From assembly GCA_965153355.1 (NCBI GenBank), contig OZ231126.1, positions 44,454,001 to 44,518,000 on the forward strand: a DNA stretch of 64,000 nucleotides, written 5' to 3'. Origin of the DNA: Flaccisagitta enflata. Taxonomy: Eukaryota. Made by a program: the position numbers and the translations under genes. The notes beneath the pieces are model-generated. The model searched no databases. It saw nothing but the letters and a program-made list of their open reading frames with translations, and was not told where the DNA came from. Positions 1 to 64,000 of this stretch are shown here, in pieces. Within the stretch, counting starts at the first letter, position 1. Each line of letters begins with the position of its first letter.

Positions 1-68
1 TTTTAAGCATATCAAACAAGTCATCCAAGGATCGCACATGGTCAGCTTTGAGAGATCAAGTAAAGAAG

Positions 69-413
69 CAGGCCTGTATATAGTTCCACATTCCCACCCC
101 CGGTGGGGGAGGGGGGCAATTAATCAAAGGGTTGGGAGATGAAGAAGTAAACCTCAGGGGGAAATAAGAGAAAAAAAGAAAATTTGGGGAAAATAAAACT
201 TTTGGCAGTATCAAATTCTAAAAACTGATTGGTAAAACACAATTTAACACTGTTCAAACCTTAAAGCACTGTTTTATTGCCCCAATGGGAAGAAAATTAT
301 AGATTTTGTAATGCAACGCAACTTGTCACAGGGAAGAAAATCAAAGGCAAGGGGGGGGGTGGGGGGGGGGGGAAATTTATCAAAGGTCATGGAACTAACT
401 ATATACACCCCGG
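69..413. mobile_element. hAT-type MITE
   Basis: Termini CAGGCCTGTATATAG...CTATATACACCCCGG; exact 8-bp TSD TAAAGAAG (61-68 and 414-421); second copy at 4777-5090 in the opposite orientation. Confidence 0.85.
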
Positions 414-1141
414 TAAAGAAGTGGAGTGAGATCAGGGCAGCGACCCCAACGAGCCGATATCCTTTAGAACACAGGGGAGAATTTCCAGATGTCCTGAGGG
501 GCATATTTTAGGCTTGGTTGAAGTCCTTAAAGGCGGAATTGAGGTCTGGGGGGCAGATTTCAGGCTTGAAGAATGGATTTGAGGGCTAGAGGGCAGGCTT
601 GAGGCTTAAAGGGCAGATTCGAAGCATAAAGGACTAATCAGAGGGCTTGGAGGGCTAAATTGAAATTTGGGAGGACTAATTTGAGGGCCAAAATCAGGCC
701 TGAAAGTGCTGAAATGAGGCCCCAATGGCCAACTACTATCTAGCTCATAAATATATCGACAAAATGGGAATTAGTTGGTCTATTGACATAGAATTGATAG
801 AAAAATCTTTAGAATCTATCAAATACTTAGTATTGCATATTTAGTTTTCAAAAATTATCTGAGTATGGATTTTCTAAGCATTCTAACACAAATTTATAGC
901 ATAAATGCATGGCAACTCTCCCCTCCTTGTGTGAATTTTAAGACCATTATCTAACAAATGGTGGGTCCTTCCTTTTGCTTCAATTGCAATCCAAATGACC
1001 CAGTGGGGTTGAAATTGACCACGAAAATATAGGAAGTGCTTGGCCTTGTATAGAGGACCAAAAGTAAGGTGAAAAAACCTCTAATCTACTCTGTCACTCA
1101 ATTCAGAAACTAAAAAGAAACAAGATGCATTATTTTTGCCA

Positions 1142-1439
1142 TTTTTAGATGCGTCCGTCAGGAACGCATCTCTATAAGAGGGTCTGTCCGTCCGTCGGTC
1201 CGTCCGTCCGTCCGTCCGTCCGTCCATCGGTCGGTCCGTCCGTCACGCCTGTGCAAAAAACGCGTTTCTCGGCTGTTTTTGGCCACGGTGAGATCCTACA
1301 CTGAAACAAATGATCAACCAACATGTTTTGAGAGTATTTTCACCCGTCAGTTCGTGCATCTGTCTCTCCATACATATGTCACATGATCAATACACGCTGA
1401 GACACAGCCCGGACGCATCGTTGCCTGGTCGGGCTTGTT
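1142..1439 (+). mobile_element. Helentron/DINE-1-like non-autonomous element, family B
   Basis: 5' hairpin GATGCGTCC...GAACGCATC, (GTCC)n tract, 3' inverted copy GGACGCATC and terminal stem GCCCG...CGGGC then TTGTT; T-rich flanks, no TSD; repeated elsewhere in the window. Confidence 0.7.
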
Positions 1440-2069
1440 CAATTTGGGTATCAATTTTGTTTTGCTTGTCAGATCTAAATGCCTTGAGCTAAAATGATGT
1501 GGTTTGCTGCATTCAGTCAGAAATATAAAGTAGTCTCAGAATCTCACTGATTTTTATATGATTTTTTTTATTCTAAATAGAGTTATTGCTTTAAATGCTT
1601 GTCGATATATATATGAGCTAGATAGTAGCGAGGGGAATGGGTGGATGGATGGACGGAGGGACAGATAGACAGAAGGGTGAACAGATGGATGGAAAGATGG
1701 ATGTCTTGATAAACCTTTGTGTCCTGTAGGATATCGGCCCTTGGGGCCGCTGCCCATAAAGATTGCTTACTGAAAATGATTGTTAAGCTTCTATTTCCCT
1801 TCTGATTTCATCATTTTTTAGTTCAAGACCAAGGCCAACAGTTTACCTCTCTAAGGATTAAAGTTTTTGCAGTGTGAACATCCCTGTATGAGGGTACCGC
1901 TGAGCCAACGCCGGATACACGGCCACCAGTTGCGGACGGGTGGGCAGGGGCGGAAATGCGCGTTTTCCCACTTTTCAACTCGAGCGTGACGGACCGACGG
2001 ACCGACGGACCGACGGACCGACCGACCGACGGACGGACAAAGCCTCTTATAGAGTTGAGAGAGAGAGAG

Positions 2070-2124
<55 letters not shown>

Positions 2125-3209
2125 GATTCAAATTACTTGTTGACTTGAAGTGCGCATGTGCTGATCGTCCGTCGGACAGCTCGACAAAAAATGGCGCGGA
2201 ATGGTAATTAGCATCTTTAGAAGGACTTTCACATATCGCCAAATGTCTTGTAGAAAAAAACACAACCAGACAGCGGTGCGTCTTGATCGCCTCTCTGTAT
2301 TTAGTGTGTTTAAAAATGAAATACGTGACATTTGCAGGAAGCGTTGAAAAGCAATAGTTGTCACGTGGAAACAAGAAATTGCGCCTTTTCACACAGTTCG
2401 ATTCCTGTATTACAAACGGACGGATGGATGGACTGACGGACGGACGGACAAAGCCTTGCAGCAAAAAAATGAAATGTGTTGTAACAGATAATAAGAATGA
2501 TAGAAGCACGGACAGACTGATGTACAGATGGACGGAAGATACATCAGACAAACCGTCGGACATTTTTAGACGTACAACTGAAAAGTAAAGAAAATGATGT
2601 GAGAATGAGGAAGCAAATGCTGCTACCGATTCTAACCGCGCCCTACATACATTCATCTCTTCTGAAGTGAAAACTGACAAGTCATTACAAAAAAGTAAAG
2701 ATAAGAATGAGACTAGGCTGATAGGAAGTCAAACAAGGCCGAATACACATGCAATCACTTGGGTTGAGCAGGAGAATTTGCTCAGGAATCATCCTGTCAG
2801 CTGTCGACCTACTTCGCATCATCAAAAAAAAAAAAAAAAAAGAAGCACACACACACAAAAAACAAACAAAAACAAAATAAAACATGTCCCTCACCTATGG
2901 ATCTACGGTCCTACCTACATACTAACAAATACAGCCTCTTATGCTATCACTTTGTAAGCGACTAGAACTGGGGGGGGGGGGGGTTCAGTAGAATAAAGTT
3001 TTAAAATGGTGATCAGAATTTTGAATGAAAAAAAGATATAAGATAAAAGATAGAGAGCACGCGGCCCTCTATGGGTATGAAAGGTTAGATCTATCATATC
3101 AACGCTAGAGAAAATTCAAACAAGGCCGGATAAACCAATAAGCAGTCCCTGGTGGGTGGGCTGGGGCAATAATGCGGGTAGGCAGGGGAAGTTACGCAAG
3201 TGGGCAGCA

Positions 3210-3420
3210 CACTGGGCTGAAATCAACACCCAGCTGGACAAACAGGTCAAAACCACCAATCACCCAAAGACACCCTATGACACTGGGTAGAAATCACCAC
3301 CCAGCAGGATAAACTGGCCAAAACCACCAATCACCACTAAAACACCTTATCCCCCTTCCACACTGGGCTTATATCACCACCCAGCAGGACAAACCGGCCA
3401 AAACCACCAATCCCCAACCA
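3210..3420. repeat. Approx. 70-80 bp tandem repeat, 3 copies
   Basis: CACTGGG..ATCACCACCCAGC.GGA.AAAC.GG.CAAAACCACCAATC recurs three times. Confidence 0.75.
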
Positions 3421-3925
3421 GGCAGCCTACTCCCCTGAAGCTGTATGAGACAGGGCGCGGGTTTAAGTGGGACTGGACAGGGGCAGTAATGCTCAGAAAT
3501 AATGTTTTCATTAGATTTCGCGTCATCCGAATTTACGTTTTCCTTGCCTTCCTATATACATACGGTGCGAAACGTTGATCAAAAGTTTCAAACTATACAT
3601 TCTAATCTCTTGAGGTTGCCTCATCCACAACGTCAATATCGAATTTTGAGCAGGACCTCCACAGAAGAAAACAACTATTAATCAAGATCGGCCTGATCGA
3701 AACTGAAGTCGAGTTCATCCCTAAGAGAGCCTCGAGATTTGAAAACACCCCTTTGTTCCCCCCAAAAACCAACATGGCGGTAGGAAAAGCAGAGAATGAA
3801 TGAGAACTTTGGAACAGAATGAAAAAAAGAGAGAGAAAAACAACTCGGTATCAATAAGGAAGAGAAGAGAATTAGAATAGCATAAAAAGAGAAAAAAAAG
3901 TGTGTGTGTGCGTGTGTGAGAGAGA

Positions 3926-3975
<50 letters not shown>

Positions 3976-4515
3976 AAACAAAAAAAGAAAGAAACAAAGA
4001 AACAAAGAAAGACAGGAAGAAAGAAAGAAAGCAAAAATAAATAAGTAAATGAATGAATGAATGAATGAATGAATGAATGAATGAATGAATGAATGAGTAA
4101 AGGAATGAATGAAAGAATGAATGAATGGACAGCTAAATAAATGAATGAAGGAAAGATAGAGACAAACGACAAAGAAAGAAACAAGAAAAGAAAGAAAGAG
4201 ATGAAAGAAAAAAAAAGACAGAAAGGATCAGAGAAAAAAACTGACACAAAGAAAGAAGGGAAAAAAGAGAAAAAAAAATACAGAAAGAAAGATACTAACT
4301 ATCAAAGATAGAGTGAGTACGGAACATAAAATAAGATATTGACGCAAAGACGGATAGTAGAAGTGATAGACGGATAGACAAGGTATGAAGAATAAAGAGA
4401 AAGTGGAAGCTGTTTCAAAGCTGAATTTTTGGCGGCGGAAATATGAGGCCGAAAAAGGTTTCCAACCTTAACAAGATTTTGGCTTTCTATCAAACTCAAA
4501 GCGCAATCTGTTGAA

Positions 4516-4588
<73 letters not shown>

Positions 4589-4628
4589 TAAAGACAGAGA
4601 CAGAGAGACAGAAAAAGACAGAGATAGG

Positions 4629-4662
<34 letters not shown>

Positions 4663-4776
4663 GCATTGGTAATGAACAATGATGATTTCCAAGATGCGAG
4701 TCAGACAGAAAGACATAAATCATTACCGGGTTTTCAAATTTTAAAATTTCAAACTAAAAGTAAAAAGAAATCTCTT

Positions 4777-5090
4777 CAGGGGTGTATATAGTTGAGCGGC
4801 TTTTGATTTTATTCCCCCCCCTGCCTTTGATTTTCTTCCCCGCGATGCGTCGCGTCGCATTACAAAATGTATGATTTTCTTCTCCACAAAGCAATAAAAC
4901 AGTATATTGTAGGTTAAAATAGTGTCAAACTGTGTTGTAGTAATCAAATTTTACCTTTTTTGGTACTACCAAAAGTGTTAAATCTTCAAAAATTTTCTTT
5001 TTTCTTTTTTTCATTCCCCATCTCCAAACCCTTTGATTTTATTCCCCCCCCACCGGGGGGGGGGGGAATGCTCAACTATATACAGGCCTG
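4777..5090. mobile_element. hAT-type MITE
   Basis: TIRs CAGGGGTGTATATAGTT / AACTATATACAGGCCTG; exact 8-bp TSD AATCTCTT (4769-4776 and 5091-5098). Confidence 0.88.
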
Positions 5091-5934
5091 AATCTCTTTT
5101 AAGGCTTAAGATGCGGCAAGTTAGCAATTGGGCAATCCCACTATCCTAGGACCAGCTGAAAAAATCTGCGGGCAAGATTCACCGGGGCAGATCTTTCACA
5201 ATAATTTTGTAAGCAAGCATTTTGGCTCATAAACGCTGTACAACTGATCATGCATAAATTGCACAAATTACACAAATTACAATGTTTTTTTTTCTCATTC
5301 AAACAATAAACATTAAGTTGCTACGAATTGGACACAAGTAAGGAGACATATGACATGTGCAAAAAAAAGAAAAAAAAAAGAAATAGAAAAACATAGTCAT
5401 ATGTCATATGTGTCTCCTTTCGTAAAAGGCACGATTGTGAGCTCCCTGATTATAAGTGTGTGATTGCTTCACTAGTCTTATGATTAGTTCTCAAATTTTC
5501 TAAAAGTATGATGCTTTCATCATGACTTGTAACTCATCACAACTCCAAACCCTCTCGATTCCATCCCCCTATTTTGATTGCCATTGTCACCTGAACTCCA
5601 TCATCCCCCCGTCGTAACGAGTCGTCACTACACGCTTGACTCATCTTTAAATCCCTTTCATGTCATTTTTTTCTCATTGCCAACTTAGGGACACCAACAG
5701 GATGTACAAAAAAAATCATGTGTATAATGTGTATACTATTGTATTTTTGCCAATTTCTTGAATACCCTGTTATTAACCCCCCGTCACCTTACGTTTAACT
5801 TGCCCTCGTCTTTTCTCCTGAGACTGACAATCTCCCATCGCTCTTTCTCACCCTTTAACATGACCACCCAAAAACTCCTTATCTTCACGCACCCGTCCAT
5901 AATCACCACCGCCTTCGCCGCCACCTACACCATT

Positions 5935-6576
5935 TCACTCTTCCTCATCCCGCGCCCCTCCATAATCACCACCGCCTCCGCCGCCATTTGCGATCGCCGC
6001 CCTCCTTCTGGCCATTTCCACCATTCTGTCGATTCGGTATCGATTCCGTTTGACGCTTCTTTTGATGTTTTCCACTTCCGCTTCGATTCGTTTGACGGTT
6101 CGTTCTTCCTCCTCTCCTCGAGTCGTGATTCGCTGAATCTCGCCCTTGAACAGCACCGAGTCCATTCCGTGTTGCCGCAATTCTTGCTTCAACGCCTGCA
6201 TCCGCTCCTCGATGCCGCCCAACGCGGTCGTCCGCTGATGCGAGACTTGCTTCAGTCGATCCACGTCGTGGACGACTCGATCCAACGTCGTGGACATTCT
6301 GTCGATGAATTGCGGGTTGACCGGACGAGTCGGTTGAGATGAACGATGATGACCGCGATGACGGGAAGAAACGCCGTAAGCATCGTCATCATCTTCGCCA
6401 TCGTTGTGGTTGCGGCTGTAATATTCATCATCTTCGTTGTTGTTCCCGTCCGATGATAACTTTTGCATGATTTGGCGATCTTCCTTACGCAAGATATGGA
6501 GCTTTCTTTGAGTTTGTCGAGCGAAGGCCCGCAGCCGGTTGACGTCTCGTTGCAAAGTCTCCGTCAAGTTGTCAAC
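5935..6576 (-). CDS. Chitin-binding coiled-coil protein, exon 4 (terminal)
   Basis: Acceptor cctcacag|GTT at 6577/6576, phase 0, in frame with ORF 5935..6567; coiled-coil-like sequence; TGA at 5937-5935. Confidence 0.8.
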   Translation of the reverse strand, partial: VDNLTETLQRDVNRLRAFARQTQRKLHILRKEDRQIMQKLSSDGNNNEDDEYYSRNHNDGEDDDDAYGVSSRHRGHHRSSQPTRPVNPQFIDRMSTTLDRVVHDVDRLKQVSHQRTTALGGIEERMQALKQELRQHGMDSVLFKGEIQRITTRGEEEERTVKRIEAEVENIKRSVKRNRYRIDRMVEMARRRAAIANGGGGGGDYGGARDEEE

Positions 6577-6655
6577 CTGTGAGGAAATAAATTTATGTAC
6601 ACGTATACGGTATATGTCATTTCAAGTGGCGGACTGGCGACTCTACAAGCGGTTT

Positions 6656-6943
<288 letters not shown>

Positions 6944-6984
6944 GATTTAGCATTCCTTGGCGACTGTAGACTACTATATGTTAC

Positions 6985-7885
6985 AGGTGGGCGGAGTGGG
7001 ATTAAGTGGCGTATGGTGTTTTATTCCATCAGTGTGAGATGTGATGAGATGTGGAGTGAAATAAAGTGGCGTTCTAGGTTTTTTTTGCCATCAGGGTGGG
7101 GTTTGATGGACAGTGTAGGTGGGTGGAGTGGGATAAAGTTGCGATAGGTGTTTTTTACCATCAGGGTGGGATTTGATGGACTGTGTAGTTGGTGTAGTGG
7201 GATAAAGTGGCGTTAGGTGTTTTTTCCCATCAGGGTGGGGTTTGATAGATTGTGTAGGTGGTTGGCGAGGGATGAAGTGGCGAAAGGTGGTTTTATCTCA
7301 TCAGGGTGTGATTTGTTGGATTCTGTGGGAGGGTGGAGTGGGATAAAGTTGCGTTAGTTGTTTATCCCATCAGTGTAAGATTTTATGGACTGTGTAGGTG
7401 GGTGGAGTGGGATAGAGTGGTGTTAGATATTTTTAGATGCGTCCTCGCATCTCTATAAGAGGGTCTGGTCTGTCCGTCCGTCCGTCCATTGGTCCATTGG
7501 TCCGTTACGCATGTGCTAAAACCACGTTTTCAGCTGTTTTTGGCCGCGTTGAGATCCTTTTCTGAAACAAATGATCAGCCAACATATTTTGAGAGCCTCC
7601 TTTACTATTTAGTCATTCCACCCATCTGTTCATCCATCTGTCTCTCCATATGATCAATACATGCAAAGACACAGCCCGGACGCATCATTGCGCGGTCGGG
7701 CTTGTTTTCCCATCACTATCAAGGTGGGATATGATGAACTGTGTAGGTGTATGTAGTGGGATAAAGTGGTGTTTGGTGTTTTTTCCCATAAGAATGGGAT
7801 TTGATGGGCTGTAAAGGTGGGTGGAGTGGGATAAAGAGGTGTTTGATGGTTTTTTTTTTCCATCAGGGTGGAATTTGATGGATTC
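6985..7885. repeat. Approx. 70-bp intronic minisatellite interrupted by a Helentron-like element
   Basis: Unit CCATCAGGGTGGG.TTTGATGGACTGTGTAGGTGGGTGGAGTGGGATAAAGTGGCG... recurs at about 70-bp spacing (7088, 7158, 7227, 7298, 7367) and resumes after 7709. Confidence 0.8.
7430..7708 (+). mobile_element. Helentron/DINE-1-like element, family B
   Basis: Same 5' hairpin, GTCC tract and 3' end as 1142-1439. Confidence 0.7.
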
Positions 7886-7959
7886 TGCGTTACCAAAACA
7901 GGAATCAATAATGAGGTTCTGCATAATAGTCCCTTTTTGTTGCACATTTGTAGCCAAAC

Positions 7960-8148
7960 CTTTCGGTCGAGTTTTTCGTAATTGACGAAGACGATTCTCA
8001 TGTCCATCATGTCCTCCTTGGTTTTGCGCGCCAACTCGTCCTGATCGCGTTTGAGACCTTGAAAACTCTTTTGCAGGCCTTCGACGGATTCGTTGAGGTG
8101 TTTAGGGTGAAGTGATTTCAAGTCCGTCAACTCAAGGAGGGTTTTCAC
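7960..8148 (-). CDS. Chitin-binding coiled-coil protein, exon 3
   Basis: Acceptor cccaaag|GTG (8149/8148), donor AAG|gtttgg (7960/7959); 189 nt, phase 0 at both ends; VKTLLELTDLK...YEKLDRK. Confidence 0.8.
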
Positions 8149-8393
8149 CTTTGGGCAGGGGTTAAGAAAAGGGGGGCGGTAAGAAGGAAGGGGGGGGGGA
8201 AGATGATGAAGAAGACGAAGAAGAAGGAGACGAGAGAGACGGTATTACGGAATTTCATTGGAACCTATTCATAATCATTCATATTTAGGCATTTTCACAT
8301 GATATGAATCTCATGAATTGGAACTAGAGTCCGGCTGGCCGTGAATCTTTATCTCTTGACAGTTTCTCTTGGTCTTTCTGTCTGTGATTGTCG

Positions 8394-8494
<101 letters not shown>

Positions 8495-8520
8495 CTCTGT
8501 CCAATTTTCCGTTTCCAAAC

Positions 8521-10641
8521 CTGTTGATCATCCTCCTTAAATTCCTGGAACTTATCATCCAGTTTTCTGATTTGCAAAGTGATTTTGGCGTCACTTCTGA
8601 CAAGATGCTTGAGTTCCTCTCTATACGAGTTTAGGATGCGGTTGGCTTGCTCCACGCTTTGGTGGATCTTCTCCACTCTACCGCTTCCCGCCTGCAAATC
8701 GGCGTCGACGGCGGCTTCCCGCTTCTCCGACAATTTGAACATCCTCGTCAAGTCGTTTTCCAACTTCGTCGTCTTGGCGTCCAATCTTTTCGTCGTATTC
8801 TTCGATTGCGTCGTCGCAACATCCAGCTCCTTCGTCAATCCGGCCAAACTCGTCTTCAATCGCTTCAAATGCTGCGCCATGACGCGATCTTTCTCCTTCG
8901 CCGACGCCTCCAAACGCCTCCAAGAATCGACATTCGATTCCGTCGACTTTTTCAAGTCCTTGACGTCCTTTTCCACGGCGACGATTCGGTCGACGCGCTG
9001 TTTGAAGGCCGAATCCAACCCGGCGATGGATGCTTGAAGACCCTCTTCGCGTCGACTCGCCGCGATTTCGCTTTGCCGCAGCGAATCCCTGACGGACCGT
9101 TCCTTGGCTTCCACTTTGACGTTGAGCTTCTCAATTCCGGCCTCCAGTTTTCCGTTCAGAAACAAACTGGCAGATTTGACTTTCTCCAAGATTTCATCGG
9201 ACCATTGCTCCAACTCTCCGCTTCTACTTTGCCCGTCGACGACCCTCTCCACGACTACTCTCCTCTCCTGTCGACTAATTCCGACGTCATCATTGAGCTT
9301 GCTCAACTCAACCTTCAACTTCAACTCTTCGTTGGCATTTTCCAGTTTCTCCAGCCTCTCGAAAACGCGCTTCAGGTCTTCATTTCCGTTCGTTTTCTCT
9401 TCCTTCAACTTCCGGTTCTCATCCTCCAGCGATTCCATCTCGTCGAGACCTTCGCGGACGAGGCGCTTCAAAGCGGAGACCTCGTTCCACAACTCGGTCC
9501 GCTCGCGCAGCACCACGCGCAGCACGTGCTGAAAATCGCGTGAGATCGATGGGAACAACAACTTGGCCGCCAAGTGGTAGTGAGGGTTGGGATGTTGTTG
9601 CATGTTTGGATGTGTGTATTGTCTTGGATTTTGAAGCTGTTGTTTTTCTGGTTCACGTCGTTGTTTTTGTTTTTCCTCGAGTGACGCTTGGGATAGCGAC
9701 GCTGCGTAGGCAGAAGCAGTCGGTAAAGGAGGTGGAGAAGCTGACGAAGCTGACGAAGTTGGAGATTTGGATTTAGAAGCTGAAATAGAGGAGAAGGAGG
9801 AGGCGACGTAGGGAACCTCAGTAGAGAAAGAGTCTAATTTAGTATCTAAAATGGAGGCATCTTCTTCTCCATTTTCGTAGACATACGAACTGACTGAAGA
9901 TGTCTCATTAGAAGAATCGGAAGGGATTTCATTGTTAGCAATCTCTTGATCCATTTCTGATTTCGAAAATGATGTCGCATTTGATGAGTTGAAAGAATGA
10001 GAATTTATCGAATCGAATATTTCAGTCGTCCATTCTGAACCGACTGAAGTAAAGGACATCGTTGAAGCTTCAGTTAAGTCGGCATGTGTTGCGGCAGTAT
10101 CCGATGCGGCATTCACGTTCACTGTTGCAGCCTCTCTAATTGTCTCGTCTGTGGCTTCATCTGCAGTCGTCGTCGTAACTGAGGCACGCAACGCCGTTGC
10201 AGTAGAGGCCTCAGCATCGTCAGCGGTCGCAGTGCTATCGGGGAAGATTGGTAGAGGAGTCGTTGACGCCAATATTAAGAAGTCTTTCTTGGGAGTTGTC
10301 GTTATTGTGCGTTCAGTCAACGCCGATTTCATAGACGGACGAGGAGTAGGAACTGAGAATGAAGTGTGAGTAGGTGTAGAAGGAGGAGGTGAAAAGGAAG
10401 AAGAAGAAGAAGGCGAAAAAGAAGAAGAAGAAGAAGAAGAAGAAGAAGAAGCAGAAGAAGAAGAAGAAGCAGAAGAAGCAGAAGAAGCAGAAGAAGAAGA
10501 GGAAGAAGAAGAAGTAGGCGTAGGAGTGGATGAAGTAGTAGTGGGAGAAGTAAAAGAAGAAGAATCAGCCGCATCGCCATTAGATGATTTATATTGTTTA
10601 GCTTTGCTCAGATAAGCTCGGAAACTACTTTTCTTGTTGCG

Positions 10642-10726
<85 letters not shown>

Positions 10727-10762
10727 TTTCGGTTGTTGTTGTTGTAGTTTTTGTTGTTTTTC

Positions 10763-10843
<81 letters not shown>

Positions 10844-12498
10844 TTGTTGTTGTTGTTGTTGTTTTTGTTGTGGGTCTTTGTGCTGGTGGTCGTTGCTACA
10901 GTCGTGCTTAACGTTTCCGTGGTCGCCCAGTTGATATTGCGCGTGGTCGTCGTCATCGGTTTCACCTTTTCCGTTGCACCTATCGTCTTCGTTTGCTCCT
11001 TCATTTGTTGTCTTTTGTTTTTATTCTGTTTGGCTTCGTTTTTGTTGTTCCTTCTCTTCTTGGTATTTTGTTTTCCTACATTGTTTTTGTTTTTCTCATT
11101 TTGTTTTCCTCCGTCGATCGTTTCCTTTGTTACTTTCTTTTTAGCGCCTTCTTTGCGTCGAATCGATTGCAACATCTTCAATTTAGGCTTCGGCTTGGAG
11201 TCGTTCCTTGACTTGGTTTGTTTGTTTTGTTTCACGATGTTCGCTTTGATTTCATCAAGATTCCCTCCATCGGATGAACCATCCGCGATGCTCCTAGTTA
11301 CCTCATTCTTTTGTTGTTTTGGCCGAATAGGCACAGATTCGTTTTCATTTAGTTCGTTTCCAGGTGTCTCTTGTTTACCTTTCACAAGAGCAGGTACGTT
11401 TTGTTTCTGTTTGATGCGAGAAGGTTGTTTTTGTTTTTGTTCCGCAGGAGCAGGTTCTTTTTGTTCCTGTTTCGTTAGAGCTTGTTCCTTTTGTTCCTTG
11501 TTCGTTAAAGCGGGTTTTTGCTCTTCGATTTGTTTCATGTGCTCAGCCACATTGTTTTCTTTTCCTTCCTCCTGTTTTCGATTTTGGACCAGAGCGTCCA
11601 CATTTTTACCCTCAGTTGGCTCAACGTCCTCCTCCCCTTTATTACCTCTCGGCATGGCTATCTTCAGTTCCTCTGCTGCTGCGTCGCTTCCCGCGCTAGC
11701 GCTTTCGCCGATTCTCTGTCCCTTTTCATCGTCGTCTTCAACCCCCTCCTCCAATTTTCCATTCAGATCTCCTTCATCGAGTTTCCCATTTGGATTCGCC
11801 TCTTTGACCTCTTTTTTGGCATCAATCACGCTCGTGGAAAACAAGTAATTGTTTTGCTTCAACATTTTCTTCGGGACTCGAATTCCGAATGATCTTCGAG
11901 TTTGAATGTTACCGCCGGAAATCCAAGGAGCGTCGGCGGTAATTCCTTTCGCCGCCAAGTCCGCTGCGTGAGCGTCGGCGTCGACCGTAGAAGCATCGAT
12001 AACACCCGCGCCGATTTTCGTGTAAGCGTCGCCATTCGCATCCACGGCGACGTTTAAGCCCGCGTCGACGTCAGCATCGCTCACTCGATACGCGGAAGGA
12101 TCATCGCCTTGAAGTTGGTAATCGAGATCATCGTCCGTTTTCGCCGCCTTCTCCTCCTCCTTATCGGCGTTTCTCGCGGCTTCCTCGACATCGTCGAAAC
12201 TGCCAACGCTTTGTCGACTGCTTCTCGGATCGTCACCCGCGGGAAGCAGTGATCCAACGACCGACCTTAAAAGTTCCGTTAAGTCGGCACGAAAGAGAGA
12301 AGTCAAATCTCTGTTCCATGGATTGAATGAGGAATAAGAGGTGGGAGATGAGGGAGAGGAAGAAGAGTAGGGAGAGTCTGACGAGGCTAGGGAGTTCGGG
12401 GAGGAGGAGAAGGAGGAGGAGGAAGAGGAGTCGGCGCGACGATCATATTCAACGATGAGCCGGCAGAGGGAATCGGAAGCGTCTGTCACCGGTTCGCA
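8521..12498 (-). CDS. Chitin-binding coiled-coil protein, exon 2 (3978 nt)
   Basis: Acceptor (CT)n-ccag|TGC supplies Cys5 and Cys6 of the CBM14 domain; open frame of about 1.3 k codons with acidic, Lys/Gln-rich, poly-Asn, Ser/Thr mucin-like and heptad regions; donor CAG|gtttgg at 8521/8520. Confidence 0.88.
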
Positions 12499-12501
12499 CT
12501 G

Positions 12502-12565
<64 letters not shown>

Positions 12566-12854
12566 AGAAGAAGAAAGAGATGAGAAACAAGAAACAGCAG
12601 AAAGGAGGGCGGAAAGGCAAGACAGACAGAGACAGAAAGAAAGTAAAGAGGTCAAACAGAAGAAAAGAAGAAAAGAAGAAGAATGAAGAAGAAGAAGAAG
12701 AAAAGAAGAAGACAGACAGGGAAGATATTGAAGAGAATGAGGCAGCAGTAGAAAAGAAGAAGAAGGGAGGGAATGAAACTGGCAGGAAGAAAGAAAGACA
12801 GACAGACAGACAGAAAACAAAGCCAAAAGAGAATGAGAGCTGAAAGAAGAAGAA

Positions 12855-12898
<44 letters not shown>

Positions 12899-13007
12899 CT
12901 GATCACCAAACAAAGCAAATGTGAAATCTGAAAGACAGAAAGAACGAGTTTATCTAATTATAACACAAACACACACACACACACACACACACGAACTTTG
13001 AATTTAC

Positions 13008-13367
13008 CGATTGCGTTTTGACGTTAAATTGACCCTGATTTTGGCATTTTTGCTGCGAGAAGATGAATAGTCCGTCTTTGATGTGGCGACATTCGAAGAA
13101 GCTGTCGCACGAATCGGGATCTCCGAAGTGACCCGTCGACGGACATCGGAACGGCTTCGATGCTGTCGTCAACGTCGCGAGGCTGAGGAGGAGAATGAAG
13201 AGGAGGATCAGGAGGAGGCGGAGATGAAATTTCAAGGATGTGGTGGAAGCAAACGGTCGGCTGAAAGGTGGTGGGGTTTGAGAGCGTTGTGATGGAGCTG
13301 CAATGGGGGCGCGAGGCGAACGTAGACAACCTCGCCGCATCCTCGGAGTCATGGTTGAACCGTTCAT
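13008..13367 (-). CDS. Chitin-binding coiled-coil protein, exon 1 (hydrophobic leader + peritrophin-A/CBM14 domain start)
   Basis: ATG 13367 (alternatives 13352, 13340); LRLLLLILLFILLLSLATLTTA hydrophobic segment; CPSTGHFGDPDSCDSFFEC...C...FN..TQS|C...C gives C-x11-C-x5-C-x14-C-x12-C-x10-C after splicing at TCG|gtaaat. Confidence 0.85.
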
Positions 13368-13641
13368 TTGTCCGTATCACTGGATCTCTCCCTTCATTCG
13401 TTACTTTTCATTTTCTTTTCTCCTTCTCTGTTCATTTGTTTTCATTCATTTTCTCTTTTTCACTTCATTTGTGTTTCATTTAAGTTTTGTTCTCGGCTGA
13501 GATTTTTCGTTGAAAGGAAACGATGGAGGAAATAAAAGACCGGAATAAGAAAATCAAAAGAATGAAGACTCTCTCTCTCTCTCTCTCACTCACTCACTCA
13601 CTCACTCACTCACTCACTCACTCACTCACTCACTCACTCAC

Positions 13642-13866
<225 letters not shown>

Positions 13867-14501
13867 CAAGGAAAGCAACGGGCGTGAGTAAATATTAAAG
13901 AGAAAAATATTCATCCGCAATCATGGAAATTTGCATTTTTCGGTGTTCAATTCTGATTTCTGGTATTTAATTCAGGCCGCCGTCTTTGGATTCGTTTCCG
14001 TATCAAATTCATTTAATTCTTAAAAGAATTTCTTTTTTTTTCCTTTTCGGGCATCACGTTGGGTGACGAAAAAACTGACGATGATATGAGCAGATAGCAA
14101 ATCAAGGGAGAAATAAGAGACTGAGACTGAGAACAAGGCCGAGTCTAGGTCAACGATGCGTCTTCTATGAATGGACGTCCAACGACGACCAACGGACTGA
14201 CCGACCGACGGACCGACAGACCAGCTGACATAGCGGTTATAGAGTAGCGTGCACTCTACTAACAATTTTTTTCTGCCTTTCTCTCCATCCTTTTTTTGTC
14301 TGTCTGTTTGTTTATTTTTTGTTTGTCTGTTTATTTATTTATTCGTTTGTTTGTTTGTATCTTTCTTTCATTGTTTGTTTCTTTGTTTCTTTGTAATTTT
14401 TTTTTATTGCTTCCTTTCATCCCATCATTACAGATTGCTTTCTCTCTTTCTTGCGCTACTTTTTTATTCCCTTTCTTTCTTCCTTTCTTCCTTCCTTTCC
14501 T

Positions 14502-14577
<76 letters not shown>

Positions 14578-15431
14578 TCCTGTTTTATTTCTTTCTTTTC
14601 CCTTTGATTCATTCATTTCTCTCTTCATTTTTGTCTTTGGGCTTCTTTTTTCCAATCTTTTTTTTTAAAGATGATGAAGCGGAAGATAAAGGAAAGTCGA
14701 GTTTCATTAAGAGAGAAGACATTTACTTAAAACCAACTGAGAAATGAAGCCGCATAATAATTTGGTAGAAGAACTTCACTTCTCTCTGCTCATGAGAGTG
14801 AAACGGGGACCGAAGACTTTTAATTCTTTCAAAGAAAAAAAAAAGAGTTGATAAAAAGATGGGTTTCGATATATGTGATCATAATGAGAGCAAAGTTGAG
14901 CCTTTTGAAAAAGTCGGATTTTTTGGTGGCGGCGGCGGTGGAGGAGGCGGCGGCCTGTCAGGAGGAGGGAGTGGTGAGGGGAGAGGAAGAGGAGGAGGAG
15001 GAGGACAAAGTTGTCGGCCGTCTTTTTTTTCGACTCTTGAATCGTTTGAACTTTACTTGGAAAAATTGGGGGAGCGCGCGACGGGAAAACCGGTCGAGCG
15101 CGTGCGGAGTGCGGACGACGGCTCACATCTGCGAAAACGCATACTATGCACATACCCTCCCCTAATCTCCAGTCACCAATCATCAACCCCACATATTTCA
15201 ATCAATCAAATCTGTAACATAACCACCATTTAAAAAAATGACAGGAAATGGACTTTTGATGGTGGGGGAGCGGGGGGTGGGGGATCAGAATAATGAAAAA
15301 CAGTCTTCGTTGAGCTCCCTTACTGTTGTTTCTCCGATCATATCCTCTGTAAATGGATCAATTGTTCATTAGTAGCATTGACAATTAAAACAAGAACCAT
15401 TTATTGGTCCTTTCCGTTGGGAACCCCATTT

Positions 15432-16225
<794 letters not shown>

Positions 16226-16575
16226 GATTGCCGGACATTCTCATCCTTCCCTACCCCCAACTCTCACCGTCACGTCTGTCTCCCCTTCATCGATGAGGTG
16301 TTGGCTAGTCACACTTAACTATCGGTTTGACCGGCCGCATTTTGCTCTCAACCCAATTGATCTCTCTTGTTAATGAATGTTTCCGTAATTTCAAACCAAT
16401 TCACTTTTTGACACCAATTGCACTTATGTTATTTCTAAATGAACGTCAAATTAGTGTTACGAGTTTCGCATATTTTCATCACCCTTGTAGTGCGAAATCG
16501 TTCTTCACTTGAACACGCCACAAAAGAATAGTTGATGTGTCGTCTTTGCTTCACTTTCCTTTTATTGTTTTCTTA

Positions 16576-16680
<105 letters not shown>

Positions 16681-16697
16681 TGTGTGTGTGTGTGTGC

Positions 16698-16832
<135 letters not shown>

Positions 16833-17177
16833 CTTTTTGGTCGCGTGCTGCATCATACCCTTTGTCCGGTCCTCAATCCGTCGGTCCGTCAGTCCGTCTG
16901 TAAATCAGTCACACTTTACTTTTTTGGGTTTTGCGGTCTATGGCCTCACTGCTCTGGCCAAGTGATCATACCTCATATACACTGCCCCTGCCCACACGCG
17001 ACTGGGGTAGCCGTGTATCCGGCCTTGTTTTTTCCTGTCCCTCAGCGCTCGGTGTCCGTAAACTCGAGGAAAAGGTCAAGGGAAATTTTGGATTTATTGA
17101 TTTTGATTTTGTTTTGAATCGCGTATCACTCATCCATAACATGCAACTTAATAATTCAATAACACACGGAAGGAGAA

Positions 17178-17544
17178 ATATAATATGTGAACCCCCTAAA
17201 ACTGCCTTTACTTAGATCAAACTACAGTGATAAATAATTAAAAAGATATTGCTAATTAAAGTTTGTTACTGTACAAATGGCGCTACCAGAGCGATTTTGC
17301 TATTTCCATTCCAGTCTCAAATTATGATATAAAATCCTTGATTTTATAAACTTTTGATAATAGTTAATTTTAGTGCTTTATTAAGCTATATCTTGACTTA
17401 AAAAGCAAAATTAAAAAATCGCTCAGGTGACGCCACTTGTATTGATATAAACATTCTACCTCTACCTTAAAAGTGTGTTTAATTTAATCGGCTAGAGCTG
17501 TAGGTGGGGTTGCTACAGTTTTCAGGGGGTTCACACCTTATATT
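17178..17544. mobile_element. TIR MITE related to 29650-30014
   Basis: AATATAA..TGTGAACCCCCT.AAAACTG inverted at both ends plus an internal inverted pair; shares the CTGTAGG..GGGG.TGCTACAGTTTT motif with 29650-30014; exact ends unclear. Confidence 0.6.
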
Positions 17545-18230
17545 AACCTTTTCTCTGTAAAATGTTAAAGAGTTACATAAAATAAAGAATAAGTAAGTAA
17601 TGATACTCCTGAAATGTAGTCGGCATACAAATATGCCTCTCAAATATGTTTTTTAAGAAGGAACAGAGCTTGCAAAACAAAATCGAACAAGTGACGCGGG
17701 GGTCACAATATCGTTGCGGACGGGCCACCGGAGGAGTCTAACCCCCATCCACACCCCAAGCCCTACCCCCCATCTCCACACATACACGAAAACAACTAAA
17801 ACGCTCGTTTTCCCGTTTTTCGACTCGAACTTACGGACGGTCGTGCCGACGGACGAAGTCTCTTATAGAGAAAGAAGAAAATTCTTTGATTTTGCACAAT
17901 GATCATCTTATTGTGAAATGTGAATTGTGTCTGGAAATCTACCCCTCTGTTCGCCCCTGATCAACCCCCTTGCCCCGCCCTATCGACACCGATTTTTGAC
18001 AGAGGCATTTAAAGATTTAAAGATTTAAAGATTCGGGGAGATTCTTTGATTCTCATTCGTGACAGCACCGTACCCAAGACTTCTTAAGTCACTCACTGGA
18101 CAGGGGCAGTTATCTAAGAGACCTAGGCACCGATATAGCAGGTTATAAAAGCATCGTCTCGTATATTCGACAAAAAAGTAAATTAAAAGTAAAGATTATC
18201 ATGCTTGCTCTGCTTGTTTATTTCCCCCTT

Positions 18231-18452
18231 TCTAGTCGCGGACATGCAACTCTATAAGAGGCTTTGTCCGTCCGTCCGTCTGTCCGTCCGTTGGTCTGTC
18301 CATCATGGTGATTGAGTTAAAAAGTGGGAAAATGTGCGTTTTCGATACTTTTTGTGTATGTTTGAGTGTTGGGGGTGGGTTGGGGTGTGGATGGGGGTTG
18401 GATGCCCCTGCCCACCCGTCCGCAACGATATTGTGACCCCGCGTCACTTGTT
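18231..18452 (+). mobile_element. Helentron/DINE-1-like element, family A variant
   Basis: TAGTCGCGGACATGCAACTCTA start, GTCC tract, GCCCCTGCCCACCCG, end GTGACCCCGCGTCACTTGTT; related copies near 17686, 22208, 61208. Confidence 0.65.
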
Positions 18453-18468
18453 CATTCTCTTGCTGGTA

Positions 18469-18513
<45 letters not shown>

Positions 18514-19083
18514 CAGAAAGAGAGAGACGGAGACAGAAGAAAGACAAACGGAGACACACAGACAGACCGTCAGCAACAGAGCCTGATATGATGCAAATTG
18601 AAATAAAACGGGTATTTCACTTGGCGGTGAAGGGCGTCTCGCGCGATAAAACATTCGGCGTTGACGTAAGGACGCCAAAACCTTAGCCTAGGTCTTAACA
18701 TGAGGTTGAAGCCTGAATCCTAAGGTTGCAGCCTTACTGCCTTAAAGGTTGAAGGGCTTCGCTATCGAGCTAAAAAGATTTTCACATGAAAACGTGAAGG
18801 GCGCTCAGAAGTGAAAACGGGAGATGCAATCACATAACTTCTTTTTTTTCCACGTTGCCTGCTAATTCATAAAATGGATGAACTTTTGACACGACGCGTC
18901 GAGTATTGTTAATAATAAAAATTCCCAGGATGATGAATGGCGTTGATGCACATAATGAAACTCACGGGAAAAGAAATATGTGCCTGAGCATATGCTCATG
19001 CACACGCACACGCACATGCAAACGCGTGCACACACAGGCTGCACAATGGTGACAATATTGCTCGTGAACTTTGACACGCGATG

Positions 19084-19370
19084 TTTAGATGCGTCCGCCA
19101 GGGTCTGTCCGTCGGACCGTCCGTCCTTTACCCCTGTGCAAAAACTGCGTTTTTCGGCTGTTTTTGGCCACGTTGAGATTCTATACTGAACTATATGATC
19201 GACAAACGCGTTTTGAGACCCTTCTTTGCTACCCTGTCGTTTCATCTGTGTGTTTGTTCATCTGTCTATCTGTCTATGTCACATGCTTGGCAGTGAGTTG
19301 GCACTAAATTGTAAATTCAATACACGCGGAGACACAGCCCGGACGCATCTTTACCAGGTCGGGCTAGTTT
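19084..19370 (+). mobile_element. Helentron/DINE-1-like element, family B
   Basis: Homologous to 1142-1439 over its length, with an internal deletion near the 5' end. Confidence 0.65.
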
Positions 19371-20129
19371 TCTCTTGACTGCTCCGACCGGGTTTTGAAA
19401 AATGTTCGCTGAACATCGAGCACACATTTTTTCTTCCAACGAATTGAGCATTCGTTCGTTAATACATCCATTCATTCATTCATTCATTCATTCATTCATT
19501 CATTCATTCATTCATTCATTCATACATTCATTAATTCATTCATTCATTCATTCATTCATTCATTCATTCATTCATTCATTCATTTATTCATTCATTCATT
19601 CATTCTTTCATCCAATCATTCCCCCATTCATTCACTCATTCATTCATTCATTCATTCATTCATTCATTCATTCATTCATTCATTCATTCATTCATTCATT
19701 CATTCATTCATTCTTTCATATCAGGTACCCACACTATCGTACATATCGATCCTTCATGTCTCATTCATATCGCACAGTGTAGTACTTACCAACTTCATCG
19801 TCATGGCTCCACGGTCACGGCCCAAATTCTGTGTGAACACGCTCATCAATTTGCTAGTTAACATCAGTTATCACTGACTGACGTTCTTACGAGGATTCTT
19901 GCCCCACAGAGGAATACGGAGTCTAGCCGATCGCTTAACGATCGACTTAGTGAAGTTTTTTGGAATTTCTGCATGTAATCGTCGATAGTAAACCTACATG
20001 TTTTCATGATCCTTTCCCCATTCAGTCACAGTGAGAAACTTTTCTTTTTGAGAATTGCGTTTTGAAGTAAAAACCCTCATTCAACGTAGTTTTGTTGCCA
20101 ATCGGCTTTCCAAATGTGTGTGTGTGTGT

Positions 20130-20179
<50 letters not shown>

Positions 20180-20183
20180 GCGT

Positions 20184-20235
<52 letters not shown>

Positions 20236-20355
20236 GTGTGTTTGCTATTAACTGGTGCGTGTGTATTTGTGCTTGTGTGTGTACGTGTGCTTGGAAAAAT
20301 ATTAACATCTGCTCTATGCCTTTGGGTGTGGAGTGGTGGCTGTGGATTTTGAAAA

Positions 20356-20523
20356 AAACAAGGCCGGATACACCGCAATCCAGTCACGGAAGGTTGGGCA
20401 GGAGCAGTAATGCAAAATCCGCTCGAAATTCAGAAAACTTCGTAACCAACTTACCGACCTACCGACCTACCAACCTACCGACCGACACAGCAAGGTGTAG
20501 AGTCGAGTGTCCGCGACTAAAAA
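20356..20523 (-). mobile_element. Helentron/DINE-1-like element, family A
   Basis: AACAAGGCCGGATACAC...AGAGTCGAGTGTCCGCGACTAAAA, the reverse complement of the family A layout. Confidence 0.7.
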
Positions 20524-20749
20524 CAAGAATACCCTCCCAGTCAATATTCCTACTTTGATGTGTATCAAAGTTGCGCTTCTTGGGAGTGAAAAGATTCTTA
20601 CAAGCTTCCTTTCAAGAAGATGAATGCCTCAGTAAATATACAAAGAATCGCCTTTCGGAACGGGATGTTCTGCGGCATTCGCGTCCATTGACGGAAGAAA
20701 CGTTCGTCTACCATAAGTTCATATGAACTTATGTGATGTAATTAAAAAT

Positions 20750-20837
<88 letters not shown>

Positions 20838-21990
20838 CCGATGGAGGCACCTTTTGGTGGGCGCGCCTGCACCTGAGTATTGGAGTTAAAGCGCCGAAAC
20901 TCACTCTAGGGTGTAGGTCTCAAACTGATGACCAGAAATTGGATATGTTAAAATATTCTAAAGAGAACTAAATTCTTTTCTAAATATGGCAAAGTACTTG
21001 ATACCCCTTCATGGTGACCTATCATCCCATGATATATCTTCTTGAAGATGAATTCCCATTCCTCCAATCATTAAGATTTCCCTTTAACACAAATTAGTAT
21101 AAATTGTCCATATTCCCACCCCCATAGTTTAATTGAAAGGAGGGGTAACAGCTAGGGAGTCGGATCCCCATAGTTCTGTTTTTTCAATTAGATTTAACCT
21201 TTGCTGAATTGACTACCCCTGTCAATGCCAGAAGTCAGCACTAACAACAATCCCTTAACCTAATAGCTATAATGGAGATTCATAATTGTTTGAGAGATAA
21301 GACAAAAGTCTTGTTTTCTGCATAAAAATTACTTATCCAAAGGTTTTGAATTCCAATAACCACTAAACTTAGGTCGTACCTAAAATTGGAGACGTAAGTA
21401 TATGAGTGGAAGCATATACTATACAGAAATGAGTAGCTTATGAATGTTTTATTTTACTTTTATATGTCAAGATTTTTTTCAATAACATTTTCCTATTTTG
21501 TAAGATACTTTTTGTTGCACATTTCATAAGATATCGGAGTGCGTGATGTCCTTTCTCATGGAGCAAAATTGTAACTAAATCCTTCTATCGACCACGGATA
21601 ATGCGCCGTTATTTAGGGATGCAGGTGTGAGAATATGGATAACATGATAAATATCTCGAACTGGAGGTACAGTTATAGATCATCATCCGCCATCCGTCAT
21701 CACCATCATCAGCAGCATCTTATCATCAGCTATCATCATCAGCCATCATCATCATCATAATCATCATCATCATCATAATCATCATCATCAGTGACTTCAG
21801 TGACTTCAGTGACATCAGTGACTTGTTAATCATCGATTTGGTTTCAATATGTTTGCATCGTGGAAATCAAATCTAATCAGAAAGTTGTTGCCGCTGCCGA
21901 CCTGATACTCTCTCTCTCCGTCTCTCTGTCTCTCTCTGTCTCTCTCTGTCTCTCTCTGTCTCTCTCTGTCTCTCTCTGTCTCTCTCTGTC

Positions 21991-22073
<83 letters not shown>

Positions 22074-22788
22074 GTACTCTATAACAATGCTTACAGCATG
22101 GTGGCTGTTGAGCTTAAAAAAAAAGAGTAGATGATAAAAGCAGAATGAAAAGATGGTATTAACTTTTATAATCATGGGCTCTTTAAACATTTTTGTGAAT
22201 CTTTACTTTTTAGTTGCGGACAAGACACTCTATAAAAGACTTTGTCTGTCCGTCGGTCCGTCCGTTGGTCTTTCGGTCTGTGGTGATCGAGTCGAAAAGT
22301 GTGAAAACGTGCATTTATGATGCTGCAGAGCAGTTATGATTGTTTGAGTGAGTGAACATGGGGTGGGGGAGAGTCGAGAGTTGCACGCCTCTGCCCCAAC
22401 GCCCGCGTCACTTGTTAATTCAATCAGGTTTATCTCATTTACCTAATTGCTTCTAAGCGGTGGTGTATGATTTTTGATGAGTGAAAGGATATTAAAATCT
22501 TATCATTTATTGTGATACTACTAATTAACAACATTGTAATAACTATTTCAGCCTTGAACCGAGCTTCAAATAAGGCTTAACAGCATTGAGCCTCAGCAAA
22601 AAATGATCCCGTTGTTAGAAATATAACGTTTTTAAAATATAACGAATTCGAGAAATACAAGTTAACTGATATTTCTCCTCATTCTCACGGTGAGGGAGAA
22701 GAAAGTGTTTCATTACTACCAACTCGCAATCACCACATCGCTCTGGAATCAAAAGGTTATCTCAAACAAACCAATGCGTTATTCGTCT

Positions 22789-22890
<102 letters not shown>

Positions 22891-23169
22891 GCCACTTTGT
22901 TTTCCATCATCCATGGATATTCATCCCTGCCGCTGCCGCTTTCACCTTCCCATATCCTAAGTTGAGGATATTCGTGTTGCTGCTGCTCACACTCTCGTTT
23001 TGTGGTCAGTCGCCCAAGATCGTATGGAAGGTTGTTTTTGATCATCGTTTGTAACATCGGATGATAAGCAATTTCGTTACGAGTTGTATTTCTACGTGGA
23101 ATAACGTCGATGCCTCACCGATAAGAAACTTTCCACGCTGAGCCTGGTAAGTTCATGGGAGTGTGTGTG

Positions 23170-23209
<40 letters not shown>

Positions 23210-23459
23210 TACCGAATAAACGATAAACGAATATTGATTTGCCGCGATGGTGATCGATCGAGGGCCCAAAAGCGGTGGTTCAATAACGACGCCATTCCAA
23301 CGTTTTCTCTCCTTCGTATCAATTAAAACGGCTCAATCCTTGCTCATAGATCAGCAAATGAAATGAACGGCGGCAAGTCTGTCATAAGAATTAAGTTTTA
23401 TCTCGCATATACCGCTGTACAATAAATTCCATGATGTGAAATATCAATCACGAGTTAAA

Positions 23460-23576
23460 ATGTCCAAACCACGTAAAAAAGTAAAAACCGAGAAGCATAC
23501 CGCTACGTCAACAGGAGGGGCAACTACATTTACCACCCCACCAGCCTCTGAAAAACAACAACAACAACAACAACAA

Positions 23577-23615
<39 letters not shown>

Positions 23616-26541
23616 CCTGTTCAGCTGGCAGTTCCAGCGCCAACCATGCAGCAGTTATCTAATGCACAAATGCCACTTCAATTGGTGCAATTTCCCAGTG
23701 GCCAACAAGCTTTCATGCCCGTCAATCAACCCATGCTTGCACCTCAACTGCAACAGCAACTCCTGATGGTCAATGGATCAAGTACACAGCAAGCCAAGAC
23801 AGTTCCTCAGCAACCGGTCGTTCCGATGCCGCAAATCATTTCCGCAAACGACGGTTTGACGATGCAGCAACTTCAAGCCGCGCCGGCGGCCATGAGTTTA
23901 TTCCCTCCTGGTGTTAGAATGCCTTACATGCCGGCGCCGATGTTTTCATTGCCGACAAATGGCATTCAACAACAACAATCTTTGCCACAACAGCAATTGC
24001 TGCAGCAGATGCAATTGCCCATTCCAAAAGTTCTTCCGACGGCCTCATTGGTGGCGTCAACGGCAGCTACCACGCCAACCACGAAGCCCATGGCCACCAC
24101 GCCTTCAAAACAACAACAACAACAACGACCGACATCACCAATATCCCCCTCCTCTTCGTCATCTTCCTCCATTTCCGATAGCGACTCTGATTCGTCGACG
24201 TGTCCCGGCTGTGAAAACCAATCAGAGGTCGCCAATCATCAATTAGGGTATTTTTCCACTGTTTCTCAAGTCAAAGATGCTTTGTCGAGATTATCGGGAA
24301 GTCCACCCTCTGGCATCACTGTGCAGATCGTGGAAGAAGGCGATCAAAGCGAATGTGCCGCTGCGGCGGCAAATGCGGCGGCTGAGGCGGCGAAGTTCAT
24401 CCTTAGAGGATCAGAGGACGTCGTGGCGTTGGTTCAGCGCAACGTCGATCACGTATCAGATTGTCGGCGCTCTTTCTCGCTCGCCGGCGTTGTTGTTTGG
24501 GACGCTGTTTCCGAGAAGCTAGTCATTGACGCAGCCGCCAATCTCGAACGCGCCGTCGACTCGAGCGGATTCTGCTTCACCGACGCTCTCAAGTTTTGTC
24601 ATTGCGGAAATTTGCCTCTTTTCAAAAGCTTCTTAGTCGGCTGCTCTTTGGATGTAGAGGATAGTCAAGAAGCAGTGGACGAGAAAGAGGATAACAAAGG
24701 ATTCCATTGCGCCTTCAAGGACAAACCTTTTGTCGACAAAGTGCCGTCGACGTTCGGAGGCGAGGCGGTGGCCAAGTCGGTCGCAGATGACGTGGATTGC
24801 ATCGCCGATCAGTTGTCGACGTTGTCTTCGCTGACGCTGCCGGCGGCTGCGTTGCGGCGTCACGCGGCGTTGCGCGAATCGGCGTTGGAATGTAGTTTGG
24901 GAACCGCGTCAAAATTCGCCGGAAGAATCTTCTCGTCGGCGATCGTGGAAATGCGAGGATCGACGCATCGGCGGAAAATTCAAAGACCGACGATCGGTTC
25001 CGCGGCGGCGATTGTTTATTTAGGAAAAGGGGAATCTAAACAGATGTTGCCACAATTAACCTTTGTGGAGGAGAAACAAGGAGGGGGAGGAGGAAGAGGA
25101 GGACAAGATAGAGGACCAATGGTAGGCGTCGCTTTAGAGAGGCGCGCTGTATTTTTGACTCGCGCCGATTTTTGGCGTTCTTCAAGTTGCGATGACACTA
25201 CCGGTTTCGCGTTGGTGTTTTACTGCGAATCCGGACTGAATAAGAGAAATCACGGTAGTAACGGGATTAACAACAACGGATGTCATAAAGAGAACAATGT
25301 CATTCTGGGAAGCGAAACGAAACCCCCGGTAAATGGAATAACAACGGCTTTAGATAGTCATTACACGATGAAAATGTCGACATCAGAGATTCTGCCACCG
25401 CCGCCGCCGCTGCAACAACAGCCACCACCAACACCACAGCCGAGAGCTGTAACGGCTGATGATATCCTGGGTCAGTGTATGGAGACGCTGTTTGGTGACT
25501 CTGCAGAGGATTCCGCCTTGAAGATTTGCGAAGAAGGCGAGAAGGGCGGAGATGATGACGAAGAGGAAGATGCTGACGATGATGAAGAGGATGATGACGT
25601 AGATGTTGACGTCGTCACTCCGGAAATAGACGAAGAAACCACCGTCACCGCCGCATCTCTTGTCAGTCAACAAAATGCTTCCCAAGCGCAGCAGCAACAA
25701 GAGCAGCAAATGCAGCAGCAGCGTCTGCCACATCTTCAGCCAATATTGGGATTTCCACCCAACGCCGCAGCGGGATTGAATGGTTTTCCAATTCCGACTA
25801 CCACTATCGACCGAAATCAAGTTCTCTCGGTCTTGCCGTATTTCCAAAATGGCGCCATGAATCCTGGAAACCTTCTTGCTCAAGGCACCAATATCATCGC
25901 AAATGCTAATCTCAATCAAGGAAACGTCCATTATATCAATCCGCTTCATATAGCTGTGACCGCCACGACTGCACCGACGACGACAACAATGACCACGACG
26001 ACGATGCCATTGACGACAACGGCGGCTTCTGTGGTACCTGGATCCACCGTGATTGCTTCCTCTAGCATTGCCGTAAACACCGCGACCGTTCAAAATGGAG
26101 TTAAAGATTTAGCCCGTCCGATGATAGAAGATATTTCATCGCCAGAAGAGAGCATTTCGCCCCCCGTTGGGGAAACGACGTCGAACACTGACGGCGACGT
26201 GAACAAAAGGGCCAATTCTGTTGCGAACTTGAATGGAAAATCATCTGAACCCGACGTCACATTAAAGCGGACAAAAGAGTCAACTGCCGCTTCCATCCTA
26301 GAGGATGCGACACCGTCGACACAAACTTCGAAATCCAATAACAAGATTCAGCATTGTCCTTACTGCGGAAGAGGCTTCGAATATGCCGGAAATCTGAGAC
26401 GTCATGTGACTAAATTACATCCGGGCTGCGAAGTTCCCGGAAAAAGCACCAAAATACGCTCCAACGGTGGAAATCTCGAAGCTTTCGCGCCGGCGAAAAA
26501 ACAAAAGCTCAATGGAAACGTTGAAACCGGAAAAATGCCTG
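23460..26541 (+). CDS. TET-like pseudoenzyme / C2H2 / C-clamp protein, exon 1 (basic N-terminus, poly-Q, TET-like domain, acidic region, C2H2 finger 1)
   Basis: First in-frame ATG after TAA at 23385; KPRKKVK NLS-like; TET-like motifs at 24201-25256; C2H2 CPYCGRGFEYAGNLRRHVTKLH at 26355-26420; donor CCTG|gtaaac (phase 1) followed by microsatellite intron. Confidence 0.88.
24201..25256 (+). other. Divergent animal-type TET Cys-rich + DSBH domain (approx. aa 248-599), predicted catalytically inactive
   Basis: Collinear matches to human TET2 recalled from memory: HQLG/THLG, AKFILR/AKWVVR, VVVWDAV/ILVWEGI, CHC..SFLVGCS/CAC..SFSFGCS, HCAF/GCKF, ECSLG..GRIFS/ECRLG..GRPFS, QMLP/HVLP, VGVA/VAVA, FALVFYCESGLNKRNHG/ISLVFYQHKSMNEPKHG. 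Confidence 0.8.
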
Positions 26542-26577
26542 GTAAACCTGTGATTCTAACTGCTTTCTTTCTTTTTT

Positions 26578-26655
<78 letters not shown>

Positions 26656-26664
26656 CTTCTGTCT

Positions 26665-26763
<99 letters not shown>

Positions 26764-26943
26764 TTTTGGTGAGTTTTGCTTCCCCAACTTTTTTGTTTTT
26801 ATTTTTCCTCTGCCTCGACCTGTTTTATTTATATGTGTCCGTCTGTCTACCTACACCCCTCCCAATCTTCCTTATTCTTATCTATCTGTCAAATGACACT
26901 CCTATCTTGCTGTCAACTGTCACTTTTTTTTTCACCTCTTCAG

Positions 26944-27899
26944 GCTATACCATCGTTCGACTGAGTTCCGACAGTCAACAGACAACGCCGTCACTCGTCA
27001 AATTCGAACCCTCAGAAACACCGCATTCTGATTCGTCAAGCTCAACTCCTCCCATCGTCCAATCAGATTCTCCGCTCATGACTTTGACCGCAGCGGCGCT
27101 TTCCACCGCCGAAACGTCATCGCTCGTCAAGATAGAGACTAACGGTATCAGCGGTGTTGGCTCGTCGATATCTTCTCTATCCAACGGCTCGACAGCAACA
27201 TCCGCTTCCTTTCCGTCTACTACTATTGTACCGCCACCTCTCATTAAGGCTCCAACTATATCCTCATCAGCCTCAGCGGCAACTAACTCCCCCTTGTTCG
27301 TGGTGTCAAATGGCGTGAAACCCGCCGTCATGCCTCCGATGTTTCAATTGGTGATGGCTTCATCCGCATCTCCTTCAATAACGAAACCCGTCTCAACTAC
27401 ATCTAACGGCCTACCATCGAAAGCGACTCCAATTCTTATCGCTTCTATCAACACGTCAACGCTAAACTCAACTGCTTCGTCCGCCCACGGCGCTCCAGAA
27501 GTCGTCGACTCTCTTATCAACGTTCCTGCAGCCGCGACTGCACCCGCCAAAATCCTCATCACGCCAGCGAAAAGTACATCCGCCAAATCCGTCGTCAAAT
27601 CTCCCGGGGTGGGCGCCGCCGCGACGCCAAAAGTCATGATGTTGCCAAACTCAAAGCAGCCTTCAGCTTCCTCGGCCTCCTCCCCACCATCCTCCTCCCC
27701 TCCTTCCTCATCTTCTTCGCCCGCCGTCGGCATCGTTCTTCCGTCGATGAGTGATCCCGAGAAAGACGCGATGATTCTGCGGCATCTTCAAGAAGAGTTG
27801 CTCAAGCATCGATCGAAAAACGCCACCTCGCGCGGCAAAAGGGAATCGGGCATTGATAAGAGACTCATCGCGGAATATCTGGAAACGTACAAGAAACAG
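26944..27899 (+). CDS. TET-like / C-clamp protein, exon 2 (Ser/Thr/Pro-rich, helical C-terminal part)
   Basis: Acceptor tttttcacctcttcag|GC restores Gly in phase 1; donor AAACAG|gtttgt in phase 0. Confidence 0.85.
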
Positions 27900-27925
27900 G
27901 TTTGTACTTAAATAGCCTTGTTTTA

Positions 27926-28020
<95 letters not shown>

Positions 28021-28302
28021 GTTTCATGATGAAATCAGAATGCGGTTGTTGGTAATTGATATTGTTGTTAGGTCATTATTAGTCTTTTCTTCTTCTTCAT
28101 TAGTTGCCACAGTTTTCGTACGGAGTATTGCATTTCCTCTGTCGTCGTTGTAGTTGTTAGTTTTTTTATTGTTTATAATCTCGTTGCCGTTTCTTTATGG
28201 CTTATGCTCTCATTGCTTTCCGATATTCCACAATCACAATTTTAAATAAATGTAACTGAAAAGGGGTTTTCAACTTTTCTGCAAAATATTCCTCTCTAAA
28301 AG

Positions 28303-28782
28303 GTCTTGGTTCCTATGGCCGCCCCGGACATAATCGGCGTCGACGACTATAACAAGAATCGCTGCGAAACTTGTGGGCGCGTCATCGTCGGCCCTCCGGA
28401 ATTGCTGGCCGCTCACGTCAGGGAAGCCCACAACGTCGTCGAAAAGGAGAAGATGGGCAAGAAATGTCGAGCGTTATTCGGCATCCTGAGAGTCGTTGAG
28501 TGGTGCAGACTGTGTCAACTGAAAAAGAAATGCGAAAGAGCTTCCAAGTACGAGGAAGAGATGATGTTGATGACGACGAAAACTACACCGGTAAAAAGTG
28601 GGGACAACGAAGAGAGAGTTGGTGACGTTGCGGGAGTGACTTCAAAGGACAGCGACACTGGAAACGATGCGCCAAAAGGAAAATCACCAACGTTTGTCTC
28701 TATGCCTATAAATGCCGTAAAATGTGAAGTTTTAGCGCCAGACGTGAAACTGTTGAAGGGAGGTGGTGCAAAAGGGTGTTAA
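28303..28782 (+). CDS. TET-like / C-clamp protein, exon 3 (atypical C2H2 finger 2 + C-clamp)
   Basis: Acceptor cctctctaaaag|GTC in phase 0, in frame with ORF 28306..28782; CETC-x13-H-x4-H at 28363-28431; KKCRALFGILRVVEWCRLCQLKKKC at 28459-28533; TAA stop. Joined CDS 4518 nt. Confidence 0.85.
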   Translation, partial: VLVPMAAPDIIGVDDYNKNRCETCGRVIVGPPELLAAHVREAHNVVEKEKMGKKCRALFGILRVVEWCRLCQLKKKCERASKYEEEMMLMTTKTTPVKSGDNEERVGDVAGVTSKDSDTGNDAPKGKSPTFVSMPINAVKCEVLAPDVKLLKGGGAKGC

Positions 28783-29169
28783 TAATGTTTGGGCTGGCCG
28801 GTGGGGTAGAGATTAGAGAAGTCATCTTAGTCTCTATGAGAGATGGAGACTAGTTTGGATTTGATGCGAATGAAGAAAATTTTAGTTGAGCGCACATAAA
28901 CTTAAGAGACTCAAGCGTTCAGGAAAGACCGTGCCTTTGATTATTGCATCGTTTGTCAATCTTCTACTGTTCGTGCGCTGAATCATGAAATCATAATGTG
29001 ATAGTTTAGAAAATTACACATATATTTTAAAATCGATCAAATGTTGTTTTATTTGCAGACTCGCGATTCTTTAAAGTGGAAGAGGCTTTTCCGTCCCGCG
29101 CTCGGTGCGTTCGTCGGTCTGTCAGTCCATAGGTCTATCCAAAACGCACAAGGCAGATACCGGAAAATC

Positions 29170-29613
29170 CAGCTGAGTTGTCGGATTCCGTTAAGCTTTT
29201 ACCCAAAGATGCTAAAAGTCATGTGTTTTAAATTGATCAAGTCTTAAAGAGTTTACATTGACATTTTTTTTGACAAAATTTCATCCATTTTGGTCAAGTA
29301 GTCAGTGACAATTTTAAAGTAGTTTTATACATTTGTCAGTGCATCTTTCATTTGAGATTAATCTTCTCTCTTTGGCAAGAATAGTTAGAAAATATTGAAA
29401 ATAAATCTAAAAATTCTTAATTTTTGATGAAAAATCTGTCAAATGGGAAAATACTTATGACACTTCAAATCTATGCATAGATTTACATGTAAAAGGCAAA
29501 CTACTTGACCAAAATTTTGAGAAAAAAATGTCAATCTATACTGTTTAAAACTAGATCAATTTCAAATCTGTTTCTTGGCATCAATAAGTAAACAGAATCC
29601 AACAACTCAGGTG
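29170..29613. mobile_element. Degenerate foldback/MITE
   Basis: CA.CTGAGTTGT.GGATTC at both ends in inverted orientation, plus an inverted internal block (ATTGACATTTTTTT...TGGTCAAGTAGT). Confidence 0.6.
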
Positions 29614-29649
29614 AAAACATGGGCAGTTCAACTCCGCCGCAGTTGTATA

Positions 29650-30014
29650 CAGACAAAAGTGAAATACAAGAAGTTAACCCCCCATCCCCCAGCATCCCCC
29701 CCTACAGCCGCATCCATTAAATAGAAAAAGGGAATGGAAGTTAATATCAATATAATTAGCCTTATCAGAGTGATTTTGGAATTCATTCTCAGTTAAGAGT
29801 TACAGCTTAAAAATTAGCTGAAATTAATATTTTTTGGATTTTACTAAAAATGCAATATTTGTTTTTGTAGTTATAAAAAGTTGCTCTGATTAGACTAATA
29901 GTATTGATACAAGTTTTCATTCTTGATCTTAAAGTTCTTTTTTTCTGCGGTTGAGGCTGTAGGGGGGTGCTACAGTTTTTGGGGGGTTAACTTCTTGTAT
30001 TTCACTTTCGTCTG
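29650..30014. mobile_element. Tc1/mariner-type MITE
   Basis: TA|CAGAC.AAAGTGAAATACAAGAAGTTAACCCCCC inverted at both ends; TA flanks. Confidence 0.8.
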
Positions 30015-31640
30015 TAGATTTCTGACAGAGGAATTGTTGTCGAGAAAAATTGAATCTGACAAATGGAAGCGAAGATACTAAGAGGAGATAATAGTCGCAA
30101 AAGCGTTAGATGGTCAGCGGTACCCTGGCCCTGCCTAAGTAGGTTGTACTTGTAATTGGAGGGGGAGTAGGGCAGCGGCCCCGAAGGGGTTGATGACCTA
30201 TGCTTTGACACATAAGTGGCAAAAAAAAAAAAAAAAAACTAGACGCGATTGTTTGACTGTTGATTGCTTTGTACTAAAAAATGCAAGACCCTTTTAATCC
30301 ATGACGATTTTAAAGAACATCAAAAAATCTTACATTTGAGATCCTTCTGATCATTCTAGCTTCAAACTTTATCTAAAGCTATGATAATTAAAAGATGACC
30401 ACTCAAAATTCTCAATCCTGCCTCCATCTCTTTATAGTGACCAACTTTGAATTGATACAGCTTGTAAATACAGCAAAATCAGGGATTCTTCTTGGTTTCA
30501 TCTTGTTAAGAATTAAAAATACTGCTCCATTTGGCAATCAGGAATTTGAATACTGAACTTCGATCTTGTGTCATTTCCAAACAAATTGAGCTACAAATTT
30601 CTGCTTGGTTTAGATTTGTAGAGTTTTCGGAGCTCTTTTACATACTCCTGGACTTTAAGCAAAAAGTTTAAGCGGTTTACAACTTATTTACAGATATTGA
30701 GCGTCTAGTTTTTTTCTTTGCCACTGTTATGGGGAATTTTCTCCTTCTTCTTCTTCTTATCCTTCTCTTCCTCCGCACCCTCCCCCTCCTCCCAACCTCC
30801 ATACCCATATCCCAGCCTTGGGGCCCATATCCCAGCCTCGAGGCCCAAATCCTAGTCTTGAGGCCCAAATCCCTTTAGGCCAGAATTTGGGCCTTGGGAT
30901 TGGGATTTGGGCCTTGAGGTTGGGATATGAGCCTCAAGACTGAGATATGGGCCTGGAGGTTAGGGGAGGGGGGTACAAAGAAGGATGAGAAGAAGACGAA
31001 GAAGAAGGAGGAGAAAATTCTCCACATGTGTGAAAGCATAGGTCATCGACCCCTTCGGGGCCGCTGCTCAAAAAGGGAGGAATGTCAAATATGGGAGAAG
31101 AGGAGGCATGGAGGCATGGAGGCCATGTTGGGGGTTGAGGGAAGTGGGGGCGGAAAGGGAACGGAAGGCCTCCATAGAGGTTTCGTTGTGAAGAACGAAA
31201 GAGTTAGGGGAAAGTAATTCCCACCATCGCAGTTTTCAGCTCAAAACGAAGAGACTCGGAAAAGAAAGGAGTCAACACAGTAAATTTCCGTTTTTTAGTC
31301 GCGTGCTACGCGACTCTACACCCCGCTTTGTCGGTCGGTCCGTCCGTCCGTCCGTCCGTCCGTCCGTCCGTTCGTCCGACCGTCACACTTTACTTTTTTT
31401 TTGTTTTTTGCAGTCTTTGGCCTCACTGCTTCTGCCCAAGTGATTTCAATTACAGCCACTGCCCACCCGTACGCGACTGGGGTAGCCGTGTAAGGACTAA
31501 GTGGAGGAAAAGAGTGAAAATGACGTAAAATTATACATCAATTACATCCGTTGGATTCATGCATCTTGAAATTTAGCACCTTTATCGAATCACCAGCCCT
31601 ATTAAACGGAAGTCGTGGAAAAGACAGTAAGCAGTGGGTG

Positions 31641-31676
<36 letters not shown>

Positions 31677-31750
31677 ATCTCTTCCTCTGTCTCTCTGCCT
31701 GTCTGTCTGTCTGTCTCTGTCTCTGTCTCTGTCTCTGTCTCTGTCTCTCT

Positions 31751-31832
<82 letters not shown>

Positions 31833-31841
31833 CTCTCTCTC

Positions 31842-31929
<88 letters not shown>

Positions 31930-32129
31930 TAACGGCTGTCATGATGTGAGGGATGAATTACTACCCTCATGCTCAAGGTTTTCTCGCAATATTTTCCTTT
32001 GCGCATGTTTGTGGTCTCGTAGATCTGTTTTGGACGTGGGTAATAATCGCCGCACTAACATTTGCTAAAGTGAACAGTAATAATCATTAGCATGATAATG
32101 TTTTCTTTCATGCTCTCTTTTCTCTCTCT

Positions 32130-32237
<108 letters not shown>

Positions 32238-32318
32238 ATTCAAGAAGCGCGCGAGGTAACGTGAGTTGCGCGTCAGATGGCGGCAATTCTTTACCTTTTC
32301 TCACGTTCCGCCCAGGAA

Positions 32319-32386
<68 letters not shown>

Positions 32387-32872
32387 CGCGCGTGGGTCGA
32401 AGGGGGAAGTATTTCTCCCAGGCGCCGTAAGAGGACAATAAGTCAATCACCGCATAATGATATTAATAATCAATTAATGTGAGTGTGTACATATTTTCGT
32501 GATATATAGCCACTTCCGTTATAAAAAATGCTTTCGAATGTAATTGTAGTCTTAGCTTTATGGAATGAAAGACACGACATACTTGTGGGCTTTGGGCAGT
32601 ACACGTTGCAAAGAAAGGATTTATCATTCAAGAATTGAACGACTCATACAACAGTCGTATGCATTGGCACATTCACGGAATCATATCGTCATGCTCAGGA
32701 GTGAGGAACCTGATTAGTCGATTCTCAGGGCGCAATGACATTTCCTGGTTTATACTGTCGGTATCCTATATCCTGGTTTATGATACTATCTTTGATACAT
32801 GTTAAAAACATCCACAATAACAGCTACAACAGTAACAACAACATCAGCAAGATTGAAAACAAGGACCGAATC

Positions 32873-32957
<85 letters not shown>

Positions 32958-33067
32958 CTCTTTGGTGAGTAACACAATCAAAATACTTCTCATTTCGTTT
33001 TGTTTCGTTCCCCAAGATTATACAAAATGTGTATTGTCGCCAGTGCAGTGTGCGACTTAAAACTAAT

Positions 33068-33333
33068 AACAAGCCCGACCGGGCAACGCTGCGTCCGGGC
33101 TGTGTCTCAGCGTGTATTGATCATGTGACATATGTATGAAGAGACAAATGGACAAACAGACGGGTGAAAGGACTCTCAAAACATGTTGGTTGATCATTTG
33201 TTTCAGTGTAGGATCTCACCGTAGCCAAAAACAGCCGAGAAACGCGGTTTTTGCACACGCGTAACGGACCGACGGACCGACGGACGGACAGACCCTCTTA
33301 TAGAGATGCGTTCCTGGCGGACGCATCTAAAAA
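33068..33333 (-). mobile_element. Helentron/DINE-1-like element, family B
   Basis: Reverse-complement copy of 1142-1439. Confidence 0.72.
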
Positions 33334-33747
33334 GGGGTGAGAGGAAAGAAAAAAAAAAGAAGAAAAAAAGCGTCTCGCCAGTCGAGTCTTCACTTTCCCT
33401 TTTGACGAGGTACGACTTTTTTTCCCTGTTATGTTCTTTTTTTAGGTGCGACAAAGCACCTCTATAACTGGCTGTGTCCGTCTGTCTGTCGGTTGGTCTG
33501 TCTGTCGGTAACGCATTCGTTCAACAATCCACACGTCGCACCTTTTGGCCTACTTGGCCTTGTTTATCTTCTTCTAAAATTGTGTCTTAACTTTAGCAAA
33601 TGAGAGAAAATAACGAATTTCGTCACTTCTTGTCTGTTACAAATTTTGACTCTATCGAGAAGGAAATGACAACAGAAGCGAAACCGCATTTGACTTTGAA
33701 AGAAGGAGGAAGGACATAAAACCAATAGATTTATGTCGTCGCGGTAG

Positions 33748-33787
<40 letters not shown>

Positions 33788-35333
33788 CAGAGCGATCAGA
33801 CAGACAAGGAGGTACGGAAGGAGGTACAGAGGTGGAGCGAGTGTAAGACTGAAAGACAGGGAGTCACTCTGGAAACCGTAAGGTAGAGACCGACTGAAAC
33901 GGGAAGTACGTAAGAAAAAACACGAGACAAAAGAAATAAACATGGAGATAGAGACAAAAAAGATATCACCTGTGAGTGACTACACTTTTTGGGCAGCGGC
34001 CCCAAAGTGCCGATGTCCTGTAAGACACAAGGGTGAGTTTCCAGACATCTGTCCGTACATACGTACATCCATTCCCCCCAGGGCTACTCAGGCCCCTCTT
34101 GGACCTCAAATCAGTCCTCTCAGGCCCCAAATCTGCCTTCTCAGGCCCCAAATTAGCCTTCTCAGGCCCCAAATTAGCCTTCTCAGGCCCCAAATTAGCC
34201 TTACTAGACCCTACATCAACCCACTCAGATAAAAAATTAGTACTCTCAGGCCTAAAATCGAGGAGGGCAATCAAGGCCAAATCCTTAAGTGCGTCCTCGC
34301 ACTTCTATGAGAGGTCATGTCCGTCGGTTGGTCGGTCGGTCGGTCGCTCGATGGGTCGGTCGGTTGTTTCATTCATTCATTCATTCATTCATCAAAAACG
34401 TTCATTCACAAGTTCTTAATCAAGCGAGGCGTACTTATTGGCCTTAACTTGGCCTTGTTTGAAAATGAGGGCGGTGAGCTCCCTAACCACTTAAGGCTGA
34501 ATCGGACAGCCCCTTCTAACTAGAGTGGTTTTTGAATATACTGCAAAATGAAAGTTTTCTTAGGCCTGATTTGATCTAATTTTCATCACTCTTCATTTCT
34601 TTTTATGTCATCTTTTAATACAATCTATGATTGTAAATTTTAAAAATCTTAGAGTAAGAATACCTGTCGGTGGATCCATCTGTTACACTTTGCCTTTTCA
34701 GCGTTTATGGGAAGTTTTGGGGTTACTGCTCCTGCCCAACTGCTTGGCTGGTCTATTTCATCACTGCCCCTGCCCATTCACATGTCACTTGGGTAGCGGT
34801 GTATCCGGCCTTGTCATTATTCTTTTATATTTCTAAAAATATCAAAACAGGAAATAAAAAATGCAGTCTTTTTTTATTCCTAGAATAATTTTCATAATTA
34901 GTTGTTTTATTCTTTTATAGAATTTCAATATTGCTTTATTTGGAATAAGAAAACAAGCCCGATCGGGCAAATATGCATCCTCTACTTATCTCTATGTAGA
35001 AAGAAATCCATAGTATTTGCATATTGCAGTTTTTATCATCAACATCGCTTTTAATGGTTAAAAAATACATCGTTCTAGGAATAAACAAACTAACAAAAAA
35101 TGGATTTCTTTGATGAAATACATAACTGACAAAAACTGTATACTCTATATTGGCAAAAGACCAGATTTTTATGAGTATTTGCAAACAATTTCATAGGATT
35201 ATATATACAAAAAAATGAATTCTGGATGAGGGGGGATGGGGGCAGAATCCAAGCAGTTAGAATTAGAGATGTGGGGGAGGTTGTTATGTAACTCAAGAGA
35301 TGTGAGTACGTATCTAAAAATGATGGGGGGATG

Positions 35334-36294
35334 CACTAAGGGCCATGGATTGCGCTAGATGGCTCCTTGGGTATTTAGGTGAAAATTTTTATCTCTGCTA
35401 TATGGCTCAAACTAAGTAGAATGGTCATGGTAGCATCTGAGCATATATATTACCGGTCCATATGACAGGTTTTATGGCGATTTAGAGTGAAAAAAGGCGA
35501 CCTGAATAGACGGCACTACAAAAAATGCTGAATTTCAAGAAAAATCAATGAATTTTCTGGATTATCTGTTAAGATTACAAAAAGCTCTTGATATCTTCAA
35601 TATTGGATTGGATTCCTTTATTAATGTTTACATATCTGGAAAAATTTAAAAAATAATCATTTTTTACATTTTTAGCAGTAATAAGTAAGTCTACTATTAC
35701 TACATATTTGACCTAATTTGCATGCTTTTATTATCCTATTAATAAAAAAAATCGCACAAGGACGCACAATGAGCGACCTATGCCAAAATGTAGCTTAAGG
35801 TGTCCTGAATTGAGAATGCTATGGCTTAGGACGTACAGCTCCGTACTAATTGCGATTTTTTTGGCCTAAAATGGACAAGTAATAATGTGGATAAAAGTAA
35901 AAATCTATATTTGAGTGGAAGAAAAATGAGCAAAATGAGCTAAATGAGCAAAAAAATGATTTTTTTTGAGCACCTTGTTAAGGAATCTTATTGAACAAAG
36001 ACAAAAATTTGATTGAATTGGTCAAATCATTTGACAATCAAAATACTAAATGTAAGTGAGTTTAGCAGTATTTTTCACTTGATTTTCTCAAATTTCTCTT
36101 CTTATTTACTCTAAGCTCATAAAGCTATTAATCCAATAGAAATGAGTCAATATTGGGTATAAATAGTTTCATGACATCTGCAAATATGCAAAAAAATGTT
36201 TTTCACTCTGTGCATTTCAAAAGGAACAATGTAATAAAAAAGATGCAATGTCAATCCCCAATGAGCCACCTAGCGCACAAATTAGCCCACAGTG
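35334..36294. mobile_element. Non-autonomous Transib-like DNA transposon
   Basis: Imperfect TIRs of about 40 bp starting CACT (left CACTAAGGG, right CACTGTGGG on the minus strand) sharing TGCGCTAG.TGGCTC.TTGGG; exact 5-bp TSD GGATG (35329-35333, 36295-36299); no transposase ORF. Confidence 0.75.
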
Positions 36295-36604
36295 GGATGG
36301 TTGGTGGGTGATTTGAGATGTATACATGTGATTTAGGATAAGGTGTGACGGACAGACTGACAGATGGACAGACCCTCTTATAGAGATGTGAGGACGCATC
36401 TAAAAAAGGGTTTCAAAAAATGGTTTTAAAAAAAGGTGAAGCTCAACAGTGAAAACAAATTCAGAAATAGAGAAAAAAAAGGATAAAACATACTATTTCA
36501 CAGATAAAATAAATCCCATGAGTAAGTAAAAACAAAAACAACTCTATTTAGAATTGAAAATGAGGGATGTTAAATTTCATTCCACTCATGTCCAAATCTA
36601 ACTA

Positions 36605-37846
36605 CAGTGGGAACCCGATTTAACAACCTTGAAGGGACCAGAGATTTTTGGTTGCTAAATCCGAATGTTGTTAAAGCGATTTTACAATTTCTCATTGATC
36701 TTAACTGCTTCATGAGTAATAAAGGCTAGTATCAGTGCCTAATTGATTATCATAGTCAGCATTCAAATGTTTGTGTAAATAGTCAACAAACATAAAGACA
36801 GTCAGAGCAATAGACAAAAAGAATGACAGACAGATAGACAGATAAAAAGACAGACAAACAAAAACAGACAGATAATTGTAGCCTTGTAACGACTCACAAT
36901 GTCATGTAAAAGATAAGTACAAGATGCCATAAATCACTCGTGAGATAAAGAATATCACTAAAAAATAACTGATTTTAATTTGAATCTATTTCCAAAAAAG
37001 ACTATCTACTGATGATATTTCATTCATTTTGTTCATAATTTTTTCCATTCTATACCTGCTATCTTGTTCACTTTTTTGTCTTAGTCTTAGTTTATATTAA
37101 AATATTCTTAGTTTATGTTAAAATATTTTTCTACAATTTTATAATACATCATAGCTTCAATAAAGATTCAAATCACACAACTAAACTGAAATGTCAATGC
37201 CACTAAATCAGGAAAAAAATCTCCAAGGGACCTGAAAAAAACGACTTTAAATCAGGTTTGACTGCTATATCAGGTGTCATTAAATCAGGTAAAACTAACA
37301 TTACAAAAGCCTGTAAAAATTTGGGATCAAAGAAACCTGGATGTTAAATCCGAAATGTTGTTAAATCAGGTGACAACAAGTCATCCAAGGATCGCACATG
37401 GTCAGCGGTACCCGATGCCCTGCTTGGAGTGATTAGCTGAAGAAGTGGAGTGAGAGCAGGGCACAGGGGTGAATTTCCATACGTCCTGAGAGGGCATATA
37501 TGAGGCTTTAGTAGCATTTTTTCTATGATATTCAATGGGAATTTTGCATTTTTTCAATTTCCTGTCAATTTGCCATGTTATTCAATGGAAATTCTACATT
37601 TTTCTCAGTTTTCATCAATTTTCCATGTTATTCAATGGAAAACAGACATTTTTTATTTTTTTTTGTAAACTTTCCATGTTATTCAATGGGTAGTTTGCAT
37701 TTTGTCAATTTCCTATGTTATTTGATGGGAATTTGAGGCTTGAGAAGCTTCAGGGGGGACGTATGTACGGACGGATGGACAGACGTATGGACGGACGTAT
37801 GGAAATTCACCCCTGTGTCCTACCCCAAAAAGGTGGTAGTCCACTG
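36605..37846. mobile_element. Tc1/mariner (pogo-like) non-autonomous element with a nested insertion in its right TIR
   Basis: TA|CAGTGG...CCACTG|TA; repeated subterminal TAAATC(C/A)G motifs; right TIR GTTGTTAAATCAGGT split from CCACTG by 37375-37831. Confidence 0.55.
37375..37831. mobile_element. Dispersed repeat family C (Helentron-like)
   Basis: AACAAGTCATCCAAGGATCGCACATGGTCAGC start shared with 16-46 and, inverted, about 38210-38245; related GGGGCCGCTGCCC-containing copies at about 30090, 30730, 33985, 44100, 47995, 48600. Confidence 0.6.
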
Positions 37847-38952
37847 TATAGTGGTTTCAGTTTTAACTTTAGTCCAAAATTTGGCTTAAAATGGTTCCCC
37901 CTTAAAATCAACCCTCTTAGATCCAAAATTAGCTCTCAGGCCAAAAATCAGCCCACTCAGGCCCAAGATCAACTCTCTCAGGCCCCAAATCAGCCCTCAA
38001 ATTTTCGCTCTCAGGTCTTAAAGATGCCCTCATCTCTGATCTTATATAAGCCCTTGGACTCCCTGCTCCAAGCAATCAAATGCCTTCAAATGTAGCCCCT
38101 TAGGTAGTTTGGAAATTCACCCCTTAGTCCTACAGGACATCAGACCTTTGTGGCCGCTGCCTTGCTCTCACTCCACCCTTCAACTGATCGCTCCAAGAAG
38201 GGCATCGGATACCGCTAACCATGTGCGATCCCTGGATGACTAGTTTTTTATAAGAGCCTTTTTTTTTAAGAGACATGAGCCTGAGATTTTCCAAAATTTT
38301 AAGAACAAAATGAGAGAATGCCCAGGCTGAGATCCAGCTTTCAAAATTTTTGAGGAAGTTATTTCAAGAATCTTATCAAAATGAAGGACAATTATTCAAA
38401 ATTTTCAGAAAAATTGATTATTTTGTTTAAAAGACTTCTTTTATGGTTTTGTTTATGAAATTAGACAAGAAATTCAGTATTTATAGTAATGAACAAGTTT
38501 CTCACTAAAGATACATAGAATAATGTATGTATACTCTTTTTTACACTTTTTAACGCTTTTTTTACACATCGAATATAATAAGAGCAGTTTTAGAGACATT
38601 GAGCCTTAAAACGGCAAAAGATTCAAGAGAACCCAGGCTGAGCTCAAAATGTGATGTCTCTTATAAAAAAAAGTGTATGAGCCGAAAGAATCAAGAGAAG
38701 TAATAGCACGCTGAAGACAGACAGAATGATAAGTTATGCAATTATGAGCTACTATATGGCTGACCCGCGAGAACGAGATCTTGGAATAGTAATGATGATA
38801 CTGGAGATGAACGATACTAGTTTTCAGGTCAATCATACACAATAAACGCAATAGCGCATTCATGATACTTTCTTACATTGACTGCAGACAATAAAGAGAG
38901 ACAGACTGTCAAATAGACTTTTGAGATAGACTAGCTAGATAGTCAGAGAGTA

Positions 38953-39363
38953 CTACGCGAATCAATAAAAAAGCCGCACTTTTAAATGACAATTTATCAT
39001 ATTAAATTTCAAATTATTTATACAAAATCTTAGACCATTTTGAAGATCTCAAAGAGATCTTTCATTCGGCTCCAATCTGGTATTTCTAGCTTTATTCGTT
39101 TAGAAATGGCATAAAATAGAGTGAAAACATTGCCATTTTCAGTTTTGCAATCCTATTGAAAAATGAGCATTTCTGCAAAAGAGAGGTTCACTTTAGCAAG
39201 CTCTATCTCCTAAACGGTTTGAGATACAGACCTGGGGTTGGTCTAGAATGAAAGAAAATTCAAAAATCTTCAAAATCAGTTGAATAAAAAAACTTTGAAT
39301 TAAGTTTTTGTGTCTCTTCTACTCAGCTACAAAAGGGTGCGGCTTTTTTTTTGATTCGTGTAG
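38953..39363. mobile_element. Tc1/mariner-type MITE
   Basis: TA|CTACGCGAATCAATAAAAAAGCCGCAC versus GTGCGGCTTTTTTTTTGATTCGTGTAG|TA. Confidence 0.78.
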
Positions 39364-39411
39364 TAATAGAGCCAGATTCTCATGAGAGAGAACGAGAGAT
39401 AGAGTCAGAAA

Positions 39412-39612
39412 AAAACAAGGCCGGATACACGGCTACCCTAGTCGCGTGCGGGTGGGCAGGAGCAGTGCTGGAAAAGGTCACAAGGGGATCTGGGCAGGAG
39501 CCGTATGCTCAAAAAGCTAAAAAATGCCGAAAAAGTAAAAAGGGGACCAACCGACCGACCGACCGACGGACCGACATAGCGGAGTGTAGAGTCGCGTAGC
39601 ACGCGACTAAAA
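39412..39612 (-). mobile_element. Helentron/DINE-1-like element, family A
   Basis: Full-length copy with AGTCGCGTAGCACGCGACT hairpin, GACC tract, subterminal IR and terminal GCCG/CGGC stem. Confidence 0.75.
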
Positions 39613-39729
39613 ACGGAATGAAAACTCGAAGAGCTACCCGGAAATGACTGGAAAGAAGATGACACACGTTAGTCTCGATGATGCAAACGCCATCTTTGGG
39701 GCAAATGGGGCAACCGTTACAATTCCCGT

Positions 39730-39782
<53 letters not shown>

Positions 39783-40691
39783 AGCGGCGCGATGATATTT
39801 TTCCTTTCACGCATAAATCGATGAAAAAATTCATGTTTTAATGATGGGAAGCTTGAAAAATAAACATTAGGCTCAACTCTGAGACGGTAAAACGGTGAGC
39901 CTCACAAACACACGAGAACCAGAAAAATTTTGCAGCTCCACCGCACACTCTTTTAGTCAGCTTTCATGAGATAGTCATAACAACAGAAACAAGGCCAAGT
40001 AGGGCAAAACATGCACCTTGTGAATTACTAAATGAATGCGTGGCGGACCAACAGACTCACCAACCTAAATGGCCTCTTATAGACGCGTTATTGCGCACGT
40101 AAAAATGCATGGATAATGTTCACTGGACAGTGTAAACTGACAATGAGAAACTCAACTAATTTCATTTATTATGTCTTCCAGCCGCCTGAGCAGTGGCTTG
40201 CAAACATGATCTGAAAATAGTTACACAACACACATAATTCAGAAGCTCAACACATCAGGTTCGGCGGAGGCCACTGCTATACTGGCATTGCAATGACAAT
40301 ATTAGGAGAAACAACCCGCATCAACTAAACATGTGATCCTTATAGGTCAATCGTTGTCAAAGTCGAGCCCGCATGGAAAAAAGATTGACTCAAGTTCATT
40401 AATGATGGCCTTTTTTTTTACATTCAATGATTTTATTTCTTATCGACCGCTAAAGTTGACGGCTCGTGTACTTATGCATTACATTACTACTCAAACCCTA
40501 TTTTACTAACGTATGAGAGCTTTGTAATGTTACAAACGAAGCACGTGGAAGTACATGTGAGAGCCAGAGTGAGTTATGCTCATTTCCAGTTTTCATAATG
40601 GGGCAAGTGTATGACGCAAAATCAAATCATTTTGTCAGTAGAGTAGATCTGATGCCGCTTCGTTTTGTATGTTTGATATAATGCAGCTATA

Positions 40692-41172
40692 CAGTCTATG
40701 GACAAAACGAGGAGAGTAGATTTTGCTGATCACCGTTATCATGCTTAGGTGTAGTTTGTTTTAAAATGTAGGCTTGTAATTACCTCGTAGAAAATTACTG
40801 AGGACTGAAAGAAACTAACGCAAGAACGATTACTACAGGGAGGCCATGTAAAATCATGAAAGAAGTTTCTTCAAGATTGAAAGGAAATATTGCCATCATG
40901 TCGCAGGGTCTGCTAGAGGGGGTCAATCTTAGCCCAGATGGAGGTCCCAAGTACCAGGGGTGACTGCATGCCAACTTTTGCTTTCAATTAAAAAGAAGCT
41001 CTTTTTATGATTTTACATGGCCTCCCTGTAGTAATCGTTCTTTCATTAGTTTCTTTCAGTCCTCAGCAATTTTCTACAAGGTAATTACAAGCCTACATTT
41101 TGAAATAAACTACGCATAAGCATCATACCGGTGATCAGCAAAATCTACTCTCCTCGTTTTGTCCATAGACTG
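40692..41172. mobile_element. Tc1/mariner-type MITE with approx. 190-bp TIRs
   Basis: TA|CAGTCTATGGACAAAACGAGGAGAGTAGATTTTGCTGATCACCG... matched in reverse complement at the right end; arms about 40692-40883 and 40981-41172; TA flanks. Confidence 0.9.
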
Positions 41173-41492
41173 TATATGTGGAAGAGGATTCCTATATTAA
41201 CGTTAACTAGGCAGCCGCTTTTTATTTGTTACATATTTCAAGTTCTGGTTCGAACCCATGTGAACTTTCGTTCCCGATGCCTAACATCATGTGATAATCC
41301 TTGTGAAATAAAGCGTTTGACAACGGCGGTTTAGTTTACGTGACCACACGCGTGACAGTGTGATATAAACAAATATATTATCAGATATTAACATATATTG
41401 ATAGTATTTATCAACATATGAGAGTTTCAGTTACAATCTCTATCTTTCTCGAAAACATCAGGGTCATTCTCATCACCAAAAGCCACTTCTTA

Positions 41493-41679
41493 TTAGTCGC
41501 GTGCTACGCGACTCTACACCCCGTTTTGTCCGTCGGTTGGTCGGTCGGTCACACTTTACTTTTTTTTATGTTTTTTTTTATTCTTTGACTGTACTGCTCC
41601 TGCCCAAGTGCTCTGGTGACCTTAAATATGGCCCCTGCCCACCCGCACGCGACTGGGGTAGCCGTGTATCCGGCCTTGT
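41493..41679 (+). mobile_element. Helentron/DINE-1-like element, family A
   Basis: TTAGTCGCGTGCTACGCGACTCTAC...CACGCGACTGGGGTAGCCGTGTATCCGGCCTTGT. Confidence 0.75.
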
Positions 41680-42002
41680 ATTTCGGTGATCCAAACGAAC
41701 TTAAGTTAAAGTACCGAGTTTTGGAGAGAACTTTTTTCTTCTTCAACTTTTGAGTTTTCATCTGAATTTCTTACGTAATTTGAATTTCCTTCATGAATTC
41801 ATGAATTGGTTTGGCAGCGGCAGACAGAGAAGGAAAGAACGGAAGAGCAGAAAATGACTTCAAAACAAAAGCGCGAAAAGAGGGAAAAGGAAACAAAGAC
41901 TCAAAGATTTTCTCTTCAAAGCAAAGTCTGTTCTTTTTTTCTAAGTAAATTTCCATTTCCTTTTTTCTTTTTTCCTTCCCTTTCTTTCTTTCTTTATTTC
42001 TC

Positions 42003-42042
<40 letters not shown>

Positions 42043-42113
42043 TTTTTCATTTGCTTTCCATGTTCGCCGCGAAAGTCTCATCAACGTAAATGAGTTCCAT
42101 CAAAGTCTTATCT

Positions 42114-42266
<153 letters not shown>

Positions 42267-42347
42267 GTACTTTCTTTAACTCTCAATGTCGGCCTCTGGG
42301 CTCCAATTCTGCGTTACTACGTTGACCCTTCATCTTGCTTCGTGGAG

Positions 42348-42393
<46 letters not shown>

Positions 42394-43180
42394 AGGAGGG
42401 GGGAGGATAGAGGGAAGAAAGTAGGGTTCTGTAGCCACAGGGTGCGACTGTTGGATGCCGGGTACACGCCCTGAAAAGAAGCACTCGAACTAGAAGGAAA
42501 GGACGGATTTAGAATGAAATAAGCAGAAGAAAAAAAAAAGAGGCAAACAGAATTGAAAAAAAGAAAATAAGTAGAAGAAAGAAAATCAAAAAAAGAAAGC
42601 AAGAAAAAACCCTGGGGATCAAATCTCGGGAGACAGGTTAAAAACTGGAGACTAAAAGAAATTCCTTGGATCTCGTTCAAAAGTGGAAAAACGAGGCGAG
42701 AATTAAGTGGCAAAATAAAGAAAAACTAAAAAAAAAAAAAAAAAAGAGGGAAGGGGGGGGGGGACAAGGGTATACAGGGATGGTTCGTTACATGGCTCAG
42801 CAAAATTGGAATTTAGGTGGATATGTATATAGGATAATTTGCAATTTTGAAGTAACGCGAAAATCATGTTATGATTGTTAGGGGAACAGCTAGTGAATAG
42901 TGATTCACTGGTGAGGAAGAAAAAGATGGGTCTAGGTCAGATTCAGAAAGTTGGGTACTCAGGTATAGGACAAAGAACCCGTTCAATTAGGCCGTTCTAC
43001 ATACTGTACATATTTTACAAGTCACTCTCCGGCATTCTCTTTATGATTGTCATATTCGTAACTTTGGTTATATTACAGTTGAGTCACTTGTATCATTCTT
43101 TCGTGATTTTGTATAAATATTAAAGACGGGTGGGCAAGGAGCATGGAGCTATCGTGAAAATGGCAAAAGTTGTAAAAAAG

Positions 43181-43239
<59 letters not shown>

Positions 43240-43975
43240 CGACCTCGTTTCGGCAATTTCTGGGACCCCCTTTCCCCTTTCCTTCCAAAAAAACAGCGCG
43301 GCTCCAGACGTAGTAATCATTAACCAACACCGTCGTCCACGTCATTGCCGACGTCATGGACGTCGTCTTTATCGACGTCATCGTCGTCATCATCGTCGTT
43401 ATCGTTATCGTTGTCATCGTCGTCGTGGTATCGATGATTAAGAATTGGATTTTTTTTGAAAATGGAAGCTGGAAACAAAAACGGAATCAAATCTACATCA
43501 AAGTTGACTTGCCAAGTCAGGAAGCACGTTCTTTTTTCTTTACTCCAATGTGGGGCGCCTTATTCCCCTCAAGAAGGAACAAGGAAGTATTTTGTTTGAT
43601 AACAGTCTGAATATGAAGGAGAATTGTTTAATTGATTTATATAATTTTGCAACTTTGGAATACGATAACATTTTTACGAAAGAGTCCCAGTATCTTTGTG
43701 CAGCCGTAACTAGTGTTCAATCAAAATTTCATCTAGTACTAAATCTTTTTTCGATACCTTTGTTCAAGAAAGCACTCGTCTGAGGCGCGGAGTCACTCTA
43801 TGCCGGTTTAGTATCAGGGTACAACCGGCGGCGCCACCTTCCGGTTTTCCTAGGTCCAATATTCAATTCAAAACATTTTGTATTTATAAATAGGAAAAAA
43901 GCTATCACCTTAACTAGAGATGAAAAATGAAAAAAAGCAATTTATTTAATTTCTTTTCACTTTTTACTTGGTAGA

Positions 43976-44640
43976 AAAACAAGGCCGGATACACGGCTAC
44001 TCTAGTCGCGTGCGGGTGGGCAGGAGCAGTGCTAGAGAAGGTCACTAGGGCATCTGGACAGAAGCCGTATGCTCAAAAAGCTCAAAAACACCGAAAAAGC
44101 AATAGTCGCAAAAGCGCTAGATGGTCAGCGGTGACCTATGCTTTCACACAGGGGGATTTTCTCATTCTCTTTCTCCTCCTCCTCCTACTCCTCCTCCGTC
44201 CCCCCTCCCCCAACCTCCAGGCCCATATCTCAGCCTCGAGGCCCATATCCCAGCCTTGAGGCCCAAATCCCAGTCTTGAGGCCCAAATCCCTCGAGGCTG
44301 AGATTGGGGCCTCAAAGATGGGATTTTGGCCTAAAGATAGGATTTGGGAGCCTTGAGGTTAGGATTTGGGCCTCAAGACTGGGATTTGGGCCTCATGGCT
44401 GGGATATGGGTCTCGAGGCTGAGATATGGGCCTGGAGGTGGGGGGGGGGGTACAAAGGAGGAGGCGAAGGACGAAGAGAAAATCCCCCTGTGTGAAAGCA
44501 TAGGTCATTGACTCCTTTGGATCCGCTGCCCAAAAAGGGGACCGACGGACCAACCAACCAACGGACTGACCAACCGACCGACCCACCAACTGACAGACCG
44601 ACATAGCGGGGTGTAGAGTCGCGTAGCACGTGACTAAAAA
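43976..44640 (-). mobile_element. Family A element carrying a nested family C element
   Basis: Halves (43976-44099 and about 44533-44640) match 39412-39612; the insert has 21-bp tandem units in inverted arrays. Confidence 0.7.
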
Positions 44641-44865
44641 GATCTAGATTACAGCCCCTAGGATTCAGATCTTTGCCTTGAAAACCCAGAACCTGACCTC
44701 AAAGACACAGATCCTAGCCACTCGAACATCATTAAATTCTTGCATAAGTTATCAGCGTCCAAGCCCAGATCTTGGTTTCCCAGACCTGCATCCTACTCTC
44801 CTTAGCCTTTATTAAGTTTATACGTAGATCTTGATAATTTCCAACAAAATGATTTCCAAGAAACC

Positions 44866-44915
<50 letters not shown>

Positions 44916-46339
44916 CAAGTCACGTCTCTGGGCTTTCAGTCTTGTGAGTTGTGTGTTTCCGGATGGCTAACTCTCATTTTCATACTTTAAACCAAGTCGC
45001 ATGTAAGAATGGTGATCGAGGTGAGGTGAAGTGGTCTCTGTCTCTTGCCTTGACGGAATTTCGGTCTGTTGGTAGGTCGGTAACCCGAAATTTTGGATGA
45101 AACGAAATCGAAATCGAAATGATGATCTGCGAGCAATAGAGCCACCGCCCGCCAACCTGCAAGCCACAACTTATTGTTCCTGTGTCCGGCCTTCTTTGTT
45201 TTTGCTTTTACTCGCATTTAGAAAAGAAAACAAAAAGAAAATGCGCGTGTAAAAACGCGTGCTATAAATAAGTTTTTGCAGAAGAAGTCTGCTTCGTTCA
45301 TCTAAACCTATGCCGCCATTGAGGAGACGTTTTTCTATTAATCCATGATTGAATATGAGTACATCTTAGTAATGGTATTATGAAAATATCTTTAAAATCA
45401 CAAGAAAATGGCGAAAAAGCTAAGTGGAATCTTGGAAAATGATTTTTTATATCGAAATCATAATAGCATATTCAATAATGTCAAAAAAAAGATAAAACGT
45501 ACATTTTTTTGTTTTGAAACCATAATAATATTTGTTCGCTATGCCTATACAGTTTGGATTTTTGGGAATTAGACACAGTAATCCAATACATAAATGTCTA
45601 TTGATTCATTGGGGTAAATTTGAGCTTTTTTGCATTTTAAAAAAATATTACTATAAAAGGTCAATTTGTTAAAGCTTCAGTTTTGCCACCTTCCTTCATG
45701 GGGAAATCGCAGAAAATGAATGTGCATGTTCACATGATATATCTCTTGAACATACCAAGCGCTCAGCCCACTCCGAGCCGTCGCATAGCGTCGCAAACCC
45801 ATGAAGTATGATGCTGTCATTGTCATTGTTTACATTTTTCAAAATGGCCTAACTTTTGAACGCCTTGACCAATTTGCTTCATATTTGGAGGGAAGTTGTA
45901 CCAAAGTAGGCTGCTTTGCATCCTATGCATGTGTTATAATCTGACCACCACAGCCGGCCCAACCAGCCTACTAGCCTAAAAGTGAAAAACGTGCAAAAGT
46001 TTGGCATTTTTCTACCGTTTTAGCCAAAACTTGGTATTGAGTCTCGAAATGGAAGGACCCAATTTATGAATGTGATTCATTAAGATTTCAGCATGCTCAC
46101 TGGCCAAACCAGCCTACCACCCAAGCGGCCTACCGGCCTAAAAGTGAAAAGCATGCATAACTTTGGCACTTTTCAATCAAATCAGGAGAAACTCAGTACA
46201 GACACTCAAAATGGAAGGAGTTGATGAATGTATGCGATTTATTAAAATTTGAGTACACCAACTGGCCAAACCGGCATACCACCCAACCAGCCTAACAGCT
46301 CAAAGTGAAAGAAGTGTCTAACATGGGCATATTTCAACC

Positions 46340-47130
46340 AATTTGGTATGTCATGGTGTACAGGAACAGGAGATTTTAGATTCATTCTACTTTTTACTTG
46401 TGATATAGTGTTGTCCAACTTTCATATATTTCAGTGCCATGGTATAGAATGCCGGCGATCCCATATGGTTGATTCTCGATTCTTGCCTCTAATGGTATGG
46501 GTTTTAACAACATTGCCTTTTGATATCTAGATTATCCTTGGATAGCTACATCATCATTTGGTTATTTGTTCACTATAAATAATGGGGATGTGCTGACTAC
46601 TTTGCATCTTTTTATTTTGGGTTGACATGGAATGTTTGAGGGAATGGTCTCAATCAGTGGAAAGGATTTTGATTTTAGGTTGTGGGTTGCATGAACCTTT
46701 TACAATGGGAAGATCAGATGGATGTGTGGTCCAAAACAGCACAATCGTCTGGTACTCTTTCTTGTCACTGGTACTTGTAGCAAACAGGTTAGAATTATTG
46801 ATTTTTTCCTGGTTGGTTCCTGGTTGGATTTTTGTCTTGAATTTTTTCATGATTATGTTGAGATAGACTTGGTTATTTTGAATACTGTGGATAGTTGTGA
46901 TGGGTCCGGATTAAACACCAGTGAGAGCTCCAAAGGCTCTCATCCTTAAGTAAAGTAGGGTTGAGTGGTAGTTGTGTCCAACTTTCATAGATTTATCATC
47001 ATAAGATGATATCAGGATTTCAGTTAAGTATTTTTGATAGAATCTATAAGGTTGTTTTAAAAATGTGTTTAAACCCAGAATACTGACTTTTGTTTCATGA
47101 CAATCAAAAAAAAATTCTATGTTTGAATTC
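46340..47130 (-). mobile_element. Possible highly degenerate LINE (L1/Tx1-like) ORF2 remnant
   Basis: A/C-rich minus strand, fragments such as IYESWTQLP...ESLW interrupted by stops; no diagnostic RT motif seen. Confidence 0.25.
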
Positions 47131-49188
47131 CTTAGAAAAATAGTTAACAAAATAAAGAAGTAAAAAACAATTCTCGAGATGGTTCGGAAGTGACATTGAA
47201 AAAGACATGAATTTTATTCCTCGCCACGACAGATAAGTCTACAATGAACAAGGTCATTAGACCTAAGTCGCGTGCATCGACACTTTCAAAAAAAGTCAGG
47301 CAGACAGACAGACAAACAATTTTTTTTTTCAAAAAGACATTTAAAATGGCTGTTAACTGCACAAAGTTCCTCCTCTACCCATCTGAAATAATGAACCTCA
47401 CTCTTTTAATTGCTTTATTTACCTTTGATTAATTTCTTTTCTTGCTTTGGCTGATCAAAATACTTGTCTGAATGGGTTATCCAATAAGGATTCCAGCAGA
47501 GCATTTTTTTCTCTTTTCAGCCTAAGGAGTGACAGACTTTTCTAATTTTCAATCAAGAAAAAAATGATCTTGAAAAAAAAATCAAATCTGGCTAACATTA
47601 AGACAATATAAGCTTCACCTAAGCAACGAGTGTTCTGAGAATTCTCCTATGATTTAGACATAACAAACACTTTAAAAAGCCTTTGAAACAGTTTTGTGAT
47701 GGACCGACCAACGGACCGACGGACTGACAGAAAAGTGGCTTATAGAGTTGCGTAGCACGCGACCAAAAAAGGCCATGTGTTTAAAAATGCAAATTTTTGT
47801 ACTTCTATGCAATGATATAATTTCACCTAATAAGAGTGAGATGACAAAGTATAATTTTAGATGAAAATCTTCTTTTTAGTCGCGTGTACGCGACTCTACA
47901 ACCTGCTTTGTTGGTCCGTCCATCCGTCGGTCCATCCATCGGTCTGTCCGTCCATCCATCCGTCCGTCCGTCCATCACACTTTACTTTTTTTGGGTTTTT
48001 GGGCTGCGGCCCCGAAGGGGACGAAGTCCTGTAGAACACAGGGGGAATCTGTCCGTCCGTCCGTACATCCGTACGTCCGTCCGTCCGTCCCCCCTGCCCC
48101 ATCCTCAGGGCTTCGTCTCCTTTGGGGCCCAAATCCAAACTGGCCCAAATCCAAACAAAATGGCCCAAATCCAAACAAAATGGCCCAAATCCAGGCAAAA
48201 TCGGCCAAATCCAGGCAAAATGAGCCTAATCCAGGCAAAATGGCCCAAATCTGGCTAGAAAACCTGAATTCTGGCCTGAGTTCTATTTTTTGGGCCCCTT
48301 AAACATAGATTCTGGCTTCTAAAACCCACACTCTAACCTTAGAGAGCCAGAATCCGACCTCTGGGACCCAGATTCTGACCTCAAAGACCTAGGTTCTGGC
48401 CCCAAAGACCTAAATCCTAGCCTCAGAGACCCAAATCCTGAGCTCAGAAACTCAAATCCTGGCCTCTAAGACCAAGAAGTTGGTCTCTGAGACTCAGATT
48501 CTGGCCTCAGAGACCCGTCTCCTGGCCTGCTTCTCCCTCAATTTAACCTACAAACTATTCAAGAATGGCAAGGGTACCATTGTCCATATACTGCCTTTTG
48601 TCATTTCTCCATGGTATTCAATGAAAATCTGAATAACAGGGCATCCTGGACAGAAGGAAGGCAGACAGAAGGACAGGCGGACGGACAGACGGATGGACAG
48701 ACGGACAGACGGACAGACGGACAGACGGACGGACGGACAGATTCCCCCTGTGTTCTACAGGACTTCGTCCCCTTCGGGGCCGCTGCCCTGCTCCCTCTCA
48801 ACTTTCTACTTTCAACTTTACACTTTCTACTCAAGCAGGGCACGGGTACCGCTGACCACTTACTGCCTTTGGGCTGCTATTGTGGTCTGTTGCCTCACTG
48901 CTCCTGCCCAAATGATGAAGTGACCTCAAATACAGCCCCTGCCCACCCGCATGCGACTAGGGTCCGGCTTTATTTCTAACTTTTTTCAATACAATATGTA
49001 CAACAAATCTGTATATCAGAGGTTATCTATGCAAAAATCTATTATTTAACATTTAAAAAATGTTTTTTCAACAAAAAAAATTAAAAATGATAATATAGAA
49101 AATATCTAGAGAATTGAAATGAAGCATGAAATTTCTTCATCCCATACACTGCATCCTATGGAGATACAAAATAGAATAACTCAACCTA

Positions 49189-49954
49189 CAGTATGATTTT
49201 TCACGTTTGAAATATTCTATGACAACATAATTCAAAAAGTAATAAAGATATTTGAATTCTGAAAAAAGTTCCTGAAAGCTAATGGTGATGCATTTTATGA
49301 TATGTAATTCCCAGGAGTTTTTTACAAAAATCTATACCTTTTGACAAATGAAGAAATGTGGATCAAAATAAGAAAAAACAATATGATTTTAAGTCATTGG
49401 CTGAACAGTTCTTCTTTAAGTTGCTCTTATTTCTAAACAAATGAAGCTACTGATACCAGATTGGTCTCAAATTAAAGCTAATTTGTAGCAGTTTTTAGAA
49501 ATGCAAAAAGGGAAATTTTTTTTACTAGTATTTCACATTGGGCATGAAGAAATTGCCTCTCTTGATGAAAATTAAGATCAAAAGTTGATTCACAGCTCAC
49601 AAATCAATTCAAAACATCAATTGAACATTTAATCTCAAGCTTTCCCAAAAACTACTTTGAAATAGCTTTCATTTGAGACCAATCTGGTAGCTGTAGCTCA
49701 ATTTGCTTACAAATGAGAGCAATCTAAAGGGAAACAGTCAAAATGAGAACTTTTTGAAAAGAGACAATTTGAATATGATGACATCTTGTTCCATCTAAAT
49801 CCGAGGACCAAATTATTGTGAAAAAATCCTGGGAGTTATACATCATAAAATGCATTAACATTATCTTTCAGGGATTTTTTTTAAAATTCAATTATCTCTA
49901 TTACTTTTTGATCCATGTCCTCATGGAATATTTCAAACGTGAAAAATCATACTG
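49189..49954. mobile_element. Large imperfect palindromic (foldback) element
   Basis: CAGTATGATTTTTCACGTTTGAAATATTC / GAATATTTCAAACGTGAAAAATCATACTG plus at least two further nested inverted blocks. Confidence 0.75.
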
Positions 49955-50520
49955 CAAAGATTTCAAAAAAATAACTGGCCAAACCAGCCGGCCACCCGCT
50001 AGATAGCAACATTTCACATACATTTTGGTTTTATGATGTTTAGAGCATGACTACTAACCAAACCAGCCTACCACCCAATTTGCAGAGGAACGGAATATCT
50101 GCAGGTGTAACGTTTATAGTCATTGGATCAAGCGTTGTGCCTTTTATTTATATCAAATAGGTTAAATTAGTGATACTAAGAAATGAAAAAAAAATATCAA
50201 GATTCATGAGAGACTCGCCTGTAGTATAGCTATGGAGTTGCAATAATTTTTTTTCATACTAAAATTGTTTTGAACAAATACATTCATTACTTAATGCGAT
50301 AAAGCAAAAAAAATCACCAAAAAAATATCTATTTCATCAAACCATTTGCAGTTGATAAATCAAAATACCAAGTTTTTTTTTCTAGGGAATATCATACAGC
50401 ATGAAGTGACAATGATTCAAGCAGAATTTGAAAAACTTCTATATTTTCTTGATATCATTAAAGATACATAAAATATTGAAACCTTGATATAGCAAACTTC
50501 TTGTGCCCCTGATCTCTCTC

Positions 50521-50553
<33 letters not shown>

Positions 50554-50565
50554 TTCTCTTTCTCT

Positions 50566-50626
<61 letters not shown>

Positions 50627-51079
50627 GCTCTCTCACTCTCTCACTCTCGCTCTCTCACACACTTGCTCTCTCACACTCGCTCTCTCACACACTCGCTCTC
50701 TCACACACACTCGCCCTCTCACACACTCTCTCTCACACTGTCTCTGTCTGTCTGTCTCTGTCTGTCTGTCTCTCTCTCTTTCTCTTTCTCTTTCTCTTTC
50801 TCTCTCTCTCTCTCTCTCCTACTCTTTCATTCCATGTATCCATAGAAAAGATGGGCGGCAAAATATTCACTGGAGGCTCTTGTGTTCTGAAAAGACAAAA
50901 GTGGCTTCGAAATTGCTAAAAATATGCCATTTTTAGCTTGACTGCAGTATTTTCGACGGGGAATCCAAAAATCATGGTCTCGAAAGGCTCCGGAAACCAT
51001 TTCAATATCTTATGCTAATACTTACTATAAAAAGAAGATGAAGAAGAAAAGAAAAGAAAGTTGGAAAAAAAGAAGGAAA

Positions 51080-51124
<45 letters not shown>

Positions 51125-51188
51125 AAAGAAAGAAGTGTATATTCTTAACGACCATATGCCAATGCGCGTGCGTACAAAACGTAAGAAA

Positions 51189-51335
51189 AAACAAGGCCGG
51201 ATACACGGCAATCCAGTCGCGGACAGTTGGGCAGGAGCAGTGATGCAAAAACCGCTCATAATTCAAAAATGTTACGGAGGGACGGACGGACCGACCGACA
51301 CGGTAAGGTGTAGAGTCGCGTGTCCGCGACTAAAA
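51189..51335 (-). mobile_element. Helentron/DINE-1-like element, family A
   Basis: Same termini as 20356-20523; another copy at about 54565-54737. Confidence 0.72.
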
Positions 51336-51756
51336 ACACTAATAGCTTTCTGCCAAAACTCCTGACGATGGCCAGAGGAAAAGAAAAGGTGGTTATTAGT
51401 ATGGTTTTTCGATGGGTGGGGATGGGGCTTGCCAATATGAAATCCAACTCAGCTTTTCTGTTTGAAAAAAATCCAAAAACAAGAACAAAAAAAAAAAAGA
51501 AAAAAAAAATTGAAATCAAAACATGTGATAATTTCTTTTTTTAAATTTTCGTCAAATTTGAGGCTTGAATTTTCTTGGAATGGTCCTTTGTGGACATGGT
51601 TGTCTCATGTATCAATTAACAACAATGCCGTAGACAGATTTACAGGGGAATGGAACCATGACAAGGTTCATTCATTCAGGAGAACAGGATAAGAAGATGT
51701 AGGTGAATTGGTGATGGGGAGGTGATCTAGGTTGATAGGTACATATTGCTTGAGGT

Positions 51757-51763
<7 letters not shown>

Positions 51764-51842
<79 letters not shown>

Positions 51843-52116
51843 AATCGGGGGAGTCTACCTGGGCGAGATGAGCATGAATGCGACATGGGACCAGGCCATT
51901 GGACCTTTTTTGTGTAAGACTCCTGTCAATGTCTTGTCAGATGTTGTTTGCTTCAACCATAAGGGGAGCTTTACTTCAATCATAAATACACGCTACGCTT
52001 GCAATGCTACGTCTGAGCGGGGAACGCAGACGAGGATCGAGCCCGCGACTTTCGAAACTAGAGGCAAGAGCCGTAACCACTCGGCCACCACGGGCCCCAT
52101 GGTGGCGGTGGGACCT
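51764..52116 (-). mobile_element. tRNA-derived SINE with (AAC)n tail
   Basis: Minus strand: A box TGGCCGAGTGG, B box-like GGCTCGATCC, unique body, long (AAC)n tail; exact 10-bp TSD GGTGCATTGT (51754-51763 and 52117-52126). Confidence 0.85.
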
Positions 52117-52327
52117 GGTGCATTGTCTGAAGGGGACCTATTTTGGCAAGGAACGAAAAGTGATGAAAGCAAAAGAAAGGAAAAAAAGGAAAAAAAAAGG
52201 GAACGATGAAAAAAGGCTTAAACAACGCAGGCAGACGCAGGTCCCCATCCATAAAGTAAAACACGACGCTCTAATTGTGGAGGTTGTCGGTTAACAAAAC
52301 TATTTCCCGGCCGAACCCATTGCCGAA

Positions 52328-52403
<76 letters not shown>

Positions 52404-53894
52404 AGCAAAACACGATTTTCGGCAGTTCAAAGCTCCAGACAAATTTTCTTCTTTTTTTTTTGTTTCGTTTTTTTCTTTTCAAAGGTTTTTCTTTTTTCCT
52501 CTGCTGTTGGCGGCGTAGGCAATGAAGTTTTCCCCTTTTCTTTCCTTTTAATTCTGTTTCTTTTCATTATTCTGATTTGTACGTTTTTTCCCTTTTTCTT
52601 ACGTCTTGAATCATGATGATGCCAATATCAAGACACACAACCGAGGAGGCGTTGATTGCTGTTGCAAACGGGCGACAACAACGTTTAGAGCAGGACTTCG
52701 CCATGAACTTAAATCAACATTTAAAGAGTGATCACTGATCAGACTCTGTCTCTACCACTCAGCGAGCCATACAAGCGATGCTACGTCTGGGCGGTGCACA
52801 TAGGGCAGAGAGTATTTTTTTAAAGCATATGGGGACATCCTTTTTTTCAATTTTTTTTTAAAATTCCATTGTGCATTATAACCTGTCGGAGGTAGAGGAA
52901 CATGATTTGTCTGTATTACCCCATTCCATGTACAGCTTATTGGAAGCCAAAGATAAATTTTGTCTTATATTTCAATAGAGAGAGAAAAAAAATCCATTCC
53001 TACCTATTTCCGCCAAAAACTTAATACCTATTTGTAGATCTCCTTATAGCAAATCCAAATACGTAATCTTTTCCTGCTACTTTTTTGCACTTTAAGAGAA
53101 AAAGCTCATGGAAAAGTTGTTGCATAGCAGCTCTTTCTTAATTATTGGTGCCCGACTAAGGGAAGACGCCACAAAATATAGATCTTAGTGATAAGCTGAC
53201 ACATTCAGACTGACCAATAAGAAGCAAGGAACAAACATCCAAAGATGAAGCTCAGTTCAAGATGATGTTACAGTTTGGTCACTCTCTTGCTTTTGGTGTC
53301 TGTCATCGATTTTGTCATCGATTTTTACATTCTAATCCTTGAGCTTTTGTTAAATAATTAAAGAAGTAATGAGGTCAATTTTCTTCAACAAAAACTATTG
53401 AGAACAAAATCTTGGTCAGAATCCACAGTGCGGTGGGTTAAACGGTCGAAAGATTCATTGGTTAGTTGTACCTCGGTTGATCGCACTTTTAATTCAGGTG
53501 TTTTTCACCCTCGCCCATCCGGCCATCCTCAGGCGACTATTAGAACTAATAATTCTCCACTCTTCATTCAGTCGTTACGACTCGTCACCCCAGATCCTCC
53601 CCCTAATCTCACATTTTCGTTTTCTCACATCACAAACAGTATGAAGTCCTCACATCCACGCTTCCATATCACCACACCTTCAAACAACCTAACACACCCC
53701 CACCTTTAAATCCTCCACGTTCCCCACTCTTTTTTTTTTGCACCGCTCATTACCGGATTGACTCCGCCCCGTAAAAAGCTGTTTTGCCTTCTCTTTTAAA
53801 TTCCTCATCTTTTCTTTTTTCTTCCTTCTTTTTTTTTTTCCAACACTAAGGCCAAAGTTCATTTTGGCTGATTAAAACTTTCGTTTCTTTATTT

Positions 53895-54227
<333 letters not shown>

Positions 54228-56891
54228 GCCGAGTTTTTTTCCCCGACAGAGGGCGTTCTTTAAAAAAAAGATGTTTTTTGGAAGCGGCGTTATTTTGGGG
54301 TAGCGGCGCCTGTTTCTCGTCGGCGCGGCGGCGGAGCGATCGGCGTCTTCCGGTGGCGTCTATAGCGATGATGGAGGAGGAGGAGGAGGAGGATGAGGGG
54401 GAAGGAGAGAGTGGATAAAGGAGAGCAGCAGAAGAAGAAGGAAAGATAATCATCTTTGGATCCATACTGACGCCAAGCGAAAGGATGAAGCAGAAATAGA
54501 TCGTTTAAAAGTGAAGAGATGATTAAAAAGAAGAATGGGAACCAGTATGCAAGTATGCAAACAAGAACAAGGCTAGATACACGGCTACCCCAGTCGTAAG
54601 CGGATTGGCGGGGCCGTATTTGAGGTCATTATAGCATACTGGCAGGAGCAATGAGATCAAAGAACGCAAAAAGTAATCTGTGACGGACGGACGGACGGAC
54701 AAAGCAAGGTGTAGAGTCTCTTATCACGCGACTAAAAGTAACTGAGCGTGCTAGGTAACAAGCATGGCAACAGGTATACTTAACTACATTTTTTTGCAGA
54801 AAATGCAAAAAAAGACAAAAACAGAAACAAAAACAAAAGCAACAAGTGAGATAAGACATGATGAAATAAAGAGAAATTTGAAAATTTGATCTTTTGTTTC
54901 CTCGGCGGTGGGGGATCAGAGAAGGAATTCGTTGGGAGGAGCCACTAATTCTATGGCAAGCTCCCGCGCGAGCGTTTCCTCTTTCGTCAGAACATTCCAC
55001 AAATTCTCTTCCTCCCGCTCCCAGCTTCCCTCTGCTTCAGTCGCCGCCCCTTCGCTTTTTTCTTCCCTCCTTCCCCTCATTTTTTCCAATTCACCTCTCT
55101 ATAGTCTCTTCCCCTACCTCATCTCGACATCTTCCCTCCCACTCCCTCCTAGCTCCTAGATCTCTCCTTGCCTTTCCCTCCTCTGCCTCATTTTCCCTCT
55201 CCTGCCTCCAACACATCTTTCTCACCAAGCCTCTAACTCCCTCATAGCTCTTTCCTTTTCTTTCCTTTCTCAACCATGTGTGCCATCTGTCGCTTCTACA
55301 GAAATCCTCTGACCGTCCCCTCCCCTCCTCCCTTGTCTTCGCTATCTCCTCCACCCTCATCTACCTTTTCTCCCCTATCCCTTGGGCCTGTTCAAATAAA
55401 CAAATATGAATTGGCACATGACTTGGTGCAGCTTGGGGGGGGGAAGGGGTGATAAGATGGGTTCTGGGGAGCCCTGGGTGAAGGACGGACGGGGAAGAGA
55501 GAGAGTCGCGTGGGGGTGAAGGGTTCAGACGAGATTTATTTTGCCTTATTTGTCTCGCCTAGATTTCACGTTGCCAAATTTTGGCACTCATTCTCTTAGT
55601 TGATTTTCGATTCCAAAGTTGAGCCCATAGACATTCCTCTTCTCCATTAGCTGTATATTTGTTTCTGTCCGATGTTTCTATTCTTATTTCTGTCGGTTCC
55701 TGTGCCTGTTTCTTTTCTTCTCTCTCTTCTCTTCCTCCCTCTTTCTCCCTCTCTAGAGCTTATCAATGGATAGACAAAAATGTTCATTAAAGCTTAGCAT
55801 AGTAATCGACGATCATTCATTTTACTGCCAAATCGTAACGGACTGCTTTAGGCTGATTTCCGACACCTACATGTCTGTATACATGTCCCTCTCTAGGAAA
55901 GTAATGAATTCATTGAATGCCCGAAGATCACGCCTGAAGTACGTATTCGGGTATCAGTTTAGATTATCTTAGATTCACTATTGTATGATGAACAGGATTA
56001 CATCGAATCTGATGCGATTTTTCCAGATTCTAAACATAACAATTAACCCGGGGTTGCAATATCGTCACGGATGGGTGGGCAAGGCATACACCCCCAGCAC
56101 AATAACAGCAGTAAAAATGCGCATTCTCTCACTTTTTAACTCACGTGATGGAATAATCAACGGACGGACCCATGGACCAATGGAATAATGGACATTACTT
56201 TTTATCGAGTCGCGGATCCGCGACTAAAAACAAACGCCAAGAATTCCACGTCAACCTAATATTTTCCCGACCCAGAAGCAAATCCTTCCCAAAAACTAAT
56301 CTACACCTCTGTTTATCCATTACCCGAATTAGCATCACGTTTCGCTCCGTATTAAAAAGCAAATCGCATTAAATTTAGTGAAAAATAAAAACTTCCCCTT
56401 CTCCGTTCTCAGTCTTCTTTCTCTACTCCACCTCCACGACTCCACCTCAACGGCTCCTCCTCTTGGTCCTCCTCCTTCTCCCCTTCCTTCTGCTCCTCAG
56501 CTAAAGTTTAATTTGCCTCCCGAAAAAAGTAGGAAATTAAAAACTGCTTAATTCGTCACCAAATATATTTGACAAGACGGACTCGGATTGGCTGAGACGG
56601 TTTCGTTTAGACTACACTGTGCTTTTTTATTGGCTGAAAGAGAAAAATAAGAAAGAAAAAACAGAGAAGAAGCTGAAAATTCCTTCCGAAAAATTAGTAA
56701 AATGTCTCGGTACGTTTGTCTTTATTAGTGACTGTTTCGGTCTGTCTCTTTATCTGTTTTTCTGCCTCTGACTACCAATGTCTGTCTCAATTTGCACCAC
56801 GGTGTTTGTTTAACTCTCTGTAATTTCTGTTTATCAGCTGGTCCGTATTATGTCCATCCGTCTCCATCTATCCGTCTGTCTGTCAGTCAGT

Positions 56892-57084
<193 letters not shown>

Positions 57085-58888
57085 GTTGATTTTTCCTTTG
57101 ACTTAGCGTTTCGCTTTTTTTTCGGGGGGCGTTGACAGGGTTGGCGTTTACGTGGGAATCGTGGCGGTGACTGTTTCGATGGCGGCGATGGTGGTGACGG
57201 TGACTATGGTGGTGACGGTGACTATAATGGTGACGGTGATTAGGGTGGTGACGGTAATTATGGTGGTAACGGTGATGGCATTGATGATGGTGACAGTAGC
57301 CAAGTTTTTCAGCCTTTGTTTACACTTTACAGCTGTCAACAACAGGTCCATGAAGGTATAAGAAAAGACAATTTTGTCATGTTCCGTAACAAAGGTCAAA
57401 GGGGGATGTATCATATTTAAGCTCTCCTCTACTACTCGCGAAGAAAGCTAAACAACCAAGCTTTTCATTACCGAGGGGCTCAGAACCGGTGAAATTTACT
57501 GGATTTGTGAAACCATTGGTAATCTTTCAGTAAAATACACATGGGCGACAGGCAACTAGCACTGACATCAAGTGGCTCTCATGCCCCCTCTCAATAGAAC
57601 CGATAGTACATCTCCACCCATTTTGACGATTTGCAATTCTGCCCCATCCCCAGCCCCGCCCCCCCATCCCTTTCTCGATTCTTACTTCTCTTATACAGAG
57701 AGAATCTCTATCTTAAACTTCCCTGGATCCTCTTTCCCACTTGTACCCTCAACCTCAGAGTTTTCCCCCTGCCTCGCCTGTTCCCGCCTCAATCCAGCCG
57801 CCGAGGCTCAGGATGCTGAGCTATTCATTCCTTGCCTAAATTTTTCGTCGGCCGAATTCCTGTTTTGATTTTAACTCAGGCAAAAAAACAACTTCATTAG
57901 GAATTCAGAGCCCAAACTATTTTCTTTCTTTTTGCTTTTTTTACCCTCCTCATTCCACGCCTATTCTTTCTTATAACATTCATAATATTTCTAAAATTCT
58001 CCTCTTTCCTGCCACCACAGATCCTCTCTCCACCTAGCAAGTTCCTCACTTTTACTCGCAAAAGATTGCCCTTTCACCCGCCTCCATACACTCACCCATC
58101 CCCCCGACCGGCGTGTTCCATATCCCCCTCCCCTAAGTATAACACAATTGAAACCCTCAACCTTAATCTAAACCTGAAACACACTGTTTTAATGCCTTAT
58201 GGGGAAGAAAATCATAGATTTGGCAACGCGACGGGATCAAGGCGGGGGGTGGTGAAGAAGGTCAAAGGTCATGAAACTTTAAACACCCCTGCCCGCCACA
58301 ACCCCCACTATAGGAGATTCCTTTGCACCGTCCGGGCGTATTTCGACAAATCACGCGTACAGTTTCTCTATGAAGTGCCCCAAGTGACCTTTTCTCCGGG
58401 CCGCCAAAAGTAAGTTTTGTTTCTCTTGAGCTAAAAAATCAGAATTCATACGGACACGCATACCTAACCTAAGAGGCTTTGTCCGTTCGTCCATCCATCC
58501 GTCGGTCCATAAGGCACGTTGTTTTTGGGTATGCGTTTTGGTGGGGGGAGGGGCTGCTTTACAACTCTAACGTGAAGAGACCAGTGCGCCGGAGCCGCTC
58601 CCCCGATCTTCATATAAGACCCCGGAAGGTAATCATGGAGGTTGTAATTTTATTTAGGTCGAGGTGCAAACGAAGACCAAATTAAAGGAGTCAGAACATT
58701 TTTTTCAATATTTTGAATTTTACAAATTCAGATTTTTTTCATCAAAGAATATAATTGTTATGTTATATTGTTTTCAGTTTTACATAGAAAATCATTTGTA
58801 GATAAAAAAAAGAGTGCTGAGCAAGTGAAAAGGGGAGAAAAAAGAAGGAAATCTAAAGAAAATTTAATTTTGCAACTTGACTTGTTTT

Positions 58889-59029
58889 AGGGAAAATTCT
58901 AAGACTCTCTCTAAATGCAAAATTTTGCATTTTCAAAAACATGGCCTCATTCTAAAAACATATAAGATAAGGGCCATGTTCTTAGAAATGCAAAATTGTT
59001 CAATTTGTTCAAGTCTTAGAATTTTCCCT
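58889..59029. repeat. Imperfect palindrome
   Basis: AGGGAAAATTCTAAGACT / AGTCTTAGAATTTTCCCT with inner pair GCATTT...AACATGGCC / GGCCATGTT...AAATGC. Confidence 0.7.
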
Positions 59030-59271
59030 TCGCAGGTTTCAAATTTTTGCACTACTATTTTTAAGGAATCTATTATTTCCAATAATTGTTTCTTGTCTTT
59101 GTCAACAAATCAAAGTAAAGCCTTTATCATACTAGGGTTTCTCTTACTAAAAGAATATTATCAAATTACAAAATTATCAATTTCATTTAAATAATCACAA
59201 AATAATAATGAATATACTTATAAGAAGAGACTGAAACCGAAATTTTATCTTCGTTTGCACCTCGACTTAGT

Positions 59272-59304
<33 letters not shown>

Positions 59305-59326
59305 CGAGAGCGAGAGCGAGAGCGAG

Positions 59327-59376
<50 letters not shown>

Positions 59377-59588
59377 AGAGAGTCATATCATGTCTTTTTC
59401 TTTTTTTGTTCCTGTCTCTTTTCACCTCAGATCGATCGTAAAGCGGCAGAGATGCCAACTTCAACATCGACGCCGCCATTCGGCTTCCGCAACGCCGCTT
59501 CAGAGACTATACCATCGACGGTGGCAAATTGAAGTCTTCCTCGTCATCACATTCCTCATATTCGTCATCATCATCATCATCATCATCG

Positions 59589-59654
<66 letters not shown>

Positions 59655-59736
59655 ACGTCGTCGTCATCATCAGTATTTTCCAAGTCATCGTTGTTGATCT
59701 AAGTCATCGTCGACATATTCGTCGTCGTTATCACCT

Positions 59737-60267
59737 TTGTTGTTGTTGTTGTTGTTGTTAACCAGCGCGTCGGATTTTACTAGGGCAATTGGTGGGGAGC
59801 TGCCGTCGAATCATCGAATTGATGGTACGAATTACCATACCGGCAGCCACCACCTGGGCTAGGGGGGTGGTGGTTCAGGGGGAGGCCGCCTCCTTCGTCG
59901 AAATCTAGGTAGGTGGGGGTGACGGAGCCGGACTAGGCAGGTCGTTGAAGGCTGGCGTGGAAGAGAGGAAGGCCGCCGTCTTCCTGGGCCGTTCCCAAAG
60001 GTCATTCGTCGCCAATGAAGTGGGTAAATGTGATTTGGCAGTGCCCCTGGCCTCCAGTGGGAATGAACGACACTGGAAGAGGTGACTAGATGAATGTTCT
60101 GACAGGTTGCGGTCTGGGTAGAGGTCAGTGTCGGACCTGCCGACACGATGGCGGTAGTCGTTTAATCGCGAGCAGTGACCAGATCTAAGTTGACTCAGAA
60201 TTGCTCTAGTGCGGCGTGGTAATGACGATTCGCTATTATGGCTAAGAGGTGGTGTTTTGAGGACTCG
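59737..60267 (-). mobile_element. 5'-truncated non-LTR retrotransposon (ORF2 C-terminus, 3' UTR, (AAC)n tail)
   Basis: Minus frame RVLKTPP..SESSLPRRTRAILSQLRSGHCSRLNDYRHRVG...YPDR....H...HLFQC...DLWERP...AAFL resembles a LINE ORF2 C-terminal zinc-knuckle region (CPDC decayed to YPDR); frameshifted PPPEPPPP end; TAACAACAAC tail. Clade not certain. Confidence 0.8.
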
Positions 60268-60694
60268 TCGTCGTCATCGTCACCATCGTCGCATTCTTCG
60301 TCGTCATCCTCTTCGACGTGGTAATAGGCCTCCTTACCAACTCGGCGGGTTTTTTTTTGCCGGCAACGTAATTAGCGTTATTTCCACGTGGTGAAATCCG
60401 CGTCACTTTAAGCGGTGTCGTTTCCTCGGCGTCGGAGCTCAAAGCGGCGTTAAGAGGCGGCGTCCGGCGTCATTTTCCACGTGCGCGCACTCGCCACTTC
60501 CGGCCAAAGGAAGCCGAGGCTCAAAGCGGCAAAAGAAAAATGTTTTGAGGGGATAACGAAAGCCTTGAAGGTGGTAAGAGCGTAGAAAGATGGTCATTGA
60601 ATGTATGCTGGGAGCCTGGGACGGAAAAAAAGAGGTACACTGAATACAATCCAATGAAAAAAAGAAAAGAAAGCAAGAAAGAAAGAAAGAAAGC

Positions 60695-60782
<88 letters not shown>

Positions 60783-60823
60783 AAATAAGATAGTAATGAA
60801 GAATAAAAGAAAGTTAGAAAGAT

Positions 60824-60878
<55 letters not shown>

Positions 60879-60879
60879 G

Positions 60880-60930
<51 letters not shown>

Positions 60931-62049
60931 AAATAGGATAGAAAGCAAGAAAAGGAGAAAAATTATGTAAAGGAAGGAGCAAGATGGCAGTAAAAGACAA
61001 AAAAACTCGTGCAAAAAGCAATCTCGGAATCTCGGAATCTCGGAAAGGCGATTGTCACAAAAGCTGTAATGGCAAAAGTTGGGGAAAGTTGAAGTCTTGA
61101 CGAACGGAAAAAAGACCATCTTCTTTGAATGAGGTGAATGAGGAGAAAGAAAGAGAGAAAAAGAAAAGAGATAAGATCGAAAGCGAGAAGGAAAAAAAAG
61201 AGAAGTAGAACAAGTGACGCGGGGTCACAATATCGTTGCGGTCGGATTGACAGGGGCGAACAACCCCCATCCACACCCTCAACTATCCTACACTTACGCA
61301 CACAGATTATCACAATAGTAGCTCCATAAATGCGCGTTTTCATACTTTTCAGCTTGATCACCATGATGGACCAATGGACGGACGGGCCAACGGACCAACG
61401 GACAAAGCCTCTTACAGATTTGCGTGTCCGCATCTAAAAAGGAGCAGCCGGTGAGGCAGTATGAGAGAAAATTGCGAAAAGAAAGACGTGGACGAAGTAT
61501 GACATGACAGAAGTACGAAGTGAGAGAGGTAAAAAGCTTTAAAAACATAAAAAGAGTGGACTTAAGTGCCACAAAAGCAAATTGCCGCGCGGCGCGACTC
61601 AGGAAAGAGTAGGAGTTTGAATGCGCTTGCGCACAAAAACAGAAGGGAAAAGTGAAGATGAAATGGAATACATAGATGGGGCATTTAGAAGAAGTGGAGA
61701 AACACTCAACTGCGCTCAGGAATGACTCAAGTTGAGTACAAGTTGTCGCGATCACGTGACCATCCTGATGGCCATCATTTCCCTTTCCATTGACTCTGTC
61801 CATTCGTCCTCTCAGAACTTTTGCGAAGATGAAGACTTCCCCCACCAGCCGGTAGTACCGTCTACATCTCCATCTCTGTCTCTCGTCTCGCTCTCTCACT
61901 CTGTCCCTCAATCTTGATCTTTCGCTGTTTCTTAAGTATTATTTCTCGTCCACTGACTGTTTTCTATCTCTCTTTGTCTTAATCATAAGCTTGTCATTTC
62001 TGTTAGCCTGATTATCTGTCTCTGTATGTCATTCTTTCGTTCTTTCGTT

Positions 62050-62177
<128 letters not shown>

Positions 62178-62326
62178 CACACCGGTTTTCCCTCTCTTAC
62201 TTTCTCCTCTTCATTACTTTTCTCTCTCCTCTTGAAACGCGACTGTCGCCAAAGAAATAGCAGAAATAAAAATTTGAAAGAAAGGAAAAGAAAAAAATTG
62301 GCATCGGATCCATCAACGTGATGGAA

Positions 62327-62384
<58 letters not shown>

Positions 62385-62954
62385 CGTGAAAGAGACTCAT
62401 GATGAAATGGAGACAATTAGCGTCACCGATTTAAGTTTTATCCGTTTCTGTGACGTCATGCTGTCTGTCTCTTGATTATCAATCTCTTGGAATGGTGTTT
62501 GATATTTCCTCTAATAAAAATGATAGCCTTACTTAGTTCAGCTAGCCTTACTTAGTTCGGCTCATTTCACATGCATTTTTTACGTATATTTTACCAATTT
62601 GTTCTGTCTCATTTTTTGTGTGTTTGTGTTATTGTTGTTGATTTTTTTGTAACGTCTTCTGTTCCATCACACCCCCAAAGCGGAAACAGCACCGCCTAGC
62701 AGCTAGCAGGCCGTAAAAGTTGATTGGTGCAAGATACATTTACTACCATGAGCTATGTGTACAATCTACATATAAAGTACCATTTTTTTCTAACACTACT
62801 GATTTTTCTATTCTACTGTGATCATTTGTATACATTTGTTCATTTCTGGTTTTGGCTGCGATGTTTTTCTCCTCATTAACTTCAACCGCGGCCAGATGGT
62901 TGATCTGTAAAAAAGAACGAATACAACACCTCAATTCTGCGGATGTCTGTTACG

Positions 62955-63016
<62 letters not shown>

Positions 63017-63249
63017 AGTGAGAGATACATTTGAAATTTTCAACTAAAGAACAGAATCGCACGGCCTCAAATAGATAAGCCGGGATTCAGATTCTGGCTG
63101 GCTAATGTTACGCGAATAACGTCATAACCGTCAATATAGATAATATTGATACTGTCTGTTTTCATTTTCTTAACTTGTTGTGTTCCACGATAGTGGAACA
63201 CTAAGTATTCAAAAATTCTCCGTCCATCCCAGTTTTTTCCTATGTAAAA

Positions 63250-64000
63250 ATGTATGTCACGCAACCCAGTTTTCTCCAATGTATGTCACACAGCCCAGAA
63301 TTCTCCGATGTATGTCACACAGCCCAGAATTCTCCGATGTATGTCACACCACCCAGTTTTCTCCGATGTATGTCACACCACCCAGTTTTCTTCCATGTAT
63401 GTCACACAGCCCAGAATTCTCCGATGTATGTCACACCACCCAGTTTTCTCCGATGTATGTCACATAGCCCAGAATTCTCCAATGTATGTCACACCACCCA
63501 GTTTTCTCCGATGTATGTCACACAGCCCAGAATTCTCCAATGTATGTCACACAGCCCAGAATTCTCCGATGTATGTCACACCACCCAGTTTTCTCCGATG
63601 TATGTCACACAGCTTAGAATTCTCCGATGTATGTCACACCACCCAGTTTTCTCAGATGTATGTCACACAGCCCAGAATTATCCGATGTATGTCACACCAC
63701 CCAGTTTTCTCTGATGTATGTCACATAACCCAGAATTCTCCAATGTATGTCACACCACCCAGTTTTTTCCGATGTATGTCACACAGCCCAGAATTCTCTG
63801 ATGTATGTCACACCACCCAGTTTTCTCCGATGCATGTCACACAACCCAGAATTCTACAATGTATGTCACACAACCCAATCTTCTCCGATGTATGTCACAC
63901 AGCCCAGAATTCTCCAATGTATGTCACACCACCCAGTTTTCTCCGATGTATGTCACATAGCCCAGAATTCTCCAATGTATGTCACACCACCCAGTTTTCT
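63250..64000. repeat. 29-bp tandem minisatellite with two alternating variants (runs off window end)
   Basis: ATGTATGTCACACAGCCCAGAATTCTCCG and ATGTATGTCACACCACCCAGTTTTCTCCG mostly alternate. Confidence 0.95.

Follow-up and report, generated by a model that had tools for sequence, protein, structure and literature searches.

The window analyzed here is a 64-kb stretch of DNA in which three open segments (23460 to 26541, 26944 to 27899, and 28303 to 28782), all on the forward strand, can be joined in frame through GT-AG introns to encode a predicted product of 1505 aa. This join had been proposed in the initial annotation (~1505 aa) and was reproduced here, with fitting phases at both predicted junctions (exon 1/2 and exon 2/3). 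Exon 1 (23460 to 26541) begins with the ATG at 23460, stays open for 1027 codons plus 1 nt and encodes an NLS-like start, a Q-rich region, a pseudo-TET domain, a conserved motif, an acidic tract and C2H2 zinc finger no. 1. For P0001, the sole distant homologue, sequence is available no further than the end of exon 1. P0001 has the same starting Met and was alignable to GKM/GKL, just before the exon 1 donor, its similarity stopping at the exon 1/intron 1 boundary. Intron 1 (26542 to 26943; 402 nt) has the donor CTG/GTAAAC and the acceptor TCTTCAG/GC, contains (TATC)n and (CT)n microsatellite and is itself in frame and stop-free. Exon 2 (26944 to 27899) continues the frame of exon 1 for 318 open codons (aa 1028 to 1346) and was covered by none of the homologues found. 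Intron 2 (27900 to 28302; 403 nt) contains (GTT)n and has the donor CAG/GTTTGT and the acceptor CTCTAAAAG/GT, and its retention would end the frame at the TAA at 27909 to 27911. The predicted terminal exon 3 (28303 to 28782) comprises 159 codons plus a TAA.

Several features of simple sequence noted in the initial annotation were directly readable in the translation. The protein starts with the NLS-like KPRKKVK, followed by a poly-Q tract (aa 32 to 52; 23553 to 23615) within a Q-rich N-terminal region (aa 1 to 247) that is 30% identical to P0001. Downstream of the pseudo-TET domain, the translation and the P0001 alignment showed a conserved motif, ILGQCMETLFGD, and then an acidic D/E tract (aa 669 to 726; 25464 to 25637); identity to P0001 over aa 661 to 735 was 52%. 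Exon 2 is rich in S/T/A/P.

The two C2H2 fingers and the C-clamp of the initial annotation were present as patterns, with support that differed between them. C2H2 no. 1 (aa 966 to 987; 26355 to 26420) matched Pfam zf-C2H2 with an E value of 0.0018, a match that falls short of the curated cut-off. P0001 keeps each of the four ligands, and 12 of 20,000 shuffles of exon 1 produced the pattern. C2H2 no. 2 (exon 3 residues 21 to 43, aa 1367 to 1389; 28363 to 28431) was found by regular expression as C-x2-C-x13-H-x4-H, a pattern seen in 12 of 100,000 shuffles; it had no Pfam match and no profile support, and its matches in the PDB were weak ones to CTCF fingers (E values of 0.45 to 3.6). The C-clamp (exon 3 residues 52 to 79, aa 1398 to 1425; 28456 to 28539) has the form C-x12-C-x2-C-x5-C with KK flanks. 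By phmmer it matched the C-clamp of SLC2A4RG (PDB 7dta) with an E value of 0.0059, aligning 4/4 Cys and the KK/KK flanks; exon 3 had no other significant match in the PDB. The Cys spacing occurred in 60 of 100,000 shuffles, whereas both exon 3 patterns occurred jointly in 0 of 100,000, and no second C-clamp pattern occurred in any of the window's six frames.

How these exon 3 modules relate to the rest of the protein depends on the predicted exon 2/3 junction. One reading, which we regard as rather unlikely, is that the locus makes two products, in which case the pseudo-TET/C2H2 protein would end after exon 2 with intron 2 retained, and the C2H2 and C-clamp frame at 28303 to 28782 would be a separate small gene with its start codon (ATG) at 28315, or else a terminal exon used alternatively, in some isoforms only. 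A stop three codons past the intron 2 donor is consistent with such an ending, but exon 2 would then finish in an unremarkable tail, and the best donor, CAG/GTTTGT, is both the last before that stop, 9 nt ahead of it, and the sole donor giving an in-frame join. The candidate sites (4 GT and 2 AG) form eight pairs, and the two in frame both use the donor at 27900, although a phase fit by chance is expected in one case in three. An in-frame Met at exon 3 residue 5 could serve as a start, yet the exon 3 frame does not open until 3 nt before a pyrimidine-rich AG, and the intervening 403 nt are microsatellite-rich with no evident promoter. P0001, known no further than exon 1, leaves room for two products, and a search for longer proteins carrying exon 3 found none, nor any homologue spanning exons 2 and 3. 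We infer that exon 3 is joined to exon 2 and that the protein probably ends in DNA-binding zinc modules.

The origin of the central domain (aa 248 to 600; 24201 to 25259) was examined by profile-profile comparison. A profile built from the window protein and P0001 was aligned by hhalign to 101 TET cores with Prob 95.1%, an E value of 3e-8 and a score of 65.8; two further matches, with E values of 9.7e-4 and 0.14, were collinear. The 121 column shuffles reached at most 31.7 (mean 17.6, SD 3.7), and reversing the query gave a score of 15.3. A separate comparison with 20 named TETs gave Prob 95.0% and an E value of 3.8e-8 over 219 columns. BLASTP against the TET of L008, an open frame used as a bona fide TET control (Pfam Tet_JBP E value of 6.6e-48), returned two collinear HSPs with E values of 0.005 and 0.028. 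The best-matching stretch was the Cys-rich part (aa 261 to 396; 24240 to 24647), in which query positions 14 to 149 corresponded to TET columns 19 to 159. Seven of the ten conserved TET Cys columns are retained in the domain and likewise in P0001, and the domain also retains His/Cys at columns 88/90 and Trp at column 102. The C-terminal jelly-roll remnant strands (aa 554 to 599; 25119 to 25256), running from MVGVA to LVFYCESGLNKRNHG, matched as a sub-region with Prob 88.6% and an E value of 2.7e-6; the alternative hhalign match of 9.7e-4 and the HSP of 0.028 also fall here. The N-terminal jelly-roll part by itself aligned weakly (E value of 0.14).

The Tet_JBP profile match expected in the initial annotation did not materialize, Pfam Tet_JBP (PF12851) giving no match at an E value of ≤10 on the whole of exon 1, the domain, or six sub-segments. 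No TET chain was among the PDB matches of the domain by phmmer or hmmsearch, and AlphaFold2 on a five-row alignment gave a mean pLDDT of 31, too low to show a fold. In an ESM Atlas feature search, 24 of 30 matches gave a Tet_JBP-bearing set, at low recognition value; the search with P0001, made against named clusters only, gave no usable match. The homology was thus missed by Pfam, HMMER (PDB sequence searches included), and AlphaFold2 and was shown only by a directed profile-profile test, suggesting that similar relics may escape routine annotation. As judged from the profile alignments, aa 248 to 600 is a true but very distant homologue of the metazoan TET catalytic region that includes both the Cys-rich and the jelly-roll parts, which bears out the TET-like domain first proposed. 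We take this ~350-aa domain to descend from the catalytic region of a TET 5-methylcytosine dioxygenase. The locus is read as a protein-coding gene, most likely of an animal, since the arrangement of Cys-rich and jelly-roll parts is that of metazoan TETs.

The domain shares with metazoan TETs, such as the named insect, mollusc, and vertebrate proteins P0006 to P0124, a common order and register, namely, a Cys-rich part and then a double-stranded beta-helix with the end motif LVFY..LN...HG, but has no Pfam match, HxD...H triad or invariant Arg. In addition, only ~30 residues remain of the long low-complexity insert seen in TETs, no CXXC domain was matched by Pfam, and the zinc fingers are C-terminal to the domain. 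To evaluate the active site, the window protein was mapped by global hhalign onto TET columns whose conservation was counted over the 101 cores. The iron-ligand columns H249 and H437 were each conserved in 101/101 and D251 in 99/101 (E in the other two); R452, the Arg preceding the LVFY strand, which we take to be the 2-oxoglutarate ligand, was conserved in 101/101. In the window protein, the His and Asp of the HxD site are replaced by R505 and I507 in a degenerate site, HRRKI (aa 503 to 507; 24966 to 24980), the distal iron-binding His (H437) is removed by a 7-residue deletion, and the invariant Arg is replaced by G582. P0001 likewise has R and I at the HxD columns and shares the deletion, with N in place of the Arg. 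Two conserved histidines, H503 and H598, fall where TETs have an invariant His. The mapping of the HxD site could be shifted by a position or two because of the weak alignment of the N-terminal jelly-roll part (E value of 0.14); no placement restores HxD, because HRRKIQRP has neither D nor E. In TET2, the iron ligands are described as H1382, D1384, and H1881 in a passage of PMC6244454. Since none of the three Fe(II) ligands remains and the invariant Arg is gone as well, the domain is predicted to be unable to act as a 2-oxoglutarate/Fe(II) dioxygenase, in agreement with the non-catalytic nature originally claimed for it.

The domain was nevertheless the best-conserved part of the protein, being 54% identical to P0001 (62 to 66% in the jelly-roll-like parts) compared with 25 to 30% in the linkers. 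This conservation indicates that the TET-like domain is a maintained pseudo-enzyme rather than a decaying copy, and because the same catalytic-site substitutions occur in both homologues, the loss appears to be old and the domain to have been conserved afterwards. Purifying selection on the domain, combined with the retention of most structural Cys, suggests a folded non-catalytic module. We consider it very unlikely that the region is instead the remnant of a decaying pseudogene or retrocopy without a function of its own, lying inside a low-complexity protein or unexpressed. The loss of catalytic residues would suit such a remnant, but the substitutions are common to both homologues and 7/10 structural Cys columns are kept. 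A single exon holds the whole TET-like region, and in the canonical TET loci compared the homologous region is instead split among short open segments, a contrast that fits retroposition. However, exon 1 is open over its full 1027 codons, and P0001 is far closer in the domain, including its most degenerate jelly-roll parts, than in the N-terminal region. That the domain is still an enzyme, with non-canonical metal ligands or another chemistry, is highly improbable, since neither homologue has any of the three iron ligands or the invariant Arg and the segment bearing the distal His is deleted, even though conservation between the two peaks in the jelly-roll-like parts and H503 and H598 persist.

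The arrangement of the exon 3 modules was compared with those of known C-clamp proteins. The C-clamp binds DNA in a zinc-dependent manner, cannot do without its four cysteines, and recognizes RCCG/CCGG-type sites, according to passages of PMC3896468, PMC5339479, and PMC11601247. The sites it reads in other proteins are short, GC-rich, and contain CpG; TCF/Pan and ZNF395 are known to bind GC-rich helper-type sites with zinc dependence. In the ZNF395/ZNF704/SLC2A4RG family (fly Glut4EF), a single C2H2 likewise closely precedes the C-clamp, and DNA specificity is carried by the C-clamp, as described in parts of PMC11601247 and PMC5339479. These proteins share three conserved regions, CR1-3, according to PMC5339479, whereas in the window protein only the CR3-like C-clamp was found. 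Pfam identified no family on the exons beyond the weak zf-C2H2. To our knowledge, the ZNF395/ZNF704/SLC2A4RG proteins have no TET-like domain. The E-tail of TCF/LEF proteins (Pangolin, POP-1) likewise has a four-Cys C-clamp with basic flanks, as outlined in passages of PMC3896468. Unlike TCF/LEF, no exon of the window gene matched an HMG box in Pfam at an E value of ≤1, nor was a beta-catenin-binding domain matched. The C-clamp flanks, KKCRA.FG and KKKC, look to us presumably nearer the TCF type than the ZNF395 type. The literature searched held no precedent for a protein combining TET and C-clamp, consistent with the earlier statement that no such fusion was known.

Taken as one product, the locus probably encodes a nuclear protein of ~1505 aa in which a central non-catalytic TET-derived domain is combined with DNA-targeting zinc modules in a sequence-targeted role. 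The nuclear location, DNA binding, and role are predictions, and most likely the protein binds DNA or chromatin instead of modifying DNA. In this mechanism the pseudo-TET domain would be a folded module without catalytic activity, and C2H2 no. 1 (exon 1) would direct the protein to DNA, aided, should exon 3 be part of the transcript, by C2H2 no. 2 and the C-clamp directly after it. The likeliest role would be that of a sequence-targeted scaffold, or of a competitor using TET-like surfaces without oxidizing DNA.

No route of active 5-methylcytosine oxidation in animals is known to us other than the TET enzymes, whose canonical targeting module is the CXXC domain. Their non-catalytic roles are debated, largely on the basis of engineered catalytic-dead mutants. 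We therefore considered, tentatively and as a possibility that is more doubtful than the general role above, that a catalytically dead TET has become a chromatin factor targeted by sequence, in which the C-clamp plays the part of CXXC and brings an inert TET-shaped module to CpG-rich DNA. At methylated or unmethylated CpG sites, such a module might act without oxidation as a natural dominant-negative or protector; alternatively, it might recruit TET partners. If correct, it would be the first TET pseudo-enzyme from nature to carry a DNA-targeting domain of its own, and a naturally dead, selected TET domain joined to CpG-motif zinc modules would offer a natural experiment on the TET fold without its chemistry.

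The gene had also been described as a lineage-specific TET paralog. Its status as a paralog is plausible, and a restricted distribution was supported, the protein family comprising 4 clusters among 1.84 billion representatives.

Pfam gave no Tet_JBP match at E<=10 for the whole of exon 1 (23460-26541), for the TET-like domain that it encodes on the + strand (aa 248-600, 24201-25259) or for six sub-segments, contrary to the initial annotation, which had foreseen such a profile match. Public protein space was nearly devoid of relatives: an exhaustive HMMER search of 1.84 billion representatives recovered four clusters, comprising P0001, the only distant homologue (54% identity), and three clusters of fragments (83-92% identity), and TETs were missing among its matches. 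TET chains were absent from the phmmer and hmmsearch results of the domain against all PDB chains, and PHROGs and tblastn against phages yielded nothing for it. AlphaFold2 modeling of aa 255-605 with a shallow 5-row alignment gave a pLDDT of 31, too low for fold matches of the model to carry meaning. In an ESM Atlas feature search, 24 of the 30 matches of the domain lay in a PF12851-bearing set, at a low recognition value, and P0001, searched against named clusters only, gave no usable match; the Tet_JBP signal for the domain was treated as a lead only. An hmmsearch --max run with a TET HMM still containing low-complexity insert columns produced weak per-domain matches at two places and was discarded, its E-values being set aside because control exons scored comparably small E-values.

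For a directed comparison, TET sequences were obtained by searching metagenome contigs with a short degenerate pattern for a conserved TET motif, which gave 25 loci (L001 to L025) whose motif-bearing frames were plainly TET exons. One of these, L008, carried a 1015-aa open frame (Pfam Tet_JBP, E 6.6e-48) that was used as a query to collect 120 TETs, mostly source-named, from insects, ticks, molluscs and vertebrates. When the window domain was compared with the L008 TET by BLASTP, two collinear HSPs resulted: one covers 151 residues in the Cys-rich region (E 0.005), and the other lies at the terminal LVFY..LN...HG motif (E 0.028). A profile that combined the window domain with P0001 and with the fragments was then compared with 101 TET cores in a trimmed alignment, giving Prob 95.1%, E 3e-8 and a score of 65.8, with further matches in the correct order at the C-terminal strand (E 9.7e-4) and at an ...EC.LG stretch (E 0.14). 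By comparison, 121 column shuffles of the query scored 17.6 on average (SD 3.7; maximum 31.7), and the reversed query scored 15.3. The C-terminal 63 residues of the domain alone also matched TET (Prob 88.6%, E 2.7e-6), and hhalign against 20 named TETs, whose alignment was left untrimmed, gave Prob 95.0% and E 3.8e-8 over 219 columns, the match beginning where the Cys-rich region starts and reaching into the first jelly-roll strands. We regard the homology of the window domain to TET, as judged from these profile comparisons, as real, and the limits first proposed for it (aa 248-599) proved correct.

The catalytic columns were counted over the 101 aligned TET cores. In a passage of PMC6244454, the iron ligands of TET2 are given as H1382, D1384 and H1881, with R1383, H1386 and N1387 adjoining, and these positions identified the H-[RK]-D-x-H-N stretch in the TET alignment. 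At column 249, which is His in all 101 cores, the window protein has R505 and P0001 also has Arg; at column 251 (Asp in 99, Glu in 2) both have Ile, I507 in the window. The distal His of column 437, present in all 101, falls within a 7-residue deletion that P0001 shares. Column 452 is Arg in all 101, G582 in the window and Asn in P0001; we take this Arg to be the 2-oxoglutarate binder. The alignment at the HxD site is weak and its register may be off by 1 to 2 residues; the local sequence, HRRKIQRP, has no acidic residue, and the HxD dyad is therefore unrecoverable in any register. The claim that this is a non-catalytic TET thus agrees with the replacement or deletion of all four columns in both proteins.

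Seven of the 10 conserved TET Cys columns were retained in the window domain and 7 of 10 in P0001, and both also keep the His and Cys of columns 88 and 90 and the column-102 Trp. Identity between the window protein and P0001 was 54% over the whole domain and 62-66% in its jelly-roll-like parts, against 30% in the Q-rich N terminus and 25-26% in the linkers. The shared replacements and this pattern of identity indicate that loss of the catalytic residues preceded the split of the two lineages and that the domain was conserved afterwards. A decaying TET copy is made unlikely by the shared catalytic losses together with the 54% identity of the domain versus 25-26% in the linkers. The pattern is that of a predicted pseudo-enzyme rather than of decay, and the comparison with P0001 shows a domain under apparent constraint, a putative TET-derived fold relic without catalytic residues.

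The TET-like domain (24201-25259) lies wholly inside one 3-kb exon. At the canonical TET loci among L001 to L025, the homologous motif-bearing frames are short segments of 60-233 aa with stops on either side, the exception being L008, which looks like a transcript. The contrast between a single-exon domain and these short segments is consistent with the pseudo-TET having arisen through retroposition of a TET mRNA.

Translation of the window gave open + strand frames at 23388-27911 and 28300-28782. The predicted protein starts at the ATG at 23460 (MSKPRKKVK). The exon 1 donor at 26541/26542 reads CTG/GTAAAC, and the acceptor of intron 1 at 26943/26944 reads TCTTCAG/GC. Intron 1 consists of 402 nt of (TATC)n and (CT)n microsatellite and is open in frame and stop-free, so that a prokaryote-style gene caller would translate across it; the hydrophobic repeat that would result is implausible as protein. 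Exon 2 (26944-27899) ends at a donor at 27899/27900 (CAG/GTTTGT), three codons beyond which is a TAA. The acceptor of intron 2 at 28302/28303 reads CTCTAAAAG/GTC, and the frame of exon 3 (28303-28782) closes with the TAA at 28780-28782. At the boundary between exons 2 and 3 there were four candidate GT and two candidate AG sites, and 2 of the 8 pairs were in frame, both via the donor at 27900. The joined three-exon product has compatible phases and a length of 1505 aa, so that, as statements about sequence, the exon coordinates and GT-AG junctions of the initial annotation hold.

P0001 shares its start Met with the window protein, and its similarity stops exactly at GKM/GKL, just 5' of the exon 1 donor, which supports that donor indirectly; beyond this point the predicted P0001 protein continues with unrelated residues and then ends. 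In one poly-A RNA run from the same study, of which about 6/100 was read, 11 partial reads were found, all on the acidic tract and leaving the junctions uncovered. We consider it probable, with some reservation, that exon 3 is part of the same protein as exons 1 and 2. Long (CT)n/(GA)n, (TATC)n and (GTT)n microsatellites occur around the gene and throughout both introns (21830-22200, 22790-22890, 23160-23210, 26570-26755 and 27925-28020).

C2H2 finger 1 (aa 966-987) matched Pfam zf-C2H2 below threshold (E 0.0018), and P0001 has kept all four of its ligands. Exon 3 contains only two histidines, both within a C-x2-C-x13-H-x4-H pattern that arose in 12 of 100000 shuffles. Nine residues past this pattern lies KKC-x12-C-x2-C-x2-KKK-C, which occurs once across the six frames of the window. 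It aligned with the SLC2A4RG C-clamp, whose structure is solved (7dta; E 0.0059), with matches at each of the four cysteines and in the basic flanks, bearing out the C-clamp originally proposed for this exon. The cysteine spacing was reproduced in 60 of 100000 shuffles and the two patterns jointly in none of 100000. Pfam found no HMG box or other family domain, and exon 3 used as a query for longer proteins gave no match at E<=10. Passages of three papers (PMC3896468, PMC5339479, PMC11601247) describe the C-clamp as a DNA-binding domain that depends on zinc and requires its four cysteines; its targets are RCCG helper sites in the case of TCFs, and sites of the CCGG type for ZNF395, SLC2A4RG and ZNF704. 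In the latter three, according to the same passages, a lone C2H2 finger adjoins the C-clamp and has a minor share in specificity; the order of C2H2 and C-clamp is also that of exon 3.

Full-text searches of one literature library turned up neither a protein combining TET with a C-clamp nor a naturally occurring TET pseudo-enzyme in metazoans; searches there on TET pseudoenzymes or paralogs and on TET/JBP architectures likewise gave no such protein. Among the 120 TETs listed, the Pfam partners of PF12851 were, by precomputed domains, PF02008 (in a minority) and PF22936 (in one protein). Judged by its predicted product, the locus encodes a TET-family pseudo-enzyme joined to a new partner domain and does not belong functionally to the TET enzymes. 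Outside the TET-like domain, the protein carries a patch of basic residues at its N terminus, low-complexity regions of Q-rich and acidic type such as transcription regulators typically have, and one to three zinc modules. The protein would be located in the nucleus, where the C-clamp may direct it to short GC-rich CpG-containing sites. The dead TET module could provide a binding surface for DNA or for TET partners, and the protein would then act as a scaffold or competitor, not as an oxidase.

Directly 5' of the acidic tract, at 25464-25499, is the short motif ILGQCMETLFGD, which is conserved in P0001 and in the fragment relative P0003 and is without a known-family match. Elsewhere in the window, a 1446-codon open frame (8314-12651, - strand) encodes an acidic, Ser-rich, charged-repeat protein for which Pfam gave nothing at E<=0.01. 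A unit of about 29 residues, resembling CMSH.PEFS.VCHT.QNSPMYVT.PSFLR, is tandemly repeated in two open frames at 63205-64000 (+ strand), and the array passes the window end. A peptide-like string, SVGRSVGPSV / VRPSV..., recurs in open frames on both strands (1826-2728, 34024-34416, 47845-48299, 54632-55036 and 60966-61433), which suggests a dispersed repeat element.

What the first reader, a model, noticed from the sequence alone, without database searches (positions are those of the whole stretch)
28363..28539. C-clamp (CRALF type) as a possible functional substitute for CXXC
Seen: KKCRALFGILRVVEWCRLCQLKKKC has exact C-x12-C-x2-C-x5-C spacing with the conserved FG and W, a few residues after a C2H2-like finger. 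Known: TCF C-clamps read KKCRA(R/L)FG...WCxxCRRKKKC and bind GC-rich helper sites containing CpG, reportedly preferring unmethylated CpG as CXXC does. No HMG box is present. The RR after Cys3 is QL here, which may change affinity. Inference: convergent recruitment of a CpG reader to a TET-fold protein, possibly overlapping Wnt/TCF helper sites.
Basis: partly seen in the sequence, partly recalled or inferred. Interest (0 to 1): 0.75.

Follow-up and report, generated by a model that had tools for sequence, protein, structure and literature searches.

The report
C-clamp zinc module on orphan protein
The last exon of a large, poorly sampled animal gene encodes a zinc finger followed by a genuine "C-clamp" DNA-binding motif, so the protein is probably a DNA-binding regulator rather than an active DNA-demethylating enzyme.

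Summary
Window 28465-28533 (+) encodes a four-cysteine C-x12-C-x2-C-x5-C motif with FG and W, 11 residues after a C-x2-C-x13-H-x4-H finger (28363-28431). It is the only such motif outside poly-Cys translations of microsatellites, and 0 of 200 simulated windows carried the constrained pattern. The best solved-structure match is the SLC2A4RG C-clamp (7dta, E 0.0056). The best distant match among 1.84 billion proteins is a tardigrade HMG-box plus C-clamp protein. The module is invariant in four near-identical ORFs and conserved in a 58%-identical homologue.

Finger-plus-clamp without an HMG box is the layout of the SLC2A4RG/ZNF395/ZNF704/Glut4EF family, so no convergence is needed. The exon joins the upstream 4.5-kb ORF through an in-frame GT-AG intron, but no RNA read covers it.

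The "TET fold" of the upstream domain (24234-25262) rests on a language-model lead alone. Pfam, six PDB sequence searches and AlphaFold gave nothing. The HxD and Rx5a motifs that define TET catalysis are absent.

Best reading: the DNA-binding tail of a non-catalytic, lineage-restricted nuclear protein. It is a new architectural variant of a known domain.

The parts
23460..26541 (+). Exon A of the proposed gene. The ATG at 23460 opens MSKPRKKVK..., followed by a Q-rich N-terminus, the conserved central domain, an acidic stretch and an internal C2H2 finger.
   Evidence: It lies in a stop-free frame 23388-27911. The donor CTG|GTAAAC lies after 26541. Homologue P0003 aligns over it.
24234..25262 (+). 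Conserved globular domain of 343 aa. It is possibly a degenerate TET/JBP-like fold and lacks the HxD and Rx5a motifs.
   Evidence: 55% identical to P0003 (P0003 E 1.1e-104). ESM Atlas features: top hit 0.94 with 188 shared features, and 24 of 30 hits fall in the Tet_JBP set. No Pfam or PDB sequence hit. Motif scan.
26352..26420 (+). Internal classical C2H2 finger (HCPYCGRGFEYAGNLRRHVTKLH).
   Evidence: Pfam zf-C2H2 E 0.0028 at 18.5 bits, below the 25.2 cut-off, and zf-C2H2_4 E 0.0054. It is conserved in P0003.
26542..26943 (+). Proposed intron 1: 402 nt, GT..AG, filled with (CTAT)n and (CT)n microsatellites. Its length is a multiple of 3 and it has no stop in frame, so the ORF reads through it.
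26944..27899 (+). Exon B: a Ser/Thr/Ala/Pro-rich region that ends ...RLIAEYLETYKKQ.
   Evidence: The frame is open. The acceptor is TTTTTTTTTCACCTCTTCAG|G and the donor is CAG|GTTTGT. No Pfam family.
27900..28302 (+). Proposed intron 2: 403 nt, GT..AG, containing (TGT)31. An in-frame stop at 27909-27911 lies 9 nt into it.
   Evidence: The junction is not verified by RNA.
28303..28782 (+). Exon C, the last coding exon (stop 28780-28782). It encodes the finger, the C-clamp and a variable tail.
   Evidence: Joining A+B+C gives 4518 nt, 1505 codons and no internal stop. Near-identical ORFs P0004 and P0010-12 and the homologue P0005 are known.
28363..28431 (+). C2H2-like finger, C-x2-C-x13-H-x4-H (CETCGRVIVGPPELLAAHVREAH).
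   Evidence: The Cys and His positions are invariant in P0005. AlphaFold gives strand-strand-helix there with pLDDT about 71. There are weak PDB matches to CTCF fingers, E 0.39-3.4.
28465..28533 (+). C-clamp, C-x12-C-x2-C-x5-C (CRALFGILRVVEWCRLCQLKKKC). With its basic flanks it spans 28459-28539.
   Evidence: PDB 7dta SLC2A4 regulator, E 0.0056. P0007, an HMG-box plus C-clamp protein, E 2.1e-6 library-wide, with 17/36 and 19/36 identities. The four Cys, FG, W and LKKKC are invariant in P0005.

Best explanation
Window 28363-28539 encodes the C-terminal DNA-binding module of a roughly 1505-residue, low-complexity nuclear protein. The protein is found so far only in this organism and one or two relatives.

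The module is an atypical C2H2-type finger followed 11 residues later by a bona fide C-clamp. By analogy with TCF/Pangolin and SLC2A4RG/ZNF395, the four cysteines hold one zinc ion. The clamp, helped by the KKK run before Cys4 and the KK before Cys1, would then read a short GC-rich motif of the Helper/CCGG type in the major groove. The neighbouring finger would contribute little to specificity. All of this is inferred, not shown.

The module is spliced onto two upstream exons (inferred from in-frame GT-AG junctions). Those exons carry a Q-rich region, a conserved 343-residue domain and a second C2H2 finger.

The conserved domain may descend from a TET/JBP dioxygenase fold, but it lacks the iron-binding and 2-oxoglutarate-binding signature motifs. 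The protein most likely acts as a sequence-specific transcription factor or scaffold, not as an enzyme that the clamp targets to CpG.
For: Clamp identity:
- The spacing and the FG/W residues are exact and unique beyond chance.
- The best of 10 PDB hits is the solved SLC2A4RG C-clamp, E 0.0056, 14 of 28 aligned residues identical.
- Among 6 hits at E<=0.001 in 1.84 billion representatives, the only distant clamp-region hit is P0007 (E 2.1e-6). It carries two HMG boxes, each followed by a clamp, and matches at 47-53% identity.

Constraint:
- All 12 variable columns among the window and four near-identical ORFs fall at residues 99-157 of exon C. None falls in residues 7-98, which hold the finger and clamp.
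- The Cys/His ligands, FG, W and LKKKC are invariant in the 58%-identical P0005.

Gene model:
- Both junctions have good consensus and are in frame. The joined CDS is 4518 nt with no internal stop.
- All three exons share GC about 0.50-0.53 and CpG o/e 1.2-1.4, against 0.38-0.43 GC around them.

Non-catalytic domain: no HxD anywhere in the domain in the window or in P0003. No Rx5-aromatic in the window, and only a non-conserved one in P0003. No His lies between domain positions 246 and 339.

Functional analogy, from passages read:
- The C-clamp binds one Zn and is sufficient for Helper-site binding; all four Cys and the basic residues between Cys3 and Cys4 are required (PMC3896468).
- Specificity of SLC2A4RG and ZNF395 resides in the clamp, not the finger (PMC11601247; PMC5339479).
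Against: - No C-clamp profile HMM could be run. The Pfam copy gave no clamp family for the exon.
- AlphaFold left the clamp at pLDDT about 33, so there is no structural confirmation.
- The two residues after Cys3 are QL, not the RR of the tardigrade TCF-like P0007 or the RW of SLC2A4RG. This may weaken or alter binding.
- The link of exon C to exons A and B is unproven. The homologue P0003 ends before this region. P0004 and P0005 are stand-alone ORF calls that begin at a Met near the exon start.
- The TET-like reading has no support from Pfam, six PDB sequence searches or PHROGs.
Confidence: 0.6

Rival explanations
1. Exon C is a separate small gene. It would encode a 155-residue finger-plus-clamp protein starting at ATG 28315, unrelated to the upstream ORF, which would then end at the stop at 27909-27911.
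For: An in-frame ATG lies 4 codons into the exon, and a TAA lies directly upstream at 28297-28299. Database ORF calls P0004, P0010-12 and P0005 all start at a Met at or near this point. No RNA read spans the junction.
Against: Only 403 nt, largely a (TGT)31 microsatellite, separate it from the upstream coding exon. The GT and AG sites are well formed and in frame. ORF callers always start at a Met, so those calls carry little weight. A homologue at similar divergence exists for both parts: P0003 at 54% and P0005 at 58%.
Confidence: 0.2
2. One reading: an active TET-type dioxygenase that uses a C-clamp instead of a CXXC domain to find unmethylated CpG.
For: The ESM Atlas feature search places the central domain nearest Tet_JBP clusters: 24 of 30 hits, top score 0.94. 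The window has no CXXC-like pattern and no zf-CXXC Pfam hit. CpG methylation of the Helper site reduced TCF-1E binding in one EMSA (PMC4267635).
Against: The motifs that define TET catalysis are HxD, Hxs and Rx5a (PMC4150289, passages). They are missing in both family members. There is no Pfam Tet_JBP hit. The Atlas 'recognition' value was 1777, below the 2300 that the tool states most known families reach, so a high score is weak evidence.
Confidence: 0.05
3. It is simply the divergent orthologue of Glut4EF/SLC2A4RG/ZNF395/ZNF704 in this lineage. The central domain would then be a lineage-specific insertion unrelated to TET.
For: The C-terminal layout is the same, a single C2H2 finger then a C-clamp with no HMG box. 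The best solved-structure hit is SLC2A4RG.
Against: No family member other than the 33-residue PDB peptide was recovered at E<=0.001 by the exhaustive search. Signature residues of the clamp (CRA.FG and KKKC) match the TCF-like P0007 better than the SLC2A4RG peptide, which has CRKVYG and KKAC. No other conserved region of that family could be detected by Pfam. The clamp is too short, about 30 residues, to settle orthology.
Confidence: 0.15

Closest known systems
SLC2A4RG (HDBP1/GLUT4EF), ZNF395 (HDBP2/PBF), ZNF704 and Drosophila Glut4EF
   Same: A single C2H2-type finger is followed by a C-clamp with no HMG box, and the clamp lies near the C-terminal end of a long, largely disordered protein. 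The solved SLC2A4RG clamp (7dta; the same sequence is also in 9z44) is the best PDB match, with 14 of 28 residues identical.
   Different: No further similarity to that family was detected. The clamp's signature residues (A.FG after Cys1-Arg, KKK before Cys4) are closer to the TCF type. The protein carries an extra internal C2H2 finger and a 343-residue conserved domain, neither of which appears in the passages read on that family.
C-clamp of TCF/Pangolin and the vertebrate TCF-1E/TCF-4E tails
   Same: It has the same cysteine spacing, the FG, the W before Cys2 and the KKKC ending. It is 47-53% identical over 36 residues to the two clamps of the tardigrade HMG-box protein P0007.
   Different: It has no HMG box and no beta-catenin-binding domain. 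The two basic residues after Cys3 are QL (KL in P0005). A C2H2-like finger precedes the clamp where TCFs have an HMG box.
Animal TET dioxygenases with an N-terminal CXXC domain (for example honeybee TET, PMC4150289)
   Same: It is a large protein in which a DNA-binding zinc module accompanies a conserved domain. A language-model search places that domain nearest Tet_JBP families.
   Different: It has no CXXC domain, no Pfam Tet_JBP match, and no HxD, Hxs or Rx5a motifs. The DNA-binding module is C-terminal. Catalysis is not expected.

Membership tests
C-clamp DNA-binding domain | Four conserved cysteines, with 12 residues between Cys1 and Cys2, Cys2 and Cys3 closely paired, and about 30 residues in all (PMC3896468, passages). 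| tested here: met
   C-x12-C-x2-C-x5-C at 28465-28533. The cysteines are invariant in P0005.
C-clamp DNA-binding domain | Basic residues between Cys3 and Cys4, which are needed for Helper-site binding (PMC3896468). | tested here: inconclusive
   The sequence is QLKKK in the window and KLKKK in P0005, so the KKK run is kept. The first two positions are not both basic, unlike RRKKK in P0007. The passages read do not say which three residues were mutated.
C-clamp DNA-binding domain | Significant sequence similarity to established clamps. | tested here: met
   7dta SLC2A4 regulator, E 0.0056. P0007, E 2.1e-6 against 1.84 billion proteins. Pairwise E 3e-10.
C-clamp DNA-binding domain | Match to a curated C-clamp profile. 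PMC11601247 cites a SMART model. | not testable with these tools
   The Pfam copy returned no clamp family for the exon. SMART is not among the libraries offered.
C-clamp DNA-binding domain | Stoichiometric zinc and zinc-dependent binding to GC-rich Helper/CCGG DNA. | not testable with these tools
   This needs biochemistry. The AlphaFold model of the clamp was unreliable, pLDDT about 33.
TCF/LEF | An HMG box next to the clamp. | tested here: not met
   Pfam found no HMG_box in P0001, P0002 or exon B. None was found in 123 other ORFs of the window. The positive control P0007 scored E 1.3e-24.
SLC2A4RG/ZNF395/ZNF704/Glut4EF | A C2H2 finger region plus the C-clamp as conserved regions (PMC5339479: three conserved regions, CR3 being the clamp; PMC11601247: single C2H2-zf plus clamp). 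| tested here: met
   The finger lies at 28363-28431 and the clamp at 28465-28533. The layout matches, but homology of the finger itself was not tested.
SLC2A4RG/ZNF395/ZNF704/Glut4EF | The N-terminal conserved region CR1 of the family. | tested here: inconclusive
   Pfam gave no family for the upstream ORF other than the internal C2H2 finger. I hold no family sequence against which to align.
TET/JBP dioxygenases | A match to the Tet_JBP domain profile, or a double-stranded beta-helix fold. | tested here: inconclusive
   No PF12851 hit at E<=10. No TET chain in 6 of 6 PDB sequence searches. AlphaFold failed at pLDDT 30.8. The ESM Atlas feature search gave 24 of 30 nearest clusters in the Tet_JBP set.
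TET/JBP dioxygenases | The HxD iron-binding motif (PMC4150289). | tested here: not met
   There is no H.D anywhere in the 343- or 354-residue domain of the window or P0003. The one conserved His in the expected region reads THRR or THQR.
TET/JBP dioxygenases | A distal Hxs iron ligand and the Rx5a 2-oxoglutarate motif (PMC4150289). | tested here: not met
   No His lies between domain positions 246 and 339 in the window. No R.{5}[FYW] occurs in the window domain, and only a non-conserved one occurs in P0003.
TET/JBP dioxygenases | A CXXC zinc finger, present in the single invertebrate TET (PMC4150289). | tested here: not met
   No CXXC-type cysteine pattern occurs in six frames of the window. 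There is no zf-CXXC Pfam hit.

The most novel reading that the evidence does not exclude
A lineage-restricted, catalytically dead descendant of a TET/JBP dioxygenase has become a sequence-specific DNA-binding factor. It did so by acquiring two C2H2 fingers and a TCF-type C-clamp. This 'pseudo-TET' would be tethered to CpG-containing CCGG/Helper-like motifs. There it could compete with, or scaffold partners of, the true TET, or overlap TCF helper sites. It would also be a third architectural class of C-clamp protein, beside TCFs and the Glut4EF family.
Probability: 0.35. Interest if true: 0.7.

Novelty: new variant of a known kind. Interest (0 to 1): 0.5.

Why it matters
In the papers I read, C-clamps are described in only two protein contexts: TCF/LEF factors and the SLC2A4RG/ZNF395/ZNF704/Glut4EF family. 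A recent survey calls them a possibly large, unexplored class of DNA-binding domains (PMC11601247). A third context would widen that picture. It would be more interesting still if the partner domain proves to be a degenerate TET fold, because that would be an example of a DNA-modifying enzyme fold retired into a DNA-targeted scaffold.

As it stands, the solid part is ordinary: a known domain found in an unannotated gene. The unusual part is unproven. My literature searches (listings only) turned up no paper describing a TET-like protein with a C-clamp. These were keyword searches of open-access text only.

Tried and rejected
- RNA evidence. One search listed a single polyA RNA run (X1, same study; no RNA holder was listed as holding the stretch). 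Laying about 6% of it on 22500-30500 gave 168 reads, all only partly fitting, in 2 of 30 bins (a GA-rich acidic repeat near 25568 and a repeat near 30090-30125). There were no joints and no coverage of any exon junction. This says nothing about expression or splicing.
- Structure. AlphaFold on the central domain with a 2-row alignment gave pLDDT 30.8. On exon C with 6 rows it gave pLDDT 40.6, and only the finger reached about 71. I ran no fold search because the models are too poor.
- More relatives. The word-indexed searches found only P0003: 1 of 7,998 scored, 0 of 8,000 and 1 of 8,000. Two metagenome scans found none. No whole genome is held for the window. I could therefore obtain no TET or Glut4EF-family sequences from any tool, and ran no profile-profile test and no clamp phylogeny.
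- By recall only, I see five collinear blocks of resemblance between the central domain and the human TET2 catalytic region. I give this no weight beyond a lead, because HMMER does not detect it.
- Whole-protein ESM look-up of P0003 returned only generic long C2H2 proteins and no structure.
- PHROGs gave nothing meaningful. Rfam found no RNA family in the window.
- Earlier-findings look-ups returned nothing relevant. One search returned only phage sliding-clamp notes.
- A chance motif is rejected and by conservation.

Full report
**The observation**

The + strand of 28303-28782 is an open frame. It encodes a C-x2-C-x13-H-x4-H finger at 28363-28431. Eleven residues later comes KKCRALFGILRVVEWCRLCQLKKKC, with Cys1 to Cys4 at 28465-28533.

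In the six-frame translation the bare spacing C-x12-C-x2-C-x5-C occurs 37 times. Of these, 36 are poly-Cys read-outs of microsatellites. With the FG/W constraint the site is unique. None of 200 first-order Markov windows had the constrained pattern, and they averaged 0.025 spacing-only matches.

**Is it a C-clamp?**

- Pfam gave no family for the exon apart from a sub-threshold DUF7576 (E 0.044).
- phmmer against PDB sequences put the 33-residue SLC2A4 regulator peptide (7dta; same sequence in 9z44) first of 10 hits. It scored E 0.0056, aligning query 48-75 with 14 of 28 identities and all four cysteines, G and W in register. The other nine hits are CTCF fingers over the finger region (E 0.39-3.4).
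- An exhaustive phmmer of residues 1-88 of the exon against 1.84 billion representatives gave 6 hits at E<=0.001:
  - P0004, essentially the same ORF;
  - P0005, 58% identical, 162 aa;
  - P0007, E 2.1e-6 over the clamp;
  - P0006, P0008 and P0009, which match only the finger region.
- P0007 is a named tardigrade protein with two HMG boxes (E 1.3e-24). Each box is followed by a clamp, 17/36 and 19/36 identical to the window.
- The passages I read in PMC3896468 define the clamp by exactly this cysteine spacing. They show that it binds one zinc, suffices for Helper-site binding, and needs all four Cys and the basic residues between Cys3 and Cys4.

I conclude that the motif is a genuine C-clamp (about 0.9).

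**Constraint**

The alignment of the window exon with P0005 and the four near-identical ORFs shows the finger ligands, GPPE, GKKCR, FG, W and LKKKCE invariant. Among the window and the four near-identical ORFs, all 12 variable columns lie at residues 99-157. None lies in residues 7-98. The DNA-binding module is therefore under purifying selection, while the tail is free to vary.

**Gene context**

Upstream lies a 1507-codon stop-free frame, 23388-27911. It contains a 402-nt stretch of (CTAT)n and (CT)n microsatellite. This stretch is bounded by CTG|GTAAAC and a long pyrimidine tract ending in CAG|G. It is best read as an intron that happens to keep the frame.

The frame ends 9 nt after a CAG|GTTTGT donor at 27899/27900. 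An acceptor CTCTCTAAAAG|G at 28302/28303 is in phase with it. Joining 23460-26541, 26944-27899 and 28303-28782 gives 4518 nt and 1505 codons with no internal stop. The three exons share GC 0.50-0.53 and CpG o/e 1.2-1.4, in contrast to their surroundings.

This model is an inference. The only RNA run offered gave no coverage of the gene. The one full-length-type homologue, P0003 (1015 aa, 54% identical, E 1.1e-104), stops shortly after the internal C2H2 finger on a 4.2-kb contig. I put the one-gene model at about 0.75-0.8.

**The 'TET-fold protein'**

The conserved part of the upstream ORF is 24234-25262 (343 aa, 55% identical to P0003).

Evidence against a detectable TET relationship:
- No Pfam Tet_JBP hit, even at E<=10.
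- No TET chain in any of six PDB sequence searches, whether whole domain, 2-row profile or four sub-fragments.
- Nothing from PHROGs.
- AlphaFold with two rows failed, pLDDT 30.8.

Evidence for:
- The ESM Atlas feature search put a Tet_JBP-bearing cluster first, with score 0.94 and 188 of 256 shared features. In that cluster 16% of members carry PF12851. In all, 24 of the 30 nearest clusters fell in that set.
- However, the 'recognition' value was 1777, and the tool states that below 2300 a high score is weak evidence.
- From memory I also see collinear resemblance to the conserved blocks of the TET2 catalytic region. That is recall, not a test.

Whatever its origin, the domain lacks the family's catalytic signature. 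PMC4150289 (passages) names HxD and Hxs for iron and Rx5a for 2-oxoglutarate. Neither the window nor P0003 has any HxD. The window has no R-x5-aromatic. No histidine lies in the stretch where the distal ligand would be.

I put TET/JBP descent at about 0.6 and catalytic activity at under 0.1. The window holds no CXXC-like pattern. There was no Pfam domain at E<=0.001 in 123 of 123 further ORFs scanned. Those 123 came from 312 ORFs of 70 aa or more:
- 174 were dropped as low-complexity;
- 3 had been scanned;
- 2 are the gene's own frames, scanned;
- 10 alternative-frame ORFs overlapping the gene were left out.

**Comparison with the known**

The passages read say that, besides TCFs, C-clamps occur in SLC2A4RG, ZNF395, ZNF704 and fly Glut4EF. 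Each of these has a single C2H2 finger, and the clamp rather than the finger gives the specificity, CCGG-type. The window's finger-then-clamp layout without an HMG box therefore matches that family's architecture. The clamp's own signature residues (A.FG, KKKC) are nearer the TCF-like P0007 than the SLC2A4RG peptide.

About 30 residues cannot resolve which is the closer relative, and I could obtain no further family sequences. The protein is not a TCF, because it has no HMG box. Membership of the Glut4EF family is open. Membership of TET as an enzyme family fails on the tested motifs.

**Methylation angle**

One preliminary EMSA reported strongly reduced TCF-1E binding when the Helper CpGs were methylated (PMC4267635).

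In this window CpG o/e is 0.83 and GpC o/e is 0.85. This 64-kb stretch therefore shows no methylation-type CpG depletion. How far CpG methylation matters in this organism cannot be judged from it.

**Verdict**

It is a real, conserved C-clamp with an adjacent finger, most likely the DNA-binding tail of a large non-catalytic nuclear protein.

The idea of a CXXC substitute on a TET enzyme is not supported as stated. A weaker and more interesting version, a dead TET-like scaffold tethered by a C-clamp, remains possible (about 0.35). It needs cDNA, a proper fold assignment and binding assays.

Noticed in passing
window 26542-26943: The proposed intron 1 is 402 nt (a multiple of 3) of (CTAT)n and (CT)n. 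It has no stop in the coding frame, so exons A and B read as one 1507-codon ORF. Automatic ORF or gene callers would translate microsatellite as a 'LSLSLS/YLSIYLS' peptide.
   Followed up: partly
window 27900-27911: An in-frame stop lies 9 nt inside the proposed intron 2. A transcript that retains this intron would encode a protein ending ...KKQVCT without the finger and clamp. This would be a possible clamp-plus/clamp-minus switch, reminiscent of the alternatively spliced TCF E-tails. It is speculation.
   Followed up: no
window 28700-28760 (exon C tail): The otherwise divergent tails of the window protein and P0005 share a short motif, AVKCE in the window and AVKIE in P0005, followed by L.P. 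This looks like a hydrophobic-K-x-E sumoylation-type site.
   Followed up: no
window 5938-12651, minus strand: Long minus-strand ORFs (228 aa and 1446 aa) encode coiled-coil-like, Asn/Ser-rich low-complexity protein. They have no Pfam family above threshold. This is probably a second gene, unrelated to the finding.
   Followed up: partly
window 30086-30125: RNA reads from run X1 pile up (depth about 21) on a piece of roughly 40 nt, with loose ends on both sides and a G/A difference at 30117. It looks like a fragment of a repeated element that is transcribed elsewhere. Rfam finds no family there.
   Followed up: no
whole window, e.g. 15300-16300, 22000-22888, 27926-28019, 53870-54500: There is a very high density of long perfect microsatellites: (CT)n, (GA)n, (TGT)31, (AAC)21 and (CTAT)n. 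They produce many spurious long ORFs and poly-Cys or poly-Leu/Ser translations.
   Followed up: partly
window 63205-64000: Overlapping + strand ORFs show a tandemly repeated peptide unit of roughly 29 residues (..MYVTPPSFLRCMSHSPEFSNVCHTAQNSP..) running off the window end. There was no Pfam hit.
   Followed up: no
protein P0009: A 92-aa database ORF contains two copies of a stretch 56% identical to the window's finger core (CGRV..GPP.LLAAA) but without the histidines in register. It is probably a wrong-frame or repeat-derived ORF. Its origin is unknown.
   Followed up: no
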